Origin: an uncultured Planctomycetales bacterium
Lineage (GTDB): Bacteria; 4484-113
Length of the DNA: 64,000 nt
NCBI GenBank assembly: GCA_964554185.1
Contig: CAZKNJ010000009.1
Span: 5-64,004, forward strand
Direction: 5' to 3'
Under the pieces are notes generated by a model. It saw nothing but the letters and a program-made list of their open reading frames with translations. It was not told where the DNA came from and made no database searches. Of this stretch, positions 1 through 64,000 are shown piece after piece; positions within the stretch are counted from its first letter, which is position 1, and every line of letters begins with the position of its first letter. The translations under genes were made by a program, and so were the position numbers.

Positions 1-56
1 TCGCGTCCTGCGCGGGCGGGGGGCTGGAGCGGCGGGCGGCGGATTTCTACAGCTAT

Positions 57-461
57 ATGGTGGGGCAGCGGCCTAACAAGACCATCCTCAACTACATCTC
101 GCCGGCCTTCCGCGCCTACCTGGAGCAAGAGCATGGTAAGGACGAGGTGGCGCAGTACGGGAACCGGCAGAAGCCGCCGGGCGTCAGCAAGAAAGCGCCG
201 AAGCGCTCATCTATCCGTACACAGATTGAAGGCAATTTCGCGCTCACCTGGGTGGAGGGGCGGCCGGATGAGCCGCTGGTCGGCAGCGAGCCGGTGATGT
301 GGGTGCGCGACGGCGGCAGGTGGTACTTGTACTACGGCACCGAGGCCGAAGTGACGAAGTACTCGGAGTTTCCGGCAGAACTCAAGGCGAAGGTGGGAGT
401 GCCCAAGGCGTCGGACATCGCAGACAAGCCCAAGCCGCAGAAGCAGGAAAGCGGGAAGTAA
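57..461 (+). CDS. hypothetical protein (134 aa), basic/Lys-Pro rich C-terminus
   Basis: Intact ORF with no recognisable motif. It is convergent with the ORF at 464..922. Confidence 0.35.
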   Translation: MVGQRPNKTILNYISPAFRAYLEQEHGKDEVAQYGNRQKPPGVSKKAPKRSSIRTQIEGNFALTWVEGRPDEPLVGSEPVMWVRDGGRWYLYYGTEAEVTKYSEFPAELKAKVGVPKASDIADKPKPQKQESGK

Positions 462-463
462 GG

Positions 464-922
464 CTAGGCCTCAAACATGCGGTTCGGGCGGGTGTAGCCC
501 TGAACTTCTTTCAGCCGCGCAATCGTCTCCACTTCGCTCATCGAAAGCCTCAGCGTCATCGCAACCTTCCACGGCTCATCGCCGGCGTCAAGCATGCGCT
601 GGGCCTCCTGGTACACCGCCGAAGTGAATTCAACCGCCGTGGCCACCGGCTGGCGCCGCGCAGGTGCATCGCTTGAAGCCGGGCGCTGCTCCTTCGCGCG
701 GTTGAGCATACCCTCTACTTCGTTGCGCAGTCGCACGCGCTCGATCTGGGCTTCCTGCACCAGCCGGCAGACCTGATCCAGCCGGTGGTCCAGCGCCTTC
801 ATGCGCAGCTCGTCGTTGAGGATGGCTTTGTAGTCAATGCGCTGGTAGTGGCGCAACGTGAGGTAGAGGTTAACCACGAACGCGGTGAGCACGACGATGA
901 GCGCTAGCAGGAGATAATCCAT
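464..922 (-). CDS. membrane-anchored coiled-coil hypothetical protein (152 aa)
   Basis: N-terminal hydrophobic helix (LLALIVVLTAFVVNLYL) followed by a charged, heptad-like region. It is 30 nt downstream of nth on the same strand. Confidence 0.4.
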   Translation of the reverse strand: MDYLLLALIVVLTAFVVNLYLTLRHYQRIDYKAILNDELRMKALDHRLDQVCRLVQEAQIERVRLRNEVEGMLNRAKEQRPASSDAPARRQPVATAVEFTSAVYQEAQRMLDAGDEPWKVAMTLRLSMSEVETIARLKEVQGYTRPNRMFEA

Positions 923-952
923 CCACCTGGATTATAACACGAGATTCGCGGG

Positions 953-1603
953 CTAGCGGCTGTGGGTGACGCCGATTCGCGGACATGTATCCGCCAACAT
1001 GCACTCGCTGCAGCGGGGCGAGGTGGGGTGGCAGGTTTGCTGTCCGTGGTTCACCAGCACGCGGTTGATGACGGCCCACTTGTCCTGGGGCAGCAACTTC
1101 ATTAGGGCTACTTCGGTGTCATCCACGCTTTCAGTTTCCACCCACCCAAGGCGGTTGCTGATACGGTGGACGTGGGTGTCCACGCAGATGGCGGGGACGT
1201 CAAAGGCGACCGAGAGGATGAGATTGGCAGTCTTGCGGCCGACGCCGGGAAGCTCCATCAGCTCTTCGCGCGTCTGCGGCACTTCGCCGCCGAAGCGCTC
1301 AAGCAGGATACGGGCAAGTTCATGCAGATGCTTGGCTTTGGTCTTGTAGAAGCCGACGGGGTAGACGAGTTGGGCAATACGGTCTTCGGGCATCGCTAGC
1401 AAGTCCTGCGGGGTATCGATTTCGCTGAAGAGGCGTTTGGTGGCTTCCACCGTGACCGGGTCTTTGGTGCGAGCGCTCATAAGGGTTGACACCAGCGTCC
1501 GGAACGGACGGGTGCGGCGGCTGATGCGCAGTGGATGCGCCTGGTACTTCGCCTCTAGGAGCTCCACAGTCTCGGTGATCTGCGTTTTCCGCGGTTTTAC
1601 CAC
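953..1603 (-). CDS. nth: endonuclease III (DNA glycosylase/AP lyase)
   Basis: HhH-GPD motif LPGVGRKTANLIL. Aspartate in VDTHVHRI. C-terminal 4Fe-4S cluster C-x6-C-x2-C-x5-C (CHPTSPRCSECMLADTC). Confidence 0.9.
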   Translation of the reverse strand: MVKPRKTQITETVELLEAKYQAHPLRISRRTRPFRTLVSTLMSARTKDPVTVEATKRLFSEIDTPQDLLAMPEDRIAQLVYPVGFYKTKAKHLHELARILLERFGGEVPQTREELMELPGVGRKTANLILSVAFDVPAICVDTHVHRISNRLGWVETESVDDTEVALMKLLPQDKWAVINRVLVNHGQQTCHPTSPRCSECMLADTCPRIGVTHSR

Positions 1604-1634
1604 AGGCGGATTATAGCGGGGGCGCGCAGGCCTG

Positions 1635-1643
1635 TGTTAGAAT
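1635..1643 (+). promoter_or_regulatory. extended -10 element (TGtTAGAAT) 7 nt upstream of the ATG of the exonuclease gene; predicted leaderless transcript
   Basis: tgtTAGAATctatggaATG. No Shine-Dalgarno sequence between the -10 element and the start codon. Confidence 0.45.
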
Positions 1644-1650
1644 CTATGGA

Positions 1651-2280
1651 ATGTCGCTGCCGCGGAAGAAGTTCCAGCTCATCCCCCAACAGGGGGACAG
1701 CGAGCTTGACCGGACGGAGTTTGCGGTAGTTGACCTGGAGACTACCGGCGGCCAGCCCGACCAGGAGCGCATCATTGAGATCGCTTGCTTCGTCGCCCAG
1801 GGCGGCGTGGTCACCCGTGAGTTTCATACGCTGGTAAACCCGGACCGATCCATCCCGCCGTTCATCACGCGGCTGACAGGCATCTCCGAGGATATGGTTC
1901 ACAGCCATCCGCCTATTTCGGAAGTGCTGCCCGGCTTTCTACAGTTTCTGAACGGCACCGTGTTTGTGGCCCACCATGCGGACTTCGACGCGGGATTCGT
2001 GCGGGCCTCGCTGCTGCGCGAGCTGGGCAAGGAGCTGCCCAACGACGTGCTCTGCACGCGTAAGCTGGGGAAATACCTGCTGCCGTGGCTGCCCAGCCAC
2101 AGCCTCTCCACCATCGCGGACTTCTTCGGGATTGAAATAAAGAACCGGCACCGCGCCTTCGGCGACGCTTACGCGACCACGGTTATACTGAGTATTTACC
2201 TGAAGTACATGGCCTACCAGGGCATCCGCGAACTCGCACAGGTTCACGCGATTGAGCAGGGACGGCTGGCGCTCAGCTAG
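1651..2280 (+). CDS. DEDDh-family 3'-5' exonuclease (DNA polymerase III epsilon-like)
   Basis: Exo I motif VDLETTG. Exo II motif VAHHADFDAGF. Exo III motif HRAFGDAYAT. Confidence 0.8.
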   Translation: MSLPRKKFQLIPQQGDSELDRTEFAVVDLETTGGQPDQERIIEIACFVAQGGVVTREFHTLVNPDRSIPPFITRLTGISEDMVHSHPPISEVLPGFLQFLNGTVFVAHHADFDAGFVRASLLRELGKELPNDVLCTRKLGKYLLPWLPSHSLSTIADFFGIEIKNRHRAFGDAYATTVILSIYLKYMAYQGIRELAQVHAIEQGRLALS

Positions 2281-2708
2281 CCGCAAGCGGTGTCAAGCCC
2301 TTCCGCCAGGACCATCAGGCATCTTCCCTCAACCAGCACTTCCTCGTCGTCAGCCAGCCTGAGTTGTGCTTCCGCGCGGAAGAAACGCCCCCGGCGCTCC
2401 ACCAGCCGCGCTTCGCAAACCAACTCGCGCCCCACCGGCACCGGCTGACGGAAGCGGGTCTCCATCGTGGCGGTGACGACTATCTCGCCGCAAGTGCGCG
2501 TGACGAGGTTGTTCATCACATCGTCAAGCACCGTGCTCGATATGCCGCCGTGCAGGACTCCGGCGAAGCCCTGCAGATGCGGCCCGGGAGTGAACCGCGC
2601 CGTGACGGCGTCGCCCTCAACCGCGAACCGCAAGTGCAGGCCGAAGGGATTCTTCGTCCCGCAGGCAAAGCAGTAGTCGTTGTCCAGAAAAACCGGCGTG
2701 TCAGCCAT
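2277..2708 (-). CDS. PaaI/YbgC-type hotdog-fold thioesterase
   Basis: 143 aa. Contains the GVLHGG motif typical of PaaI-family thioesterases. It is the last gene of the TamB operon. Confidence 0.7.
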   Translation of the reverse strand: MADTPVFLDNDYCFACGTKNPFGLHLRFAVEGDAVTARFTPGPHLQGFAGVLHGGISSTVLDDVMNNLVTRTCGEIVVTATMETRFRQPVPVGRELVCEARLVERRGRFFRAEAQLRLADDEEVLVEGRCLMVLAEGLDTACG

Positions 2709-2718
2709 TCACACCACC

Positions 2719-5700
2719 TCAGAAGCGGAAACTGACGCCCACATTGGCCACCCACTCTTCCTGCACCTGGCCGCGCTGGCGCCATAGAATTTCACCAAAC
2801 GCCCGCCCTCCGTAACGCTCGTAAAGGTAGTACTTAGCGCCGTATTCCTCGCGCTGGTCTACTTCGGATAGGAAGGTTCGCAAGTAGTTAACGGTGAAGC
2901 CGGGGAAGAGCTCCTTCTCCACGTTCAGCAGGAACGGAGTGCCGGATTTGCCCGTTAGGTCGCTTGACAGGGCACGGAGCTCGAAACGCTTGAAGTCCAG
3001 GCTTTCTTCCAGAAAGCGCGAGAGGCGGGAGCCGGTGAAAGCCAGTGCCTCGCTGCCGATGAAGGTCTGCATCCCGCTGCGCGTCAGATCAAGGCCGGAG
3101 CCGCCGAGCAGGTAGGCGAGGAGGGTCTCGCGCGCGAGCGGCGGGTGGGAGTACATATCTATTTCGTCGAGGTTCTGCTCATCCATCAGCGCCTGCAACG
3201 GCATGTCGTGAAAGCGGAAGTAGATGGTCAGGTCTTCGCCGGTGGGCGCGAAAGGAAGCTCGCTGGGGAGAATCTCCACCGGCATATCGCCGCGCGAAGA
3301 TCGCAGCACACCCGGCAGCTCCACCGCGGCAGTGCCGAACAGGTGCGGTGAGAGGCCGTACTCGGGCTGCATTATTATCTTCGCGGGCTCATCAACCTCG
3401 GTCAGGCGCACGATGCGGTTGAGCACGAGCAGCGAGCCGCGCGTCACATCCAACCGCCCGGAAACCTGCGGCTGCTGCAGCGTTCCGGTGATGTGCACCG
3501 CCTCGGGGCTGTGGAGGGCGACTTCCATCATCAGCGGCCGGTACTTGATCCAGCATTCCTGGCGCACAGATAGCCTGAGGTCAACGTAGGCGTTGAGCGG
3601 GCCGGTTACCGGCGCGGCCGAGGCCAGGGTCGGCAGTTGCACCACAGCGCCGGAACGAACCGCGATATCGCCGGAGATAACGATCGGCTGCTCGCGGAAC
3701 TCCTTGTTGACCGAGACTGTGCCGTCCAGGCCACCCTTGAACAGACCCCTGATCTCCAGTAACTCCAGGCCGGTGAGATCAAGTTCCAGGCCCATTGCTT
3801 CTATCCCGCGAAAGCCGGGGGCAAACTGCACGCGCGAGATGTCCATCCGCGCGAGGTTGTTGCCGCCCTTTCCGTTGGTAGGACGGAGCACTGCGCCCTT
3901 GCCGGTGATAGTGCGCCCGTCAAAGTCAATGTCAGCGCTCAGACTCGCCAACGCAACCATGTCGCGGTAGCCGAGCCCGGACAAGTCGAGCTTGGCATTG
4001 CCGTAGACGAGCGGATCGGACAGCGTGCCTGCGACATCGAGTTCGCAGGTCAGTTTCCCCGCATACTTGACATCTTCCAAAGGGAACAGCGGCTGGGCGC
4101 CTCCCAGGGCGAAATCCTGCGCGCTGACATGCAGGTCAAACGCGTCACTCAGCCCCGGCACCGGCATTACGCCGTTCGCGTACAGCATGGAGCCGCTAGA
4201 GGTAATGGAGGCGTCCCGCAACTCCAGCGCCCCGGAGGCGAACCGTAACATACCGGACACGCTATCGGCCACGATGCCGCCGGCGCTGATCCCGCGCTCG
4301 TCCGCCGAATGAAACGATCCCTCCAGCGCCGGATGCCCCTGCTCATCGCTGGTGACCGCCACGATTAAGCCGATGCCGCCGGATAGCGGGCGGAAGGCCT
4401 CCGGCACCAACGGCTCGAGCATCTCGAGGTCAAGGTAGGGGATGTACAGGTCTATCATTGTGTCTTCCGGCTTCCAGCTCCAGAAACCGGAGGCGGTGGC
4501 GATGGTTTCTTCGTTGTAGGCCTGGAAGCTGTCCACGCGGATGCCGTCGGGCTGGATGTTGAAGGAAATCAGCGCCTCGTCAATGGGAGTGTTCAACACC
4601 GCCCCGTTTTCCAATGAGACCTTGCCCTGCACCACCGGCGTCTCCAGACTTCCCAGGCTCACCATCTCGCCGGTGAGGCCGCCCTTCAAGCCAAGCTTCG
4701 CCAGAGCCGGCGTGACCCGCGCCCAGGGCTCGACCGGGAAATGGTCCATCTGCAGATTCCAATCGCTGCTGCGCCCATTCGCCAATCGCCAGGAACCGTT
4801 GGTTTCCAGCGAGCCGTCGCCCAGGCGGATGCTGCCGCGCTTGACCGTGAGGCCGTTGCCGTTGTACTCCGCATCCACGATGAACTCGTGGAGTTCCTCA
4901 CCGCCGACGCTGCCGCTGGACTGGGCATAACTGCAGGCGACCACCGGAGCGGAGTACTTTCCGTGGGCGTTCACCGCCAAGAGCCCGTCGCCGGTGGCGG
5001 GCAGGCTGAGCTCGGGGTACAAGTGGTCAAGCGCACTCGCGAGCGAGAAATGGTCGTCGCCAACGCGCAGGCTGAATTCGTCTACGGCCAACCAGCCGCT
5101 AGCATTGAGCAGCTCTCCACCAATGCGGGCGTACGCTTTCTCCAGCACCATGTGTCCAGGCTCCAACGCATAGCCGGCTGACACTTCGTAGGCGGTAATC
5201 TGCCTGCCTGCCACCTCCGCTCCCACGCGATTGACAAACGCAGTGCCGTGCAAAAAAGGGTGGTGCATGCTCCCCGAAACAGTGCCGCTGGTGGTCACCG
5301 GATCGATGATTGGTAGGACGCCAAGCCACTTGTGGAGCGAGAGATCTTTGATCTCGTAGCCCAGCAACAGCTTGCTGCCGTCCACGCGCATTGAGCCCTG
5401 GGAGGAAACGGCAGCGGTAGCGTAGCGGCCGGCTAGAGCGAGCACAGCTTCCGTGCCAGCAGTTTTCGCCGCTAGTGATGCCCACAACGGCTCGTCGCCG
5501 ACAACGCCGGAAAGCGTGGCCTGCAGCGTGAAATCCTGCGGAACGCCGCCGCCGTAGGCGCGGAAGTACAAGCGCTCATCCCCGATCTCGGCCTTGCCCG
5601 ATGAACTTGCGCGAGCGCGCCAGCCGTGTTGAGTACGGGACGCCTTGAGGTCAGCAGATGCGACGACGCGGGAGGGAAGGCGCTCGCGTGGAAGAGCAAT

Positions 5701-7350
5701 GTCCGCCGGCCAGCGGGGCTGGAACACCACCTGCGGGGCCAGAATAGTGGCCGCGTCCAGGCTCAGGTCAAAGCTGACGCCAGGCGAGGAGACGGTGCCG
5801 TCGGTGAGCTCAATCAGCGCATGCTGCGTGCGCCCAACCACGCGCTTGCCGGCGACATCAACCTGTCCCTTGAGCGCAAGGTCGGCGCGCCTGATGCGGG
5901 AAATCGCGGGGTGCAGCGCTCTCAAGCTGCGGGGCAAGGCGGATGGCGCTGCTGTAATCTTAGCGGTTCCCTCCACCTTCGAGTCCGCAATGACCAGGTT
6001 GGCCGCGAGGAACTCGCGCCCGGATTGGGTTGCCGTGATGTCGGCATGCACCGTGCCGCCGGCGCGCCGCAGCCGGGCGGTCACGCCCTCGGCCAGCAGC
6101 ATTCCGTCGCGGCTGAGACCGGCAACGCTCATGTCCGCGGTAATATCGGACTTCTCCAGCTCAAAGGGCTCTCCCGCTTCCACCGTCATCTGCAAGCCTT
6201 CAGCGGAGACGCCCGCGACGCTGGTAACGAATGCCGCGATACCGGGCACGTTGAAGTTGGCGCGCAGACCTTTGCCGCCTGAGGTGTCCAGGCTGACGGC
6301 AAATGGCCCGCCGCCGGCCAGCCCGTCAACGGTCACTGCCGTTCCCCCGGAATCCATTGCACCAGCTGCCGAGCCGATCTCAATGCGCGAGGCTCCTGCC
6401 GGGAGGAGCACGATGTTGGACAGCTCCGCTGCGAACTCCTTCAGCTCGGGCTTGCCGTCGGAGGAGACGACCGCTTTCAGTTGATCAACCGTCGCTTCCG
6501 AAAGGTCCCATATCCCTTCGCCGGACGCGATGAAGGGGAGCGTATCCAGCTTCACTCCGCGCGCCGCCGCCTCCGCCCGGAAGGAAGCCTTGTCTGTCTG
6601 GCCGCTTAGCTTGAGCGAAAGGGCTACGGGGCTTTCGACTTGAACGACCCCGTCAAACGCGCGCTTCACCGGCCGCACCGTCAAATCCGCCGCGAAGGCG
6701 ACGCGAAGCGAATCTTGCAGCTCAACCAGCGGTTCGTGGAGCGCGCTGCGCAAGTCAGCGGCAAAACCCTCCGCCAGCACGACTTCGTTTGATTCAAGCC
6801 AGGCTGCGAGCTTGTTCCAGGCTGCCTCCCTAGTCTTGTTGAGCTTCTCATCAATGAGTCCGTTAATCTCATCCCTGGCCGCAGGCGCGAGCTTCAGTGT
6901 GATCGCGGAATCCCGCAGCCGGAGATTCAGTGTTTCCAGCTTGGTTTCTTTGGGCTCCGGCAAGCGCTCCAGCAAGTCGGAGAAGCTCCACTTGCCCTTC
7001 CCTTCATACTCGATGGAAGCCGAAAGTCCCTTGATGGTCACCGTGAGCGACTGCTTACCGGCGAGGTTGCGTAGCATGTCCAACCAGGAGGCGCCAATGG
7101 AAACCTCCTCCGCCGAGATGTAGTCTTCGCCTGTATCAGGATGCTGCAGGCGCGGATGAGATAGAGTGATGCTGCCGCGGTCAAGTTTGATCTCGTCAAA
7201 GGAGAGTTTACCGACGGACGTGTCGAAGCCCGTGGCGGCAAGGCGGCGCAGTAGCATCTGGCGGCCGACCGTCAGCAGCAGCACGAGCACAAGCACGATA
7301 ACAAGCGCGACCGTGCCGGCAACAGCCAGAGCTTTTCGCCATCTTCTCAC
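2719..7350 (-). CDS. tamB: TamB/AsmA-like translocation-and-assembly-module protein (DUF490 C-terminus), 1543 aa
   Basis: Single N-terminal TM anchor (LAVAGTVALVIVLVLVLLLTV). Very long beta-rich body. C-terminus ...YYLYERYGG...GVSFRF is typical of TamB/DUF490. Start is 2 nt after the mlaD stop. Confidence 0.75.
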   Translation of the reverse strand: MRRWRKALAVAGTVALVIVLVLVLLLTVGRQMLLRRLAATGFDTSVGKLSFDEIKLDRGSITLSHPRLQHPDTGEDYISAEEVSIGASWLDMLRNLAGKQSLTVTIKGLSASIEYEGKGKWSFSDLLERLPEPKETKLETLNLRLRDSAITLKLAPAARDEINGLIDEKLNKTREAAWNKLAAWLESNEVVLAEGFAADLRSALHEPLVELQDSLRVAFAADLTVRPVKRAFDGVVQVESPVALSLKLSGQTDKASFRAEAAARGVKLDTLPFIASGEGIWDLSEATVDQLKAVVSSDGKPELKEFAAELSNIVLLPAGASRIEIGSAAGAMDSGGTAVTVDGLAGGGPFAVSLDTSGGKGLRANFNVPGIAAFVTSVAGVSAEGLQMTVEAGEPFELEKSDITADMSVAGLSRDGMLLAEGVTARLRRAGGTVHADITATQSGREFLAANLVIADSKVEGTAKITAAPSALPRSLRALHPAISRIRRADLALKGQVDVAGKRVVGRTQHALIELTDGTVSSPGVSFDLSLDAATILAPQVVFQPRWPADIALPRERLPSRVVASADLKASRTQHGWRARASSSGKAEIGDERLYFRAYGGGVPQDFTLQATLSGVVGDEPLWASLAAKTAGTEAVLALAGRYATAAVSSQGSMRVDGSKLLLGYEIKDLSLHKWLGVLPIIDPVTTSGTVSGSMHHPFLHGTAFVNRVGAEVAGRQITAYEVSAGYALEPGHMVLEKAYARIGGELLNASGWLAVDEFSLRVGDDHFSLASALDHLYPELSLPATGDGLLAVNAHGKYSAPVVACSYAQSSGSVGGEELHEFIVDAEYNGNGLTVKRGSIRLGDGSLETNGSWRLANGRSSDWNLQMDHFPVEPWARVTPALAKLGLKGGLTGEMVSLGSLETPVVQGKVSLENGAVLNTPIDEALISFNIQPDGIRVDSFQAYNEETIATASGFWSWKPEDTMIDLYIPYLDLEMLEPLVPEAFRPLSGGIGLIVAVTSDEQGHPALEGSFHSADERGISAGGIVADSVSGMLRFASGALELRDASITSSGSMLYANGVMPVPGLSDAFDLHVSAQDFALGGAQPLFPLEDVKYAGKLTCELDVAGTLSDPLVYGNAKLDLSGLGYRDMVALASLSADIDFDGRTITGKGAVLRPTNGKGGNNLARMDISRVQFAPGFRGIEAMGLELDLTGLELLEIRGLFKGGLDGTVSVNKEFREQPIVISGDIAVRSGAVVQLPTLASAAPVTGPLNAYVDLRLSVRQECWIKYRPLMMEVALHSPEAVHITGTLQQPQVSGRLDVTRGSLLVLNRIVRLTEVDEPAKIIMQPEYGLSPHLFGTAAVELPGVLRSSRGDMPVEILPSELPFAPTGEDLTIYFRFHDMPLQALMDEQNLDEIDMYSHPPLARETLLAYLLGGSGLDLTRSGMQTFIGSEALAFTGSRLSRFLEESLDFKRFELRALSSDLTGKSGTPFLLNVEKELFPGFTVNYLRTFLSEVDQREEYGAKYYLYERYGGRAFGEILWRQRGQVQEEWVANVGVSFRF

Positions 7351-7351
7351 T

Positions 7352-8695
7352 TCAGAACGAGAGCTGTACCCCCGCGTTCACCTGGTTCTCATCGCCGATG
7401 TCTTCCACGCCAACGAGCATGTTGTAGCGGTCCGCTAGCGGGAAGGTCAGGTAGGAATTGAGCTTGGGGTTGTTGATGTCGTACAGGTCGCCGGTCAGCC
7501 CTAATCCCCCGCCCTGCGAGTAGTCAAAACCCAGGCCGAACTCCGAGCGGAAAATGCCGCCGCGGAACAGAAGCGAGTTACCCATGTACTTCCCGGCCTG
7601 CGCGGTGACGCCCACTTTCTCCGGCGTCTCGCTGCCGATATTCTCCACGCCGAGGTCATAGGCGCTGTCGCCCACCCGCAGGCGCGTCTTCACATCAACA
7701 TACGCATTGTCGCTGCGGTTCGTCTGGTGGACGCTTTCGTTGCGGATGTTCACTTTGCCCTTGAAGCCGATGGGGCCGATATTATCCATTTTCTCGTTTA
7801 CGCGCTCTAGCGTCCCGCGCATCGTCCGCAGTGTTTTCTCGGCCTCTTCCAGCGTGGACTTGGTCAAGGTAATGCTGTCCTTGAGGTCCTGTTTGACCTT
7901 GTCGTCGCCGCTGATGTCGCGAATGTCGCCGGAAATCTCCTTCATGTCGGCGAGCAGCACGTCAATGTCGCCGAGCAGGGAATCCATACGCGTGCCGATG
8001 TCCATCGACTCCACCGTGCCTCGCAACCCGCTGGTGAGCGCGAGCATGTCCTCGCTGAGCGCGTGCACATTGGTCATGGTGGAAGTCACCTTGCCCTCAT
8101 TCATAGCAATGAGCCGGTCGGTGCGCGTGAGCATCCTGTTGGCCACCTCAACCGTGTCGCTGAGCTGCACGGCCAAGTCGCTCATGATACCGCCCATCTT
8201 CTCTTCGCTCATGAAGCCTTCCACGACGTCCAGCAGCGTGTTGACTTTCACCAGCGCGAGGTTGGCGTTGCTTATCATATCGGTGAGGCCGGGGTCCGGC
8301 TGACCTTTGAAAACCTGGTCGGCCTGCGCGTCGCCCGCAAGCGGGTTGGGGTTGGGATTGTCGCGGATAGAAAGATACTTCTCCTCAATCAGCCCCTCGG
8401 ACATAATGTAGAACTTGGCGTCCGCCGGGAAGGTGATGCCGGGGAAGATGTTCACTTCCGCCCTCGCCACGCCCCGGTCAGGATCGAGCTTCACGCTGCT
8501 GACCCATCCGATGTCGGTGCCGGCGCGCTGGACAGAAGTGCCCTTCTTGATGCCGCGCGCGTTGTCAAACTCCACCTTCACGGAGTAGCCCGACTCGCGG
8601 TTGAGCTCCAGCACCGCGCGGTACGCGCCAACTGCCAGAATGATGCCGATGACTACAACCAGACCGACCTTGATCTGGTAAGTGATTCCCTTCAT
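7352..8695 (-). CDS. mlaD: MCE/MlaD-family protein with long C-terminal extension (447 aa)
   Basis: N-terminal TM, then an MCE domain (YSVKVEFDNARGIKKGTSVQRAGTDIGWVSSVKLDP...). About 250 extra residues are helical with heptad-like spacing and end in a Gly/aromatic-rich segment terminating ...GVQLSF. Confidence 0.75.
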   Translation of the reverse strand: MKGITYQIKVGLVVVIGIILAVGAYRAVLELNRESGYSVKVEFDNARGIKKGTSVQRAGTDIGWVSSVKLDPDRGVARAEVNIFPGITFPADAKFYIMSEGLIEEKYLSIRDNPNPNPLAGDAQADQVFKGQPDPGLTDMISNANLALVKVNTLLDVVEGFMSEEKMGGIMSDLAVQLSDTVEVANRMLTRTDRLIAMNEGKVTSTMTNVHALSEDMLALTSGLRGTVESMDIGTRMDSLLGDIDVLLADMKEISGDIRDISGDDKVKQDLKDSITLTKSTLEEAEKTLRTMRGTLERVNEKMDNIGPIGFKGKVNIRNESVHQTNRSDNAYVDVKTRLRVGDSAYDLGVENIGSETPEKVGVTAQAGKYMGNSLLFRGGIFRSEFGLGFDYSQGGGLGLTGDLYDINNPKLNSYLTFPLADRYNMLVGVEDIGDENQVNAGVQLSF

Positions 8696-9495
8696 ACCCT
8701 TCCTCCTTCAACAGCCTTGCCCGCGTCATACAGGTCGGGGTGCATTAGCCGGCGGTACATCTCCACGTGCTCCCGCCAGCTCTTGGTAAAGTGCTGAACC
8801 TCGGGCTCGTCGCTGGTAAGCAGATTGCTGGGCTTGCCCACATCCAGCGCCACGCCCTCGTGAACCAGGAACACGCGGTCGGCCACATCCAGCACGCTTT
8901 CCAGGTCGTGGGACACGAGGATTGAGGTTACCTGGAACTTCTCATTCATCTCCCGGATGATGTCGTCTACATGGCCGATCATCGTGGGGTCCAGTCCGGT
9001 AGTGGGCTCATCATAGAGCAGTATCTTGGGTTTGTATATCAGCGTCCGGCCGAGGGCAACGCGGCGCCTCATCCCACCGGACAGCTCCGACGGGTACTTG
9101 TCTTCAACCCCGGGCAAGTCCAGCAGCTCCAGCATCTCCTGCACCAGCTTCATTACCTGCCGCCAAGGCTTCTTTTCGTGGTAGTACGGGAAGAAGCCCA
9201 CATTCTCCGCGACCGTGAGCGAATCGAAGAGCGCTGAGTCCTGGAACACCAGGCCCATCTTCGTGCGGTGGCGCTCAAACTCGCTTTCAGATATGCGCGT
9301 CACGTCTTCGCCGGCGATGAAAAGCTTGCCGGCCCAGGGCTTGAGGAAGCCCATTATCACCTTGAGTGCCGTGCTCTTGCCGCTGCCGGAACCACCGACT
9401 ATGGCGGTGGTGACACGCTCCTCCGCCACCAGGCTGACGCCGTGCAGAATCTCGGTGTTGCCGTATCCCGCCCGTATGTTTTCCAGCCGCAGCAT
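8692..9495 (-). CDS. mlaF: ABC transporter ATP-binding protein, MlaF-like
   Basis: Walker A GGSGSGKST. ABC signature LSGGMRRRVALGR. Walker B ILLYDEPTTGLD. 4-nt overlaps with both neighbours. Confidence 0.85.
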   Translation of the reverse strand: MLRLENIRAGYGNTEILHGVSLVAEERVTTAIVGGSGSGKSTALKVIMGFLKPWAGKLFIAGEDVTRISESEFERHRTKMGLVFQDSALFDSLTVAENVGFFPYYHEKKPWRQVMKLVQEMLELLDLPGVEDKYPSELSGGMRRRVALGRTLIYKPKILLYDEPTTGLDPTMIGHVDDIIREMNEKFQVTSILVSHDLESVLDVADRVFLVHEGVALDVGKPSNLLTSDEPEVQHFTKSWREHVEMYRRLMHPDLYDAGKAVEGGRV

Positions 9496-9497
9496 AA

Positions 9498-10244
9498 TCA
9501 GAACAGTATCGGCAGCAGTGCAAGGTCAAGGCCGAAAATCATCACGATGCTAACCACCACGGAGTTGGTGACCTCGCGGCCCACGCCGGCCGCGCCACCT
9601 TTCACCCGGTAGCCCATGAAACAGCCAACCGTGGCCACCACCGCGCCGAATACCAAGCACTTGATCAAGCATGCGTAGAAGTCGTTCGCATCGGTGAAGG
9701 CGGTGAGGTTTGAGGTGAAACTCGCGTAGCTGATGCCAATCTTGTAGTGCGCCATGGCGTAGCCGGCGTAGAAGCCCGAGACGCCGGCGAAAGCCCCGAC
9801 GATTGGCAACATCACCAGCAGCGCGACCACTCGCGGGGCGGTAAGAAACCAGTGCGGGTCGGTGGAAAGCGCCTGCAGCGCGTCAATCTGCGAGGAAATC
9901 TTCATTGAGCCGATCTCGCTCGTGATTGCCGCGCCAGCCTTGCCAGCCATCACCACGCCCGTCAGCACCGGAATGAACTCGCGCAGCAGGCCGACCAGCA
10001 GGAAGCCGCCGGTATAGCCTTCCGCCCCGCGCTTGCCCAACTCTTCGGCGAGCAAGTAGCACATAGTCGCGCCGACAAAGGAGAGCACCAGGATCGCCAG
10101 TGGAATCGTGTTGACGCCGAGGAACTCCATCTGGCGCGCGGTTAGGCGGAGGTTGAGCTTGCCTGTAAACAAGTAGCCCAGCGTGCGCGCGAAATAGATG
10201 ATAATCGCGCCGAGGAAGTCGAAAACACTGAGAACATGCCCCAC
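9498..10244 (-). CDS. mlaE: ABC transporter permease, MlaE/YrbE family
   Basis: 248 aa, polytopic, with the typical MlaE layout. Confidence 0.8.
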   Translation of the reverse strand: MGHVLSVFDFLGAIIIYFARTLGYLFTGKLNLRLTARQMEFLGVNTIPLAILVLSFVGATMCYLLAEELGKRGAEGYTGGFLLVGLLREFIPVLTGVVMAGKAGAAITSEIGSMKISSQIDALQALSTDPHWFLTAPRVVALLVMLPIVGAFAGVSGFYAGYAMAHYKIGISYASFTSNLTAFTDANDFYACLIKCLVFGAVVATVGCFMGYRVKGGAAGVGREVTNSVVVSIVMIFGLDLALLPILF

Positions 10245-10291
10245 GCGGGTAGTATAGGCGTTGCGCGTGGGTTAGTAAAGCACTTTGGAGC

Positions 10292-13200
10292 CTATAGCGG
10301 GCCGCGCTGCCAGATAATCAAACGGTCGGCACTCCCAGGGCCGCTGGCGTAGATCAGCAGTGGATAATCCGCGGACTCGTTCGGTAAAAGCACGATGGGC
10401 GCGTTGAAATGCATGTACAGCGGAACGCTTTCCGCAACCACTTCGGTGTCCCAGTCCCCCGCGGGCTGGCGCCAGCCGAAGTATACATCCGCCCAGTGGA
10501 ACGCGTTAACATCGTCCGGCGGGTCGGTCTGGCGTGAGAAGGACGCTATGGCCGGGCGCCCATCCAGCAGGGCAATGTCAACATTGTGGTAGTAATTCGC
10601 GGCTTTATCATCCGGATCAGGCAGATCCACGGGGAAAGCGTTCTCAACCGTAAACGCCGTACCGTCATAAGTGGCATATCGGATAAACGCAATTGGCGGA
10701 TTAGTGCTGGCTTTCAAGTCCAAGTAAGCCAGGTACAGCGTTTGAGAAGCAAACAGCGTAGTTAGATTGCGACCGGTGTTGCTGTCTCCCAGGTTTTCCC
10801 CCGCATCCAGCAGTTCCGTGCTCCAAGTCCCTTCCGCATATTCGGCCAGCCACAGCTCACCTTTACTAGGGAAAGTGCTGGCTTCATAATGGTCTAGCGC
10901 TTTTTCATAAAGCACCATCTGCTCTTCGCCAGAACCGAAGTCTGCGATGAGGGCTTTCAGGTGCATGGACTTCTCGGTGTCGGGATCGGGCTCCTCGAAG
11001 CTTTGCCAACTTGTAGTGTCGCCCCGTCTTGCTCTCAAATCGAGCGTCTCGTCCGGAGGGAAAGAGGTTACCAGGTCGTTGCAGGCTTGCATACGGATAT
11101 CGGTGCCGAAGGCGGTGGAGATCACCGGCTGGGTCGGCAGGGAGATGGTGGCGAGCGTGTCAATGCTCCAGGTTTCCGGCGCGGTGCGGGTAGCCGTTCG
11201 GTAGTAGTCCCAGCCGGAGAAGGAGATGACCGGCTCGCCGGAAAAGCCATGGGACAGTTCTAACTGGCGGGGAAGTCCAAAGCCCGGCGGCGGGGAGGCC
11301 AGAATGGGGCCCTCAAACAGAGTGACTGCTCCATCCCATCGCATGTAGTAGACATTGCCGGTGTGGTCGGCAGGGTGTTCGGAGCCGAGGGCGAATTCCA
11401 CGATCCCTGCGCTCTGGGCCGCGTCGAAGTAGGTGATGCTCCAAATCTCGGGCAGGTCAACGCCCACCACCAGTTCGTCCAGCACATTCCACGGGGGGGT
11501 TGCGCCGAGGTAGTTCTCATTGGCATCCATGTTGGGGTCGTCGTCCAGGCGCCGGTCGGATACACGAACTGCGAAGTAGTAGCGCTCCCCGTCCTCCAAG
11601 CCGTCTATCGTGTAGGAATGCGTGGACGCCCCGGTGTCGGCAATGTCCTTCACCTGGGGGTCGTCCCAATCAAACGCCGGAGTTGTCCCGTAGCAGATAT
11701 GGTAATACACCTTGCGCCCGTAGAAATCGTCGGTGGCGTAATCCCAGTTAACCGTGGCTTCGCCGAAGCCGGTGGAGACGCTGCGGATGCCCTCCTCGCC
11801 CACCCAAACCGGCGCGGTCATGTCCGGATTCATCTGGAGCATGGTTAGCACGGAGTTGGAGTTGGTGACGTACACTCGGTCGGCAATGAGCGCGGCGCTG
11901 GAGTGAATCGGCGCGGCCAGGTCCACCGTTTGCTTGATGGCGCCGTAGAAATCCAACACATAGAAGTTACCGTTCTGCGAGCCGGCAAACACGCGCGTGT
12001 CGGAGGCAACCGGTGAAGCATAGATCCGGCCGATGTCCGCCGTCTGCCACAGCAGCGCGCCCGTCTGCAAGTCGTATGCAGCTATCTTTCCGGAATCGAT
12101 GGGCGGCATAGTGCTGAAGCGCCCTTGCCCGACAACCACCATCTCCACGTCGCCGCGAGAAACCACCAGAGGGGAGCCTTCCACCCCGAAATCGGTCACG
12201 TAGGCAGCAACCGTTGCAAGGTCGGAGAGGCGCAGCGCATAGGCCGCGTTGTCGCCTCCCTCCACGAAGTCGGTGCCGACCAGCAATACTGCAGGGGATT
12301 CGCGCGGATAGAGGACGGGTGAGGAGGTGCTGATGGTGCCCAGGTCGGCGGGGGAACGCAGGATTTCGTCGCCGGTCTCGCGGTCAAGCTTGTGGATGTA
12401 GCCGTTGCGGCTGGCCACGTAAATGTAAACACCGTCAGTGACCGGTGCGCAGTTTATCGCGCCGGAGTTCAGGCTGACCGACCACACCTCGCTTCCGTCA
12501 ATGATGTCAAACGCGTGGACGTTCCCATCCAGGTCACCGGCGTACGCCACGCCCTCCACGACCAGCGGCGAGGACTTGACCGGCAGGCCGCTCGCGAGGC
12601 CGTACTGACCACGGCTGGTGCCGTCTTCGCGGTCAAGAATGAAGTAGGCGCCGGCTCCGCCCACGGCGAGGTAGTCGCCATAGAGCGAGATGGTGGAATC
12701 GGAAAACTGAGTCGTGACCTTCTGGGAGTAGTGGGTGGAGTCCGGGCTTATTTGGCCGAAGCAAGCAAGGTACCCGTCCTGAGAAGCGATATACACGCGG
12801 CCGTCGTCCAGCACCGGGCAAGAAGCGTTGTGCGTGCCGGTTACGCGGTACTCGCGCTGCCACTGGATGGACAGCGGCTCGCGCAGACTGCTTCCCTCCA
12901 GCCGTCCGGTATTCTGCTCGTCTTTGCGGAAGGACGGCCAGGGGAAGGGGCTGGGCGTGTAGGGCTGCGGAGTGGCGGTCAGCACCACGATGTTGGGCGG
13001 AGATTCTTCCAGATCGTCCTCGTCATAGATGCGGACAAGGAAGGCGTAGGTGGTTCCATTGGCGAGGCTCGTGACCGTGTGGCTGAAAGGCGGCAAGCCG
13101 GTGAAGGAGCTGCGATCCAGCCGAATGCTCTGTGCCGTAGCCGTGTCAACGGTCAGGCCTTCCTCGTAATACAGGGTGTAATAGATGTCGTCGCCGTCCG

Positions 13201-14416
13201 GATCGGTAGCGTCGCCGAATGTGAGCGTTACCTGCCCTTTAGCGGGAGTGGCGGAGATGAGGCCGACCGCACCCATCCAGATTGGCGGGCGGTTCTCGCC
13301 GGAGCCGGTGAGGTCGGCTTTACGGATATTGGAGAAATGCACGGCACCATAGTCGTCGGCGACCTGCGAGAAGGCGCGCACAGCGAATGCATAGGTGCCG
13401 GCCGGCATCTCGCGGCCGTAGTAGTAGTTGATGCGAGTAGGGGGCGCTATCGGCGGGTCGCCGATGTAGAAGCGCGTGCGCTTGACCGAGGGGCGCGGCT
13501 CCGAGGGGGTCTCGTTATCGTCAAAGGGCGGGACGCTGAAGAAGTCGTCTTCCGAAACTTCAGCCGCCAAAGAGGGAATCGTGAGCGCGAACACGTCGTA
13601 TCCCGTAATAGAGCGCCCGAAGTTCCGCGCCAGCGGCGTGATGTCAGCAATCTGCACTTGCCCGTTGTGGTCGCCATCCACGATTTCAGCATCCGGGTGC
13701 TCGCTGACAAGCTGCTGGAAGTGCACCGCTACCGGCGTTATATCGGCGATGTTCACTCTCCCGCTGTTGTCGTAGTCGCCGGTGGTGACTTCGGTCCAAG
13801 ATAGCCCCACCTGCTGGCTGTCAACGTCAACTTCCAGGTCGGACACGCGTTGAAGTTCGCCCTCAAAGGGCACGCTGGCGGACTTGATCGCCTGCGGGCG
13901 TTTCCCGCCGCTGGTGAAGACTACCGGCCCCAGGGACTCGCCCTGACCGAAAGCGAGTGTCAGCCTGAACTCCAGCCCCACCTCGCCGGCGGCGTCGGCC
14001 ACGCCCACCGGCAGCACGCCATCCAGGCGTCCCGGCAGCACCACGCCGATGACCTCGCTCGCGGAGTCCAGCTTCAGATCAACCAGCTGCGAATCCGCCG
14101 GAGGCCGGACGTAGAGATAGGCGGACTCGTGCGTGTCCGAGGAGAACGAGAGCTCCAGGCTGCCCTGTGTTGCGCAAAGCTCAAGGCGCGACAGCATAGC
14201 CGGAGCATCATGCAGCTCCGCGTCCAGGCACTGAACGGTGAAGCCTCCGGCGGTGAGCGAGCCAGCTTCGGCGAGCCTGGCGGCGTAGAACTGGTTCACG
14301 GTGGGCTTTACCGGCTCCGGCAGCGCTCCACCGATATGGGCGGACTTGCCGCATGCGGCTGCAAGCAGCAGCGCTGCCAGCGCAAGCAAAATGCTGCGAA
14401 ACTTATACATCATCAT
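10292..14416 (-). CDS. giant secreted lipoprotein (1374 aa) with PQQ-type beta-propeller repeats, Fn3-like modules and a dockerin-like Ca-binding repeat pair
   Basis: Lipobox LLAAAC-G. Repeated motifs of the type GxxYALD/VWxxxL (YIASQDGYLACFG, GNVHAFDIIDGSEVWSVSL, YVASRNGYIHKLD, GKIAAYDLQTGALLWQ, GNFYVLD). Two dockerin-like loops DYDNSGRVNIADITPVAVHF and DGDHNGQVQIADITPLARNF about 25 aa apart. Confidence 0.65.
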   Translation of the reverse strand: MMMYKFRSILLALAALLLAAACGKSAHIGGALPEPVKPTVNQFYAARLAEAGSLTAGGFTVQCLDAELHDAPAMLSRLELCATQGSLELSFSSDTHESAYLYVRPPADSQLVDLKLDSASEVIGVVLPGRLDGVLPVGVADAAGEVGLEFRLTLAFGQGESLGPVVFTSGGKRPQAIKSASVPFEGELQRVSDLEVDVDSQQVGLSWTEVTTGDYDNSGRVNIADITPVAVHFQQLVSEHPDAEIVDGDHNGQVQIADITPLARNFGRSITGYDVFALTIPSLAAEVSEDDFFSVPPFDDNETPSEPRPSVKRTRFYIGDPPIAPPTRINYYYGREMPAGTYAFAVRAFSQVADDYGAVHFSNIRKADLTGSGENRPPIWMGAVGLISATPAKGQVTLTFGDATDPDGDDIYYTLYYEEGLTVDTATAQSIRLDRSSFTGLPPFSHTVTSLANGTTYAFLVRIYDEDDLEESPPNIVVLTATPQPYTPSPFPWPSFRKDEQNTGRLEGSSLREPLSIQWQREYRVTGTHNASCPVLDDGRVYIASQDGYLACFGQISPDSTHYSQKVTTQFSDSTISLYGDYLAVGGAGAYFILDREDGTSRGQYGLASGLPVKSSPLVVEGVAYAGDLDGNVHAFDIIDGSEVWSVSLNSGAINCAPVTDGVYIYVASRNGYIHKLDRETGDEILRSPADLGTISTSSPVLYPRESPAVLLVGTDFVEGGDNAAYALRLSDLATVAAYVTDFGVEGSPLVVSRGDVEMVVVGQGRFSTMPPIDSGKIAAYDLQTGALLWQTADIGRIYASPVASDTRVFAGSQNGNFYVLDFYGAIKQTVDLAAPIHSSAALIADRVYVTNSNSVLTMLQMNPDMTAPVWVGEEGIRSVSTGFGEATVNWDYATDDFYGRKVYYHICYGTTPAFDWDDPQVKDIADTGASTHSYTIDGLEDGERYYFAVRVSDRRLDDDPNMDANENYLGATPPWNVLDELVVGVDLPEIWSITYFDAAQSAGIVEFALGSEHPADHTGNVYYMRWDGAVTLFEGPILASPPPGFGLPRQLELSHGFSGEPVISFSGWDYYRTATRTAPETWSIDTLATISLPTQPVISTAFGTDIRMQACNDLVTSFPPDETLDLRARRGDTTSWQSFEEPDPDTEKSMHLKALIADFGSGEEQMVLYEKALDHYEASTFPSKGELWLAEYAEGTWSTELLDAGENLGDSNTGRNLTTLFASQTLYLAYLDLKASTNPPIAFIRYATYDGTAFTVENAFPVDLPDPDDKAANYYHNVDIALLDGRPAIASFSRQTDPPDDVNAFHWADVYFGWRQPAGDWDTEVVAESVPLYMHFNAPIVLLPNESADYPLLIYASGPGSADRLIIWQRGPL

Positions 14417-15155
14417 AGTCCGCGAGATGAACGCTGTTATCCTCCAGCCAGGCCTTCAGGCCGCTGGAGCAGAGGGCCGTCAGCTCCTGTTCTCGCTCCT
14501 CATAATACTCCGTGTGCTCCCTCGGAAGCCCGGCAGTCAGCCCGGGGTGGCACATCACTTCCATAATGCCATCCTTTCCGCGAACGGAATTGAGCAGCGA
14601 CAGCAGCTGTACTTCCCCTATGTTATTCTTCCCAAAAAAACCGGATATCAGCATTGCCGGGTGCCGAACGCCTTTCCAGTCCAGATAGGCGGACATTGCG
14701 GGCGAAAGCGTGCGCATTGCGAGCCCGCGCTCCAAAGCAATGTCAGCAGCCACATCCAGCACATTCACGAACGAATGGATGTTCTGATGGCTGTCCAGGT
14801 GCGTAATCGCGATGCCGGCATCCGCTAGCCTTCCCACCTGGGCTTCAAATTCGGCGCGGATTACACGCTCCCGCAGCAGCGGCGCACCTTCGGGGAAGTA
14901 CATCTTGGCACGGGAGAACTTGCCGCCCTCAAGGTACCGGGGGTTAAGACTGGTGAGCGGCTTGCCCTTAGTCAGGTTCAGGTGCACACCAACCGACACC
15001 TGCGACAGCGCTGCCAGGGCGGAAAGCGATTCGTCATCAACCATGTTTGCCAGCACGGTGGCGGAGCGCACGACGCCTTGCTCAATCGCCTGGATAATGC
15101 CCCGGGAGATGGTTGGGTGAGAGCCAAAGTCGTCAGCATTGAATACCAGCTTCAT
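14403..15155 (-). CDS. YdjC/ChbG-family carbohydrate deacetylase
   Basis: N-terminal NADDFG motif. Conserved HLDSHQ (the YdjC His-x-D-x-H metal site). Overlaps the lipoprotein start by 14 nt. Confidence 0.7.
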   Translation of the reverse strand: MKLVFNADDFGSHPTISRGIIQAIEQGVVRSATVLANMVDDESLSALAALSQVSVGVHLNLTKGKPLTSLNPRYLEGGKFSRAKMYFPEGAPLLRERVIRAEFEAQVGRLADAGIAITHLDSHQNIHSFVNVLDVAADIALERGLAMRTLSPAMSAYLDWKGVRHPAMLISGFFGKNNIGEVQLLSLLNSVRGKDGIMEVMCHPGLTAGLPREHTEYYEEREQELTALCSSGLKAWLEDNSVHLADYDDV

Positions 15156-17560
15156 GGCTTGCCGTTACCCCGCATCTTCTGCTCAACCAGGCGCCGCACC
15201 AGCTCGACGAACTGCCTCGCCCAGCGGGCATCGTCCACCCCCGGCTGCCGGGGCGAGAAAGCCGAATCCTCGTAAAGAGAGATGAAGCGGCGCAGGTCGC
15301 CGCCGTATTCGCCGAGGAAACCCACAACCCGGTCGAGGTATTCCTTGTGGGTGTCGCTGGGGTAACGGAGAAGCGAGGAGGCCGCGAGGGCATCAGATAG
15401 CGCGATGTACTCGCGCACCAGCTCGTTTTCGGGAACGAAGAAAGACTTCCGGCGGAAGCCGCGCCGCAGCCGCCAGACGGCAACGCCCAGCAGAATAGCG
15501 GTTCCAAGCACCAAGACTACCAGGTACCAGCGCGTTGCAAGGGCCGGGCCAACGAGATTGTAGAGGCCGACGAAGAAGCTCACAATCGTCTCGCGGGCGC
15601 CTGCCGGGTCGATGACGAACAGGTTCTCCATGAAGCCCACAGTGTTGCTTCCCATCTCGCGTATGCGGCTCAGGCTGAAGAGGTCGCTGGAAGCGGGCGT
15701 GGGGTCAAACATCACCCAGCCCAGGCCGTCGAAGTACACCTCCACCCAGGCGTGGGCGTTGCGGTCGCGGTAGACATACTTGTTGCCGATGACCGAGTAG
15801 CTGCCGGGGGCATAGCCGGTTACCACGCGGGCGGGGATATTCTGCGTACGGCAGAGCACCGCCATGGCTGACGCGAACTGCTGGCAGAAACCCGCCCGGG
15901 AGGTGAATAGCAAGTAGGAAGTGGCTTCCTGGTACTCGTTCAGCTCGGGGAACTCCAGCGTGTAGGCGAACCTATCAGTGTCCTTGAGGTAGCTGTAGAT
16001 CGCCAGCACCTTGTCGTAGGGCGTAGTGGCTCCCGCGACAACGCGGTCGGCTTCGCGGAACACCTCTTCCGGCACCGACAACACATTCACCCCGGCGCCA
16101 ACTTCACTCTGGTAGCGGGCGATTTTGGAGGCAATCGGCAGGCCGGTGTAGCGATCCACTATCACGGGAGGAGGCGCACCGAGGCTTTCCTTCATTTGCG
16201 CACGGTGCACATCCGGCGCGAGAATGGTCGCACGGTAGGTGAACCGGCCGGGGTGGCGCGGAAGCTGGGAATGGGGCACGGAGAAGTCGTCCAGCAGCGG
16301 CGGAACGTTCACCGGCTCATCATCGCGCGTGCGAATCATGGACACGCTCTCCAGCTTGACCGGCTGGTAGGAGCTGAAAAACACCGGAGGATGGTCCTTG
16401 AGCAGGGTCACTTCCTGGGTGAAGATCCTGTAGTTTAGATCGGATATTTCGTTCTGGGAATACAGGTTGTCTTTGTCAATGAGGATGTCTTTCCTCTTCA
16501 GCTCGTTCTCGGCGTAATGGCGGCTGGGGAAATCAATCACCGGCAGGGCGTAAGACGGAGTGGCTTCGTAGCGCCGCGTGCGCATGGGCACGGTGCGCAT
16601 GTTGAGTTCCGTCCGTTTCGAGCGCTTCCACGACTGGCCGGTGTACACGTCAAAGGCAGTCCCGCGGACATAGCCGTTACGGGCACTGCGGATTTCCAGC
16701 GCTGGGTCGTCGCTGAGAAACAGCGATTGCGGGCCGAAGATGGAGCTGCTGCCAGACAGGTCAAAGGTGCCGGAGAAGCCGCTGGTGGCCAGATCGCCGG
16801 CGGAGAGGTTCAGCGATTCGTCCGCGCGGCGCTGAAGGTCCTCCAGGCTCTCATCCAGCACCGCGGAGCTCGGCAGGAAGAAGGACGGGCGGTTCATGTC
16901 GGTGTAGTGCGGGACGAGCACATACACAATCACCGACACCGCGACGATGCCGACGACCATCTTAATAATGAGTCCGCCGACCGCCAAGGTGAACTGGGCC
17001 GCCTGCTCCGGCCGGAGCTTTTCGTCACGCCCGACGTGAGCGATTCCCTCTTGCAGATCAATCGTGTTGATGAAGTAGAAACTCGCGGTAGTGAAGATTA
17101 GAAACAGCGGGAAGTAGACCACAAGCAGAAGGTCGTAACTCGTGGTGGCGGAGAATAGGACGAACACCACGCCAATCAGCAGAAGCTGGCGGTGGATGGA
17201 AGTGGTGAAAGCGATGAATGCTAGCAAGCCCAGCAGCACGCCGAGCAGCATCCCCAAGTAGTTACCAATGAGGAACGGGTCGTCCGCCATCAGCCGGAAA
17301 TAGTGGATGACTGCGAGAATGCCGATTACGTCCACTGCAATGATGGTGAACCGGTGGTAGTTCTCACCGATGAAGTAGCTGTAGAAGTAGCCCGCGATGG
17401 CCACGAGCATGAGGATAAGCTTCAGGTCGGGGCGGTCAAGTCCGAGATCCAGGACCTGTAGGCCGACGATGGACGCCAGGCAGGTGCTGATGAAGAGGAG
17501 TAGGCGCTCGCGCCGTCCGCTGGCGTCAAGCTGCAATAAGAGCGAGCGCCCCAGGCTCAT
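15152..17560 (-). CDS. tgpA: transglutaminase-like protein TgpA (DUF3488 membrane domain + transglutaminase core + DUF4129-like tail)
   Basis: Multiple N-terminal TMs. Cys-His-Asp core (GFCQQFASAMAVLCR ... HAWVEVYFDGLGWVMFDPT). C-terminal TM plus a YPSDTHKEY...YEDSAFSP tail. 4-nt overlaps with the DUF58 and YdjC genes. Confidence 0.8.
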   Translation of the reverse strand: MSLGRSLLLQLDASGRRERLLLFISTCLASIVGLQVLDLGLDRPDLKLILMLVAIAGYFYSYFIGENYHRFTIIAVDVIGILAVIHYFRLMADDPFLIGNYLGMLLGVLLGLLAFIAFTTSIHRQLLLIGVVFVLFSATTSYDLLLVVYFPLFLIFTTASFYFINTIDLQEGIAHVGRDEKLRPEQAAQFTLAVGGLIIKMVVGIVAVSVIVYVLVPHYTDMNRPSFFLPSSAVLDESLEDLQRRADESLNLSAGDLATSGFSGTFDLSGSSSIFGPQSLFLSDDPALEIRSARNGYVRGTAFDVYTGQSWKRSKRTELNMRTVPMRTRRYEATPSYALPVIDFPSRHYAENELKRKDILIDKDNLYSQNEISDLNYRIFTQEVTLLKDHPPVFFSSYQPVKLESVSMIRTRDDEPVNVPPLLDDFSVPHSQLPRHPGRFTYRATILAPDVHRAQMKESLGAPPPVIVDRYTGLPIASKIARYQSEVGAGVNVLSVPEEVFREADRVVAGATTPYDKVLAIYSYLKDTDRFAYTLEFPELNEYQEATSYLLFTSRAGFCQQFASAMAVLCRTQNIPARVVTGYAPGSYSVIGNKYVYRDRNAHAWVEVYFDGLGWVMFDPTPASSDLFSLSRIREMGSNTVGFMENLFVIDPAGARETIVSFFVGLYNLVGPALATRWYLVVLVLGTAILLGVAVWRLRRGFRRKSFFVPENELVREYIALSDALAASSLLRYPSDTHKEYLDRVVGFLGEYGGDLRRFISLYEDSAFSPRQPGVDDARWARQFVELVRRLVEQKMRGNGKP

Positions 17561-18798
17561 CGCACGAATCCCACCTTCTCGACAAAGGTCTCCAGCTGCC
17601 GCGACAGGTCGTCGCCGTACGCCAGCTCAAAGATGAGGAAGTTCTGGCCGAAGCTTACCCGAGAGCGCGGAGTTCGGCGCGCCATCCCTTTGCGGAAGCT
17701 GTCCACATCAAAGGTTATCACCGAAAGCAGCCGGTAGTGCAGTCGGAGGTTTGCTAAAAACTCCGCTTCACCTCCGCCCAAGTGGGGAATGAAGACTATC
17801 AGGTCGGAGGACTCCGGAAGGTAGCGCAGGATTTCGGTGGAGTGGCCTTTCAGGTCAAGGTTCTCACCTGGCGTGATTTCTGCCAGCAACAGCGATATCT
17901 CCTGAAAGAGGCTGCTACCCATACCGGAGCAATGACGCTCGGCCGCACCGCTCAGCTCTAAAAAGGAGAAGTAGTAGTTGGAACGGCTGGTCTCCCGCGC
18001 CAGCGTGGAGATCAGCGTGATGGAGTACTCCAGCGGATTGTGCTCTTCGCTGCGCCCCACTGCTGAACGGTCGTCATTGACCAGTAGCACGCTCATCGTA
18101 GAGGCGACGTTGCGCTCAAACTGCTTGGTTATGAGCTTGCCCATGCGGGCAGTGCTGGCCCAGTGGACTTTGCGCAGCGGGTCGCCCGGCTGGTACTCGG
18201 TTACGCCCAGGAACTCGGTGGACTCCCCGCTGAACGGGACGGTCGCCAGCTCATCCTTGGGCACCATTGAGGAGCTGTTGAGGTAGTTCACGCGTGTGTC
18301 CAGCGGGCGCGGAAACACGGTAAGCGGAGTCATCACGCTCATTGCGCGCACGTGGCGGAAGAAGCCGAGTGGGTCGCCGGAGTAGAACATGAAGGGGCCA
18401 ATCTCAAACTTGCCGCGCCGGGCAGGCAGCGCCTCATACCTGACCGCTGCGCTGGAACCGGGCGCCAGGCTGAGAAGAGCGATCTCGCGGTGTTGCTCCC
18501 CCTCACGGGCGGCGGGGAAGTAGTCGTAACCCACCAGCGAGAAGCGGGCGGTGCGCAGCTTGTTGGTTATCACCAGGTCAACACCGAGGGGGAAGCCCTT
18601 CATACAGGTGGCGGGATGCTCGCGGTGGACCGAGAGCCCCCGGGTGCTGAGCAGCGACCAGAGGAAGAGCCCGGTGTTTAGCGTAACGAAGAGGACAAGG
18701 GTGTACACCAGCAGGTGGTTGCGGAAGATGAGGACAAGCAGCAGGGTGAACGCGGTAAGCGCCAGAGATATCCGCGAGAGTGGAGTTAAACGATACAA
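17557..18798 (-). CDS. DUF58-family protein (vWA-like, MoxR partner), paralog 1
   Basis: Two N-terminal TMs. Conserved DUF58 core ...GDPLRKVHWASTARMGKLITKQFE... Confidence 0.8.
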   Translation of the reverse strand: MYRLTPLSRISLALTAFTLLLVLIFRNHLLVYTLVLFVTLNTGLFLWSLLSTRGLSVHREHPATCMKGFPLGVDLVITNKLRTARFSLVGYDYFPAAREGEQHREIALLSLAPGSSAAVRYEALPARRGKFEIGPFMFYSGDPLGFFRHVRAMSVMTPLTVFPRPLDTRVNYLNSSSMVPKDELATVPFSGESTEFLGVTEYQPGDPLRKVHWASTARMGKLITKQFERNVASTMSVLLVNDDRSAVGRSEEHNPLEYSITLISTLARETSRSNYYFSFLELSGAAERHCSGMGSSLFQEISLLLAEITPGENLDLKGHSTEILRYLPESSDLIVFIPHLGGGEAEFLANLRLHYRLLSVITFDVDSFRKGMARRTPRSRVSFGQNFLIFELAYGDDLSRQLETFVEKVGFVR

Positions 18799-18818
18799 CC
18801 TCGGTCACCCGCGATGGA

Positions 18819-19841
18819 CTACTGCACCGGAACCGGCACTTTCTTGAGGACGCTTTCCACCACCACCGACGCTTTCACCCCCGCCAGCTGCGCGGAGGGC
18901 AACATCAGCAGCCGGTGGCTCAGCACCAGCGGCGCCATCAGCTTGACGTCGTCGGGAGTGACGTAGTCGCGCCCTTCAATCAGCGCCCAGGCCTGCGCTA
19001 CGCGCATCATGCCGAGACTGCCGCGGATGGAAGCGCCTACCAGCACATCCGGATGGCTGCGCGTCTCCGTGCTCAGCCGGACGATATACTCGCGCATTGC
19101 CGGCTTCAGAAACACCTTGCGCGCGAGCTTCTGGAATTCGGCGAGCTCGTCCAGGTCAATCACGCTGTCAATCTCGCCGATAGGATGTTCCTCGCGCTGC
19201 GCCTCCAGTATTTCCTCTTCGACCGCGGCACCTGGATAGCCGATGCCCAGGCGCACGAGGAAGCGGTCAAGCTGGGCCTCGGGCAGATCATAGGTTCCCT
19301 GGTGCTCTATGGGATTCTGGGTGGCGACCACGAAGAAGGGAACCGGCAGCGGATGCGACATGCTGCCCACCGTGACCTGGCGCTCTTCCATCGCCTCCAG
19401 CAGTGCGGACTGGGTGCGTGGGGAAGTGCGGTTTATCTCGTCGGCGAGCATTATGTTGGTGAACACCGGGCCGGGATTGAAGTCGAACTCGCCGGTCTTC
19501 TGGTTGAAGACATTGCTGCCGGTGACATCCGCCGGGAGCAGGTCGGGAGTGAACTGGATGCGCGTGAACCTGGCGCTGATGGAGCGAGCCAGTGCGCGGG
19601 CGAGCATAGTCTTGCCCACGCCCGGCACGTCCTCCAGCAGCACGTGACCGTCCGCCAGCATCGCGGCGAGCACCTGCCGGATGACCTTGTCTTTGCCGAG
19701 AATGACCCGTCCCACGTTGCCCGTTACCAGGGCAATCCGGTTGGCCGCCTGCATCGCGGCCTCCGGCGTCAGGGCCGTCCTTTCGGCGACCATCTTTTCA
19801 GTTTTGGCGTCCCTCATCAGCCGTAGTTCCGATGCGGGCAA
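18819..19841 (-). CDS. moxR: MoxR-family AAA+ ATPase
   Basis: Walker A GVGKTMLARALA. Walker B and sensor LADEINRTSPRTQSALLEAMEERQVTV. Layout is diagnostic of the MoxR/RavA subfamily. Confidence 0.9.
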   Translation of the reverse strand: MPASELRLMRDAKTEKMVAERTALTPEAAMQAANRIALVTGNVGRVILGKDKVIRQVLAAMLADGHVLLEDVPGVGKTMLARALARSISARFTRIQFTPDLLPADVTGSNVFNQKTGEFDFNPGPVFTNIMLADEINRTSPRTQSALLEAMEERQVTVGSMSHPLPVPFFVVATQNPIEHQGTYDLPEAQLDRFLVRLGIGYPGAAVEEEILEAQREEHPIGEIDSVIDLDELAEFQKLARKVFLKPAMREYIVRLSTETRSHPDVLVGASIRGSLGMMRVAQAWALIEGRDYVTPDDVKLMAPLVLSHRLLMLPSAQLAGVKASVVVESVLKKVPVPVQ

Positions 19842-19873
19842 TTATAGCAAAGGAACGCTCGCTCCCCGCGCGG

Positions 19874-19882
19874 TGGTATAAT
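19874..19882 (+). promoter_or_regulatory. extended -10 element (TGgTATAAT) 7 nt upstream of the ATG at 19890; leaderless
   Basis: gcggTGgTATAATccgcgccATG. Confidence 0.45.
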
Positions 19883-19889
19883 CCGCGCC

Positions 19890-20120
19890 ATGGTCAACGA
19901 GGTTAAACCCAAGGTTTACTGCCCATCATGCCATCGGCTGCTGAATGTTACGGAAGGCAAGGGGGAAGGTGATGAAATGGGATGCCCTTACTGCCTGGCG
20001 CAGTTTAAGCTGCTGGTTGTCAAGGCTTACCGGGGTGAGATCAGCCAGCCCAGCCCGCATGCAGTCACCGACGAAAAGACGCCGGCCGCTTGGCGATCTG
20101 GGGGAACGGCTGGCGGCTAG
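19890..20120 (+). CDS. small zinc-ribbon protein (76 aa), uncertain
   Basis: CPSC-x16-CPYC arrangement. Its ATG sits exactly where a leaderless promoter predicts. Its 3' end overlaps the yraN start region in another frame. Confidence 0.35.
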   Translation: MVNEVKPKVYCPSCHRLLNVTEGKGEGDEMGCPYCLAQFKLLVVKAYRGEISQPSPHAVTDEKTPAAWRSGGTAGG

Positions 20121-20433
20121 GCACCTCGCCGGCGAGGGCCACCGCATTCTTGAGCGCAACTTCCGCTGTAAGCTCGGCGAAATAGACCTCATCAGCCGTT
20201 GCGGCGACTGGCTCGTGTTCACTGAAGTGAAATCGGCAGTGCATTCTGAAGGCTACCGCCCCGGCGACCATCTCAACGACTGGAAGAAGCGCAGGGTCCG
20301 CCGCCTGGCGGAATACTACCTGGCGCTAAACCCGCCGGAGGAGATGAACCTGCGGTTTGACCTAGTAGAAGTGGTGTTCCCTGTAGAGGGGCGGGGGCAT
20401 CCCGAAATCCAGCACTTTGAGAACGCTTTCTGA
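20059..20433 (+). CDS. yraN: YraN/UPF0102-family putative endonuclease
   Basis: LGERLAARHLAGEGHRILERNFR...GEIDLI...LVFTEVK matches the YraN family core. Start is uncertain. The ORF extends upstream to 19945. Confidence 0.7.
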   Translation: MQSPTKRRRPLGDLGERLAARHLAGEGHRILERNFRCKLGEIDLISRCGDWLVFTEVKSAVHSEGYRPGDHLNDWKKRRVRRLAEYYLALNPPEEMNLRFDLVEVVFPVEGRGHPEIQHFENAF

Positions 20434-20460
20434 GCTCCACAAATCAGCGGCTTAAAAGAC

Positions 20461-20492
20461 AGAGCCCCGGCCTTTCGGCCGGGGCTCTTTAC
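20461..20492. terminator. bidirectional rho-independent terminator between yraN (+) and the SLH-porin gene (-)
   Basis: Perfect 12-bp stem agagccccggcc/ggccggggctct with a tttc loop. T-runs flank it on both strands. Confidence 0.7.
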
Positions 20493-20512
20493 TTCATGGC
20501 GGGGGATATTGC

Positions 20513-22183
20513 CTAGAAGTGGAGCAGGAACTCGCCGCGAACGAGAGTGATCGCGTCCTCCAGGTTGTTGAACTCACCAGCCGAGATGATGTCCAGGCCG
20601 AGAGAAGCATTCTTCTCAAACGGATAGCGGAAGTTGAACTTCAGCAGTCCGGGACGATCACTAAAGAACGCATTGATGCGCTGGCCGGTGTACCAAGTCA
20701 CCTTACCATAGAGGTCATTGCGGAACGTGTGCTCGGCGGTTAGGCCAAGGCCCTCAAAGTCCGCGGGGAAGTAGTTCTTGCCCTCGCGGCTGATGTTGAA
20801 GGCGTCGGCAACGCCGTTCACCGTGAAGTCCCACTCGCTGAACGGGTCATTGTCCACGTTGGCGTAGACCGGTAGACCTTCCAGCTGCGCGATGTCCGCG
20901 CCGGCGATGCTCACCTTGGTGCGGCCATCGTTGAACACATCGAGCTCAACGATGAGAGACATGTCCTCAAGACCAAAGTCCGAGGCATTGAGATCAGAAA
21001 CGTTGGTCGGAGTGTAGTTCCACTCGGCACGGATGCCGTTGAACCACTCATTATCAAACCACGGAATCTCCGCATTACCGGAGATGCCGATGAACTGCTC
21101 CGCGCCATAGCCGTTGGGGCTGCCGTCGAGGAACAGCTCGAGGTCATGCGCGTGGCCCGGAATAACACCCTCGTGGCCGAAGTACTTCAGGCCCAGGTTC
21201 ACGTAGTCGTCGCTGTCGTTGACGTTCACGAGGCTGGACATGTTGCTGAGGCTGGCGGGATTCCAGTAAGGATTCACGCCAAACACGGCCTCGGTGCGAT
21301 ACGCACCGACGTACGCCGCCCAGCGGGCGTCATGCCACGTGGTGTCGAAGCGATAACCGAAGTCGGAGCGGTAGCCGTTGTCGCCGGCCAGTCCGAACTC
21401 GCCCTCGCTGAAATACTGGCGACCGACGGTCAGCGTCGGGGTGTCGCCGAACGAGTGCGTGTAAGGCGTCAGGCCGATGGTGGCCCTTGCCTCGTCCAGC
21501 ACGAAGCTGCTGGACGCCGAACGGTTGCCGAACGGCGGGTTTCCCGGGCGCGCGGCCACGGTCTCGTTGTTGACGCCCGGGACAAAGCCCGTGCCAACGG
21601 TCCCCTGCGCCTCGGCGGAAGTAATCGTGAAGTCGAAGCGGATGTTCTCCTCCGGCTGGAAGCCCATATGCAAGCCTAGAGCCTGCTCATGACCGAAGTC
21701 ATTACTCCAGTCAACCGCGCCGGTGGTCACATACGCGCCCGTGCGAACACGATAGAACCCGTCGATCTCATTGTCCTTGATGAGGGACTTAAGCATGCGG
21801 ATGTCGTCGGTGTTGGTGTTGACCTGGCCCTCGAGCTGGTCAACGCGGACGCCGATCTCCGCGAGCTCATCCCTGAACTCGTTGCCGAGCCGATCAAGGC
21901 GAGCCTCGATCTCATCAAGACGACCCTGGTCCATGCCCGTCATCATGTCACTGAGCTTCGAGTACATGCGGGCGACGACCATAGCCATTTCGTAGCGGGT
22001 GAACGTCTGATTGCCCTTGAAGGTGCCATCGGGGAAACCCTCTACGAGGCCCTCCTGCTGGAGGTAGTCAATCGCTTCGTATGCCCAGTGATCGGTCGGT
22101 ACGTCACGGAACATGGCTGCCGATGCGGGCACAGCGACTGCCAGAAGCAGAATCGCTGCCAAAGAGAAAACTAAAATACGCAT
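20513..22183 (-). CDS. SLH-domain outer-membrane porin-like protein (OmpM/Omp-alpha-like)
   Basis: Signal peptide LAAILLLAVAVPASA. N-terminal SLH domain (FRDVPTDHWAYEAIDYLQQEGLVEGFPDGTFKGNQTFTRYEMAMVVARM). Coiled-coil segment. About 400-aa beta-rich Gly/aromatic-rich body ending ...LLHF. Start chosen at ATG 22183 with AAGGAG 6 nt upstream. The ORF is open back to 22231. Confidence 0.75.
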   Translation of the reverse strand: MRILVFSLAAILLLAVAVPASAAMFRDVPTDHWAYEAIDYLQQEGLVEGFPDGTFKGNQTFTRYEMAMVVARMYSKLSDMMTGMDQGRLDEIEARLDRLGNEFRDELAEIGVRVDQLEGQVNTNTDDIRMLKSLIKDNEIDGFYRVRTGAYVTTGAVDWSNDFGHEQALGLHMGFQPEENIRFDFTITSAEAQGTVGTGFVPGVNNETVAARPGNPPFGNRSASSSFVLDEARATIGLTPYTHSFGDTPTLTVGRQYFSEGEFGLAGDNGYRSDFGYRFDTTWHDARWAAYVGAYRTEAVFGVNPYWNPASLSNMSSLVNVNDSDDYVNLGLKYFGHEGVIPGHAHDLELFLDGSPNGYGAEQFIGISGNAEIPWFDNEWFNGIRAEWNYTPTNVSDLNASDFGLEDMSLIVELDVFNDGRTKVSIAGADIAQLEGLPVYANVDNDPFSEWDFTVNGVADAFNISREGKNYFPADFEGLGLTAEHTFRNDLYGKVTWYTGQRINAFFSDRPGLLKFNFRYPFEKNASLGLDIISAGEFNNLEDAITLVRGEFLLHF

Positions 22184-22345
22184 TAGGCACTCCTTGGTTA
22201 AGTTGGATTTTGGCCTAACCGAAATCCCCAAGAAGGCCGGACAAGTTGCCTAGTTACCTCTTCCAGCCGTCTTGCTTCATCCGGTGAAGCCAAGATATGG
22301 TGTTACCTACCTCGCTGCCCTAACCAAGTTGTATCACCTCCTTTT

Positions 22346-22798
22346 TCAGGGCAGTCCGGTTTCAGCGTAACCTTCTTCGGGGGCTGCGCTGCGCCTGAGC
22401 AAGACCCAGGCGGCGTAGCCATCCATCGGGGGCTTCAGAGCATAGTGGCCGAGCAGACGGATAAACCGCCCGGGCCGGGTCGTTCCCCGATGGCGCAGGT
22501 AAAGCTCCAGCGCTTCTTCGGTGCTTCCACTCTCATCCACCACGGCCACCGTGGCGGGCGCAAACACCTGCCGCGCCAACTCGGTCACCGGCCGGGAGCC
22601 CGTGCCCCCGCCAATGACGACCTGCCGCGCTGCGAAGAAGCGCGATACCTGCCGCAAGAACGTCTCAAGGTTGTCAATGTGCACCAGGCCGATTAACGGC
22701 GAATGCTGTGGCTGGCACTCAATAGCCCAGCCGCACTTAAACGTGCCGGGGTCAAGTGCCACCCTCATCCCTTGATGGGAAATATCTATCATATTCAC
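22346..22798 (-). CDS. RNase-H-fold YqgF/RuvX-like putative nuclease (uncertain)
   Basis: 150 aa. Has the ALDPGT..G.A, VVIGGG and VVDESGST blocks, which parallel the RuvX LDxGT, IVVGLP and DER/ST motifs. Confidence 0.4.
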   Translation of the reverse strand: MNMIDISHQGMRVALDPGTFKCGWAIECQPQHSPLIGLVHIDNLETFLRQVSRFFAARQVVIGGGTGSRPVTELARQVFAPATVAVVDESGSTEEALELYLRHRGTTRPGRFIRLLGHYALKPPMDGYAAWVLLRRSAAPEEGYAETGLP

Positions 22799-22824
22799 CC
22801 GTATTTGTCAAGAAAACGGGCTCC

Positions 22825-23271
22825 TCAGGGCTTGCTGGTGAGCTTCGCCACAACCGCGTCAAGCGCTAGCCGGTAGCCCTCCACTCCGAGCCCGCAAACC
22901 AGTCCGTCCGCCACCTCCGCAATGAGATCGTTGCGCCTGAATGGCTCCCGGGCAAAGATATTGCTGATATGGACGATAACCCTGGGGCCGGGAAAAGCCG
23001 CCACGCTGTCGCGCAGGGCGTAGGACTGATAAGCCAGCGCCCCCGGGTTGATTATCAGGGCGTCGAATTTCTTGTGGCTGGAGTTCAGTAGTTCGATTAT
23101 TTCCCCTTCACGGTTGCTGCGGCCGAACTCCAGCGTCACGCCCGTTAGTTTCTTCCGGCAGTAGGTCTCCAGCCCGTCTTCAAGCTGGGAAAGGGTCTTG
23201 GTGCCATAGATTTCTTGCTCCCGCGTCCCCAGCAAGTCGAGGTTAGGCCCGTTGACTACAAGTACTTTCAT
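22825..23271 (-). CDS. aroQ: type II 3-dehydroquinate dehydratase
   Basis: MKVLVVNGPNLDLLGTREQEIYG...HISNI.ARE.FR is the canonical AroQ sequence. Start is at ATG 23271 with GGGAGG upstream. Confidence 0.9.
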   Translation of the reverse strand: MKVLVVNGPNLDLLGTREQEIYGTKTLSQLEDGLETYCRKKLTGVTLEFGRSNREGEIIELLNSSHKKFDALIINPGALAYQSYALRDSVAAFPGPRVIVHISNIFAREPFRRNDLIAEVADGLVCGLGVEGYRLALDAVVAKLTSKP

Positions 23272-23356
23272 ATCCGCCTCCCTATATAGCGAGCGGGGTG
23301 CCCGCCCCGTCCCGGCAAAACCGCGCGGCAAACCGGCTGCCGCACATCCGCGAATC

Positions 23357-25828
23357 TTAGGTGAACAGCGGTTCGTCCTTGTCGTCCGCTTCCACGATCT
23401 CAACGGACGCCACCGCGTCTCCCTCGCGGAGGTTGATCACGCGCACGCCCTGGGTCGCCCGCCCCTGGCGGGAAACCTGCTTGACCTCCGAGCGGATGAG
23501 CATTCCCTCGCGCGTTACGATGATGAACTCGTCTTCCTCGCCAACGATGTGGGCTGACACCAGTGGCCCAGTCTTAGCGGAGATGCGCATACAGATGATG
23601 CCCTTGGTGCCTCGGTGCGTCTGGCGGAACTCAGAGAGCTTGGTGCGCTTGCCGCTGCCGTTGCGGCTGACCACCATAACCTCCGCCTCGAGACGAACCA
23701 CATTCATTCCCACCACGCGCGCATCGCCGGTGAGTTTGATGCCGCGCACGCCCTGGGCGGCCGTCCCCATCGCGCGGACTTCGTCCTCGCTGAAGCGCAC
23801 GGCCAGTCCCGCGCTGGTGCAGATGATGATCTCCTCCTTGCCGGTAGTGGGGCTCACGAAGTCCAGGCTGTCGTCGCCCGACAGGCCGATCGCCCGCTTT
23901 CCGGTCACCCGCAGCGCAGCAAAGCTGGACAGCTCGACTTTCTTGACGACACCCATGCGAGTGCACATGAACAGGAAGGGGCGGCTGAAGTCTTCCAGCG
24001 AGACCAGCGCGGTAACCCGCTCGTCGGCGGTTGTGCCAATGAGGTTTACAATCGGCGTGCCTTTCGCGGTGCGTTCAAAGGGCGGCACGCGGAATACCCG
24101 CAGCGAGTACACATTGCCCGTGTTCGTGAAGCAGAGAATGGTATCCAGCGTGTTGGTGGTGAGTATGTGGCGCACGATATCGTCGGCCTTCATCGTCTGG
24201 CCGATGAGCCCGCGACCGCCGCGAGCCTGCACCCGGTAGGTTGAGAGCGGAACCCGTTTGATGTAGCCGTTGCTGGTAATCGTCACGACCACCGGCTCGT
24301 TCTTCACGAGATCTTCTTCGTTAATGTCGCCGCCTTCGGTGTCCGGCAGAATGACGGTGCGGCGCTCGTCACCGAAGCGCCCCAGCGCCTCTCTAAGTTC
24401 GTTTACGAGGACCTCGTCAACCTTCTTGGGGTCGGCGAGAATGGCCTTGAACTCCTTTATCTGTTCAATCAGCGATTGGAGTTCGTTTTCCACCTTCTCG
24501 CGCTCCAGCCCGGTCAGTTGGGCCAGCCGCATATCCAGTATGGCCTTCGCCTGAACCTCAGTGAAGCCGAACTCCTCCTGCAGGCGGAAGGAAGCTGTTT
24601 CGCGGTCCTTGCTGCTGCGGATAGTCTCAATCACCTCATCCAGCCGGTCCAGCGCCAACCGCAAGCCCTCCAGGATGTGTGCGCGCTCCTCCGCCACCTG
24701 AAGGTCATGCTTGGTGCGGCGGACAATCACGATGCGGCGGTGCGAAACGAACTCGGAGAGCATTCTCTTCAAACCCATCACGCGCGGCGCGCCATCGGTG
24801 AGAGCCAGCATAATGATTCCATAGGAAATCTGCAGCGGCGTGTTCTTGTACAGGTTGTTGAGGACGACCTGCGGGTTGGCGTCGCGCTTGAGCTCCACCA
24901 CCACGCGGGTTCCCGAGCGGTCGGACTCGTCGCGGATGTCGGTGATACTTTGGAGCTTCTTGGACGCCACCAGCTCAGCAATCTTCTCCACCAGCGTGGC
25001 CTTGTTCACCTGATATGGCACTTCCGTAATGACGATGCGGAAGCGGTCGCGCTTGTCCTGCTCCACTTCGGCGCGTCCGCGGATGGTGATGGAGCCGCGG
25101 CCCTCACGGAAAGCGTCCTTGATCCCCTGAGTGCCCAGAATGAAACCTCCAGCGGGGAAGTCCGGACCTTTGACCCACTGCATCAGGTCGTCGGCGGTGG
25201 CATCAGGTGATCCCACCAAATGGATAATCGCCTCGCCCAATTCCCGGAGATTGTGCGGCGGAATGCGCGTAGCCATCCCCACGGCAATCCCCTCGGTGCC
25301 GTTCATCAGCAGCAGCGGCAGCCCGGCCGGGACTATCGCCGGCTCCTTGCCCCTGGCGTCAAAGGTCGGGGTGAACTCAACGGTGTCTTTCTTGATGTCC
25401 CGAACTAAGTACTCGGCGATAGGAAGCAGCCGCACCTCGGTGTACCTCATCGCCGCCGCCGCGTCGCCGTCGTTGGAGCCAAAGTTGCCCTGGCCCTCGA
25501 TCAGGGGGTAGCGCATATTCCATGGCTGAGCCATTCTCACCAGCGCGTCATAGATGGCGTCGTTGCCGTGCGGATGGTACTTGCCCATCACGTCGCCGAT
25601 GATCTTGGCGCTCTTGCTCGTGGGCTTGTCGGACGTGTGGCCACCCTCGCTCATCGCGTGGATGATGCGGCGGTGGATGACCTTCATACCATCGCGGACG
25701 TCGGGAATCGCCCGCCCGACGATAACGCTCATGGCGTAGTCGAGGTAGCTTTCCTCCATCTCCTCGACAATCTCGCGGGGGACGATCTTTTCGTCGAATT
25801 CAATGCGCTCAGTGCGACCCATCAGCAA
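23357..25828 (-). CDS. gyrA: DNA gyrase subunit A (type IIA topoisomerase A subunit)
   Basis: Active-site Tyr context AAAMRYTEVRL. YHPHGD-like motif KYHPHGNDAIY. GyrA-box-like QARGGRG in the C-terminal beta-pinwheel. 823 aa. Confidence 0.85.
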   Translation of the reverse strand: MLMGRTERIEFDEKIVPREIVEEMEESYLDYAMSVIVGRAIPDVRDGMKVIHRRIIHAMSEGGHTSDKPTSKSAKIIGDVMGKYHPHGNDAIYDALVRMAQPWNMRYPLIEGQGNFGSNDGDAAAAMRYTEVRLLPIAEYLVRDIKKDTVEFTPTFDARGKEPAIVPAGLPLLLMNGTEGIAVGMATRIPPHNLRELGEAIIHLVGSPDATADDLMQWVKGPDFPAGGFILGTQGIKDAFREGRGSITIRGRAEVEQDKRDRFRIVITEVPYQVNKATLVEKIAELVASKKLQSITDIRDESDRSGTRVVVELKRDANPQVVLNNLYKNTPLQISYGIIMLALTDGAPRVMGLKRMLSEFVSHRRIVIVRRTKHDLQVAEERAHILEGLRLALDRLDEVIETIRSSKDRETASFRLQEEFGFTEVQAKAILDMRLAQLTGLEREKVENELQSLIEQIKEFKAILADPKKVDEVLVNELREALGRFGDERRTVILPDTEGGDINEEDLVKNEPVVVTITSNGYIKRVPLSTYRVQARGGRGLIGQTMKADDIVRHILTTNTLDTILCFTNTGNVYSLRVFRVPPFERTAKGTPIVNLIGTTADERVTALVSLEDFSRPFLFMCTRMGVVKKVELSSFAALRVTGKRAIGLSGDDSLDFVSPTTGKEEIIICTSAGLAVRFSEDEVRAMGTAAQGVRGIKLTGDARVVGMNVVRLEAEVMVVSRNGSGKRTKLSEFRQTHRGTKGIICMRISAKTGPLVSAHIVGEEDEFIIVTREGMLIRSEVKQVSRQGRATQGVRVINLREGDAVASVEIVEADDKDEPLFT

Positions 25829-25879
25829 TCCTCAAATCAGGAAACCAAGGTGGAAAGGGTAAACATTTTGTAAGCATCT

Positions 25880-25888
25880 ATTCTAGCA
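25880..25888 (-). promoter_or_regulatory. extended -10 element TGcTAGAAT upstream of gyrA
   Basis: Minus strand reads gtgcTAGAATag. It lies about 50 nt upstream of the ATG and is followed by a GAGGA RBS. Confidence 0.4.
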
Positions 25889-25981
25889 CTTTTCGCCTGG
25901 ATTTTGAAGGCTCTGAGCGGGCAAAAAGGAGAGAAACGCTGTTACCGCGGAGGACAGCGCACGGTCGACTCATAGGGCTCT

Positions 25982-28900
25982 TCAGCTTTGGCGTGCGGGG
26001 CGGCTGGGCTTCGTTTGCGCTACAAACTCCGCTTCCAACGGCAGGCCTGGCGCAATGTTGCGGATGATGTCCGGGGCCACTCCTATCTCGCGGCTCAAGG
26101 CCACCTTGCGGGCGGTACCGTCCGCGGCCGGTATGAGCAAGTACACCGGGCATTCGCCCGGGGATTGAACCAGAAGCTCTTTCAACTGCTGCAATTCCTG
26201 CGGGGCAAATGGCCGCCGCAGCTTGAGCAGAACACGCCCGGGGCAAGGCTTCGCTTCGGCAGGAGTTACGTCATCGGAAGGCTGTACATGCTTGCCCGCC
26301 TGTGGGCGATACAATGCTATTTCGGCGACGTAGAGCTTCGCCGCATCGGAGAGGTCGTCAAAGCTCTCCTCGGTAGCCTCGTCAAAGCCCAGGGAACCTT
26401 GCACGACCACTTCGTTGCCGTCCAGCAGGATGCTGGCGACCTTCTGGTAGACCGATGGCCCAATTACGAGGTTCAAGGTGTGCTCAAGCGAGCAGAGCCG
26501 AGCGAGCGCGTACTGCTGCTTGCGGCGGGATACGAGCACCTTGACGCCGTCAAGCACGCCGCCAATCCGCACTTTGGCGTCGGACATATAGATGCCGCGC
26601 TCCGCAAGCCGCTGGAAGAGCGCGCTGAGCTGGGTCACCGCGCTGTCCGCCAGGACCCGGGAGTTCTCGTAGGGGTTGTGAGTGAGGTAAGCGCCGATGC
26701 TCTCTTTTTCCATGCGCGCGATATCCTCGGCCGAAGTGGCCTGCGAGGAAGATGGGGAGGGTGCAGAGGCAGCGTCAAACATGGCAATCTGGTTGTGGTG
26801 CACGCGGCGCGACAGGTACGAGTCCAGATCGCGCAGCAGCTCGCCACGGTCTAATCCAAACTCCTCAAACGCCCCTGCCCTCACCATAAACTCCAGCGCC
26901 GTCTTGTTGACCTTCTGTCCGTCCACCCGCTCCAGGAACTCCTCGACCGAAGTATAGGGACCGCCGGCTTGGCGCACACTTACGAGCTCATCAACCGCTA
27001 CGCGGCCGACGTGTTTGATGCCACCCAGCCCGAAAATTATCCGTCCTCTTGCGTCCGAGACAAAATCGAACTCGGATAGGTTGACGCTTGGCGGGACGAC
27101 TTCAATGCCGAGCCGCTGGCACTGGTCCAACGCGGCAGTGAGCTTGCTCGAATCCTGAATGTAGGTGTTCATCAGGGCGGCCAAGAAATGGTGCGGGTAG
27201 TAGTGTTTGAGGAACGCGGTCTGGTATGCCAGTAGCGCGTAACAGGCGGCGTGCGCCTTGTTGAAGCCGTAGCCCGCGAACTTGGCCATCATGTCCCAGA
27301 TCTCCACCGCCTTGCGTTTGTCGGTGCCGCGGGCAACGGCACGCTCGGTGAAGTCCGTTTTCTGCTGGGACATTAGCGACAGGATCTTCTTTCCCATTGC
27401 TTTACGCAGCGTATCGGCTTCGCCCAGGTTGTAACCCGCGAGTAGCCGGGCTATCTGCATCACTTGCTCCTGATAAAGCAGCACGCCACCGGTTGAGGAA
27501 AACACCGTCTCCAGCTCCGGTAGGAGTAGGGGCGCCTTGTCCGGGTCCTTGCGGTTGGCGATGTACTGCGGGATCATGTTCGCCTGCATCGGCCCGGGGC
27601 GGTTCAACGCGTTCAGTGCGGTAAGGTCTTCTATCGTCTTCGGGCGGGTTTCCTTGAGCACACGCACGATGTGGGGCGCTTCGAACTGGAAGACCCCGAA
27701 GCAGTTGCCCCGCCCGAAGATCTCTTCATACACCGCCTCGTCATCCAGGGAAATGCGATCAATATCAAGCTCGATACCCTCAACCTCGCGGACATAGCGC
27801 ACACACTTGTCTATGGTCGTGAGCGTTTTCAGCCCGAGGAAATCCAGCTTGAGCAGGCCGACCCGGGTGAGGCCGCCCATTTCGAACTGGGTGACGAGCA
27901 TGTCGGTGTCTTTGACCGCGCGCAGTGGGACATATTCCACCAGCGGGCGGTCGGCCACGACCACCCCGGCGGCGTGGACACTCATATGGCTGGCGAGCCC
28001 CTCCAGCTTCTGCGAGAGTTCCACCAACTCCCTTGCAGCCGCGTCTTTCTCGAGAAACTGGGCAAGCTCGGGATTCTGCTCTATCGCCTCCTGAATTGTT
28101 GTTTTCAGTCCAGCGATGAGCTTGGTGATGCGGTTGACGTAGGCGAACTCAAAGTCCTTCACCCGCCCCACCGCCTTCACCGCCGCCCGCGCCTTGAGGG
28201 TGGAGAAGGTGATAATCTGCGCAACGCAGCCCTCGCCGTAGCGGCTCTTGACGTAGTCAATCATCTCTTCGCGCCGCTCGTAGCAGAAGTCCAGATCGAA
28301 GTCTGGCAGCTCCACTCGCTCCTTGTTGAGAAAGCGCTCAAAGAACAAACCATACTTGAGCGGGTCGAGCTTGGTGATGCGCAGGCAGTAGGAAACGAGA
28401 CTGCCCGCAGCCGAGCCGCGGCCGGGACCGACGGGAATGCCGCTCTTCCGGGCGAAGCTCATGAGGTCCCAGACGAGCAGAAACAGCGCCGAAAAGCCGG
28501 TGCTGATGATGACGGAGAGCTCTTCTTCCAGCCGCGCCTCAACTTCGGGCGGCAACGGGTCGTCGTAGATGTCTTTCGCACCAGCATAGGCCAGCGCACG
28601 GAGGTAATCACCAAGGGTTTTCTCCTGGCGCTCCGGCGGGATGTCGAAAGTGGGGAAGTGAACCTGCGTGTCGGTGATATCCACCTGACAGCGCTCGGCG
28701 ATGTCCAGCGTCGTGTTCAACGCGTGGGGCGCTTCGGCGAATAGCGCGGCCATTTCCTTGGGGGTCTTGATGTAGTAGTTCGTGCCGGTGAAGCGCATCC
28801 GGTTGGGATCGTCAAACTTGGCGCTAGTCTGCAGGCACAGGGCTATGTCGTGCGCTTCGGCATCTTCGGGATTGACGTAGTGAGAGTCGTTGGTGGCCAC

Positions 28901-29512
28901 GACGCGCAGGCCATGTTTGCGCGCCATCCGCAGGTTAAACTCAATCGCGCGCTTTTCATCGGGCAGGTTGTGGTCCTGCAGCTCGAGGAAGAACCTCTCC
29001 GGCCCAAACAACTCTGTGTAGCGGATGATTTCACGCTCCGCCGATTCCTCGCCCTCATAGCGCAGCGGCGCGTTCACCACGCCGGAGAGGCAGGAGGACA
29101 TCGCAATCAAGCCCTCGTGCTGCGCCGCCAGCAGCTCGAAGTCAATCCGCGGACGGTAGTAGTGGCCTTCGGTGCCGGCGTGGGTGACGAGCTTCAGCAG
29201 GTTGCGGTAGCCGGCGAGGTTCTCGCAGAGCAGCACGAGGTGGCGGTTGTAGCGGTCTTCCTCGCCGTCGCGGTCGGTGCTCTTCCGCAGCGCCATGTAC
29301 ATCTCGCAGCCGATGATGGGCTTCAGTCCGGTCGCAACCATCCGGGCGTAGAAGTCCACCGCCCCGTAGAGGTTGCCGTGGTCGGTGATGGCGAAGGCCT
29401 CCATGCCGGTGGACTTAAGGCGCGAGACAATGTCGTCGAATTTGGAGATGCCGTCCAGCAGCGAGTACTCGGTGTGGTTGTGGAGGTGGACAAACTGAGC
29501 GACGGTAGCCAT
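25982..29512 (-). CDS. dnaE: DNA polymerase III alpha subunit
   Basis: PHP domain HLHNHTEYSLLDG. Polymerase core and OB-fold layout. 1176 aa. Confidence 0.95.
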   Translation of the reverse strand: MATVAQFVHLHNHTEYSLLDGISKFDDIVSRLKSTGMEAFAITDHGNLYGAVDFYARMVATGLKPIIGCEMYMALRKSTDRDGEEDRYNRHLVLLCENLAGYRNLLKLVTHAGTEGHYYRPRIDFELLAAQHEGLIAMSSCLSGVVNAPLRYEGEESAEREIIRYTELFGPERFFLELQDHNLPDEKRAIEFNLRMARKHGLRVVATNDSHYVNPEDAEAHDIALCLQTSAKFDDPNRMRFTGTNYYIKTPKEMAALFAEAPHALNTTLDIAERCQVDITDTQVHFPTFDIPPERQEKTLGDYLRALAYAGAKDIYDDPLPPEVEARLEEELSVIISTGFSALFLLVWDLMSFARKSGIPVGPGRGSAAGSLVSYCLRITKLDPLKYGLFFERFLNKERVELPDFDLDFCYERREEMIDYVKSRYGEGCVAQIITFSTLKARAAVKAVGRVKDFEFAYVNRITKLIAGLKTTIQEAIEQNPELAQFLEKDAAARELVELSQKLEGLASHMSVHAAGVVVADRPLVEYVPLRAVKDTDMLVTQFEMGGLTRVGLLKLDFLGLKTLTTIDKCVRYVREVEGIELDIDRISLDDEAVYEEIFGRGNCFGVFQFEAPHIVRVLKETRPKTIEDLTALNALNRPGPMQANMIPQYIANRKDPDKAPLLLPELETVFSSTGGVLLYQEQVMQIARLLAGYNLGEADTLRKAMGKKILSLMSQQKTDFTERAVARGTDKRKAVEIWDMMAKFAGYGFNKAHAACYALLAYQTAFLKHYYPHHFLAALMNTYIQDSSKLTAALDQCQRLGIEVVPPSVNLSEFDFVSDARGRIIFGLGGIKHVGRVAVDELVSVRQAGGPYTSVEEFLERVDGQKVNKTALEFMVRAGAFEEFGLDRGELLRDLDSYLSRRVHHNQIAMFDAASAPSPSSSQATSAEDIARMEKESIGAYLTHNPYENSRVLADSAVTQLSALFQRLAERGIYMSDAKVRIGGVLDGVKVLVSRRKQQYALARLCSLEHTLNLVIGPSVYQKVASILLDGNEVVVQGSLGFDEATEESFDDLSDAAKLYVAEIALYRPQAGKHVQPSDDVTPAEAKPCPGRVLLKLRRPFAPQELQQLKELLVQSPGECPVYLLIPAADGTARKVALSREIGVAPDIIRNIAPGLPLEAEFVAQTKPSRPARQS

Positions 29513-29523
29513 CGGGTTGAAAC

Positions 29524-30732
29524 CTACTTGCCGGCAAGATAGTCCAGCGCGACCTGCTTGAGCAGCTCCACGCCGGTGGGCAACACATCCTCGTCAATGC
29601 GGAATTTCGGATGGTGGTGGGGATAGGTGATGCCTTTCTTCTCATTGCGGGCGCCGAGATAGGCGAATACTATCGGCGCAACTTCGCCATAACGCGAAAA
29701 GTCTTCGCCGCCCATCGAGGGTTCGGCGTCAACTACATGCCGCTTGCCTACGATTCCACGCGCCAACTCGCGCACGCGCCCGGCATGCTTGGCGTCATTC
29801 ACCGTGGCATTGAGCATACGCCGGTAGTCCACTTCCGCCTTGCAGCCGAGCGCCTTGGCGGTGTCGGCGGTGCACTTCTTCAGCCGACGTTCAATCAGCT
29901 TCCTAACGTCCGGGTGGAAAGTGCGCACCGTGCCTTTCATCACGACTTTCGGCGGAATGATGTTGAACGCGGTGCCTCCCTGGATGGAGGCGATGGTGAG
30001 CACCGCCGGCAGCAGCGGGTTGACGTTGCGCGAGACGATAGTGTGGAGGTTGAGGACGATGGAGCTGGCGGCCACCACCGGGTCAACGCTGCCGTGGGGA
30101 TAAGCTGCATGGCCGCCGACGCCTTCCACCGTGATGATGAACTCGTCAACCGCCGCCATGCACGGCCCCGCAAGCACGGCAATCTTGGGCGCGTCCAGAG
30201 GCACCCAGGCGTGCAGCGCAAAGGCGAAATCCACCTTCGGGTCTTTCATCACGCCAGCCTTGACCATAGCGCCGCCGCCGTCCGCGCCCTCTTCACCGGG
30301 CTGGAAGCAGAACTTCACCCGCCCGCGGGGCAGCCCCAGTTGGGTAAGCACTTTGGCGGCGATGAGCAGCATCGCCACATGCGAGTCGTGACCGCAGGCG
30401 TGCATCACGCCGGGGGTCTTGCTCACGTATGTGTGGGTGTTTTCCTCGGTGATCGGCAGCGCATCCATGTCTGCGCGCAGCATGATGGTAGGCCCGGGCT
30501 TGCCCGAGTCCAGCAAAGCAACTACGCCCGTTCCCGCCAGACGCTTAGTGGGGAGCCTGAGCTGCTTCAAGTAGGATTCCACGAAGGCAGAGGTCTTGCG
30601 CTCCTGGAAAGCGACTTCCGGGTTCTGGTGTATGTGCCGCCGCAGCGCAATGAGCTCGCCGGTGAGAGCCTTGACTTCGGCTGAAACGGCAGGTTCGTGG
30701 CGGGCGGCGGTTTTGGCAGGGTCCATTGGCAA
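29524..30732 (-). CDS. M20D-family amidohydrolase (N-acyl-amino-acid amidohydrolase/hippurate hydrolase-like)
   Basis: HACGHDSH and GEEG..GG metal-binding motifs. Its stop is 11 nt upstream of the dnaE start. Confidence 0.8.
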   Translation of the reverse strand: MPMDPAKTAARHEPAVSAEVKALTGELIALRRHIHQNPEVAFQERKTSAFVESYLKQLRLPTKRLAGTGVVALLDSGKPGPTIMLRADMDALPITEENTHTYVSKTPGVMHACGHDSHVAMLLIAAKVLTQLGLPRGRVKFCFQPGEEGADGGGAMVKAGVMKDPKVDFAFALHAWVPLDAPKIAVLAGPCMAAVDEFIITVEGVGGHAAYPHGSVDPVVAASSIVLNLHTIVSRNVNPLLPAVLTIASIQGGTAFNIIPPKVVMKGTVRTFHPDVRKLIERRLKKCTADTAKALGCKAEVDYRRMLNATVNDAKHAGRVRELARGIVGKRHVVDAEPSMGGEDFSRYGEVAPIVFAYLGARNEKKGITYPHHHPKFRIDEDVLPTGVELLKQVALDYLAGK

Positions 30733-30834
30733 CTCCTCGCGGGATTCCCGGCAATCATACCACGGGATTCGGCGCGGCTGGGATGTGGCCAGCGGGGTTT
30801 GGGCGGCCAGCCGATAATCTGATGCTGGCGAAGG

Positions 30835-30840
30835 TATAAT
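30835..30840 (+). promoter_or_regulatory. -10 hexamer TATAAT 8 nt upstream of the def GTG start; leaderless
   Basis: gaaggTATAATctactgccGTG. Confidence 0.4.
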
Positions 30841-30848
30841 CTACTGCC

Positions 30849-31328
30849 GTGACGCGCAAAATCAGAGAATACCCGGACGAAGTCCTGACTAAGCCGGCGA
30901 GGAAAGTCGGCCGCAAGGACGTGGAAGACGTGCGCCAGCTGGTTGAGGACATGGTGGATACCATGGATGAGTTCGGCGGCGTGGGGCTGGCGGCCAACCA
31001 GGTCGGCGAGACTCTGCGGGTGATATTGGTGCGCGATCTGGAACACGACGAGACCCACTACTACATCAACCCTACCATCACCGGCGGCCAGGGCGAGGAG
31101 CTGGACGAGGAAGGCTGCCTGTCCTTCCCCGAGCTGGTGGGGCTGATACCGCGCTACGAGAAAGTGACGGTGAAGTTCCAGGATCTGGAGCTGAACACCT
31201 ACAAGCTGGAGCTGGAGGGGCTGGACGCCCGCATAGTGCAGCACGAAGTTGACCACCTCAACGGCGTCACCATCCGCGACCGCAGCACCGTGGAGCTTTA
31301 CCGCAAGAAAGCCGACGACGAGGACTGA
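30849..31328 (+). CDS. def: peptide deformylase
   Basis: GVGLAANQVG, EGCLSFP and QHEVDHLNG motifs. Confidence 0.9.
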   Translation: MTRKIREYPDEVLTKPARKVGRKDVEDVRQLVEDMVDTMDEFGGVGLAANQVGETLRVILVRDLEHDETHYYINPTITGGQGEELDEEGCLSFPELVGLIPRYEKVTVKFQDLELNTYKLELEGLDARIVQHEVDHLNGVTIRDRSTVELYRKKADDED

Positions 31329-31354
31329 GCCGCGCCGGATGGCGCAAGGGCCTG

Positions 31355-31363
31355 TGATAAACT
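31355..31363 (+). promoter_or_regulatory. extended -10-like element TGaTAAACT 6 nt upstream of the ruvB ATG; leaderless
   Basis: cctgTGaTAAACTtacggcATG. Confidence 0.35.
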
Positions 31364-31369
31364 TACGGC

Positions 31370-32443
31370 ATGGCGCGCGGCGGGAGCTCCACACCTGAAT
31401 CCCCGGATGAACGGCTGGTCTCGGCCGAGGCCGTGGAGTTTTCCGCGTTCACCAAGAAGCGGCCGGAGTCGTTTGAGCAGTTCGTGGGCCAGCCGCAGAC
31501 GGTGAGCAACCTCCAGGTGATGCTGCAGGCCGCCTGCAAGCGCGGCGCGGCGCTTGAGCACGTGCTGTTCGCCGGCCCGCCGGGGCTGGGCAAGACCACG
31601 CTGGCGCACATCATCGCCCACGAGATGGGCGTGGGGCTCACTTCCACCACCGGGCCGCTGCTGGAGCGGCCGGGCGACCTGCTCGCGATACTCACGGCGC
31701 TGGGCGAGCGGCAGGTGCTGTTCATTGACGAGATTCACCGGCTGAACCGCGCGGTGGAGGAGACGCTCTACTCGGCGATGGAGCAGTTCAAGGTGGACGT
31801 CATCATCGGCAAGGGACCGGGGGCGCGCACGATACCGCTGAACCTGAGCCCGTTCACCCTGGTGGGCGCGACCACCCGCAGCGGGCTGCTCACCGCGCCC
31901 TTGCGCGACCGCTTCGGCGCGCTGTTCCACCTGAGCTTCTACGCGCCGGAGGAGCTGGCCGAGATCATCCGCCGCAAGGCCCGGGAGCACGGCATCGGCA
32001 TCGCCGAAGACAGCCTGCAGTCCATCGCCGCCAAGTCGCGCGGGACGCCGCGCATCGCGCTGCGCCTGTTCAAGCGCGTGTGGGATTTCGCCGTGGTCGC
32101 GAGCGAAGAGGTTATCAGCAAGCAGCTGGCGGAGGAGTCGCTGGCGCGGCTGGGCATCGGCGACGAGGGGCTGGACGAGATGGACCGCCGCATCCTGAAG
32201 CTCATCCTGAAGAACTTCGATGGTGGGCCGGTGGGCATCAGCACGATTGCGGCAGTGCTCAATGAAGAGCGCGACACGATTGAGGATGTGTATGAGCCAT
32301 TCCTGATGAAGGCGGGATTCCTGGAGAAGACGCCGCGCGGGCGCTGCGCCACGCAGAAGACTTACGAGTACTTCAAGCTACCTTATGCGCCAAGGGAGAT
32401 GCCGCATGGGCCCGAGGCGCCGCTGTTCGGCGAGGAGCAGTGA
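31370..32443 (+). CDS. ruvB: Holliday junction branch-migration ATPase RuvB
   Basis: Walker A GPPGLGKTTLA. Walker B LFIDEIHRL. RuvB winged-helix tail. Confidence 0.95.
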   Translation: MARGGSSTPESPDERLVSAEAVEFSAFTKKRPESFEQFVGQPQTVSNLQVMLQAACKRGAALEHVLFAGPPGLGKTTLAHIIAHEMGVGLTSTTGPLLERPGDLLAILTALGERQVLFIDEIHRLNRAVEETLYSAMEQFKVDVIIGKGPGARTIPLNLSPFTLVGATTRSGLLTAPLRDRFGALFHLSFYAPEELAEIIRRKAREHGIGIAEDSLQSIAAKSRGTPRIALRLFKRVWDFAVVASEEVISKQLAEESLARLGIGDEGLDEMDRRILKLILKNFDGGPVGISTIAAVLNEERDTIEDVYEPFLMKAGFLEKTPRGRCATQKTYEYFKLPYAPREMPHGPEAPLFGEEQ

Positions 32444-32449
32444 GCGCGG

Positions 32450-33049
32450 TCACTCATGCTTCTCGCCACGCTTGATGGCTTCCCAGTTCGTGAGCACATC
32501 CTCGGCTGATTCCACTTCCACCTCGCCGAACACGTGTGGGTGGCGGCGGATGAGCTTCTCGGTGATGCCGTCCACTATATCGTCCAAGCTGAAGTAGCCG
32601 ATAGCCTCAGCCAGCGCTCCGAGCAGAACCGGCTGAAGAAGCAGGTCGCCGAGTTCCAAACGTAATTCCTCCAGGGCAGCCGCGCGCGCGTTTTCCAGCT
32701 CTGGCGGTAAGTCGCCCGTCCCCAGGGGCGCGCCAGAAGCGGAAGCCTCCTGGCTGAAATCTTCGCGCGCGGGATGGTGGGCGTGAGCCCTGCCCTTCTT
32801 CTCGTGTTGAGTGGAAAAGCCCTCCGGCGGCTGCGGATTTGAGGTGGGCAGGCCGCGGTGCGCCCGGATGCGCTCTTCCACCGCCAGCAGGCGGTCAATG
32901 GCGGCCACCACCTCGCCAGCTTCCTCCTCCACGTACTGCCGCAGCGAGGCCGGCGTCTGCTCCCGATCCCAGGGGCAGCCGCCGGGCGCCAACAGCCGGC
33001 GAACCACTGCCACGAACTCCGCGTAGCGCTCTTGCGCAGGGGCATCCAT
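32450..33049 (-). CDS. mazG: MazG-family nucleoside triphosphate pyrophosphohydrolase with internal low-complexity insertion
   Basis: GCPWDREQT and EExGE motifs. C-terminal RRHPHVFG. About 70-aa His/Pro/Gly-rich insert between the two conserved helices. Confidence 0.75.
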   Translation of the reverse strand: MDAPAQERYAEFVAVVRRLLAPGGCPWDREQTPASLRQYVEEEAGEVVAAIDRLLAVEERIRAHRGLPTSNPQPPEGFSTQHEKKGRAHAHHPAREDFSQEASASGAPLGTGDLPPELENARAAALEELRLELGDLLLQPVLLGALAEAIGYFSLDDIVDGITEKLIRRHPHVFGEVEVESAEDVLTNWEAIKRGEKHE

Positions 33050-33127
33050 ACGGCGCGGATTGTAGCACGGCGGGCTGGCGGTGGTATAATACGTGTTCGC
33101 GTTTTGAGAGCCTATAACTCACAACTT

Positions 33128-33952
33128 GGGCTGCTGCTGCCCCGCTTCCGGCTGGACTGGATTGGGGTTAACCTGGAGGATTTCCTCCGGAGGGTGCTGC
33201 TCGCCGCCAAGTCGGCGCATCCGGAGAACTTCAGCTATGAGCTGTATCCGGTGGCCAAGGCGGGCGTGGGCGCCGGGATGGCCTCCACCAGCAATTCAGA
33301 TCTGGCGCAGCTCTACGAGCACAATCTATCGCGCTACCACATCCTTCCGCAGGAGCGGCAGCTGATAGCGCTATACCGCAAGCTCAACCGCGACGCGCAG
33401 CTTCCCAGCTACCCGCGCGCATGGGAGAAAGTGAGCTTCCACGAGCGTTACTTGCAGGCTGGGGACTTTCCGGTGCTGAATACGTGTTTTGACGCGTTGA
33501 TGTGGTTCTTCGTCCGGCACACAACGCGCTCTATCACCGCCACCGACGGGCTGGAGCTGGTGCGGACATTCTTCATGGAGCCGGCGGTGCTCACTGCAAC
33601 AGACCGGGTGCAGGCTGCCCTGGAACGCCTGGAGCCACTTATACGGCCGGGATTCGCCGTGTTTGACCACTGGGCGGAGCTGGCGCAGAGCGCCTTCCAG
33701 CCGGGGACGCGCTTCATCATCACCGGCAGCGATGAGGCGCCGATTGAGGGGCCGAACACCGTCATCGCATCGTTCCAAGACAATCCGCTGCGCCTGGAGC
33801 TGAGAAGCTACCTGCTGGAGACGGAGCTAGCGCAGGTTGCGCCGTTCCGCGAGCGCAAGGCAGAGCTGGCGGGCAGGATGGCCGCGCTGTCCGAAGCCAG
33901 GCTCGGGGCGTTCACCGAAACTGACAACCAAGGAGCGGAGGACGCGGCGTAG
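33128..33952 (+). CDS. hypothetical protein (about 274 aa; start uncertain)
   Basis: ORF is open from 32858 but overlaps mazG on the opposite strand. First plausible start after mazG is TTG at 33128. No recognisable motif. Confidence 0.35.
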   Translation, partial: GLLLPRFRLDWIGVNLEDFLRRVLLAAKSAHPENFSYELYPVAKAGVGAGMASTSNSDLAQLYEHNLSRYHILPQERQLIALYRKLNRDAQLPSYPRAWEKVSFHERYLQAGDFPVLNTCFDALMWFFVRHTTRSITATDGLELVRTFFMEPAVLTATDRVQAALERLEPLIRPGFAVFDHWAELAQSAFQPGTRFIITGSDEAPIEGPNTVIASFQDNPLRLELRSYLLETELAQVAPFRERKAELAGRMAALSEARLGAFTETDNQGAEDAA

Positions 33953-33957
33953 GGCTT

Positions 33958-34563
33958 ATGCTCAACGGCATCATAATTTCCGGCTGTTCCGGAGTGGGCA
34001 AGAGCACGGTAATCCGCCGGCTGCTGGAGCTTCATCTCGACTACACTTTCTCCATTAGCTGCACCACGCGCAAACCGCGAAAAGGTGAGATTGATGGGGT
34101 GCACTACCATTTCATTGACCACGCCGAGTTCGAGCGGCGGATTGAGGATGGGTACTTCCTGGAGTGGGAGAAGGTGTACACCGACTACTACGGGACACCG
34201 AAGACTGTAATTGATGAGGCCGAGCGGTTCCCCAAGGTGGTCATCTTTGAGCTGGACACCCGGGGCGCGCTGGTGCTGAAGCAGAAATACCCCCAGTTCA
34301 CGGCAGTGGCCCTGCTGCCTCCTAGCATTGAGGACCTGGCCAAGCGGCTGAGCATGCGCGGGTCGGAGGACGAAAAATCACTGGCGGAACGGCAGCTTTA
34401 CACCAAAGAGGAGCTTCACCGGCTGCAGAAGTCGGATTACGCGATAATCAACCGCAGTATTGATGATACGGTAGGGGCGCTTGAGACCATTATTCTGAGC
34501 CTCAACCACCGCACGAGGTTTGCGGAAGGGCATATAGAGGGGCTGCTAAAGGCCCTCAAGTAG
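33958..34563 (+). CDS. gmk: guanylate kinase
   Basis: P-loop GCSGVGKST. SCTTR motif. GxxYxF motif. Confidence 0.9.
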   Translation: MLNGIIISGCSGVGKSTVIRRLLELHLDYTFSISCTTRKPRKGEIDGVHYHFIDHAEFERRIEDGYFLEWEKVYTDYYGTPKTVIDEAERFPKVVIFELDTRGALVLKQKYPQFTAVALLPPSIEDLAKRLSMRGSEDEKSLAERQLYTKEELHRLQKSDYAIINRSIDDTVGALETIILSLNHRTRFAEGHIEGLLKALK

Positions 34564-34571
34564 GAGGAGAC

Positions 34572-35006
34572 GTGGACGAACGCAAAGAACGCGGAACCAA
34601 GGACACACTGATGTACCCGCTGCTGGAGGATCTGCTCAAGCAGCTGCCCAGCAAATATGAATTGGTGACCCTTGCGTCCCTCAGGGCCAAGCAGGTCATC
34701 GGCAAACTACGCATCGGCCCGACCTTTGAAGGCGAAGTGGACGACGACGTGAAGGCGCTGGCGGGCGGCCTCAAGCCGCTGTCGTTGGCGCTAAGGGAAA
34801 TCGCCAGCGGCAAGCTTGACCGCGAGAAAATGTACCTGTTGGAGTACCTGGAGAGCTTCCGCAAGGGTGACGAAACAGCTTCGATCTCCGCGCCGCCGGA
34901 GAGTGAATTCGTCTTTGTGGCGCCGGAGGAAAACCCCGCCCTGCCGGAAGGCGACGAGACCGAAGTGACGGACGAAACCGACCTAGATGAAGAAACCGAC
35001 GAATAG
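34572..35006 (+). CDS. rpoZ: DNA-directed RNA polymerase omega subunit with acidic C-terminal tail
   Basis: YELVTLASLRAKQV core. AGGAGG RBS before the GTG start. Position between gmk and coaBC matches Firmicutes. Confidence 0.7.
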   Translation: MDERKERGTKDTLMYPLLEDLLKQLPSKYELVTLASLRAKQVIGKLRIGPTFEGEVDDDVKALAGGLKPLSLALREIASGKLDREKMYLLEYLESFRKGDETASISAPPESEFVFVAPEENPALPEGDETEVTDETDLDEETDE

Positions 35007-36237
35007 CAGCGACCGGGCGGTGCTAGTCGGCGTTTCCGGCGGCATCGCCGCCTACAAGATGTGCGATGTCATCCGGCGGCTGGCCGACCGCGGCATCAAG
35101 TGCCGCGTGGTGATGACACCCAACGCAACCAGGTTCATCACCCCACTCACTCTCGCCGCCCTGGCCGGCACGCAAGTGCTGGTGGACGAGTTCCCGCCGG
35201 AGGCGGGTGCGGTTTGCAGCAGCTTCGACCCTCTGGCGCACATCTCGCTTTCCGAGGAGTGTGAAGTGCTCCTGATCGCCCCGGCTACAGCGAACACCAT
35301 CGCCAAGCTCGCCAACGGCATCGCCGACAACCTGCTCACTTCGGCGGCGCTCGCCTGGGAGGGGCCCGTGCTGATCGCCCCCGCAATGAACACGCGGATG
35401 TACGCCCATTCGGCGACGCAGGAGAACCTGCGGCGACTGAAGGAGCGCGGCATTTACGAGATTGAACCGGACGAGGGCTGGCTCGCCTGCGGTGAAACCG
35501 GCCGCGGCCGTTTGGCCACCCCCGAGCGCATTGTCACCGAAGTCGTGCGCGCGCTGGCCGACGAGGACGGGCCGCTGACCGGCAAGCGCATTGTCGTCAC
35601 CGCCGGGGGCACCCGCGAGTACCTTGACCCCATCAGGTTTGTCTCCAACGCTTCCACCGGCACGCTGGCGCTGATGTGCGCCTACCAACTAGCGCTGCAC
35701 GGCGCTATGATTGAGCTCATCGCCGGCCCCGGCACCAGACAAGACCTGCTGGTGGAGCTGCCGGCGCAAGTTATCGCTGTAACAACCTCAGAAGATATGC
35801 GCCGGGCGGTGGTGGACCGCACTGCCGGCTGCGACGCGCTGCTGATGCTGGCGGCGGTCGCAGATTTCGCGCCGGAGCCGGTGGGTCACAAGATCAAGAA
35901 AGAGGAGTTCGCCGAGCTTACGCTCAAGCTCAAGCGGACCACGGACATACTGGCGGAGCTGGCGGATAACCGCACCTTCGTTAAGGTGGGTGCCTCGGTG
36001 GAAACCGAGCAGGCCCAGGAGCGCGCGCAGGCGAAGCTCGCTGCCAAGAAGCTGGACGCCATCGTCGCGGTGGATTACAGCGCGGAGCGTCCGCCTTTTG
36101 GCGACGGCACGATCAAAGCCGGCGTGTTTACTGGCAGTGGAGTGGAGCTGGAGACCGCCGAAAGAGAGAAACTTGAACTCGCGGAGCGGATTACCCATCT
36201 CATCATTAAGCTCATAACCGAAAAGGAGAAACCATGA
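34987..36237 (+). CDS. coaBC: bifunctional phosphopantothenoylcysteine decarboxylase / phosphopantothenate-cysteine ligase
   Basis: N-terminal flavoprotein fold VLVGVSGGIAAYK. C-terminal CoaB domain. Confidence 0.9.
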   Translation: MKKPTNSSDRAVLVGVSGGIAAYKMCDVIRRLADRGIKCRVVMTPNATRFITPLTLAALAGTQVLVDEFPPEAGAVCSSFDPLAHISLSEECEVLLIAPATANTIAKLANGIADNLLTSAALAWEGPVLIAPAMNTRMYAHSATQENLRRLKERGIYEIEPDEGWLACGETGRGRLATPERIVTEVVRALADEDGPLTGKRIVVTAGGTREYLDPIRFVSNASTGTLALMCAYQLALHGAMIELIAGPGTRQDLLVELPAQVIAVTTSEDMRRAVVDRTAGCDALLMLAAVADFAPEPVGHKIKKEEFAELTLKLKRTTDILAELADNRTFVKVGASVETEQAQERAQAKLAAKKLDAIVAVDYSAERPPFGDGTIKAGVFTGSGVELETAEREKLELAERITHLIIKLITEKEKP

Positions 36238-37157
36238 GTTCCCGTAACCTGAGAATCACCTTTGCCATAGGACTGCTGGCGGCAGTGCTCGCGGCCGTGC
36301 CCGCCTCGGCAGCGGGAAACACGCCGCTGGCCGAACACAATGGCGTGAAATATGTGCTGGACGATTTCCACATCTTCTTCATGCGCCAGCTCGGCGCGCG
36401 CGGCCTGGTGACCTTCCTGGAACAGGCGATTGTCTATGAGGAAGCCACGAAGGTCGGCCTGACCCCGACCGACGCGGAACGCAGCAAGTTTATCCAGGAG
36501 AACATGTCTCAGGAGATCTACGACGGCTTCAAACAGCTTTACCCCCAGGATGTGCTGAGCCGCTTTGTGGATTACACCATAATGAACCGCAAGTTCCAAG
36601 ACTACCTTGAAGCCAAGTTCATCAAGGAAAAGAACATTGTCGTCACCGACGATGACGCCAACAAGTACTACTTGCAGAACATCAAGGTATTCCAACCGCC
36701 GGAACGAGTGTGGATGTCCATCATCTCGGTGGAGACGCTGGAGACGGCGAAGGAGGTGCTTGCGAAACTGGACAAGGGCGAGAACTTCAACGAGCTCGCC
36801 AGCGTGTATAACTCCGATCCGGAACTAAGAGCGCGCGCGGGCTATGTGGGCGTGATGGAACGAGGCGCAGGGCTGCCGGCTCCGATTGAGGAGGCGGCGT
36901 TCGCGCTCAGCCCCGACAAGTACTCGCAGGTAATAAAAGGCACGCTCTTCCATGTGCTCTATGTTCACGACAAACGGCCGGCGGAGCTTCACGAGTTTGC
37001 CGAGGTGAAGGACGAAATCAAGGCCACGCTCAGGGATATGCTGGTGCAGAACTACATCGACGAGTACTTAAACGAGCTGTACACGCGGGAGCTGCCGAAG
37101 TTCGATATCAGGGCCAACCTGTTTAACGTGGGCGAAGGCGAAACGCCCACCGGCTAG
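36234..37157 (+). CDS. secreted parvulin-type (PpiC) peptidyl-prolyl isomerase, PrsA/SurA-like
   Basis: Signal peptide AAVLAAVPASAAG. PpiC domain region ...VWMSIISVETLETAKEV...GYVGVM.... Confidence 0.75.
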   Translation: MSSRNLRITFAIGLLAAVLAAVPASAAGNTPLAEHNGVKYVLDDFHIFFMRQLGARGLVTFLEQAIVYEEATKVGLTPTDAERSKFIQENMSQEIYDGFKQLYPQDVLSRFVDYTIMNRKFQDYLEAKFIKEKNIVVTDDDANKYYLQNIKVFQPPERVWMSIISVETLETAKEVLAKLDKGENFNELASVYNSDPELRARAGYVGVMERGAGLPAPIEEAAFALSPDKYSQVIKGTLFHVLYVHDKRPAELHEFAEVKDEIKATLRDMLVQNYIDEYLNELYTRELPKFDIRANLFNVGEGETPTG

Positions 37158-37192
37158 ACAATACTCATATCAACTAACCTTGGGGTGGGACG

Positions 37193-39313
37193 GTGAAGAC
37201 CGCGGAAGTCTACCTCCTGACGCGAAGCCCAGCATTCCAGCCGTTCACCTACTCGATTCCGCCGCATTTCGCCATAGAGCCAGGAAGCCTGGTAGCAGTC
37301 CCTTTCCGCAACGGGTTTGATCTCGGAGTGGTGGCAGAGCTTGCGGAAGCGCTCGATGCGCGTAGCCGCGAGATGCTGAAGCCCGTAGTCGGATTGGCTG
37401 AGGGACCGGCAGTACGACCGCCTTTCGGCAAGCTTCTGCTTTTCCTCGCGCAGCTGGCGATGTGCTCACCCAGCGAAATGTTCGCGCAAGCCACCTTCGG
37501 TAATGCGGCCCGCAGAAGCGCGCTGTTTCTCTCCCCGGGCGGCAGGAGTGCGCCCGTCGAACTACGCACGGGGCTGGAAGTGGTGCGCATGATGCTACCG
37601 CGCAAGCGCACGCGAATCTCCAGCGCTTTAGTGGGCAAGCTGATGAAGTCGGTCGGCTTCAGCGAATTGCTCGCGCTGGTTGAGTGCGGCGCGCTCGTGG
37701 TTGAAGGCCACATCGGGTTAGGCGTGCAGGATGCTCCCGCTCCCCCACCAGCTTCCAGGCAGAAGCTGCTGTTTCCGCCGGGGGCGGCGGGCATTCAGCT
37801 CGACCCGGAGCTGGCGCTGGCCGGGCAGATTGACCGTGCTCTGACTGCTGCGTCGCTGCGGCCCACGGAGTCTTATCCCGCTGCCTGCCGCCGGGTTGAC
37901 TGGCGCAGTTTCCTCTCCTCACGGTCTGTGGTTGAACTGCTCACTCGCAGGCGCGGAAGGAAGCTGGTGCTCGTGCCCACTGAGTGGCATGTCCACCGGT
38001 TTCTGCAGGATGTGCCAGCGAGGTTCAGGGGGCAGGTGCTGGCGTTTGACACATCAATGAAGGTTGCGGAGTTCCGGCTGCTCGCGGAACAGCTTGCGAG
38101 CAGTGAGCCCACAATCGTGGTGGGGAAGCGGTCAGCGCAGTTCCTGGCGATGTACGCCGAGTTTGATGAGATAGTCGTGTTTGATCCAACAGCGCCGCAG
38201 TTCCGCGCCGAGCAGTATCCGCGCTACGACACCTTCGCCAACCTGATGGGGCTTGGCAGGGCGACAGGCCGGCAGGTAACTATGCTGCCGCTGGCGCCGC
38301 TGGCGCTGGGCGTATGGGAGGAGACACTCAGCGCGGAGGTGGTGGCTCTGCCGCCAAGCCCCGGCGAGAGGATCGACCGCATCGCCGAGCTGGTGGCAGA
38401 GCATGCGCAGTCTGGCCAGCAACTGCTGGTGTACAACAATGCCGTGGGCGGGGGGCAGGAAGTATTCTGCGCCGCCTGCGGGGAGGGCATGCGCTGCTCC
38501 CAGTGCGGCCGCCGACTCGTGTTTGTTACTGAAAGCTCCGAGGCCGCCTGCCGCGGGTGCGGCTACCGGGAGAAGGCGCCCAGATGCCAAGACTGCGGCT
38601 CGCAGGACCTGGGAGTGGAAATAATCGGCGTGGTTGGTTTGACCCGGCTGGTGCGCAAGCTCCTGCGGGAGTCAGGGAAGCGTCCGACGCCACGGGTGGG
38701 GCCGCTTGATGGTTCCAGGCGTGAGAAGATACGCGTACCGAACCTCGCCCGCACGGATGTGCTAATCGGCACTAGCACGCTGTTGACCCCACTGGAGTTC
38801 TACCGGCCGAAATCAATAATCTACGTGGCACAGGAGCTGTTCCGACCAGGCCCCGGCGGCATCCCGGAGGCCGCAGTAGTGGAGGAAGCCACGCGCCTCA
38901 GCCGCCTTTACGGCATCAACGCCGGACGCGTGGTGATTGCCGCGCCGCAAGCGCTGGCGGAGGCCATTCGCGCGCAGCTTGGGCCGGGGGGTGCGCGGGC
39001 CCGCGAGGAGCTGAATGGAATCCGGCGGCAGTTCCAGCTGCCGCCGTACAACGTGCGCGTGCATTTCACGCTGTACAGCACAAAGGCGAAGGCCCTGAAG
39101 GACTTCGCCGAAGAGATGAAGGGGCAGCTTGACTTTGCCAACCGCATCATTGAGTGGGACTTGAGCCGCACCGTCAGAACCCACCGCAAGGGCACCCTCG
39201 CCATGAGCGGCAGCGTGCTGCTGGACCGCTTTTCGGCGGGGGCGTTCTATGATTTGCGCAAACGGGGCAAAGGGAAGAGAATAGACCTCGTGTACTGGCC
39301 CCAGTACTACTAA
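37193..39313 (+). CDS. priA: PriA-like primosomal protein lacking helicase ATPase motifs
   Basis: N-terminal 3' DNA-binding-domain-like region. Cys-rich zinc region CAACGEGMRCSQCG...CRGCGY...CQDCGS. Helicase-core collinearity is present (LVLVPT..., TIVVGKRSAQF...) but GxGKT is absent (replaced by DWRSFLSS) and DEEH is replaced by FDPT. Confidence 0.7.
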   Translation: MKTAEVYLLTRSPAFQPFTYSIPPHFAIEPGSLVAVPFRNGFDLGVVAELAEALDARSREMLKPVVGLAEGPAVRPPFGKLLLFLAQLAMCSPSEMFAQATFGNAARRSALFLSPGGRSAPVELRTGLEVVRMMLPRKRTRISSALVGKLMKSVGFSELLALVECGALVVEGHIGLGVQDAPAPPPASRQKLLFPPGAAGIQLDPELALAGQIDRALTAASLRPTESYPAACRRVDWRSFLSSRSVVELLTRRRGRKLVLVPTEWHVHRFLQDVPARFRGQVLAFDTSMKVAEFRLLAEQLASSEPTIVVGKRSAQFLAMYAEFDEIVVFDPTAPQFRAEQYPRYDTFANLMGLGRATGRQVTMLPLAPLALGVWEETLSAEVVALPPSPGERIDRIAELVAEHAQSGQQLLVYNNAVGGGQEVFCAACGEGMRCSQCGRRLVFVTESSEAACRGCGYREKAPRCQDCGSQDLGVEIIGVVGLTRLVRKLLRESGKRPTPRVGPLDGSRREKIRVPNLARTDVLIGTSTLLTPLEFYRPKSIIYVAQELFRPGPGGIPEAAVVEEATRLSRLYGINAGRVVIAAPQALAEAIRAQLGPGGARAREELNGIRRQFQLPPYNVRVHFTLYSTKAKALKDFAEEMKGQLDFANRIIEWDLSRTVRTHRKGTLAMSGSVLLDRFSAGAFYDLRKRGKGKRIDLVYWPQYY

Positions 39314-39323
39314 GGTAGCCGGC

Positions 39324-40094
39324 ATGAACACCGCCCTGAGAGCCGCACTCATAACCACTGCGCTGGGATGCGCGCTGTTCGCTGCGCCCATAGTTGCCCC
39401 ATCGCAGGACAACGCGGGAACCGGAGCTAAGGCAGTAATGGACGGCGGCGTTTCGCCACCCACTCCCGACGATGCGAAGGCGCAGCACCTGCGCGGCGAG
39501 ATAGAGCGGATACTCGCGCAATCGCAGTTCAAGAGCCTGCGCCCCGGCGAGAGGAAGCCGCTGCCGCGGTGGCTGCGTCTGCTGAGGGGTTTCTGGGAGG
39601 ACTTGTGGTCAACCGTTTCAGGGGGAGCTGCCCGCCTGGGCGAGAGCAATCCGTGGGCGGTGTTTGTAGTCATCGGGCTGTGCGCACTGGTGCTGCTGGA
39701 AATGCTGCGTCGGGTGCTGCGGGACAGCCTGTTCTATGCTCCCAAGCAGCAGGACGGCCAGGATAAGGCGCACTTGACGCCCGAAGAGCTGCTGTCGAGG
39801 GCGGCGCAAGCGCACAGAGATGGAAACGACCCGGAGGCGTTACGGCTGGTGTTTCACGCGGCGCTGCTAAGCCTGTTTGGCGAGGCGGCCGAGCAAACGC
39901 CCAGCCTGAAGCTGGCGGCGGAGCTTGCGGCAGCAGCGGACGCGCCGGTGGATGCCTTTCAGAATCTCAACCGCAGCTTTGAGCGGGCGTTTTACGGTGG
40001 TGCGGAGGTTCGCAGCGCCGACTACGAGCAAGCCCGCAGCCTGACCGCAACCTTGCGGCGGTTTGCCGGTAAAGGTGAGGACGATGAAGCGTAG
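39324..40094 (+). CDS. DUF4129-like membrane protein
   Basis: Signal/TM segment, then a central TM. C-terminal ...FQNLNRSFERAFYGGAEV... resembles the DUF4129 tail that is also present at the TgpA C-terminus. Confidence 0.5.
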   Translation: MNTALRAALITTALGCALFAAPIVAPSQDNAGTGAKAVMDGGVSPPTPDDAKAQHLRGEIERILAQSQFKSLRPGERKPLPRWLRLLRGFWEDLWSTVSGGAARLGESNPWAVFVVIGLCALVLLEMLRRVLRDSLFYAPKQQDGQDKAHLTPEELLSRAAQAHRDGNDPEALRLVFHAALLSLFGEAAEQTPSLKLAAELAAAADAPVDAFQNLNRSFERAFYGGAEVRSADYEQARSLTATLRRFAGKGEDDEA

Positions 40095-41355
40095 GAAGGG
40101 ACTGCAGCCACTACTCATCTGCGCGGCGTTCGCGGCGATTCTCGCGCTGCTGCTGTACGCCGCCCAGCCCGGCGGCGACACGGTGGAAAACCCGCTTTCG
40201 GCAACCAGCACCACGCCGCTGGGACTTAACGCGTTCTACCAGCTACTGAAATCGGAGCGGATGCAGCCAGCTTTCTATGGGCATGAGCTGAGCGTGCTGC
40301 CCTATGGCTCAACGATACTAGTCGGAGACGACATCCCTTACCGGGGATGGGAGCGCTACCTTGATCGCCAAGAGCTGTGGGATACAGCTGGCTCCAGAGC
40401 GGCGAACGTCATCTACCTGACAGCGGTTCAGGATCACGCATTTGTGGCGACAAACGAGCCCGCTCCCGAAGACCTGGAGACTGTCACTCCGATAGAGGAC
40501 GACAGCGAGGCCCTGGACCCGGAACTGGGGGAGCAGGTGGAAGTATTCGAGGTGCCGTGGGAGCTTGGCAGCGATGGCTATACGCGCATGCACACAGCTA
40601 ACCTTGACTCGGCCATCTTCAAGGGTGTGCGGCTGCTGGAAGCGGGCAGCTTCACGCCGACAATGGTCCCGCCACTGAGCGCGAATCGCGAGCTTGCGCA
40701 GGCGGCACGTGAAGTGTATCTGTTTAGGGGAACTGACCGGCCGCTGGTGGTAACAGCGCAGTTGGGGCGCGGTACCTGGATCACAGTGTTTGCCGCCGAG
40801 CTGTTTGCCAACCGCGACATCGGCCGCGCGGACAACGTGGTTTTTGCATACAACGTCGCGGCGGAGGCGGGTAAAGCCGGCGTCGGGCCAGTGTACTTCC
40901 TTGAGTCGATTCACGGCTACAGCGTGGAGGACACTGGCGTGTTGAGCCTACTGCTTTTCACCTGGTGGGGGCAGCTGGCGCTCTTGGGATTGGTGGGAGC
41001 GGTTATCATCTATCTGCCGAGCATGTTCCCGCTGGGGCGGGAGGTTGAGACGCCCGTGGTGAAGTTCCCTTCCGCGTTGCTGCGGGTGCGGGCGCTGGCG
41101 GAAATCTGGCGCAGATCGCCGGACCAAACGGCTGCCAGGAAGTTCGCCGTCGCTGCGGCCCTCGGTATTGAGCCCGACACCATCGGGGCGAGGAAGATAA
41201 CCGGGATGTTGCAGGAGCTGGGTTACCCGCAGGTCCGCGCCGCGGAGCTGGCGAATGAGCTGGCGTCAGGTGAAGACGGGAGGATGCGGGCGGAAGTTAT
41301 ACGCGCTTACAATAGGCTGGTGCAGCGGTTCGGGCGCATCAGCCGTTTCAACTAG
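40084..41355 (+). CDS. DUF4350-like membrane-anchored protein (424 aa)
   Basis: N-terminal TM (LLICAAFAAILALLLYAA) and one TM near the C-terminus. Call is by architecture and neighbourhood to DUF4129. ATG overlaps the upstream stop by 11 nt. Confidence 0.4.
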   Translation: MKRRKGLQPLLICAAFAAILALLLYAAQPGGDTVENPLSATSTTPLGLNAFYQLLKSERMQPAFYGHELSVLPYGSTILVGDDIPYRGWERYLDRQELWDTAGSRAANVIYLTAVQDHAFVATNEPAPEDLETVTPIEDDSEALDPELGEQVEVFEVPWELGSDGYTRMHTANLDSAIFKGVRLLEAGSFTPTMVPPLSANRELAQAAREVYLFRGTDRPLVVTAQLGRGTWITVFAAELFANRDIGRADNVVFAYNVAAEAGKAGVGPVYFLESIHGYSVEDTGVLSLLLFTWWGQLALLGLVGAVIIYLPSMFPLGREVETPVVKFPSALLRVRALAEIWRRSPDQTAARKFAVAAALGIEPDTIGARKITGMLQELGYPQVRAAELANELASGEDGRMRAEVIRAYNRLVQRFGRISRFN

Positions 41356-41365
41356 GACTGACTCT

Positions 41366-42481
41366 ATGCAGCACTCTTATACGAGAGTGGAAATAGACCT
41401 CCGGAAATACCGGGGGAACCTGGACCTGATACGCAGCGAGCTGGGCGGTACACGGCTGCTCCTGGTGCTGAAGGCGAACGCCTACGGGCTGGGCGCAGTG
41501 GGAATGCTGCCCGCCATCAGCGACCTCCCTGACATCTTCGTGGGAGTTGCGATGGTCGATGAGGCGCTGGAGCTGCGCCAGGCCGACTATCGGGGAAACA
41601 TCCTGGTAATGGGGTACACGCCGCCGGAGCAGTACAAGCTCGCGTTGCGGCACTTCCTGAGCCTCGGCGTGTACCACCCGGAGAACATCGCCAAGCTGGA
41701 AGACGCCGCGGCGGAAAGGGGGACGGTGGCGAAGGTGCATATCAAGGTTGACACCGGCATGCACCGCGTAGGCGTGATGCCCGCAGACCTGCCGAAGCTA
41801 CTGGACGAGATTAAGGAAAACCCGCATGTGGCGGTGGAAGGAGTGTTCTCCCACTTGGCGGGCGCGGGTGATCCCGCCGACCCGCTGATTCCGCAGCAGG
41901 TGACCGCTTTCCGCGAGTGCGCCTCGCGAATTGAAGATGAACTTGGAGTTCACACCATCAAGCATATCGCCAACACTTCGGGCGCTTTGGCTTTTCCCGA
42001 GAGCCGCTTTGATATGGTGCGCATCGGCATACTCCCCATCGGATTCCATCCGCCGGGCTTTGCCGTGCAGAAGCTGCCGGTGCAGCCGATACTCCGGTTC
42101 AGCACCGAAGTGGTGGACGCCCGCCGCGTGCCCGCCGGCACCGGCGTGTCCTACGGCCACAAGTTCCATACGGAAACAGATAGCACCATCATCACGGTTC
42201 CGCTGGGGTACGCCGACGGCATCCCGTACCACTTCTTCCCCGAGGGGCGGGTGCTTTTCCGGGGTAAGAGACGCAGGATTGCCGGCGCGGTGAATATGGA
42301 CTACTTGATGATCAGCGCCGATGACGAGACAGATGTGCAGATCGGCGAAGAGGTTGTGCTCGTGGGCCGGCAGGGCGATGAGGAGATCTCGCTCAACGAG
42401 TTCGCCGACTACTGCGAGAGTGTCAACTACGACATCATCTGCAAGATGGGCCGCCGCATCCGGCGGGATTACCTCTGGTGA
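41366..42481 (+). CDS. alr: alanine racemase
   Basis: PLP-lysine motif VLKANAYGLG. Two-domain layout. ORF is open from 41255. Start chosen at ATG 41366. Confidence 0.9.
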   Translation: MQHSYTRVEIDLRKYRGNLDLIRSELGGTRLLLVLKANAYGLGAVGMLPAISDLPDIFVGVAMVDEALELRQADYRGNILVMGYTPPEQYKLALRHFLSLGVYHPENIAKLEDAAAERGTVAKVHIKVDTGMHRVGVMPADLPKLLDEIKENPHVAVEGVFSHLAGAGDPADPLIPQQVTAFRECASRIEDELGVHTIKHIANTSGALAFPESRFDMVRIGILPIGFHPPGFAVQKLPVQPILRFSTEVVDARRVPAGTGVSYGHKFHTETDSTIITVPLGYADGIPYHFFPEGRVLFRGKRRRIAGAVNMDYLMISADDETDVQIGEEVVLVGRQGDEEISLNEFADYCESVNYDIICKMGRRIRRDYLW

Positions 42482-42530
42482 GGCGGGCATTGCCACCAAG
42501 CCGCGTCGCGCCTACAATGGGCAGCGCCCT

Positions 42531-44870
42531 GTGACCTTACGCATCGTAACAGCCGTTATCATCATCGCTGCAGCACTCGGAGGCTGCGGTTACTGGTTTT
42601 ACCACGCGGTTTACCCGCGGATGCTGACCTTTGAAGAGAAGGTCGATGGGGGCTTTCTGGAAGCGGCATATGGTCAGGCAAGAGTGGAGGTTCGCCGCGA
42701 TCCGTGCAAGCGGACATATGGCCAGCTTGCGCGCATACTGCTGTTGCGCGGCAACATCGGCCGGGCCGACCTCATTGTGCGCGTAACCGGCGCAAGCGAG
42801 CCGCTGGTTGAGGAAGTTCGCGGCTTCCAGGCATCGGTGCTGCGCGAAGCCGAGGAAAGCGGTACGGTCAGCAACCGTTTTGCGCAGGGCGGGCTGGCGG
42901 AACTGAGGGGCTTCCCGGTCTATCAGGACCTCAAGTTCTTTGCGGGCTACCGCCTGGCGTTGCTGGGAGACTGGCGCGGGGCGCAAGACTATTTCCTGAT
43001 GGCCGAGCGGGGCGGAGTGTCCCCCGAGCTGAGTCCCTACTTGAAGTACTATTTGGCGCGCGCACTGACGAAGTCCGCGGATACTAAGGACAGTAAGCGT
43101 GGGTATAGCCTACTGGGCAAGCTGACTGATCCGAAAGACCGGCACGGCCTGCAAGCGCGGGTGTGGCTGAACCTCCTGCAATCGGCCATCGCCAGCGACA
43201 ATCCCGGCTTCTTCAATATGTACCTGATGCACATAGACCGGCTGCACAATTCCTGGGAGTACGCCAAGGCGGAGGTGGCGGTGGGCGACTACTTCCTTAG
43301 CCGTGACGACCCCATCAAAGCAGCCAAGGCTTGTGCGAGAGCGCTGGAGAACTACCCCGACAGCGCGAACACGCGGTTGTCAGCCGCCCAGGGCTTGCTG
43401 AAAGCGCTGACGGTGCTGAATGGCGATTTCCGCAGCCTGGAAGCGGAACTAGCTACTGCGGAATGTTCCAATATCCTCTACCGGTTCGCCGAGACACTGG
43501 ATCAGCCTAATGATCTTGCCGCAGCGGCAGAAACGCTGCGCGGGTCGCTGCGCAACGGCGCGAACAACAGCAGCCGCTTCCTGGCGATGGAGGCGCTTTC
43601 GCTGCTTTACCTGAAGCAAGGGCAAAAGGAGAAGCTGGAAGAGCTGCTGCTGCTGGAAAACCTCGCTCCGGCGCCGGAGAACGTGATTCAAACCTCATAC
43701 TTAAACAACGCCAGGCTGCTGGAGAAGACGGGGCAGACGCTGCAAGCCCGGGGGTATTACGAGAGCGCCGCGAAGCTTGAAGGGCCACGCCGGAGCGAAG
43801 CCCTGTTTGAGCACTACAGCCTGCTCAAGGAAAAGGCAGCTAGCCTTGACGGTTCGGCAGCCATTCGGCTGCTGACGGAAGTGGTGGAGGACGCGGAAAG
43901 CTCTAACCGGCTGAAGGCCTGCGAAGAGCTCATACCGCTGGCTATCGCGGCGGGCCGCACGGATACCGCCAAGCGGTCGATTGAGATTGCCGGCGAACTG
44001 GACGACGCGCTGGCGCGGTTCTGGCGCATCTACCTGGCCGAGCACGGCGGGGACGCGAAAGAGGCGGAACGGCTGCGCTCGGAAATCATGGTTAGGGCCT
44101 TTAGCTACTACGAGCTGCAACCGCTGGGGAAGCTGGAGAAGAAGCGGATTGAGTGCAGGAGTGCGCCTTTCTACCTGGAAGACGAGACCGCAGCGGAATA
44201 CCTGGTGGGGTTGTTCCTCACTGACCTGGCCTGCGAAGTGAGCGACGTTTCCCGACCGTATGAGCTTTCGGCGGTGCCAGCCGCCATCGTGCTGCGCAAT
44301 TACGAGTTTGCTGAGAGTGTCAAGACCAGCAGCTGGTTCGCCACTGAAATGCTGGAACAGGGGCCGATGATGGATGGCGCGCTGACCAGCTACGCCCTGC
44401 GGCTGGCATATCCCCTTCCCTACAAAGACGAGGTGGCGCAGGCGGCGCAGCGTTACTCTGTCCCCGAAGAGCTTATATATGCGGTGATGAAGAAGGAGAG
44501 CAATTTTGACCCGATTGCCACCTCCAAGGCAGGAGCGAGGGGGCTGATGCAGCTTATGCCGGCAACCGCGGAGGTCTTCTCCCGCTTCCTGCTCCCGGAG
44601 CTGGCCGGCAGGCCGCTCGGTGATCCGTCCAAGAATGTACACCTGGGTGCATCGTACCTCGCGAGCCTGACCACGGCTTACCGGCAGCAGTATCTGGTAC
44701 TATCGGCGTATAATGGCGGTCCAGGCAACTTGAACCGCTGGAGGCAGCAGGCCGTAACCGACGACCCGCTGGTCTTTCTGGAGATAATCCCGAACAGCGA
44801 AAACGAGGCTTTCGTCAAGAAAACCACGAAGTACGCGCTGATTTATCGCTATGTCTTGGCTGCAAACTAG
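42531..44870 (+). CDS. slt: soluble lytic murein transglycosylase (superhelical TPR-like N-domain + SLT catalytic domain)
   Basis: C-terminal SLT motifs MKKESNFDP, GLMQLMP and YNGGPGN. N-terminal TM after a GTG start at 42531. ORF is open from 42321 overlapping alr. Confidence 0.8.
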   Translation: MTLRIVTAVIIIAAALGGCGYWFYHAVYPRMLTFEEKVDGGFLEAAYGQARVEVRRDPCKRTYGQLARILLLRGNIGRADLIVRVTGASEPLVEEVRGFQASVLREAEESGTVSNRFAQGGLAELRGFPVYQDLKFFAGYRLALLGDWRGAQDYFLMAERGGVSPELSPYLKYYLARALTKSADTKDSKRGYSLLGKLTDPKDRHGLQARVWLNLLQSAIASDNPGFFNMYLMHIDRLHNSWEYAKAEVAVGDYFLSRDDPIKAAKACARALENYPDSANTRLSAAQGLLKALTVLNGDFRSLEAELATAECSNILYRFAETLDQPNDLAAAAETLRGSLRNGANNSSRFLAMEALSLLYLKQGQKEKLEELLLLENLAPAPENVIQTSYLNNARLLEKTGQTLQARGYYESAAKLEGPRRSEALFEHYSLLKEKAASLDGSAAIRLLTEVVEDAESSNRLKACEELIPLAIAAGRTDTAKRSIEIAGELDDALARFWRIYLAEHGGDAKEAERLRSEIMVRAFSYYELQPLGKLEKKRIECRSAPFYLEDETAAEYLVGLFLTDLACEVSDVSRPYELSAVPAAIVLRNYEFAESVKTSSWFATEMLEQGPMMDGALTSYALRLAYPLPYKDEVAQAAQRYSVPEELIYAVMKKESNFDPIATSKAGARGLMQLMPATAEVFSRFLLPELAGRPLGDPSKNVHLGASYLASLTTAYRQQYLVLSAYNGGPGNLNRWRQQAVTDDPLVFLEIIPNSENEAFVKKTTKYALIYRYVLAAN

Positions 44871-44922
44871 TGCCGTAAGGCGCGAAATGCGGTAGAATGA
44901 GGCCACCTGGAGGTGTTTCCAC

Positions 44923-45318
44923 TTGGTCAATAATGTTGAGCTGTTCTCTGACGCGAAAGCCAGTACGGCCATGTCGCCCCGTGCCCGTGAGGATAGGCTG
45001 AAGCGCGCGAAGGAGAGATATGACGCGGAAACGAGTTCGCTGGAAGCGATGATCGCTTACGCTGACGCCCTCTTTGACAACCACCGCTTTGCCGAAGCGG
45101 AGGATGTTCTGCGAATGGCCACTACCGCCGACGACAGCAACACCGATATTCTGTACAACCTGGCATTTGTGTATGCGCTGAACGGCAAAGAGGACAAGGC
45201 CAGGGAGTCGTACCGCCGCGTGGTTGTGCTAAAGCCCGATACGGCGTTGGCCAAGAGCGCCGAGTATGAGCTGTGGAAAATGGGTGAGCAGATAGACGCC
45301 CGGTGGCTGCGGAAGTAG
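44923..45318 (+). CDS. TPR-repeat protein (131 aa)
   Basis: Two to three TPR-like units (AEAEDVLRMA...ILYNLAFVYALNGKEDKARESYRRVV). TAGAAT -10 at 44893..44898 and a GGAGG RBS before the TTG start. Confidence 0.55.
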   Translation: MVNNVELFSDAKASTAMSPRAREDRLKRAKERYDAETSSLEAMIAYADALFDNHRFAEAEDVLRMATTADDSNTDILYNLAFVYALNGKEDKARESYRRVVVLKPDTALAKSAEYELWKMGEQIDARWLRK

Positions 45319-45322
45319 CCGG

Positions 45323-45793
45323 CTATCCGGTCTCCGCCCTCGCTATATCATCCAGCAACTTGCTGAACAATGGATGGCGCGTGGTGTACCGCGGGTCGTC
45401 CAGCACCAGTTGCCGCCCCTTGCGTGTCTGCGAGTTGATGACCACCGGCCCGAGCAGGTTGGCCGACGAACGGATGAAATCCTCGTGGATGGTTACAATA
45501 ACGTAGACGCGGATGAGAGCCAGCTCTGCGTCAGAATTCAGCAGGCAGCGCACCTTGTCCAGACTGATTTCGTAATCGGGGAAGAACAAGAACGGGTCAA
45601 CCACGAAAAACGAGAGGTCGGCGCTTTCCAGGCTGACCAGCCACATGAAGGGCTCCAAGTCGGCGTCCTTGTGCACGATGAACTGCTTGTACTCCGGGAA
45701 GCCGACCATGCCGTGCGGGAAGGTGAGGATGTCCTCCATTGTGTATTCCAGTAGGCCGAGTCGGTTGCTTCTAACCCGCACGTAATTCCCCAA
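45323..45793 (-). CDS. fliW: flagellar assembly factor FliW
   Basis: ...ILTFPHGMVGFPEYKQFIV...FVVDPF...YEISL... matches the FliW fold. Start may be the internal ATG at 45739. Confidence 0.8.
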   Translation of the reverse strand: MGNYVRVRSNRLGLLEYTMEDILTFPHGMVGFPEYKQFIVHKDADLEPFMWLVSLESADLSFFVVDPFLFFPDYEISLDKVRCLLNSDAELALIRVYVIVTIHEDFIRSSANLLGPVVINSQTRKGRQLVLDDPRYTTRHPLFSKLLDDIARAETG

Positions 45794-45873
45794 TGTATTT
45801 ATCGGTCGGCAGCGACTTCATTTGAGCCGTCGCGCGCAGTGAACAAGCTATAAGGTAGGCAATTATCATCGCG

Positions 45874-46326
45874 TCAGGCGCTCCTTGAGTTAGCCCCGAA
45901 ACCGCTGATGTATGAGATACCCACGGACGATGGCGTGTAGTCAATCCACAGCCCTCCGCTCCTGATGGCGATGCTGGGACGGGACTTCGGGATTAGATCA
46001 ACATTGAAGTACTTGTCCCGCAGATCCAACATTGTCCGCTCGTAGGACAGCTCGGCGAACGCATTCCCGGGCTCGTACGCCTGAGCCATTCGCTCTCCGG
46101 CGGCTACGGTGTCCGAGATACCCTTGGCGACCTGAGCCTGAGCGAACTCGGCGTCCTTCCGCGCCTGCGCGACCGCTTTCTCATAACCCATCTCGGAGCG
46201 CAGCTTGGTGCAGTCCACCTCGATCTGAGGCAGCTCTCGTTGCAGCTCCAACCGGCCGCGCTCGGTGTGGATGGCGAGCCGGCCGCCCATGAAACCACCT
46301 GAGGTTGTCGCCGACAGGTCAATCAT
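45874..46326 (-). CDS. hypothetical protein in the flgL-fliW interval (YviE-like position)
   Basis: 150 aa with no known motif. Occupies the slot held by yviE in Bacillus-type flgK-flgL-yviE-fliW operons. Confidence 0.35.
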   Translation of the reverse strand: MIDLSATTSGGFMGGRLAIHTERGRLELQRELPQIEVDCTKLRSEMGYEKAVAQARKDAEFAQAQVAKGISDTVAAGERMAQAYEPGNAFAELSYERTMLDLRDKYFNVDLIPKSRPSIAIRSGGLWIDYTPSSVGISYISGFGANSRSA

Positions 46327-46332
46327 CGCGAG

Positions 46333-49038
46333 TTACCGCAAGTAATCAAACAACGAGGGCGGAAGCAGCTGCGCACCCACGCCCAGCGACGCGTTCAATA
46401 CATTCTCCAGCGTCTTGAGCTCGGTGATGATGCGTGCCATGTCCACATCGTCGTTGCTGGATTTCAGCTCGGTGAGATTCTGGATAATCCCTTCGTTCTG
46501 GGTTTGTGTTCTCTCCAGCCGGTTGGTACGCGAGCCCACCTGCGCCTGGGCGGAGAGGATGGTCTCTATGCCGGTGTCCAGGTTCGTTAGCCGGTCGTCC
46601 AGGTTGATAAACCGCTCGTCCTCACCGAGGCTCAGGCTGCGCATCTCCCCCTGCGGCACCAGATTGCCGGACACGCCGGCAAAGGCGCTATTAAACGCGT
46701 CCACCGGGTTTCCCGCAGGGTCTTCCGCCATCACCGAGATGCCCGTCACGGTCGCGGTGGTTGTGTTGGAGATATAGAAAGAGCCGTCAGCGCCCAGCCG
46801 AGCCTCAATGCCCGCACCGAGCCTGCGCTCCAGCTCATCGGCGAGCTCTTCGCAGGTGGTGAACCGGCGCACTATGAAATCGCTGCTGACACCCGCGGCG
46901 GTGATGGTTATCTTGCTGCCCGGAAACAGACCCAGCGGTTTGCCAGAAGCATCAAGCATATCAACCAGCTTGCTGTCGCGATCCGCATAGCCCAGCAGCG
47001 CGTCGCGGATGCGTATCATCGTGTCCACGATGTTGTCGGGCAGCTCAATCTTCCCCTGGCCGTCGGCGCTGCCCGCGCCGGGCACCGTGGATCCGCCAAG
47101 CCCCAGCCCCGCGAGCGTTCCCACCGCCACATCCGCTACTACCAGGTCATCAGCCTGAACCCGGCTGCCGGTCGCGACGGTTTCCAAGATGATGTTGCCG
47201 AAGCCGTCGTCCCGGGCCTGCACCGTGCCGCGCAGCACGTTGTTCAGGTTAATCTGGTTGTTCAGCTCATTGGTGATGGAGTTGATGGTGGCGTAGGCAC
47301 CGGGGGTGAGCGTTATCGTCTGCGGTGGGGGGTTGGTTCCATCAAGGCTGGCGCCCGCCCCCAGGTCAATGGTGAACTGGTCGTTGACGCCCGCAGTGAT
47401 AATGACGCCTGGCGGGAAGCTGACGGTGCCCTGGATGTAAGCCGGCCTGGGCGTGTCCGAGAGCCCCAGTGACGCCAGAGTCCCCGCGGCAGCGTCGGAT
47501 ATCGCCAGATCAGAACCGAGTACGTCAATGCCCTTCTTGTAGGTCTCCAGGCGCAGGCGTCCACCGTCATTGCGGGCGCGAATGAGTCCAGTAAGCTCCG
47601 GGCTGCGATCTATCTGCTCGTTGATGCTCTGCACCAGGCCGTCGATGTTGACCGCAACGGTTGCGTCTATGTTGATCTCAACCGCAGCGGGATCATAGGC
47701 CTTGTCGCCGCGCCAGACGCTCGGTCCCAGGTCAATGACGAAACGGTCATTGCCGTCAGTGCCGGCGAAGTCCGCGAGATCCGGCCCTCCCGCCGCCGTC
47801 AGGCCCAGCACCACCGACGCCGTGTCTGTCTCGCCCAGGTCGCTCATGCCGCCAAGCTGGAAGTCGGCGGTGGAAACCGTGCTGTTTTGTACGAAAGTCT
47901 CCAGCTGCAGGAAGCCGCCGCCATCGGTGACCATGACCTTGTCCTCTCCGAAGGCGCCATCGATGCGCGCCTGCAGCTCCGCGGCAATCTCGGCCACTGA
48001 GTTGTAGGCCTGGTGGGTGAGCTTGATTGCCTTGCTCTCGTTAGCCCCCTGGTTGGCGTTTGGCCCCAGGCGCACTACCAGCGTGTCGTTGGTGGCGTTG
48101 ACTGTAAGCGGGGTGCCCAGCGCGCCTCCAATGTGGATAGCGCCGGTGGAATCAATCAGCGGCAGCGCGGGCGCGGTGCGCGCGAGGTTGAACGCGCCCT
48201 GCGGCAGAATCCCCATGTCTTCCAGGACGGTGCCGGACTGGTCGGAAACCTCAATCGGCTCGCTGGAATTCAGCGACTCCAGTTTCAGCACGAAGTTGCG
48301 GTCAATGCGGGCGTAAATCTCGGCAGCTGGATCAGCGTTTATCTTGTCTCTGACGGTAGTCAGCGTGTCGTTCGCGTCAATCAAGAAGCTGCGGCCGTTA
48401 ATGATGATGGTGCCGGCAAAGCCCAGCGGCCCGCCACCAAGCTGCTTGCTGGTAAGAGTGTAGGTCTTCTCCAGGTAGACGTCCTTGCCGTTCAGGTTCA
48501 CATACAGGTCCTGACCGACCTGGATGTTACGGTCGATCTGCCCGGTGTCTCCGCGGAAGGTCACAGAGGACATGTGGGACGAGCCGGTCTCGTAGTTGAA
48601 ATCGAAGGTCTTGGTCAGTGTCTCCCAGCCGGAGAAGATGTAGTTTCCGCGGAAATTGGAGTTGCCCAGCGCAGTGACGCTCTCCAGCAGCTGATTGATT
48701 TCCAGGGCGAGGGCGCCCCGATCATCGCGCGTGAGATAAGTACTGGCGCCTTGAACCGTCAGCTCGCGCACGCGCTGAATCTGCTGGTTGGTGTCCGACA
48801 ACGCGGTCTCGGTGAAGGACAGGCGCGATGTGCCGTCTTCTATGTTGCGGTTGTACTGGTTGAGAAACGCCAGGACGCTGTCAAGGTTCATACTGGTGGC
48901 CACCGCCGCCGGCGCGTCCTGCGGCCGGCTGAACTTCTTCCCGGTGGCGGTCTGATGCTGAAGCTCGGCCAGCCGCTGCTGCACCAAGCTCAGGTCACGC
49001 AGGAAGTTCTCCATCAGCAAACCACTGGTTACTCGCAT
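46333..49038 (-). CDS. flgL: flagellar hook-associated protein 3 (FlgL), giant 901-aa form with internal flagellin-IN-like repeats
   Basis: Flagellin-type N-terminal helices (MRVTSGLLMENFLRDL...SRPQDAP...). Flagellin-type C-terminal helices (...ILSAQAQVGSRTNRLERTQ...LPPSLFDYLR). About 5 internal about 60-70-aa repeats sharing IN....I.A.I...F.L.LET...G.V......G.L..LGL. Confidence 0.8.
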   Translation of the reverse strand: MRVTSGLLMENFLRDLSLVQQRLAELQHQTATGKKFSRPQDAPAAVATSMNLDSVLAFLNQYNRNIEDGTSRLSFTETALSDTNQQIQRVRELTVQGASTYLTRDDRGALALEINQLLESVTALGNSNFRGNYIFSGWETLTKTFDFNYETGSSHMSSVTFRGDTGQIDRNIQVGQDLYVNLNGKDVYLEKTYTLTSKQLGGGPLGFAGTIIINGRSFLIDANDTLTTVRDKINADPAAEIYARIDRNFVLKLESLNSSEPIEVSDQSGTVLEDMGILPQGAFNLARTAPALPLIDSTGAIHIGGALGTPLTVNATNDTLVVRLGPNANQGANESKAIKLTHQAYNSVAEIAAELQARIDGAFGEDKVMVTDGGGFLQLETFVQNSTVSTADFQLGGMSDLGETDTASVVLGLTAAGGPDLADFAGTDGNDRFVIDLGPSVWRGDKAYDPAAVEINIDATVAVNIDGLVQSINEQIDRSPELTGLIRARNDGGRLRLETYKKGIDVLGSDLAISDAAAGTLASLGLSDTPRPAYIQGTVSFPPGVIITAGVNDQFTIDLGAGASLDGTNPPPQTITLTPGAYATINSITNELNNQINLNNVLRGTVQARDDGFGNIILETVATGSRVQADDLVVADVAVGTLAGLGLGGSTVPGAGSADGQGKIELPDNIVDTMIRIRDALLGYADRDSKLVDMLDASGKPLGLFPGSKITITAAGVSSDFIVRRFTTCEELADELERRLGAGIEARLGADGSFYISNTTTATVTGISVMAEDPAGNPVDAFNSAFAGVSGNLVPQGEMRSLSLGEDERFINLDDRLTNLDTGIETILSAQAQVGSRTNRLERTQTQNEGIIQNLTELKSSNDDVDMARIITELKTLENVLNASLGVGAQLLPPSLFDYLR

Positions 49039-49041
49039 CTC

Positions 49042-50847
49042 TTATCCTCCGGCCGCTCCCACGAGATTGACAATCACGTCAAGGATGTCGTCTATCGTCG
49101 TTATGGCACGGGCGGACGCCGTAAAAGCCTTCTGGTAACGGATCAGGTTCACTGCTTCTTCGTCCAGCGACACACCGGACACGGATTCCCGCCGTGCCTT
49201 GACCTCGTCCAGCACCTGCTGCTGCGCCTGCCGACTGCTCACCATCACCGCGCCGTCCGCCCCCAGGATGGAAATCAGCCCCTGGTAGTACTCGCTGAAA
49301 GTGGCCTTGAGGAAGCCGTCCTTCTCATTCTTCAAGTCAGCGATGGCAAGCGCGGTGCGGTTATCCCCGGGCCCACCCATCTGACCAGAGCCATCGTCCG
49401 CGGCGGCGGCGATGGCTTGCAGGCTGGAGAGGATGCTGGGAGACAGGCCGAACGCCTTCAACGAGCCACCGTACTCGGCAGAGCCCAGGAGCTGCTGCTG
49501 CTGATCAGGATCCAAGCCGGCGAGCTCAAAGAAGTTGCAGGTTCCGTCCTTGATATTGATGCGCTCATCGGCGCTGACCGGGTTCATCTTCTCCACCACT
49601 ATGCGGGGGAATCCCAGCGTAGTGTCGAGCGAAAAGCGCAGATCGGGAGTGGCCGAGTTCATCCGATCAAGCAGCTCGCCCAACGTCAGCGCAGTACCGG
49701 GCCGCACTTCCTCCGGCGAGACCTCCACCCGCACGCCTTCAAGGAAGAAATCACCGTAAACTACACCCAACTCGTCCAGCGTGGTATCCAGCGTCGTGCC
49801 TGACGCCAGCGGCTTCAGTCCATCCAGCTTCCATGTCCCGAAATCGTTGAAGAACGGGCGATTGCTGTTGCCGTCAAGACCGAAGCCCTCCAAGTGCATC
49901 ATGTTGATCCGGTTCGCGAGGGTCGTTACCAAAGTACCGAACTCGTCGCGGAAAGCCGGGATGTACTGGTCACGCAAGTTGACCAGGCCGAGCAACTCGC
50001 CATCGGTCAGCGGCGCCGCCACCTTGGACTTGGTGAAGCGCAGCATCGGCCGCTCGGTTTCGGTTTCACTCATCCCCAGCTCCAGCTGGTCGAAGAAGCC
50101 GTCCTGGACAATCGGGTGTCCCATCAGGTAGACGGATACGCCGCCGTCCGGAGTATCTTCCGTGCGCACGTTGATCATCTTGGACATCTCGCGCACGAGC
50201 TGGTCGCGGGAATCCTTCAGGTCGTTAGCGTTCTGGTTGCCCCCGCCGGTTTCAATCTGGATTATCTGCTCGTTCAGGCTCGCGATTTCGCGGGCAAGGC
50301 TGTTGACCTCGGTAATCTTGGTCTCCAGCTGGTCGTTGATGTTCTTTACTTCCAGATCCAGCTTGCGGGCCGCTTCGTTCACGAAGCCGGTGAGCGAGCG
50401 GGTAACCTCCACCAGGTTGGTGCGCGCGGAGAGGCTCTCGGGCGAATTGGACATGTCCTCCCAGGCGTCAAAGAACTCGGACAGCAGCTGGTTGAACCCG
50501 TAGTCGCTGGGATCGGCGAAGATGTTCTCAATGCGCCGGAGCCCGTCATCTACAACCTCATAGCGCCCCAAGGTGCTGCCTTCTTTGAGCAACTGGGACT
50601 CGATGAACTCGTCGCGGATGCGGGTGATGCTCTTGATCTCTACGCCGGTTCCGATGGTGCCGGGCTTGAGAGTGACTCCGATACCGGGGAACGTCAGAGG
50701 GAAGCTGGCCTTCAGGTCGACCCGCTGGCGGGTGTAGCCCTCGGTGTTGGCGTTGGCGATGTTATGGGAAACAGTATCCAGCGCCCCACGGGCGGCTAGC
50801 ACGCCCTTCTTGGCTATTTCCAGACCCAGAAATGTCCCTCGTATCAT
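49042..50847 (-). CDS. flgK: flagellar hook-associated protein 1 (FlgK)
   Basis: N-terminus GLEIAKKGVLAARGALDTVSHNIANANTEGYTRQRV. C-terminal FlgK helices. Confidence 0.9.
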   Translation of the reverse strand: MIRGTFLGLEIAKKGVLAARGALDTVSHNIANANTEGYTRQRVDLKASFPLTFPGIGVTLKPGTIGTGVEIKSITRIRDEFIESQLLKEGSTLGRYEVVDDGLRRIENIFADPSDYGFNQLLSEFFDAWEDMSNSPESLSARTNLVEVTRSLTGFVNEAARKLDLEVKNINDQLETKITEVNSLAREIASLNEQIIQIETGGGNQNANDLKDSRDQLVREMSKMINVRTEDTPDGGVSVYLMGHPIVQDGFFDQLELGMSETETERPMLRFTKSKVAAPLTDGELLGLVNLRDQYIPAFRDEFGTLVTTLANRINMMHLEGFGLDGNSNRPFFNDFGTWKLDGLKPLASGTTLDTTLDELGVVYGDFFLEGVRVEVSPEEVRPGTALTLGELLDRMNSATPDLRFSLDTTLGFPRIVVEKMNPVSADERINIKDGTCNFFELAGLDPDQQQQLLGSAEYGGSLKAFGLSPSILSSLQAIAAAADDGSGQMGGPGDNRTALAIADLKNEKDGFLKATFSEYYQGLISILGADGAVMVSSRQAQQQVLDEVKARRESVSGVSLDEEAVNLIRYQKAFTASARAITTIDDILDVIVNLVGAAGG

Positions 50848-50857
50848 CCTTAGCTCC

Positions 50858-51367
50858 TCAGAAGCGGTGGTCTACCAGGTGTCTTTGGGCAGAGCCGACG
50901 GGGACGCCGCCGTAGCCCGACGATTCCTCAACGCCCAGCAGCAACCTGAAGACAGCATTGATGTAGGTGTTCAGGCTGTTGAGCAGAGCGTTGTTGGTGG
51001 TGGTCAGTTCGGCGGTCCGCGCCGTGGATTCCCGAAGTTGCCGCGCCAAGGAAGAGAACTCATCCGCCCGCGCCGCGCCAATGTGGTCCGCCGCAGCGGA
51101 CAAGAGAGGCTGAAGCCGCAACTCGCCGCCAACGCCGACTTCGCGGGAAAGCGCCGCAAGCTCGCCGCGCAAGTCCAGCTCGCATCGACGAAGGTCAAAG
51201 GCGAGCTTCTCCTGCTCGGGGGCAAGCTGCGCAAGCCGTTCATAATCGCAGCCGACGAGCGCCGTCACTCCGTCTTCAAGCGCCGCGTTCAGCCGCACGG
51301 AAAGGTCCAGACAGTTGGACAGCCCGGTTTTAACTCTCGATAAGGTCGTCAAACACGCCCTCCGCAA
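50858..51367 (-). CDS. flgN: FlgN-like flagellar export chaperone (start uncertain)
   Basis: Small helical protein immediately upstream of flgK. ORF begins at TTG 51367, overlapping the flgM stop. An alternative GTG start is at 51301. Confidence 0.55.
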   Translation of the reverse strand: MRRACLTTLSRVKTGLSNCLDLSVRLNAALEDGVTALVGCDYERLAQLAPEQEKLAFDLRRCELDLRGELAALSREVGVGGELRLQPLLSAAADHIGAARADEFSSLARQLRESTARTAELTTTNNALLNSLNTYINAVFRLLLGVEESSGYGGVPVGSAQRHLVDHRF

Positions 51368-51635
51368 TCATCTTCTCGGCCAAGGCACGCTCATCAACGG
51401 TGATTTCACCTTTTTCGTAGAGCGCCTTTAGCTCAGTGATGCGGGCGGATCGTTCTTTGGCAAAACTCTCCCTGAGGACGTGGTCGAAAGCCACCTGGCC
51501 GCGGTCGCTAATCTCGACCGTATCTCCAGCCTTCCTGGCCTTCCGTTCAAGTTCAACGGCTCCCTTCCCCTCCTTCAGATGCAGGCGGGCGAGGGACAAG
51601 ATCGCATTGATATCAGGAATCTTCATCGCCGTCAC
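51330..51635 (-). CDS. flgM: anti-sigma-28 factor FlgM
   Basis: 101 aa. C-terminal ...ITELKALYEKGEITVDERALAEKMI... matches the FlgM sigma-28-binding helices. Confidence 0.7.
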   Translation of the reverse strand: MTAMKIPDINAILSLARLHLKEGKGAVELERKARKAGDTVEISDRGQVAFDHVLRESFAKERSARITELKALYEKGEITVDERALAEKMIAEGVFDDLIES

Positions 51636-51709
51636 TTGACTCCAGAAATGGTATCACACCTCCCGTTCGTTGTGCGGCGCAGGCCGTGCGGGCCGCTCCG
51701 CCGTTAACT

Positions 51710-51738
51710 ATATCGGCAGGATGCAGTGGTGGCTTTAG
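51710..51738 (-). promoter_or_regulatory. sigma-28 (FliA)-type promoter upstream of flgM
   Basis: Minus strand reads cTAAAGccaccactgcatcctGCCGATATagt, compared with consensus TAAA-N15-GCCGATAA. It lies about 75 nt upstream of the flgM ATG. Confidence 0.55.
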
Positions 51739-51747
51739 CGTAGCGCG

Positions 51748-52173
51748 CTAGTGCGCGGTGTATTGGAGGAGCGCCAGGTCGAGCGGATTAAGCGCATCCG
51801 GTGTTCCGGCATCGTCAAGAGGCCTTGAATCCCCACTTCCCTGAAGCTGGGACAATAGCAGGTCTGACACTCCCAACGGTGAGCCGCTTTCGGTTAGCGC
51901 GTCGGCCAGCTGCTCGTAGTACATTTCTCGGTAGAAGCGCGATGCCATGCTGTCGCCAAAGAGGGAGGAGCGGTTCACCGTCTTGTCCATCTCCTTGAGC
52001 AGCATGTACAGAAAGAAGGATTCGAACTGGCGGGCTGCTTCTTCTGCTGTGGCCCGGCTGGGAGCGACCGGGGGATTGGTGGAAGCGGCCGGTTGAGCAG
52101 AGGAGGGCCCTGCGGGTACAGAGCCCTCCTGGGGTAAGGGTAACCGGGGTAGTTGTGAAATGGCCATTTCCAT
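51748..52173 (-). CDS. rod-binding (FlgJ N-terminal domain-like) protein
   Basis: AARQFESFFLYMLLKEM matches the Rod-binding family core (AAxQFEsxFlxxMLK). No glucosaminidase domain. Confidence 0.65.
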   Translation of the reverse strand: MEMAISQLPRLPLPQEGSVPAGPSSAQPAASTNPPVAPSRATAEEAARQFESFFLYMLLKEMDKTVNRSSLFGDSMASRFYREMYYEQLADALTESGSPLGVSDLLLSQLQGSGDSRPLDDAGTPDALNPLDLALLQYTAH

Positions 52174-53243
52174 CTACCTATAAGGGTTATCGGATTGGGC
52201 AGGCGATTCTTTATGATAAACTGCACGCCGTGCGCACCAGGCGCCCCTTCATCATCGACTCACACGAGGATATCGGCTGGCATCTCGCCAAGCACAACCG
52301 CCCCTTCTTTCAGCCCGTCCACGACGGGCAATCCATGGTGACATATGAGAAGCTGGTTGAGGGCCGCGTAGTGCTGTCCATCGCCACGCTTTTCGCCGAA
52401 CACGACGCGGGCAAGGACGTGAGGCGGGAGCGGTTGCACCGGCAGCTGGAGATGTATCGCAACTTGCCTCATGCAGGGTGCGGGAGTGTGCGTCAGGTGC
52501 TCAACCGCGCACAACTGAAAGACCTGATGGCTGCGTACGGGCGCGGAGAGGAGGCCTGGGGATTTGTGCTGATGCTGGAAGGCGCCGACCTACTGCAAAG
52601 CCCAGACGAGCTGGATGAGCTTTACGCCAGCGGGCTTCGGCTGCTATCGCTCACATGGAACGAGGACAACCAGTGGGCGGCGGGCGCCAAGCACCGCAAA
52701 GGCCTAAAACCGGCGGGGCGGGAGCTGCTGCGCAAGATGCGCGAGCTGGGAATGGTGCTTGATGTGTCGCATCTTAACCATCAGAGCTTTGCCGATGCGA
52801 TGGAGGCCTGGGAAGGCCCCGTGTGCGCCACCCACAGCAATCCAGCCGCGGTGTGCGCAGGATTCCGCAACCTGTTGGACGAGGAACTGGCGGAGCTTAG
52901 GCGGCGCGAGGCCGTGGTGGGCGTGCTGCTGTACAACATGTTCCTGGAAGACGGCTGGCGCGACGGACAGCGGCAAACGCCACTGAGCAAGGTGGGGGAA
53001 CACATCCTGTACTTGCTGGATAAGCTGGGTGAGGATAGCGTGGGCATCGGATCGGATCTCGACGGCGGCCTCACGCCGAAGAACACGCCGGAAGGTGTCA
53101 ACACCGTGGCGGACCTGCGCCTCATTGAGGAGGAACTGGCCCGCCGCGATGTTGCCGAAGATACTATACGAAAGGTAATGGGCGAGAACTGGTTCCGCTT
53201 TCTACAGTGGCACCTGCCTGCCGGCGCTAGCCCTCCACCTTGA
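52155..53243 (+). CDS. membrane dipeptidase (peptidase M19 family)
   Basis: IIDSHEDIGW, DVSHLNHQSF, ATHSNP and GIGSDLDGG parallel the M19 metal-binding blocks. Start uncertain (GTG at 52155 or GTG at 52230). Confidence 0.65.
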   Translation: MKWPFPSTYKGYRIGQAILYDKLHAVRTRRPFIIDSHEDIGWHLAKHNRPFFQPVHDGQSMVTYEKLVEGRVVLSIATLFAEHDAGKDVRRERLHRQLEMYRNLPHAGCGSVRQVLNRAQLKDLMAAYGRGEEAWGFVLMLEGADLLQSPDELDELYASGLRLLSLTWNEDNQWAAGAKHRKGLKPAGRELLRKMRELGMVLDVSHLNHQSFADAMEAWEGPVCATHSNPAAVCAGFRNLLDEELAELRRREAVVGVLLYNMFLEDGWRDGQRQTPLSKVGEHILYLLDKLGEDSVGIGSDLDGGLTPKNTPEGVNTVADLRLIEEELARRDVAEDTIRKVMGENWFRFLQWHLPAGASPPP

Positions 53244-54411
53244 GCAGAACCGAGTCGCCCTGCCCGGAGCCGGAACAGATCGCCGCTATCCCATAGCCGC
53301 CACCTCGCCGTCTCAGTTCGTAGGCCAAGGTCATGGTGACGCGCGCGCCACTCATTCCGATAGGGTGGCCGAAGGCGATGGCGCCACCGTTGACGTTGAC
53401 CTTATTCACGTCCCAATTGAGCTCGGCGCCGCATGCCAGTGCGACCGCTGCAAAGGCTTCGTTGAACTCCATAAGATCAATCTGGTCGAGGGTCATTCCG
53501 ACCTTGTCGAGCAGCTTCTTGGTGGACATCGCCGGGGCGATGGGAAACTCCGACGGCTTCATCGCCACGTAGGCGTAGTCCACAATCGTGGCCAGCGGCT
53601 TGACCCCCAGCTTGTCGGCCCACTCGCGCGTGCACACGACCATAGCGCCGCCACCGTCGTTTACGCCGGGAGCGTTACCCGCCGTAATCGTTCCGTCTTT
53701 GGCGAACACGGGAGGCAGCTTCGCCAGGCTCTCTACCGTAGTACCGAAGCGCGGGAACTCGTCCTGCGCAAACATAACCGGGTCTCCCTTGCGCTGCGGA
53801 ACCGGGAAGGGCGTAATCTCCTCCGCCAGCCGTCCTTCGGTGATAGCCGCTTCCGCCAGGTTCTGGCTGCGGCAGGCGTACTCGTCCTGTTGCTGGCGCG
53901 TAAGGTTGTACTTACTGGCGATAGTGTTGCCGTGAATGGCCATGTGCACGTTGTCAAACGCGCACCACAGGCCGTCGGCCACCATCAGGTCTACGAGCTT
54001 GTCGTCGCCCATTTTCATGCCCCAGCGCGTGTTGTAGGACGCGTAGGGCACGCGGCTCATCGACTCAATGCCGCCGGCGATGATCAGATCCGCTTCGCCG
54101 GCCCTGATCATGGTCGCCGCTAGCGTTGCCGCCCGCATACCCGAGGCGCAGACCTTGTTGATGGTCATTGAGGGCACTTCCGCCGGGATGCCGGCCTTGA
54201 TGGCGCACTGGCGCGAGGGGATCTGGCCGGCGCCCGCCTGCACCACCATCCCCATTAGCACATTGTCAATCCCGCCAGGGGGAATCTTGTTGCGCTCAAC
54301 CAGGGTCTTGATGCAGTGCGCGCCTAGGTTCACAGCGGGAATGTCTTTGAGTGTTCCGCCGTACTTACCGATTGGTGTTCGAGTCGCGTCGAGAATCACG
54401 ACATCGGACAT
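53227..54411 (-). CDS. acetyl-CoA C-acetyltransferase (thiolase II)
   Basis: MSDVVILDATRTPIGKYGG. Active-site Cys context VNKVCASGMRA. C-terminal GHPIGMSGAR and AICSGSGQG. Extended -10 TGaTAGAAT at 54440..54448 and a GGGAGG RBS. Confidence 0.9.
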   Translation of the reverse strand: MSDVVILDATRTPIGKYGGTLKDIPAVNLGAHCIKTLVERNKIPPGGIDNVLMGMVVQAGAGQIPSRQCAIKAGIPAEVPSMTINKVCASGMRAATLAATMIRAGEADLIIAGGIESMSRVPYASYNTRWGMKMGDDKLVDLMVADGLWCAFDNVHMAIHGNTIASKYNLTRQQQDEYACRSQNLAEAAITEGRLAEEITPFPVPQRKGDPVMFAQDEFPRFGTTVESLAKLPPVFAKDGTITAGNAPGVNDGGGAMVVCTREWADKLGVKPLATIVDYAYVAMKPSEFPIAPAMSTKKLLDKVGMTLDQIDLMEFNEAFAAVALACGAELNWDVNKVNVNGGAIAFGHPIGMSGARVTMTLAYELRRRGGGYGIAAICSGSGQGDSVLLKVEG

Positions 54412-54455
54412 GGGTTTCCACCTCCCAGAGAGTTTTGAGTATTCTATCACAAGCT

Positions 54456-55331
54456 TCATGCGCGGAAGCGCACTAATACCCGGCAATACTCCCCTGCTGC
54501 GGCGAAGTCACCGCTGAGCAGCCGTTGAGGAATTCGCAATAGCAGGTAAAGCCGGAAAAGCGGCACGGGGCGCAGTGCATCCAGGTTGCGGCGCAGGAAG
54601 ACTGCCTGGTTGCGCAGCATGTTTCGGCGCTTGCCGCGGTCGCCAAGGACTTCGTCCATGGTTATGGAATGGCGGTGAAGGACGGTTGCAGCCGGGCAGA
54701 CCATTGTCTCGTAGCCGAGCTTGCGGGCGCGCACGCCCAGATCCACATCCTCCCAGTAAGCGCGTCCGAATTCCGGGCTGAAGCCGCCTAGCTCGCGGAA
54801 GAGCCGCGCGTGACAAACGAAGAACGCGCCGCAGAGCTGAACCTGGCTCGGCGCTTCCAGATGGGCTGCCGTGCTGGCTGGGTTTTCCAGCGGTATGCCC
54901 GGAACCGGCCGTAGCCAAGGTAGGCCGCGGGAAATCCACAGCTCCTGCACATTTTCCACCCGCCCCAGCCCCTCGGCAAACACGAGAGGCATTACAGCGA
55001 AAAGGTTCGGGCTCAAGCACTCCAGCAGCGGGGTGAACACATCGGTGTCAATCTCGACATCACTGTTAACAAACGCCAGGCACTCGCCCCGGGCCTGCTC
55101 CGCGCCGCGGTTGCAGTTGCCGCCAAAGCCGACGTTGGCCTCACCGCAGGCGAGCTTCACTTGCGGAAACTCCCGCTCCACCAGCGCGCAGCTGCCATCA
55201 GTAGAAACGTCGTCTGAGACGATTATCTCCCAGGCGTAAGGCGCAGACGCGAGGGCACGGAGGACCTGCGGGAGGAGCACGGCAAGGAGCTTCTCGCCGT
55301 TGTAGTTTGGAATAATGACCGAAAGCCGCAT
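54456..55331 (-). CDS. family 2 glycosyltransferase
   Basis: VIIPNYNGEKLL. The motifs VSDDVSTDGS and NSD. Confidence 0.8.
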   Translation of the reverse strand: MRLSVIIPNYNGEKLLAVLLPQVLRALASAPYAWEIIVSDDVSTDGSCALVEREFPQVKLACGEANVGFGGNCNRGAEQARGECLAFVNSDVEIDTDVFTPLLECLSPNLFAVMPLVFAEGLGRVENVQELWISRGLPWLRPVPGIPLENPASTAAHLEAPSQVQLCGAFFVCHARLFRELGGFSPEFGRAYWEDVDLGVRARKLGYETMVCPAATVLHRHSITMDEVLGDRGKRRNMLRNQAVFLRRNLDALRPVPLFRLYLLLRIPQRLLSGDFAAAGEYCRVLVRFRA

Positions 55332-55333
55332 AG

Positions 55334-55364
55334 AAAAAGCCCCGCAGCTCGCAAGCCGCGGGGC
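55334..55364 (-). terminator. intrinsic terminator hairpin abutting the GT2 start codon
   Basis: Minus strand reads AGCCCCGC-ggcttgcgagct-GCGGGGCTTTTTctATG. 8-bp GC stem, U5 tract, then ATG with no SD. Confidence 0.55.
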
Positions 55365-55394
55365 TGATTCTAGCAGGTATAGCCTGAACCGACC

Positions 55395-57368
55395 TTAGAT
55401 TGGCGTCATGAATATCGTGTGGTCAACCGTGGTCTGACCCGCCACGATATGGACATCCTTGGTTAGCGTGGCGTAGCCGTTGGCCGAGATTTCCACCTGG
55501 TAGTCGCCTGCCAGGATGTCGTCGAAGCTGTACTTGCCGTACACATCGCTCATGGCCTCCATAGATGTAGGCAGGATGCGCACGGTGGCACCGCCAACCG
55601 GCAGCCGCGTTACTTCGTTGTAGAGGTAGCCCACGTAGCCGCCGTTGACATGGCCCTGGCGCGGATAGAGGTTGAAGTTCACCTGCACGGTCTCGTCGCG
55701 GACGAGGTCAACATCGGTATGGTCGGTGGAGTAGTTGGTCTTCAGCGCAACCAGGTGGTAAATGCCGAGCGGCAGATTCTCAAACCGGTATTCGCCGTTT
55801 ATGTTGGTCTCGGCTGAAGCGACCGTACCGATCGCCCCGGAAATGGAAACGGTTGCGCCCACCATTGGCCCCGGCGGGTTCAGACCGGCGTTGAATACGA
55901 AGCCGCCGACGCTGCCGAACTCGGGCGCGGAGGGCGCACTCGGGAATACGCGCAGCAGGCCAGTCTGGGAGCCGTCGCCCAGCGTGTCGCACACGAATAC
56001 GGTGCCGTCAAGGCCGATGGTCACCCTGCTGGGCGCAACAAGCCGGTTTCCGGCCGTGCCCCGCAACCCGTCGCCAATCTGCCGGACATAGAAACCGTCA
56101 GTGTCAAATACTTGCACCCGGCGGTTACCGGGATCGCAGGCATATAAATAATCGGTGCGGGGGTCAACCCCCAGGCCCGAAGGGCCGCCCTGGTCAAGGT
56201 CCGGGTCTTCCAGACCACCGCCTGGCGCGAACGGCGGGCCCCAGGAGAAGCTCCCGGGTAAAGCGCCGGCAGGCAGGCCGATGATCCGAGAGTAGCCGTA
56301 CGGTGTGTCCAGCAACGCGGCAACAGTGTAGGTGAACGGAGGCAAGGTCATATCCACCGTCAGGCTGCTGAAACCAATGTAATCCGCTTCCATTAGGAAG
56401 TCATTCACGAAGAGCCTCTGGGTCTCTGTCCTGTTCTGCGGATATGTGTTCGCAAACGCCAGGTGTCCGAGCCAGCCAACAGCGTCACCCCATTCCTTCC
56501 AGCGGAAGGGCCGGTCAAAGGTCCTCATCTGACCCTCGTCGCCCACCTCAACGGATATTGTTCCGCCCACCCTGGGGGATATCAGGTAGTCTGTGTGGGG
56601 GTCGAAGAAGAGCATCGCCTGTGGATAGTCAGGATAAGGCGGCGTGCCAGGAATGTCGATATCGACTATCATTACTATCGCGCCCTCGCGGGTCACGCTT
56701 ATATCGTAGGTGTATACGAGAAGAAGCATCGGATCCGGAAGCGGGGGGGGATTACAAGGAGTACACGGCCAGAGACCATAATCCAAGAAGTCCTCAATCC
56801 TGGGTATGGGATAGAATTTCAGCGCGGCATATGGATTCTCGGCGTCCTCAATAGTGACAACTTCATCGAGATTGGGCGCGTAGATAACCGCGCAGCCTCC
56901 CCAGGTGGCGAAGTCAAATGGATTAACCGCGACTACGGGATACTCCGGAAAGGGATAGCGTGTGGCATCGCCATCTCCGGGAAAGGGGTCTCGCGGTATT
57001 ACCGCAACGCCCTGTATCCTCTCCCAACCGGTGAAACCACCTGTAACCACGTTGACGAGATTACCCTGAAGGTCAAACGCGTAGAGGGCGTCCACGTCCG
57101 CCACGTAGATATACCTAGTACTCGTAGCGACGCCGCGCATATCGCCGAAGGACGCTCCGCCCGGCAGAGTGAATGCTCCCCGGAAATACTGCGTGGATTC
57201 CTCCGGGTCGCCGCCCGGAGGGGCTCCGGACGGGGGTAGCGGGGCAAACCCTTCCTGGCCGGGGGCGCCGGGAGGCAGGCCGCCGCCACCGCCGCCGCAA
57301 GACGCGGCCGCGAGTATCACCAGAAACAGAGCTACTGTCAGCAGTTTCGTAACCGTTAGTTTCATCAT
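55395..57368 (-). CDS. lipoprotein with NHL-repeat beta-propeller segment and C-terminal CarbopepD_reg-like beta-sandwich domains
   Basis: Lipobox LAAAS-C followed by poly-Gly. NHL-like unit LYACDPGNRRVQVFDTDGFYVRQIG. Two C-terminal units GATV.I...NGEYRF..L..G.Y. Start is ATG 57368 or GTG 57374. Confidence 0.65.
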   Translation of the reverse strand: MMKLTVTKLLTVALFLVILAAASCGGGGGGLPPGAPGQEGFAPLPPSGAPPGGDPEESTQYFRGAFTLPGGASFGDMRGVATSTRYIYVADVDALYAFDLQGNLVNVVTGGFTGWERIQGVAVIPRDPFPGDGDATRYPFPEYPVVAVNPFDFATWGGCAVIYAPNLDEVVTIEDAENPYAALKFYPIPRIEDFLDYGLWPCTPCNPPPLPDPMLLLVYTYDISVTREGAIVMIVDIDIPGTPPYPDYPQAMLFFDPHTDYLISPRVGGTISVEVGDEGQMRTFDRPFRWKEWGDAVGWLGHLAFANTYPQNRTETQRLFVNDFLMEADYIGFSSLTVDMTLPPFTYTVAALLDTPYGYSRIIGLPAGALPGSFSWGPPFAPGGGLEDPDLDQGGPSGLGVDPRTDYLYACDPGNRRVQVFDTDGFYVRQIGDGLRGTAGNRLVAPSRVTIGLDGTVFVCDTLGDGSQTGLLRVFPSAPSAPEFGSVGGFVFNAGLNPPGPMVGATVSISGAIGTVASAETNINGEYRFENLPLGIYHLVALKTNYSTDHTDVDLVRDETVQVNFNLYPRQGHVNGGYVGYLYNEVTRLPVGGATVRILPTSMEAMSDVYGKYSFDDILAGDYQVEISANGYATLTKDVHIVAGQTTVDHTIFMTPI

Positions 57369-57418
57369 ACTCACTCCATTTCCACCTGCCGTGGATGAAT
57401 CGGCTCACCTGCCCAAGT

Positions 57419-59173
57419 TTACAGGCCCGGGCCGCCTCCACCGGTATCTTCAACCTGCACCGAGGAGACACTGAAATCGATTTTGCGCACGCCGCCCGGG
57501 CAGATGTCTATCACCTTGGACTGGGGCGTGAATAGCGTCACCGGGTCGCCGTTCGGGTCGGTCACCACGCAGGTGACGGTCACCCGGCCCGCAGGGACAA
57601 CAAGGATATAGTTGTTATCTGGATTGGTCAGCGGGTTCTCGTCAAAAGTAGGGTTGACGTATCCGGCGATATCGCCCCCGAAGTAATACTCACACTGTAT
57701 CGTCCACATAAGGTCAATCTGCATTGTCTGGAGGTTGCCCTCTCCATCCTGGTAGGTGAAAGTGCGCTGGAAGTTCGGCACGCGCCCGTGGATGAAGCCA
57801 CAGCTTAAGTCCGCCAACGCAGGATCGCGGGGCACGCGCATGTCGTCCATATTAGTGGTGAAGGGGTACATCAGCGAGACCTGCGCGGTTTCGCGGATAT
57901 CCCGGGTCCTCAGCTCGCTGCCCAGATGGGCGGTCTGGAACCAGTACATATACTGGTATTTCGTAGTCAGCGCCTCGCCGCGGAGAATGACCATAACCTC
58001 GTCGTCGAGGCTGAAGCCCTGGGTAGTCCAGTTGCCGCTGCTCACAGTCACGCTGGGAACTCCGCCAGCGGCAGAGTGGTCCGCGTACATGAACTTGTGG
58101 TTGAGGTGCATCCCCACGCTGGCCCAGATGTTGCTGGGCGGCTGGTTGATGAGGAAGCCCGTTGGGTATCCTTCCTCACCACCGGTGCCGCCGCCGCCGG
58201 CCATGCCTGCAACCAGCGCGTCGTAGATGGCATTCTCCACTGCGTCCCCGTAAACGCCGATGTCGTTCAGCGTCAGGTACATGATCCGGTCTTCGGGGCT
58301 GGCAGAGCCCACGCCGCTGAGCCACTGGATAACGCGGTTGGCCATGTTGATGTCAGAGAACTGCTGGACGGCAGCGATAATCACCTGGGAGGCGTCCATC
58401 TCGGATGTCAGAATGTCATTGAGCCCGTCCGTCGGGCCGAAGTAAACTTCTATCTGGCCCGCGCCGCCGGCGATGCCGAAAGCATGCTGCGTGGCGTCGC
58501 GCTTATGGACGCCGAACTTGCCTTCGGCGAACATCTGGTTGAACTGGTTGGTGAAGGCGTCGGCAATACGAGAATCGTTGATCACCAGAACGTCGCCTGT
58601 CGTGCGCTCGCTGCCCTCAACGCCCCAGTTGTAGCTCCCCATCGCGACCTTTGCCCGGTCGATGATGATGAACCGGGAGTGCATCAACCGGGGCTCACCG
58701 TCCAGGTCGGTGTGAATCTCGATGTTGCCGTTATTGCGCAATGGGTTAAGCAGCTGCTGATAGAACGGACGGTAAAGCGGGTCGTCGTAGTACGCCTTTT
58801 CGGTGACTATGCGAATGTTGCAGGTCGCCGACTTGTCCAGCAGCGCGTCCACGAAGGCTTGGCGGTTGATGCGCATAACGGCGATGTCCAAGCTTGAACG
58901 CGCCTGTGAAATAAGATCGTACACCGGGTCCCAGGCCTTGGGGTCGTCCGTAAAACTTGACGTGCGGTAGGTTTGGTCAACGAAATGGGCCGTGACGCCC
59001 GGGAACAGGTCGTACACCTTGGCGGGGTTCGTGGTCCCCGACGGGGTTTCGCCCTGCTCCTCCGGCGGAGCCACCGTGCCATCGCCTCCGCCCCCGCTGC
59101 ATCCGGCGAGCGCAAGGAACGCCAGAAGCGCTGCTATCATCAATATCCGCGAGATTCGGGCCAACGACATCAT
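57419..59173 (-). CDS. lipoprotein with two divergent PLD-like (HKD-fold) repeats and C-terminal Ig-like domain
   Basis: Lipobox LALAG-C. First motif HSRFIIID...GSYNW (HxR in place of HxK). Second motif NHKFMYAD...SSGNW. Start chosen at ATG 59173 with a GGAGG RBS. Confidence 0.5.
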   Translation of the reverse strand: MMSLARISRILMIAALLAFLALAGCSGGGGDGTVAPPEEQGETPSGTTNPAKVYDLFPGVTAHFVDQTYRTSSFTDDPKAWDPVYDLISQARSSLDIAVMRINRQAFVDALLDKSATCNIRIVTEKAYYDDPLYRPFYQQLLNPLRNNGNIEIHTDLDGEPRLMHSRFIIIDRAKVAMGSYNWGVEGSERTTGDVLVINDSRIADAFTNQFNQMFAEGKFGVHKRDATQHAFGIAGGAGQIEVYFGPTDGLNDILTSEMDASQVIIAAVQQFSDINMANRVIQWLSGVGSASPEDRIMYLTLNDIGVYGDAVENAIYDALVAGMAGGGGTGGEEGYPTGFLINQPPSNIWASVGMHLNHKFMYADHSAAGGVPSVTVSSGNWTTQGFSLDDEVMVILRGEALTTKYQYMYWFQTAHLGSELRTRDIRETAQVSLMYPFTTNMDDMRVPRDPALADLSCGFIHGRVPNFQRTFTYQDGEGNLQTMQIDLMWTIQCEYYFGGDIAGYVNPTFDENPLTNPDNNYILVVPAGRVTVTCVVTDPNGDPVTLFTPQSKVIDICPGGVRKIDFSVSSVQVEDTGGGGPGL

Positions 59174-59200
59174 CGCCTCCAGATTGAAGTCAACCCCGGT

Positions 59201-59230
59201 ATTATCCTTCACCTGCATTCCCAGTGTCAA
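59201..59230 (-). promoter_or_regulatory. sigma-70-type promoter TTGACA-N18-GATAAT for the PLD-like lipoprotein gene
   Basis: Minus strand reads ccTTGACActgggaatgcaggtgaagGATAATaccgg. It lies about 28 nt upstream of the RBS and ATG. The ORF-finder 'start' at 59230 is the TTG of this -35 hexamer. Confidence 0.5.
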
Positions 59231-59346
59231 GGATGGATAGGGGCCGGCTTCGGGCTGTTTCTTATGCCAGCACTATTATACCCGCCCGCACAGCCCGCTA
59301 AACCCGCCCAACGGGGAGGACGGGCGCCGCCCAACCTGCGCGCATA

Positions 59347-60648
59347 CTACGCGAGGTTACGGGCCTTGAGTTCAAGGTATTTGTTAATCACGTCAGCGGA
59401 GAGCCTGCTCGCGTAGGTGCGAACAACATCCACCCCGGAGCGCCTTAGCCTCTCACAGAACGCCTTCTTCTCCTTGAGATAGGCAACCGCGGCGGCATGC
59501 AGCAGGAAATGCTCCTCGCGGGTCATGGGGGCCACGGCGGTGGAGTACATCTCGGGGTCGTCCATCATTATTACGACTATCTGGTGCCGCCGGGCCAGGA
59601 CCGACAAGGTGTTAAGCGCCTTCCTGCAGGTGATGCTGTCAGTCAGCTCGGTGAAAAGGAAAAGCACCGCCCGCTTGGGGTGGTTGCGCTGCAAAAAGGC
59701 GAGGAGGCGGGGGAAATCGCTTTCCACGTGCTGTGGGTAGAAGGGGAACAGGTCGGCCAGCACATCAGGCTGGCGGGTGGGCTGGCGGTAGAATCGCACT
59801 TCGCGATCAAACAGCGCCACGCCCATCCGGTCGTTTTCCAGCTTGAGCGCATAGCTGAGCTGCGCGATGGCGTCCAGACAACGGTCAAACCGCGACTTGC
59901 CTTCAATGCCGGTGAACATCTGACGCCCACCGTCCAGTACGGCTATCACCTCGCGGTCGCGTTCAGCCCGGTACTCACTGACGATCGGGCGGTTGAGCCG
60001 GGCGGTGGCCTTCCAGTTAATCTTGCTGTAAGCGTCGTCCGGAAGGTAGTCGCGCAAGCTGTCGAAGTCGGTTCCTTCGCCCAGCATCCGAATCGTGTGC
60101 TGGCCGCGCATGTACACGCGCAGGCGGTGATGAAACGGGTTTAGCGCCAGGTAATCGGAGATATGGGGAAAGACCTTTATGCGGCCTTCGGGGTGCCGCC
60201 GCCGGGCAATCTGCCAGAGGCCAAACTTGCTCGTATAGCGCGCGAAGATAGGCCCGGGATCCAGCGCTCCCCGGACCAGGGCGGTGAACTTCACTTCAAA
60301 TCGCCTGGCGGCGCCCCGGGTAAGCTCAAATCTCTGCTCCGGGAAGGTCTTGCGCAGATGGGTGTAGGAGTTCTCGTCAAAGACACCGCGAATCGGGCGC
60401 GAAAGCGTGTTGCGGATGGTGACTGTGTAAGTTCCGGGGAAGTCCACCGCCCAGATATCGGGCGCATCGCGCTCAATCTCCGGCCCGGATTCGCGCGCAG
60501 AAAGGGCCAGGTCAACCAGAGCGCCAGCAACTAGCACGCCGAGAATCACCTTGAACGCGGTAAGGGCCAGCGGGCTGGACATTCCCAAGTACAGGAATCC
60601 GAGGCTGATCAGCAGGAGCAACCCGAAATTCTTGGAGGGGATGGTCAT
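59347..60648 (-). CDS. DUF58-family protein (vWA-like), paralog 2, translationally coupled to flhB
   Basis: Two N-terminal TMs. DUF58 core ...YSKINWKATARLNRPIVSEYRAERD.... Its ATG overlaps the flhB stop (ATGA at 60645..60648). Confidence 0.8.
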   Translation of the reverse strand: MTIPSKNFGLLLLISLGFLYLGMSSPLALTAFKVILGVLVAGALVDLALSARESGPEIERDAPDIWAVDFPGTYTVTIRNTLSRPIRGVFDENSYTHLRKTFPEQRFELTRGAARRFEVKFTALVRGALDPGPIFARYTSKFGLWQIARRRHPEGRIKVFPHISDYLALNPFHHRLRVYMRGQHTIRMLGEGTDFDSLRDYLPDDAYSKINWKATARLNRPIVSEYRAERDREVIAVLDGGRQMFTGIEGKSRFDRCLDAIAQLSYALKLENDRMGVALFDREVRFYRQPTRQPDVLADLFPFYPQHVESDFPRLLAFLQRNHPKRAVLFLFTELTDSITCRKALNTLSVLARRHQIVVIMMDDPEMYSTAVAPMTREEHFLLHAAAVAYLKEKKAFCERLRRSGVDVVRTYASRLSADVINKYLELKARNLA

Positions 60649-61721
60649 GCCCGCAGTGAAGATAGCTTGCGCCGTAGCTTCTCGTCAACCCGGGTAAGGA
60701 ACGCCAGCACTTGGGCGACCGCCTGGAACAGGGCGGGCGGGATAATGTCATCCACCTCCAGCCTATAGAGCGCCTGGGCGAGGTAGCGGTCTTCGTAGAG
60801 AGGGATGCCGTGTTTCATCGCCTCGCGCCTGATGCGCTCGGCCATGTAGTCCTTGCCCTTTGCAATGATGCGCGGCGCGGCGAACTCCGGCTCGTAGAGC
60901 AGCGCCACGGCGTACTGCGTCGGGTTGGTGATAACCACATCGGCTTCCTTCACCCGCTGCATCATCCGCCGGAAAGCGATTGCACGGCCGAATTCGCGCA
61001 GGCGGCGCTTGATGAGCGGGTCGCCCTCCTGCTCTTTCATCTCATCCTTCACCTCGCGCTTGGACATGCGGACGCCCTTCTCAAACTCAAAGCGCTGGTA
61101 GGCGTAGTCCAGCAGCGCCAGGATTAGCAGCACGGCGGAGGAAACGAACCCAATTTTCAGGGCAATGCGGAAAACAGCGGCAAAGGCGGCTTCCGGCGTC
61201 ATGCCGGACAGCATCAGCAGCACGGGAGCCTCCGCGCGTAGGATCATCACCACTATCACCGCCACGGCCAGAATCTTCAGGAGGTTTTTCAGCGTATCAA
61301 AGGCTGCCCTGAGCGAAAACAGGCGCTTGAAGCCGTTGATGGGGTTGATGCGATCGAGCTTGGGCGTAATGGGGTCGGAGGAGAACACCAGCCCGACCTG
61401 CGCCATGCTAGATAGCAGCCCTGCTGCGAAAACCACGATGAGCACCGGGCCGAGAAGGGTGAGCGTCATGGTAATCACGAGGTTGAAGATGCCGGGGAGG
61501 GTCTCGGTGGAAATATCCATCCCGCCGGCATTGCCCACGAGCTGCCTGAACAGGCGGTTGAACGTGTCACCCATATAGCCTTGAAGCAGGCTCACCGCGC
61601 CGAAGACCAGGAGCAGGGTCACGGCGGAGACGACTTCCACCGAACGGGCCACCTGCCCCTTCTCGCGGGCCTTGCGGCGCTTTCGCGGCGTAGCCGGTTC
61701 GGTTTTATTTTCGTCAGCCAT
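60645..61721 (-). CDS. flhB: flagellar biosynthesis protein FlhB (export gate/substrate-specificity switch)
   Basis: N-terminus PRKRRKAREKGQVARS. Four TMs. Autocleavage-site region VVITNPTQYAVAL has NPTQ in place of the usual NPTH. Confidence 0.9.
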   Translation of the reverse strand: MADENKTEPATPRKRRKAREKGQVARSVEVVSAVTLLLVFGAVSLLQGYMGDTFNRLFRQLVGNAGGMDISTETLPGIFNLVITMTLTLLGPVLIVVFAAGLLSSMAQVGLVFSSDPITPKLDRINPINGFKRLFSLRAAFDTLKNLLKILAVAVIVVMILRAEAPVLLMLSGMTPEAAFAAVFRIALKIGFVSSAVLLILALLDYAYQRFEFEKGVRMSKREVKDEMKEQEGDPLIKRRLREFGRAIAFRRMMQRVKEADVVITNPTQYAVALLYEPEFAAPRIIAKGKDYMAERIRREAMKHGIPLYEDRYLAQALYRLEVDDIIPPALFQAVAQVLAFLTRVDEKLRRKLSSLRA

Positions 61722-61728
61722 CGGGCAA

Positions 61729-62502
61729 TCATCCGGTTATGAACCGCAGCGTATCCTGGAATATGGTGCGGCTGGCGCGCTCGGTGAGCACTCCGTAGGT
61801 CATCACCGCCGCCGAGAGCATGAACAGGCCAAAGGCAATCTTAATGGGCAGACCCACAAAGAAGACATTCATCTGGGGCATAATCCGCGCCAGAATGCCA
61901 AGCGAGATGTCAGTGAGTATGAGAAACGCCATCAACGGGGCCGCGAGCTGGAATGCGATGATGAACATGTCGGTGCAGACGCGCCCGAGGTCGGCGAGGC
62001 TCCATAGCCCCATGTCTACCTGGCCCGGCGGCGCCAGTACCAGCGAGTCGTGCCAGATATAGATGAGGCCGTGGTGGAGGTTGAGGTTGAGGAATACGAG
62101 CATCGAGAGGGTGAACAGGAATTCGGCGATCAAGGAAGTCTGCTGCTGGGTGGCGAAATCAAAGACATTGACCACGGCGAAGCCCATCTGATAGCCGATG
62201 TGCTCGCCTGCTACGTAGAAGGCGACGAAGATGAGGCCCACAAAGAAGCCCAGCAGCGCGCCAACCGCCAACTCGGTCATCATTGCGGGGACGTAGTTGC
62301 TCATCTCCAGCAGCTCGGGGTGCAGCTCCGGCCGGTTCACAACAAAGAACAGCAGTGCCAGGAAGAAGGAGAGCGTAATCTTAAACACCGCGGGCACATT
62401 GCGCCCGGAGAAGAGAGGCGCCACGAAGAAGAACGCCGAGATGCGCGCGAAATACAGCGAAAACAGCGCGAACTGGAACGTCCCGAGGTCGAGAATGGTC
62501 AT
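61729..62502 (-). CDS. fliR: flagellar biosynthesis protein FliR
   Basis: 257-aa polytopic protein. N-terminus LFSLYFARISAFFFVAPLFSGRNVP is typical of FliR. Start is 7 nt after the flhB-preceding stop. Confidence 0.85.
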   Translation of the reverse strand: MTILDLGTFQFALFSLYFARISAFFFVAPLFSGRNVPAVFKITLSFFLALLFFVVNRPELHPELLEMSNYVPAMMTELAVGALLGFFVGLIFVAFYVAGEHIGYQMGFAVVNVFDFATQQQTSLIAEFLFTLSMLVFLNLNLHHGLIYIWHDSLVLAPPGQVDMGLWSLADLGRVCTDMFIIAFQLAAPLMAFLILTDISLGILARIMPQMNVFFVGLPIKIAFGLFMLSAAVMTYGVLTERASRTIFQDTLRFITG

Positions 62503-62541
62503 CTACCCTACACCCCTGCCCCGCGCGGCCTACCCCTAAGC

Positions 62542-62790
62542 CTACGCGAGGTTGCGGAATATCAACGCAAACACGAAGGTTACAATGAGGAAGGCGTACC
62601 CGAACTGGGAGAGCAGCCGGCGCTTCTTCTCTTCCACGCCCACTGCGCCGCGGTAGGAGTCGCCGGCGCTGCCAGTAATGGCCGCGCCCAGCCCCTCGCT
62701 CTTGGTATTGAGCGACAGGGTCAGCACGATCATGGAGATGCTGATGCCAGCGATGATTAGAAGCAAGATTAAACCGATAACCGTGGTCAT
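62542..62790 (-). CDS. secG: SecG-like preprotein translocase subunit (82 aa)
   Basis: TM1, then a Gly/Ser/Ala-rich loop (SLNTKSEGLGAAITGSAGDSYRG), then TM2 (LSQFGYAFLIVTFVFALIF). This parallels the SecG layout. There is no FliQ QxxE/T motif. Confidence 0.55.
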   Translation of the reverse strand: MTTVIGLILLLIIAGISISMIVLTLSLNTKSEGLGAAITGSAGDSYRGAVGVEEKKRRLLSQFGYAFLIVTFVFALIFRNLA

Positions 62791-62808
62791 GTAACCTCCG
62801 CGCGCCGG

Positions 62809-62837
62809 ATTCTAGCAAATGGGCGGCATATGCACAA
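62809..62837 (-). promoter_or_regulatory. TTGTGC-N17-TAGAAT promoter upstream of the SecG-like gene
   Basis: Minus strand reads ccTTGTGCatatgccgcccatttgcTAGAATccggcgcgcGGAGGttacATG. Confidence 0.4.
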
Positions 62838-62950
62838 GGAGCTGGGGCGGGACGCTATGGTGGGCTCCCGCAAATGTTAGAGAAGAGAAGGTCGGCAGTG
62901 AGTGAAGGAAGAAGGTGCCTGCCAGTCGGTATGCTGAACCCGTGGCTATG

Positions 62951-63226
62951 CTAGGCTGAGAACCGGTGATCTTGACGCATCGCCAGCCAGGTTTCCGGAT
63001 TGGCCTGCGGCGGCATCGGCAGGGCATCCAGTTCGGCGAGGGCTTCGTCCAGGGATTGCCGGGACGCGCTGCCTGATTGGGTTTCAGGCGACCCCCGTGT
63101 AGTGACCTGTGGTGTGGCCAAGTCTGCCGTGCCGCGGTCCTTGCCGCACGATGTGGGGGCCAAGACAGTCAACAATGCCAGGAGAGCTAGCACTCCCGGC
63201 AGTAGCTTGATGATAACGCTCTTCAT
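62951..63226 (-). CDS. small lipoprotein (91 aa), hypothetical
   Basis: Signal peptide plus lipobox LAPTS-C. Confidence 0.4.
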   Translation of the reverse strand: MKSVIIKLLPGVLALLALLTVLAPTSCGKDRGTADLATPQVTTRGSPETQSGSASRQSLDEALAELDALPMPPQANPETWLAMRQDHRFSA

Positions 63227-63299
63227 TTTACCGTTCCTCCTGTTTCAAGTTGCCAATATGCACGGTTCCGCTTGCGCGGATTGTGGCCAATGCGGTGTG

Positions 63300-63926
63300 T
63301 TACCAGTGGCGGGCTATGTGCGTCTGGCCCACCATTAGTGGCATCCCATCTGCTGCAACACGCACTTCAGCACCATAGAATTCTGGAGTAGGGAACACTG
63401 CGGAAGTCCATACCGATTCGCAGCGCCATGCGAAGAACTGGTTAGACTGGGATGGGTCGTTGAAAGTGACCAGCACCGTATCGGGCAGCTTGGCCAGGGC
63501 GTCTAGGCCCGGCAGCAGTGCGGGGGATGTGGTACTGTAATAGTAGACATGTTCTGCAGCTTCTATATGTGCAGCCTCAGCGACAAACACTGTCGTCGGG
63601 TAGTAGCCCGATCCGTATTCCACCTCTCCGAAGAGTATCGAGGGCTCGCTCCCAACATTCAGGGCGATGTCTAGCGGGAAAAACCTGTGTGTGTAGTCTT
63701 CCTCGTCAACAAAGGACTCCTTCAGCCGTTCAACCAGCCAGTTCCCTTGCTCCTCCTTGCCATAGCAGAGAGTTCCCGCGTCCGAGAACACCAGCTCCAG
63801 ACGGTCATCAACTCGTATTTCCGCATTTGTGTAGTTGACTTCACCTGCTGCCTCCCACACTCGTTTCTTCTCCCACACCCCCGGGGCCGTTCGCCGGGCC
63901 ACCCAGATGGCGCCATAGACCAGCAC
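63300..63926 (-). CDS. hypothetical protein (208 aa)
   Basis: Intact ORF with no recognisable motif. Confidence 0.35.
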   Translation of the reverse strand: MLVYGAIWVARRTAPGVWEKKRVWEAAGEVNYTNAEIRVDDRLELVFSDAGTLCYGKEEQGNWLVERLKESFVDEEDYTHRFFPLDIALNVGSEPSILFGEVEYGSGYYPTTVFVAEAAHIEAAEHVYYYSTTSPALLPGLDALAKLPDTVLVTFNDPSQSNQFFAWRCESVWTSAVFPTPEFYGAEVRVAADGMPLMVGQTHIARHW

Positions 63927-64000
63927 CGCCCGGTTCGCCGAGTCAAACAGGAGCTGGCCGGTCTGATCTATCTCCTCTTGCTCCCATCCCTCCGCTGTCC

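Follow-up and report, generated by a model that had tools for sequence, protein, structure and literature searches.

The stretch of DNA analysed here (the window) comprises 64,000 nucleotides from an uncultured Planctomycetales bacterium and carries, on its reverse strand, flagellar genes in the order flgM-flgN-flgK-flgL-DUF6470-fliW. The first of them encodes the anti-sigma-28 factor FlgM (51330..51635; Pfam FlgM 30.3 bits, cut-off 25) and is followed by a flgN-like export chaperone gene (50858..51367; Pfam FlgN 40.1 bits, cut-off 30.5). FlgN is the chaperone of FlgK and FlgL in model organisms. The flgK gene (49042..50847) encodes the proximal junction protein, with 601 aa, a score of 350.8 bits on TIGR02492 (cut-off 170.75) and the Pfam domains FlgK_D1, Flg_bb_rod and Flg_bbr_C. 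Then comes flgL itself (46333..49038), an open reading frame of 901 aa plus stop codon with an ATG start and a TAA stop, preceded by a Shine-Dalgarno sequence, GGAGGA, located 6 nt 5' of the ATG and within the 3' end of flgK. The gaps flanking flgL are of 3-10 nt; only 3 nt separate the flgK stop from the flgL start and, as read directly from the junction sequence, 6 nt separate the flgL stop from the start of the DUF6470 gene (45874..46326; Pfam DUF6470 59.8 bits, cut-off 28.9). The last gene of the series is fliW, encoding the flagellin-binding assembly factor (45323..45793; Pfam FliW 121.5 bits; NCBIfam FliW E ~1e-37). No gene for flagellin (which was searched for), FliD or FlgE was found in the window or in 13 related loci.

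The 901-aa ORF is FlgL (hook-associated protein 3). It scores 225.4 bits on the FlgL equivalog model TIGR02550, well over the cut-off of 127.2, and its closest solved sequence relatives are the FlgL chains 5yti, 9go6_L and 7c7z, which align with residues 1-190 (E 1.6e-33 for 5yti_A). Moreover, FlgL models reach to about residue 190-237 of the protein. The initial annotation had described canonical FlgL termini, and both were recovered by Pfam above the respective cut-offs: Flagellin_N at residues 14-139 (72.2 bits, E 5.7e-20) and Flagellin_C at residues 818-891 (25.3 bits). As these two domains are common to FlgL and flagellin, and many flagellin models match the protein in part, we also considered that it could be a giant flagellin misread as FlgL; the top structural match of the full-length model, the large flagellin of Geovibrio (9au6), points in the same direction. 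However, the FlgL equivalog is the only one of these family models to pass its cut-off, as the flagellin models all remain far below theirs (20-67 bits against 217-627), the nearest solved relatives are FlgL chains, and the gene lies directly after flgK, a pairing that recurs in the one related locus examined (L002). A flagellin identity is thus very improbable and was rejected.

The protein is also very large, as first noted. Its insert between the terminal helices measures about 600 aa. Nevertheless, the accompanying statement that FlgL usually has about 300 aa overstates the rarity of such proteins: there are curated FlgL models with 749 and 827 positions, the Campylobacter protein has 750 aa, and FlgLs of other lineages range from 713 to 946 aa. 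The unusual length was the sole reason to suspect an assembly or annotation artefact in which flgL is fused to another gene, and nothing else was found in favour of it. Against it, 25 homologues of 899-945 aa, with 34-88% identity, cover 99-100% of the protein and share its layout, and so do 13 independent metagenome-assembled loci labelled UBP7 or Planctomycetales, including the complete chromosome CP060262.1. In addition, the flagellin-type ends lie at the opposite extremes of the ORF and are packed together in the AlphaFold model. With lengths in relatives so close to 901 aa, a fusion, which had been named at the outset as a way in which the finding could fail, has practically no chance of being the explanation and was discarded. 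Altogether, the protein belongs to a conserved FlgL family of about 900 aa in the uncultured candidate phylum UBP7.

We then focused our attention on the organization of the protein, combining Pfam, profile comparisons and an AlphaFold model of the full-length chain (pLDDT 85.7, pTM 0.68). The N-terminal D0/D1 helices (residues 1-140; 48619..49038, reverse strand, as for all features that follow) were modelled at residues 5-32, 43-97 and 104-125, and are followed by a D1 beta-hairpin region (residues 141-205; 48424..48618), assigned from the AlphaFold secondary structure, with a low-confidence loop at residues 168-180. At the other end, the C-terminal D1/D0 region (residues 806-901; 46336..46623) has predicted helices at residues 807-863, 867-891 and 894-900. 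Five putative domains, here called R1 to R5, lie in between. R1, a Flagellin_IN-type domain assigned from Pfam matches in homologues and from hhalign, spans residues 206-290 (48169..48423). Three repeats of approximately 105 aa come after it: R2 (residues 309-418; 47785..48114; 92 bits on the repeat HMM described below, and hhalign), R3 (residues 427-534; 47437..47760; 115 bits, hhalign and shuffles) and R4 (residues 549-655; 47074..47394; 118 bits and hhalign). R5, the most diverged unit (residues 706-800; 46639..46923), was assigned from its hhalign match with R1 and from the AlphaFold model. All five units are predicted to share one order of elements, namely strand-strand-helix-strand-strand-strand-short helix, which was modelled over residues 209-275 in R1 and 709-785 in R5, and again in R4 when it was modelled alone (pLDDT 90.4, pTM 0.83).

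The relationship between these units was evaluated by pairwise Smith-Waterman alignment of segments, each compared with 300 shuffles, and by hhalign comparison of unit profiles built from 26 homologues. The internal periodicity is significant, as had been predicted. The strongest pair was R3-R4, with a shuffle z of 17.8 and an hhalign E of 1.8e-27 at 36% identity, followed by R2-R3 (z 5.3, E 3.4e-10) and R2-R4 (z 4.5, E 3.1e-10). The shuffles placed R1-R2 at z 3.8 and left R5 marginal (z 0.4-2.4). In the profile comparison, R1 matched R5 (E 5.4e-6, probability 85.7%) and R3 (E 1.2e-4), in the latter case with helix on helix and strand on strand; the pairs R1-R2 (E 0.014) and R1-R4 (E 0.0044) were weak, and R3-R5 and R4-R5 were at the level of the control pairs, in which a terminal or D1-beta segment was compared with another segment (E 0.07-0.8, one overlap artefact excepted). 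The unit alignments keep a consistent register. An HMM built on R2-R4 finds exactly three copies in the window protein, in all 25 homologues and at the 13 genome loci, while one fragment holds four units of this type. On the window protein, this HMM found neither R1 (i-E 29) nor R5. In self-BLASTP (word size 2, unmasked), the protein returned the identity match alone, the repeats being too diverged for this method. Similarly, Tandem Repeats Finder detected no long-period tandem repeat in the flgL DNA, and the lack of a DNA-level tandem repeat of matching period indicates that the duplications would be old.

By profile comparison, the units fall into two classes, the clear repeats R2-R4 and the shorter R1 and R5, which are related to each other and only weakly to R3. 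The membership of R5 is suggested mainly by its one profile-profile match with R1, together with its predicted topology. The resulting layout is nested, with the mutually similar R1 and R5 flanking R2-R4, so that R1 and R5 would adjoin the D0/D1 core. The original count of five repeats hence stands as five related domains, but these are unequal and nested and do not form a simple tandem array; likewise, the repeat intervals first given fall inside R1-R5 but span just the C-terminal two thirds of each unit.

As for the kinship to the flagellin hook IN motif proposed in the initial annotation, the evidence is divided. Between one and five Flagellin_IN motifs, usually repeated, occur in flagellins and hook-associated proteins (PMC9751261). 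The Pfam model of this motif (PF07196, gathering score 22.7 bits) matched 14 of the 26 family members at E<=1, at the position of R1, and exceeded the cut-off at that position in P0010 (26.2 bits), P0013 (27.2 bits) and P0016 (37-39 bits). It found nothing in the window protein, either whole (E<=1) or as five excised repeats (E<=10), nor in R2, R4 and R5, whether taken from P0016 or from the family consensus; R1 and R3 of the consensus scored 19.2 and 16.2 bits, both below the cut-off. The likeness therefore holds for R1 in homologues but not, by this HMM, for the window protein or for R2, R4 and R5. In the hhalign register, the Ile-Asn pair at the unit helix is present in R1 (I233-N234, central in the helix) and in R3 (I472-N473), and is replaced by L592-N593 in R4, L355-Q356 in R2 and L736-E737 in R5. 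N234, N473 and N593 hardly vary across the FlgL family, and Q356 does not vary at all. Besides, R2-R4 have about 105 aa, with an extra N-terminal strand-loop-strand, whereas the Flagellin_IN motif has 55 aa. Since Pfam Flagellin_IN misses them, R2-R4 would be better named an uncatalogued module with a Flagellin_IN-like predicted topology.

Structural searches added little to this comparison. Foldseek of a single repeat yielded nothing significant (best E 0.13 in the PDB and 0.016 in BFVD), the weak best matches being phage tail sheath decoration domains and FliD; the link to Flagellin_IN is thus drawn from sequence profiles and from the succession of secondary-structure elements. The repeat profile against PDB sequences also stayed at chance level, with a RipA coiled coil (E 0.09) and the outer domain of a Stenotrophomonas flagellin (E 0.21). 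It could then be argued that the five repeats are not homologous, R2-R4 being a separate domain family that is Flagellin_IN-like in outline, inserted as an unrelated three-copy block beside one or two Flagellin_IN-type domains (R1 and perhaps R5). The restriction of above-cut-off Flagellin_IN matches to R1 of homologues, the failure of the R2-R4 HMM to find R1 and R5, and the weak or control-level pairs reported above would all agree with such a scenario. Nevertheless, R1 and R3 do align element by element, the R2-R4 HMM weakly matches the R1 position in three distant homologues (i-E 0.004-0.05), the same order of elements is modelled in all five units, and some proteins matched by the R2-R4 profile carry Flagellin_IN at or just under the Pfam cut-off, although weakly. 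We consider an unrelated insertion unlikely, albeit with a real share of the probability, and common descent of the five domains as the better account.

An exhaustive profile search with the R2-R4 module retrieved 265 protein clusters at E<=1e-3; a word-indexed search with the repeat alignment gave none at that threshold, reflecting a limit of the index and not a negative result. Among 17 sampled clusters, eight were of flagellin or FlgL type (six having Flagellin_N as well as Flagellin_C, one having Flagellin_C only and one being absent from the Pfam tables), three were FliD and two FlgE. The profile also matched non-flagellar surface-type proteins, one with He_PIG/Big_9 and one with FG-GAP, both unverified. 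The search further revealed giant flagellins of about 1,250-1,770 aa, in which 5-11 copies of the module lie between flagellin-type ends; three of the four sampled have Flagellin_N and Flagellin_C, and the fourth Flagellin_C only. Sharing the module with giant flagellins might again speak for a flagellin, but those module-bearing flagellins score about 82-86 bits on TIGR02550, under the FlgL cut-off. The module is common to both, while flagellins belong to the filament and the window protein to the junction. Flagellins are the subunits of the filament, present in thousands of copies.

Where the insert would be placed can be deduced from solved junctions. In Salmonella and Campylobacter, cryo-EM shows a distal junction layer of 11 FlgL subunits with D2 exposed (PMC12221982), and in two-domain FlgLs the D1 ring carries a variable D2 as decoration, for which a junction-reinforcing role was put forward (PMC6155364). 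As the inserted domains lie outside in solved FlgL junctions, we infer that the insert of the window protein faces outward on an 11-subunit ring, with 11 copies per flagellum. This agrees with the earlier placement of a large outer domain at the hook-filament junction, which in the light of these structures should face outward; the additional idea of a role in sheath, S-layer or outer-membrane passage found no support in the present analysis. By analogy, the insert is most likely arranged as an exposed collar on the FlgL ring.

The explanation that we hold to be probable is that of a FlgL with an outward array of five domains, derived from old duplication, which would form a reinforcing collar at the junction. 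The terminal helices (residues 1-140 and 806-901) would form the D0/D1 core, stacked between FlgK and flagellin, and the approximately 600 intervening residues would fold as five small domains with the same order of elements. Eleven subunits with five domains each would surround the junction with 55 domains, in a thick exposed collar whose lateral contacts would most likely lend rigidity or protection to the junction and to the filament base, a role taken from other organisms. The array probably goes back to ancient internal duplications of a module that also serves in the outer domains of flagellin, FliD, FlgE and other FlgLs. Regarding conservation, mean pairwise identity within the family is about 0.49 for each repeat, near that of the D0/D1 core, and lowest in R5 (0.43), and orthologous copies of the repeats are closer than paralogous ones (36% for the best pair, R3/R4). 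That the insert is conserved like the core, unlike many variable flagellin outer domains, may point to a structural task in the junction.

Even conservation of the repeats would, on the other hand, fit a specific partner as well as mechanics, and the array could mainly be a surface for binding or display on a junction that is mechanically sound without it. The array might adhere to polysaccharides or surfaces, dock another component of the flagellum or of a sheath, or act as a decoy for phages or predators. Flagellar outer domains do bind elsewhere: in the Sphingomonas flagellin p5, alginate binding and localisation at the cell surface have been investigated for the beta-domain that bears Flagellin_IN (PMC9751261). 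The He_PIG/Big_9 and FG-GAP matches and the phage tail sheath decoration domains could be read in the same sense. These non-flagellar and phage matches are, however, unverified or not significant, Pfam searches of the insert revealed neither a binding motif nor a known binding family, and just 11 copies in one narrow ring would make a poorer adhesin site than the filament. A binding or display surface is accordingly an unlikely main function, if a plausible one.

A further, distinctly less likely reading is that the insert goes beyond decoration and is a lineage-defining structure, constrained in a position-specific manner across UBP7, whose 55 domains would form a disc or sleeve much wider than known junctions and make specific contacts with a partner. 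Such a partner could be the filament in its first turns, the cap at the initiation stage or the DUF6470 protein encoded in the same cluster. This wide disc is allowed by repeats as conserved as the D0/D1 core, and by the lack of a Pfam entry and of a significant solved structural neighbour for R2-R4; if true, the junction would be more than a mechanical adaptor.

Returning to the reinforcing collar, the large FlgL of UBP7 does not overturn current understanding, but illustrates, at unusual size, a known growth mode of flagellar proteins, here by duplication of a small alpha/beta module found in flagellins, FliD, FlgE and other FlgLs. For annotation, it shows a protein correctly called FlgL despite its size. 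A family model of R2-R4, a module with 265 matching clusters but no Pfam entry, would also better annotate the 'hypervariable' middles of large flagellar proteins.

Comparison with solved FlgL systems places the protein next to two groups. The FlgLs of Campylobacter jejuni and Helicobacter pylori (750 and ~828 aa) also have a canonical D0/D1 core, with a very large insert in the same position; in C. jejuni, this insert is a bulky D2, exposed on the distal junction layer of 11 subunits (PDB 9GSX; PMC12221982), and 9gsx was among the top structural matches of our full-length model. However, a different, repeated module makes up the insert of the window protein: the R2-R4 profile fails to match the sequence of 9gsx even at E<=10, and the window protein scores, on the NCBIfam models of these large FlgLs, 78.2 bits on PRK08412 (cut-off 749) and 61.6 on PRK14692 (cut-off 878), in both cases limited to residues 1-184. 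Judging from sequence, its enlargement looks independent of that in Campylobacterota, providing a further case of a junction protein with an enlarged outer structure. The two-domain FlgLs of Xanthomonas campestris and Legionella pneumophila (5ZIZ, 5YTI, 7C7Z) resemble the window protein in combining a constant D1 with a variable, outward-facing D2, but have as D2 just one beta-sandwich of some 100 residues, similar to the D2 of FlgK, whereas the window FlgL is predicted to have five alpha/beta domains over about 600 residues.

The window protein is a FlgL. The FlgL equivalog model TIGR02550 gives it 225.4 bits (cut-off 127.2), Pfam places Flagellin_N at residues 14-139 and Flagellin_C at 818-891, and the best matches of the family profile among solved chains were all FlgLs (5yti_A, 1.6e-33; Salmonella 9go6_L, 1.4e-27; 7c7z, 4.9e-21), confined to residues 1-190 and the C-terminus. 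As the protein also lies far under the own cut-off of every flagellin model, its identification as a flagellin was rejected. The 901-aa open reading frame (ORF) was listed on the minus strand at exactly 46333-49038, from ATG to TAA, with GGAGGA preceding the start within the last codons of the upstream flgK. The gene is part of a minus-strand cluster formed by flgM (51330-51635), a FlgN-like chaperone gene (50858-51367), flgK (49042-50847; 601 aa, TIGR02492, 350.8 bits), flgL, a DUF6470 gene (45874-46326; 59.8 bits) that starts 6 nt after the flgL stop, and fliW (45323-45793). The late flagellar operon of Bacillus subtilis has the order flgM-flgN-flgK-flgL-small ORF-fliW. The window cluster keeps this flgM-to-fliW order but has no csrA or flagellin gene after fliW, where a TPR gene on the opposite strand comes next; moreover, no flagellin gene was found within the window or the related loci. 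Downstream of flgL, one related genome (L002) has genes other than those of the window.

Several other features of the window were also observed. As listed, the flgN ORF begins with a TTG codon at 51367 and shares 38 nt with the end of flgM (51330-51367); its true start is probably further downstream. A 596-aa antisense ORF (48013-49803, plus strand) spans the flgK/flgL boundary; this and many further long ORFs overlapping real genes in the window, which has 60% G+C, look like composition artefacts rather than genes. FlhB (Bac_export_2, 392 bits) and FliR (Bac_export_1, 201 bits) are encoded at 60645-62502 on the minus strand, with about 9 kb between them and the flgM-fliW cluster. Genes for an M19 dipeptidase, a thiolase, a GT2 glycosyltransferase, a CarboxypepD_reg protein, a PLD-like protein and a DUF58 protein intervene, so that the flagellar genes are scattered over at least two blocks. 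A TamB-like protein of 1,543 aa (2719-7350, minus strand) points to a diderm envelope, and an SLH-domain protein is also encoded (20513-22231, minus strand). An 849-aa ORF (42321-44870, plus strand) carries an SLT lytic transglycosylase domain at residues 706-812 only; its first 60 or so residues are rich in Arg, Ser, Thr and Ala, so its real start may be downstream, and its position beside the flagellar genes may reflect a link to them or coincidence.

We then focused on the insert between the end helices, which the initial annotation had described as about five tandem Flagellin_IN-like repeats. The units delimited in our analysis are R1 (206-290), R2 (309-418), R3 (427-534), R4 (549-655) and R5 (706-800). 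Self-BLAST of the protein detected no internal repeats. Segment-wise local alignment against 300 shuffles gave z-scores of 17.8 for R3 versus R4, 5.3 for R2 versus R3, 4.5 for R2 versus R4, 3.8 for R1 versus R2, and 0.4-2.4 for pairs including R5. An alignment of 25 full-length homologues was also cut into segments, and the segment profiles were compared by hhalign, which related R3 to R4 (E 1.8e-27, probability 99.8%), R2 to R3 (3.4e-10, 96.7%), R2 to R4 (3.1e-10, 96.8%), R1 to R5 (5.4e-6, 85.7%), R1 to R3 (1.2e-4, 55.3%), R2 to R5 (2.6e-3, 11.5%) and R1 to R4 (4.4e-3, 7.9%). Control pairs, in which an end or D1-beta segment was compared with another segment, gave E 0.07-0.8 with one exception, D1-beta versus R1, explained by an 8-residue overlap between the two. 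The register was consistent across units, which share the pattern (N/T)D.F.IDLG ... I.L..G.Y ... L..EIN.QI ... L.G.V.A ... G.L.LET...GS.V...DL.V.D...GTLA.LGL. An R2-R4 HMM found exactly three domains in the protein, at 316-416 (92 bits), 428-534 (115 bits) and 551-655 (118 bits), and no further match across the 64-kb window. Altogether, these results confirm a giant FlgL with internal repeats and show five related domains in a nested layout, R1-[R2-R3-R4]-R5, in which R2-R4 differ from R1 and R5 and the repeats are thus not uniform. Since no DNA-level repeat of matching period was found in flgL, and paralogous identity is at best 36% (R3/R4) versus approximately 49% for orthologous repeats, the duplications are older than the family.

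The likeness to Flagellin_IN had been overstated for the window protein itself, as the Pfam model matched it neither whole nor as five separate pieces (E<=10). The model matched 14 of 26 family members (best E 8.4e-10), and in P0010, P0013 and P0016 the match falls at the R1 position with 26.2, 27.2 and 37-39 bits, respectively (cut-off 22.7). Judged by this homology, R1 can be regarded as a Flagellin_IN domain. The family consensus sequences of R1 and R3 fell short of this cut-off, at 19.2 and 16.2 bits, respectively, and those of R2, R4 and R5 gave no match. In the hhalign register, R1 (I233-N234) and R3 (I472-N473) have the Ile-Asn pair, in place of which R4 has Leu-Asn, R2 Leu-Gln and R5 Leu-Glu. 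The R2-R4 module is longer, is not catalogued in Pfam and shows a weak but consistent link to R1.

The AlphaFold2 model built on the family alignment (mean pLDDT 85.7, pTM 0.68) predicts a flagellin-type core of long helices (5-125 and 807-900), a beta region (141-205) and five units at 209-275 (R1), 319-395 (R2), 432-524 (R3), 554-645 (R4) and 709-785 (R5). Each is modelled as strand-strand-helix-strand-strand-strand-short helix, the terminal helix not being predicted in R2; in R2 and R4 a further short strand is predicted at the N-terminus, and R2-R4 have a longer loop between strands 1 and 2. R4 modelled alone, from 32 R2/R3/R4 sequences, kept these elements unchanged (pLDDT 90.4, pTM 0.83). 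This common order of predicted elements supports five related domains. The best structural matches of the full-length model were the Geovibrio giant flagellin 9au6 and Campylobacter FlgL 9gsx (E about 1e-14); with a TM of only 0.24-0.35, they are read as stemming from the shared core. The single-repeat model had no significant neighbour among solved and viral structures.

The 25 homologues (899-945 aa) share 34-88% identity at 99-100% query coverage, and scanning of genomes gave 13 loci, each from a metagenome-assembled genome with the label UBP7, "Planctomycetales bacterium" or "bacterium"; among them is the closed chromosome CP060262.1 (HK-STAS-UBP7_A-1). The same length and layout throughout exclude an artefactual fusion of flgL with a downstream ORF. 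Three R2-R4 units are present in every full-length homologue and locus; P0031, a relative with a truncated N-terminus, has four, so that the number of repeats must have undergone at least one change within the family. Mean pairwise identity per unit is approximately 0.49, equal to that of the core (R5, 0.43), and this even conservation argues against a role in antigenic variation.

When 1.84 billion representative proteins were searched exhaustively with the R2-R4 profile, 265 clusters reached E<=1e-3 and 75 reached E<=1e-10; from these, 17 matches outside the recognisable full-length FlgL family were sampled. Eight were of flagellin/FlgL type (six with Flagellin_N and Flagellin_C, P0047 with Flagellin_C only), including four giants of 1,247-1,768 aa with 6-8 matched stretches; three were FliD, two FlgE hook proteins carrying an inserted module, two fragments of the window protein's family and two non-flagellar (He_PIG/Big_9 and FG-GAP). 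NCBIfam identifies P0043, P0076 and P0078 as flagellins, P0028 (946 aa) and P0026 (643 aa) as additional large FlgLs, and P0040 (853 aa, 5 stretches) and P0054 (713 aa, 4 stretches) as FlgLs of other lineages, so that large multi-module FlgLs reach beyond the window lineage. The FlgE proteins, P0099 and P0155, carry one copy each between the D1 and D2 regions, and the module thus serves hook, junction, filament and cap proteins. Both non-flagellar matches, the 2,569-aa He_PIG/Big_9/cadherin-like P0041 (20 stretches, E 2e-32) and the 1,481-aa FG-GAP protein P0046, may reflect true domain sharing or a likeness of Gly/Asp-rich strand-loop motifs.

Overall, this is a well-conserved FlgL of an uncultured phylum, with an enlarged outer part made of Flagellin_IN-like modules. 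The initial annotation is right in outline, but it overstated the rarity of such proteins by taking FlgL as usually about 300 aa: P0040, P0054 and P0028 are large, curated FlgL models with 749 and 827 positions exist (matched by the window protein at the N-terminus only), and the D2 of C. jejuni FlgL is bulky (PDB 9GSX; PMC12221982), although the repeat profile found no match in the 9gsx sequence. By analogy with solved junctions, the insert would project outward from an 11-subunit FlgL ring, placing 55 domains round the junction. A binding or docking function is possible; the most likely role is in lateral contacts, which would shield the junction and the base of the filament or make them stiffer, in line with the role suggested for smaller D2 domains. 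In native junctions, cryo-EM shows 11 FlgL in the distal layer under the filament, with D0/D1 buried and D2 exposed (PMC12221982), and in FlgL crystal structures D1 is constant, while the variable D2 decorates the ring and has been suggested to strengthen the contacts between FlgL subunits (PMC6155364).
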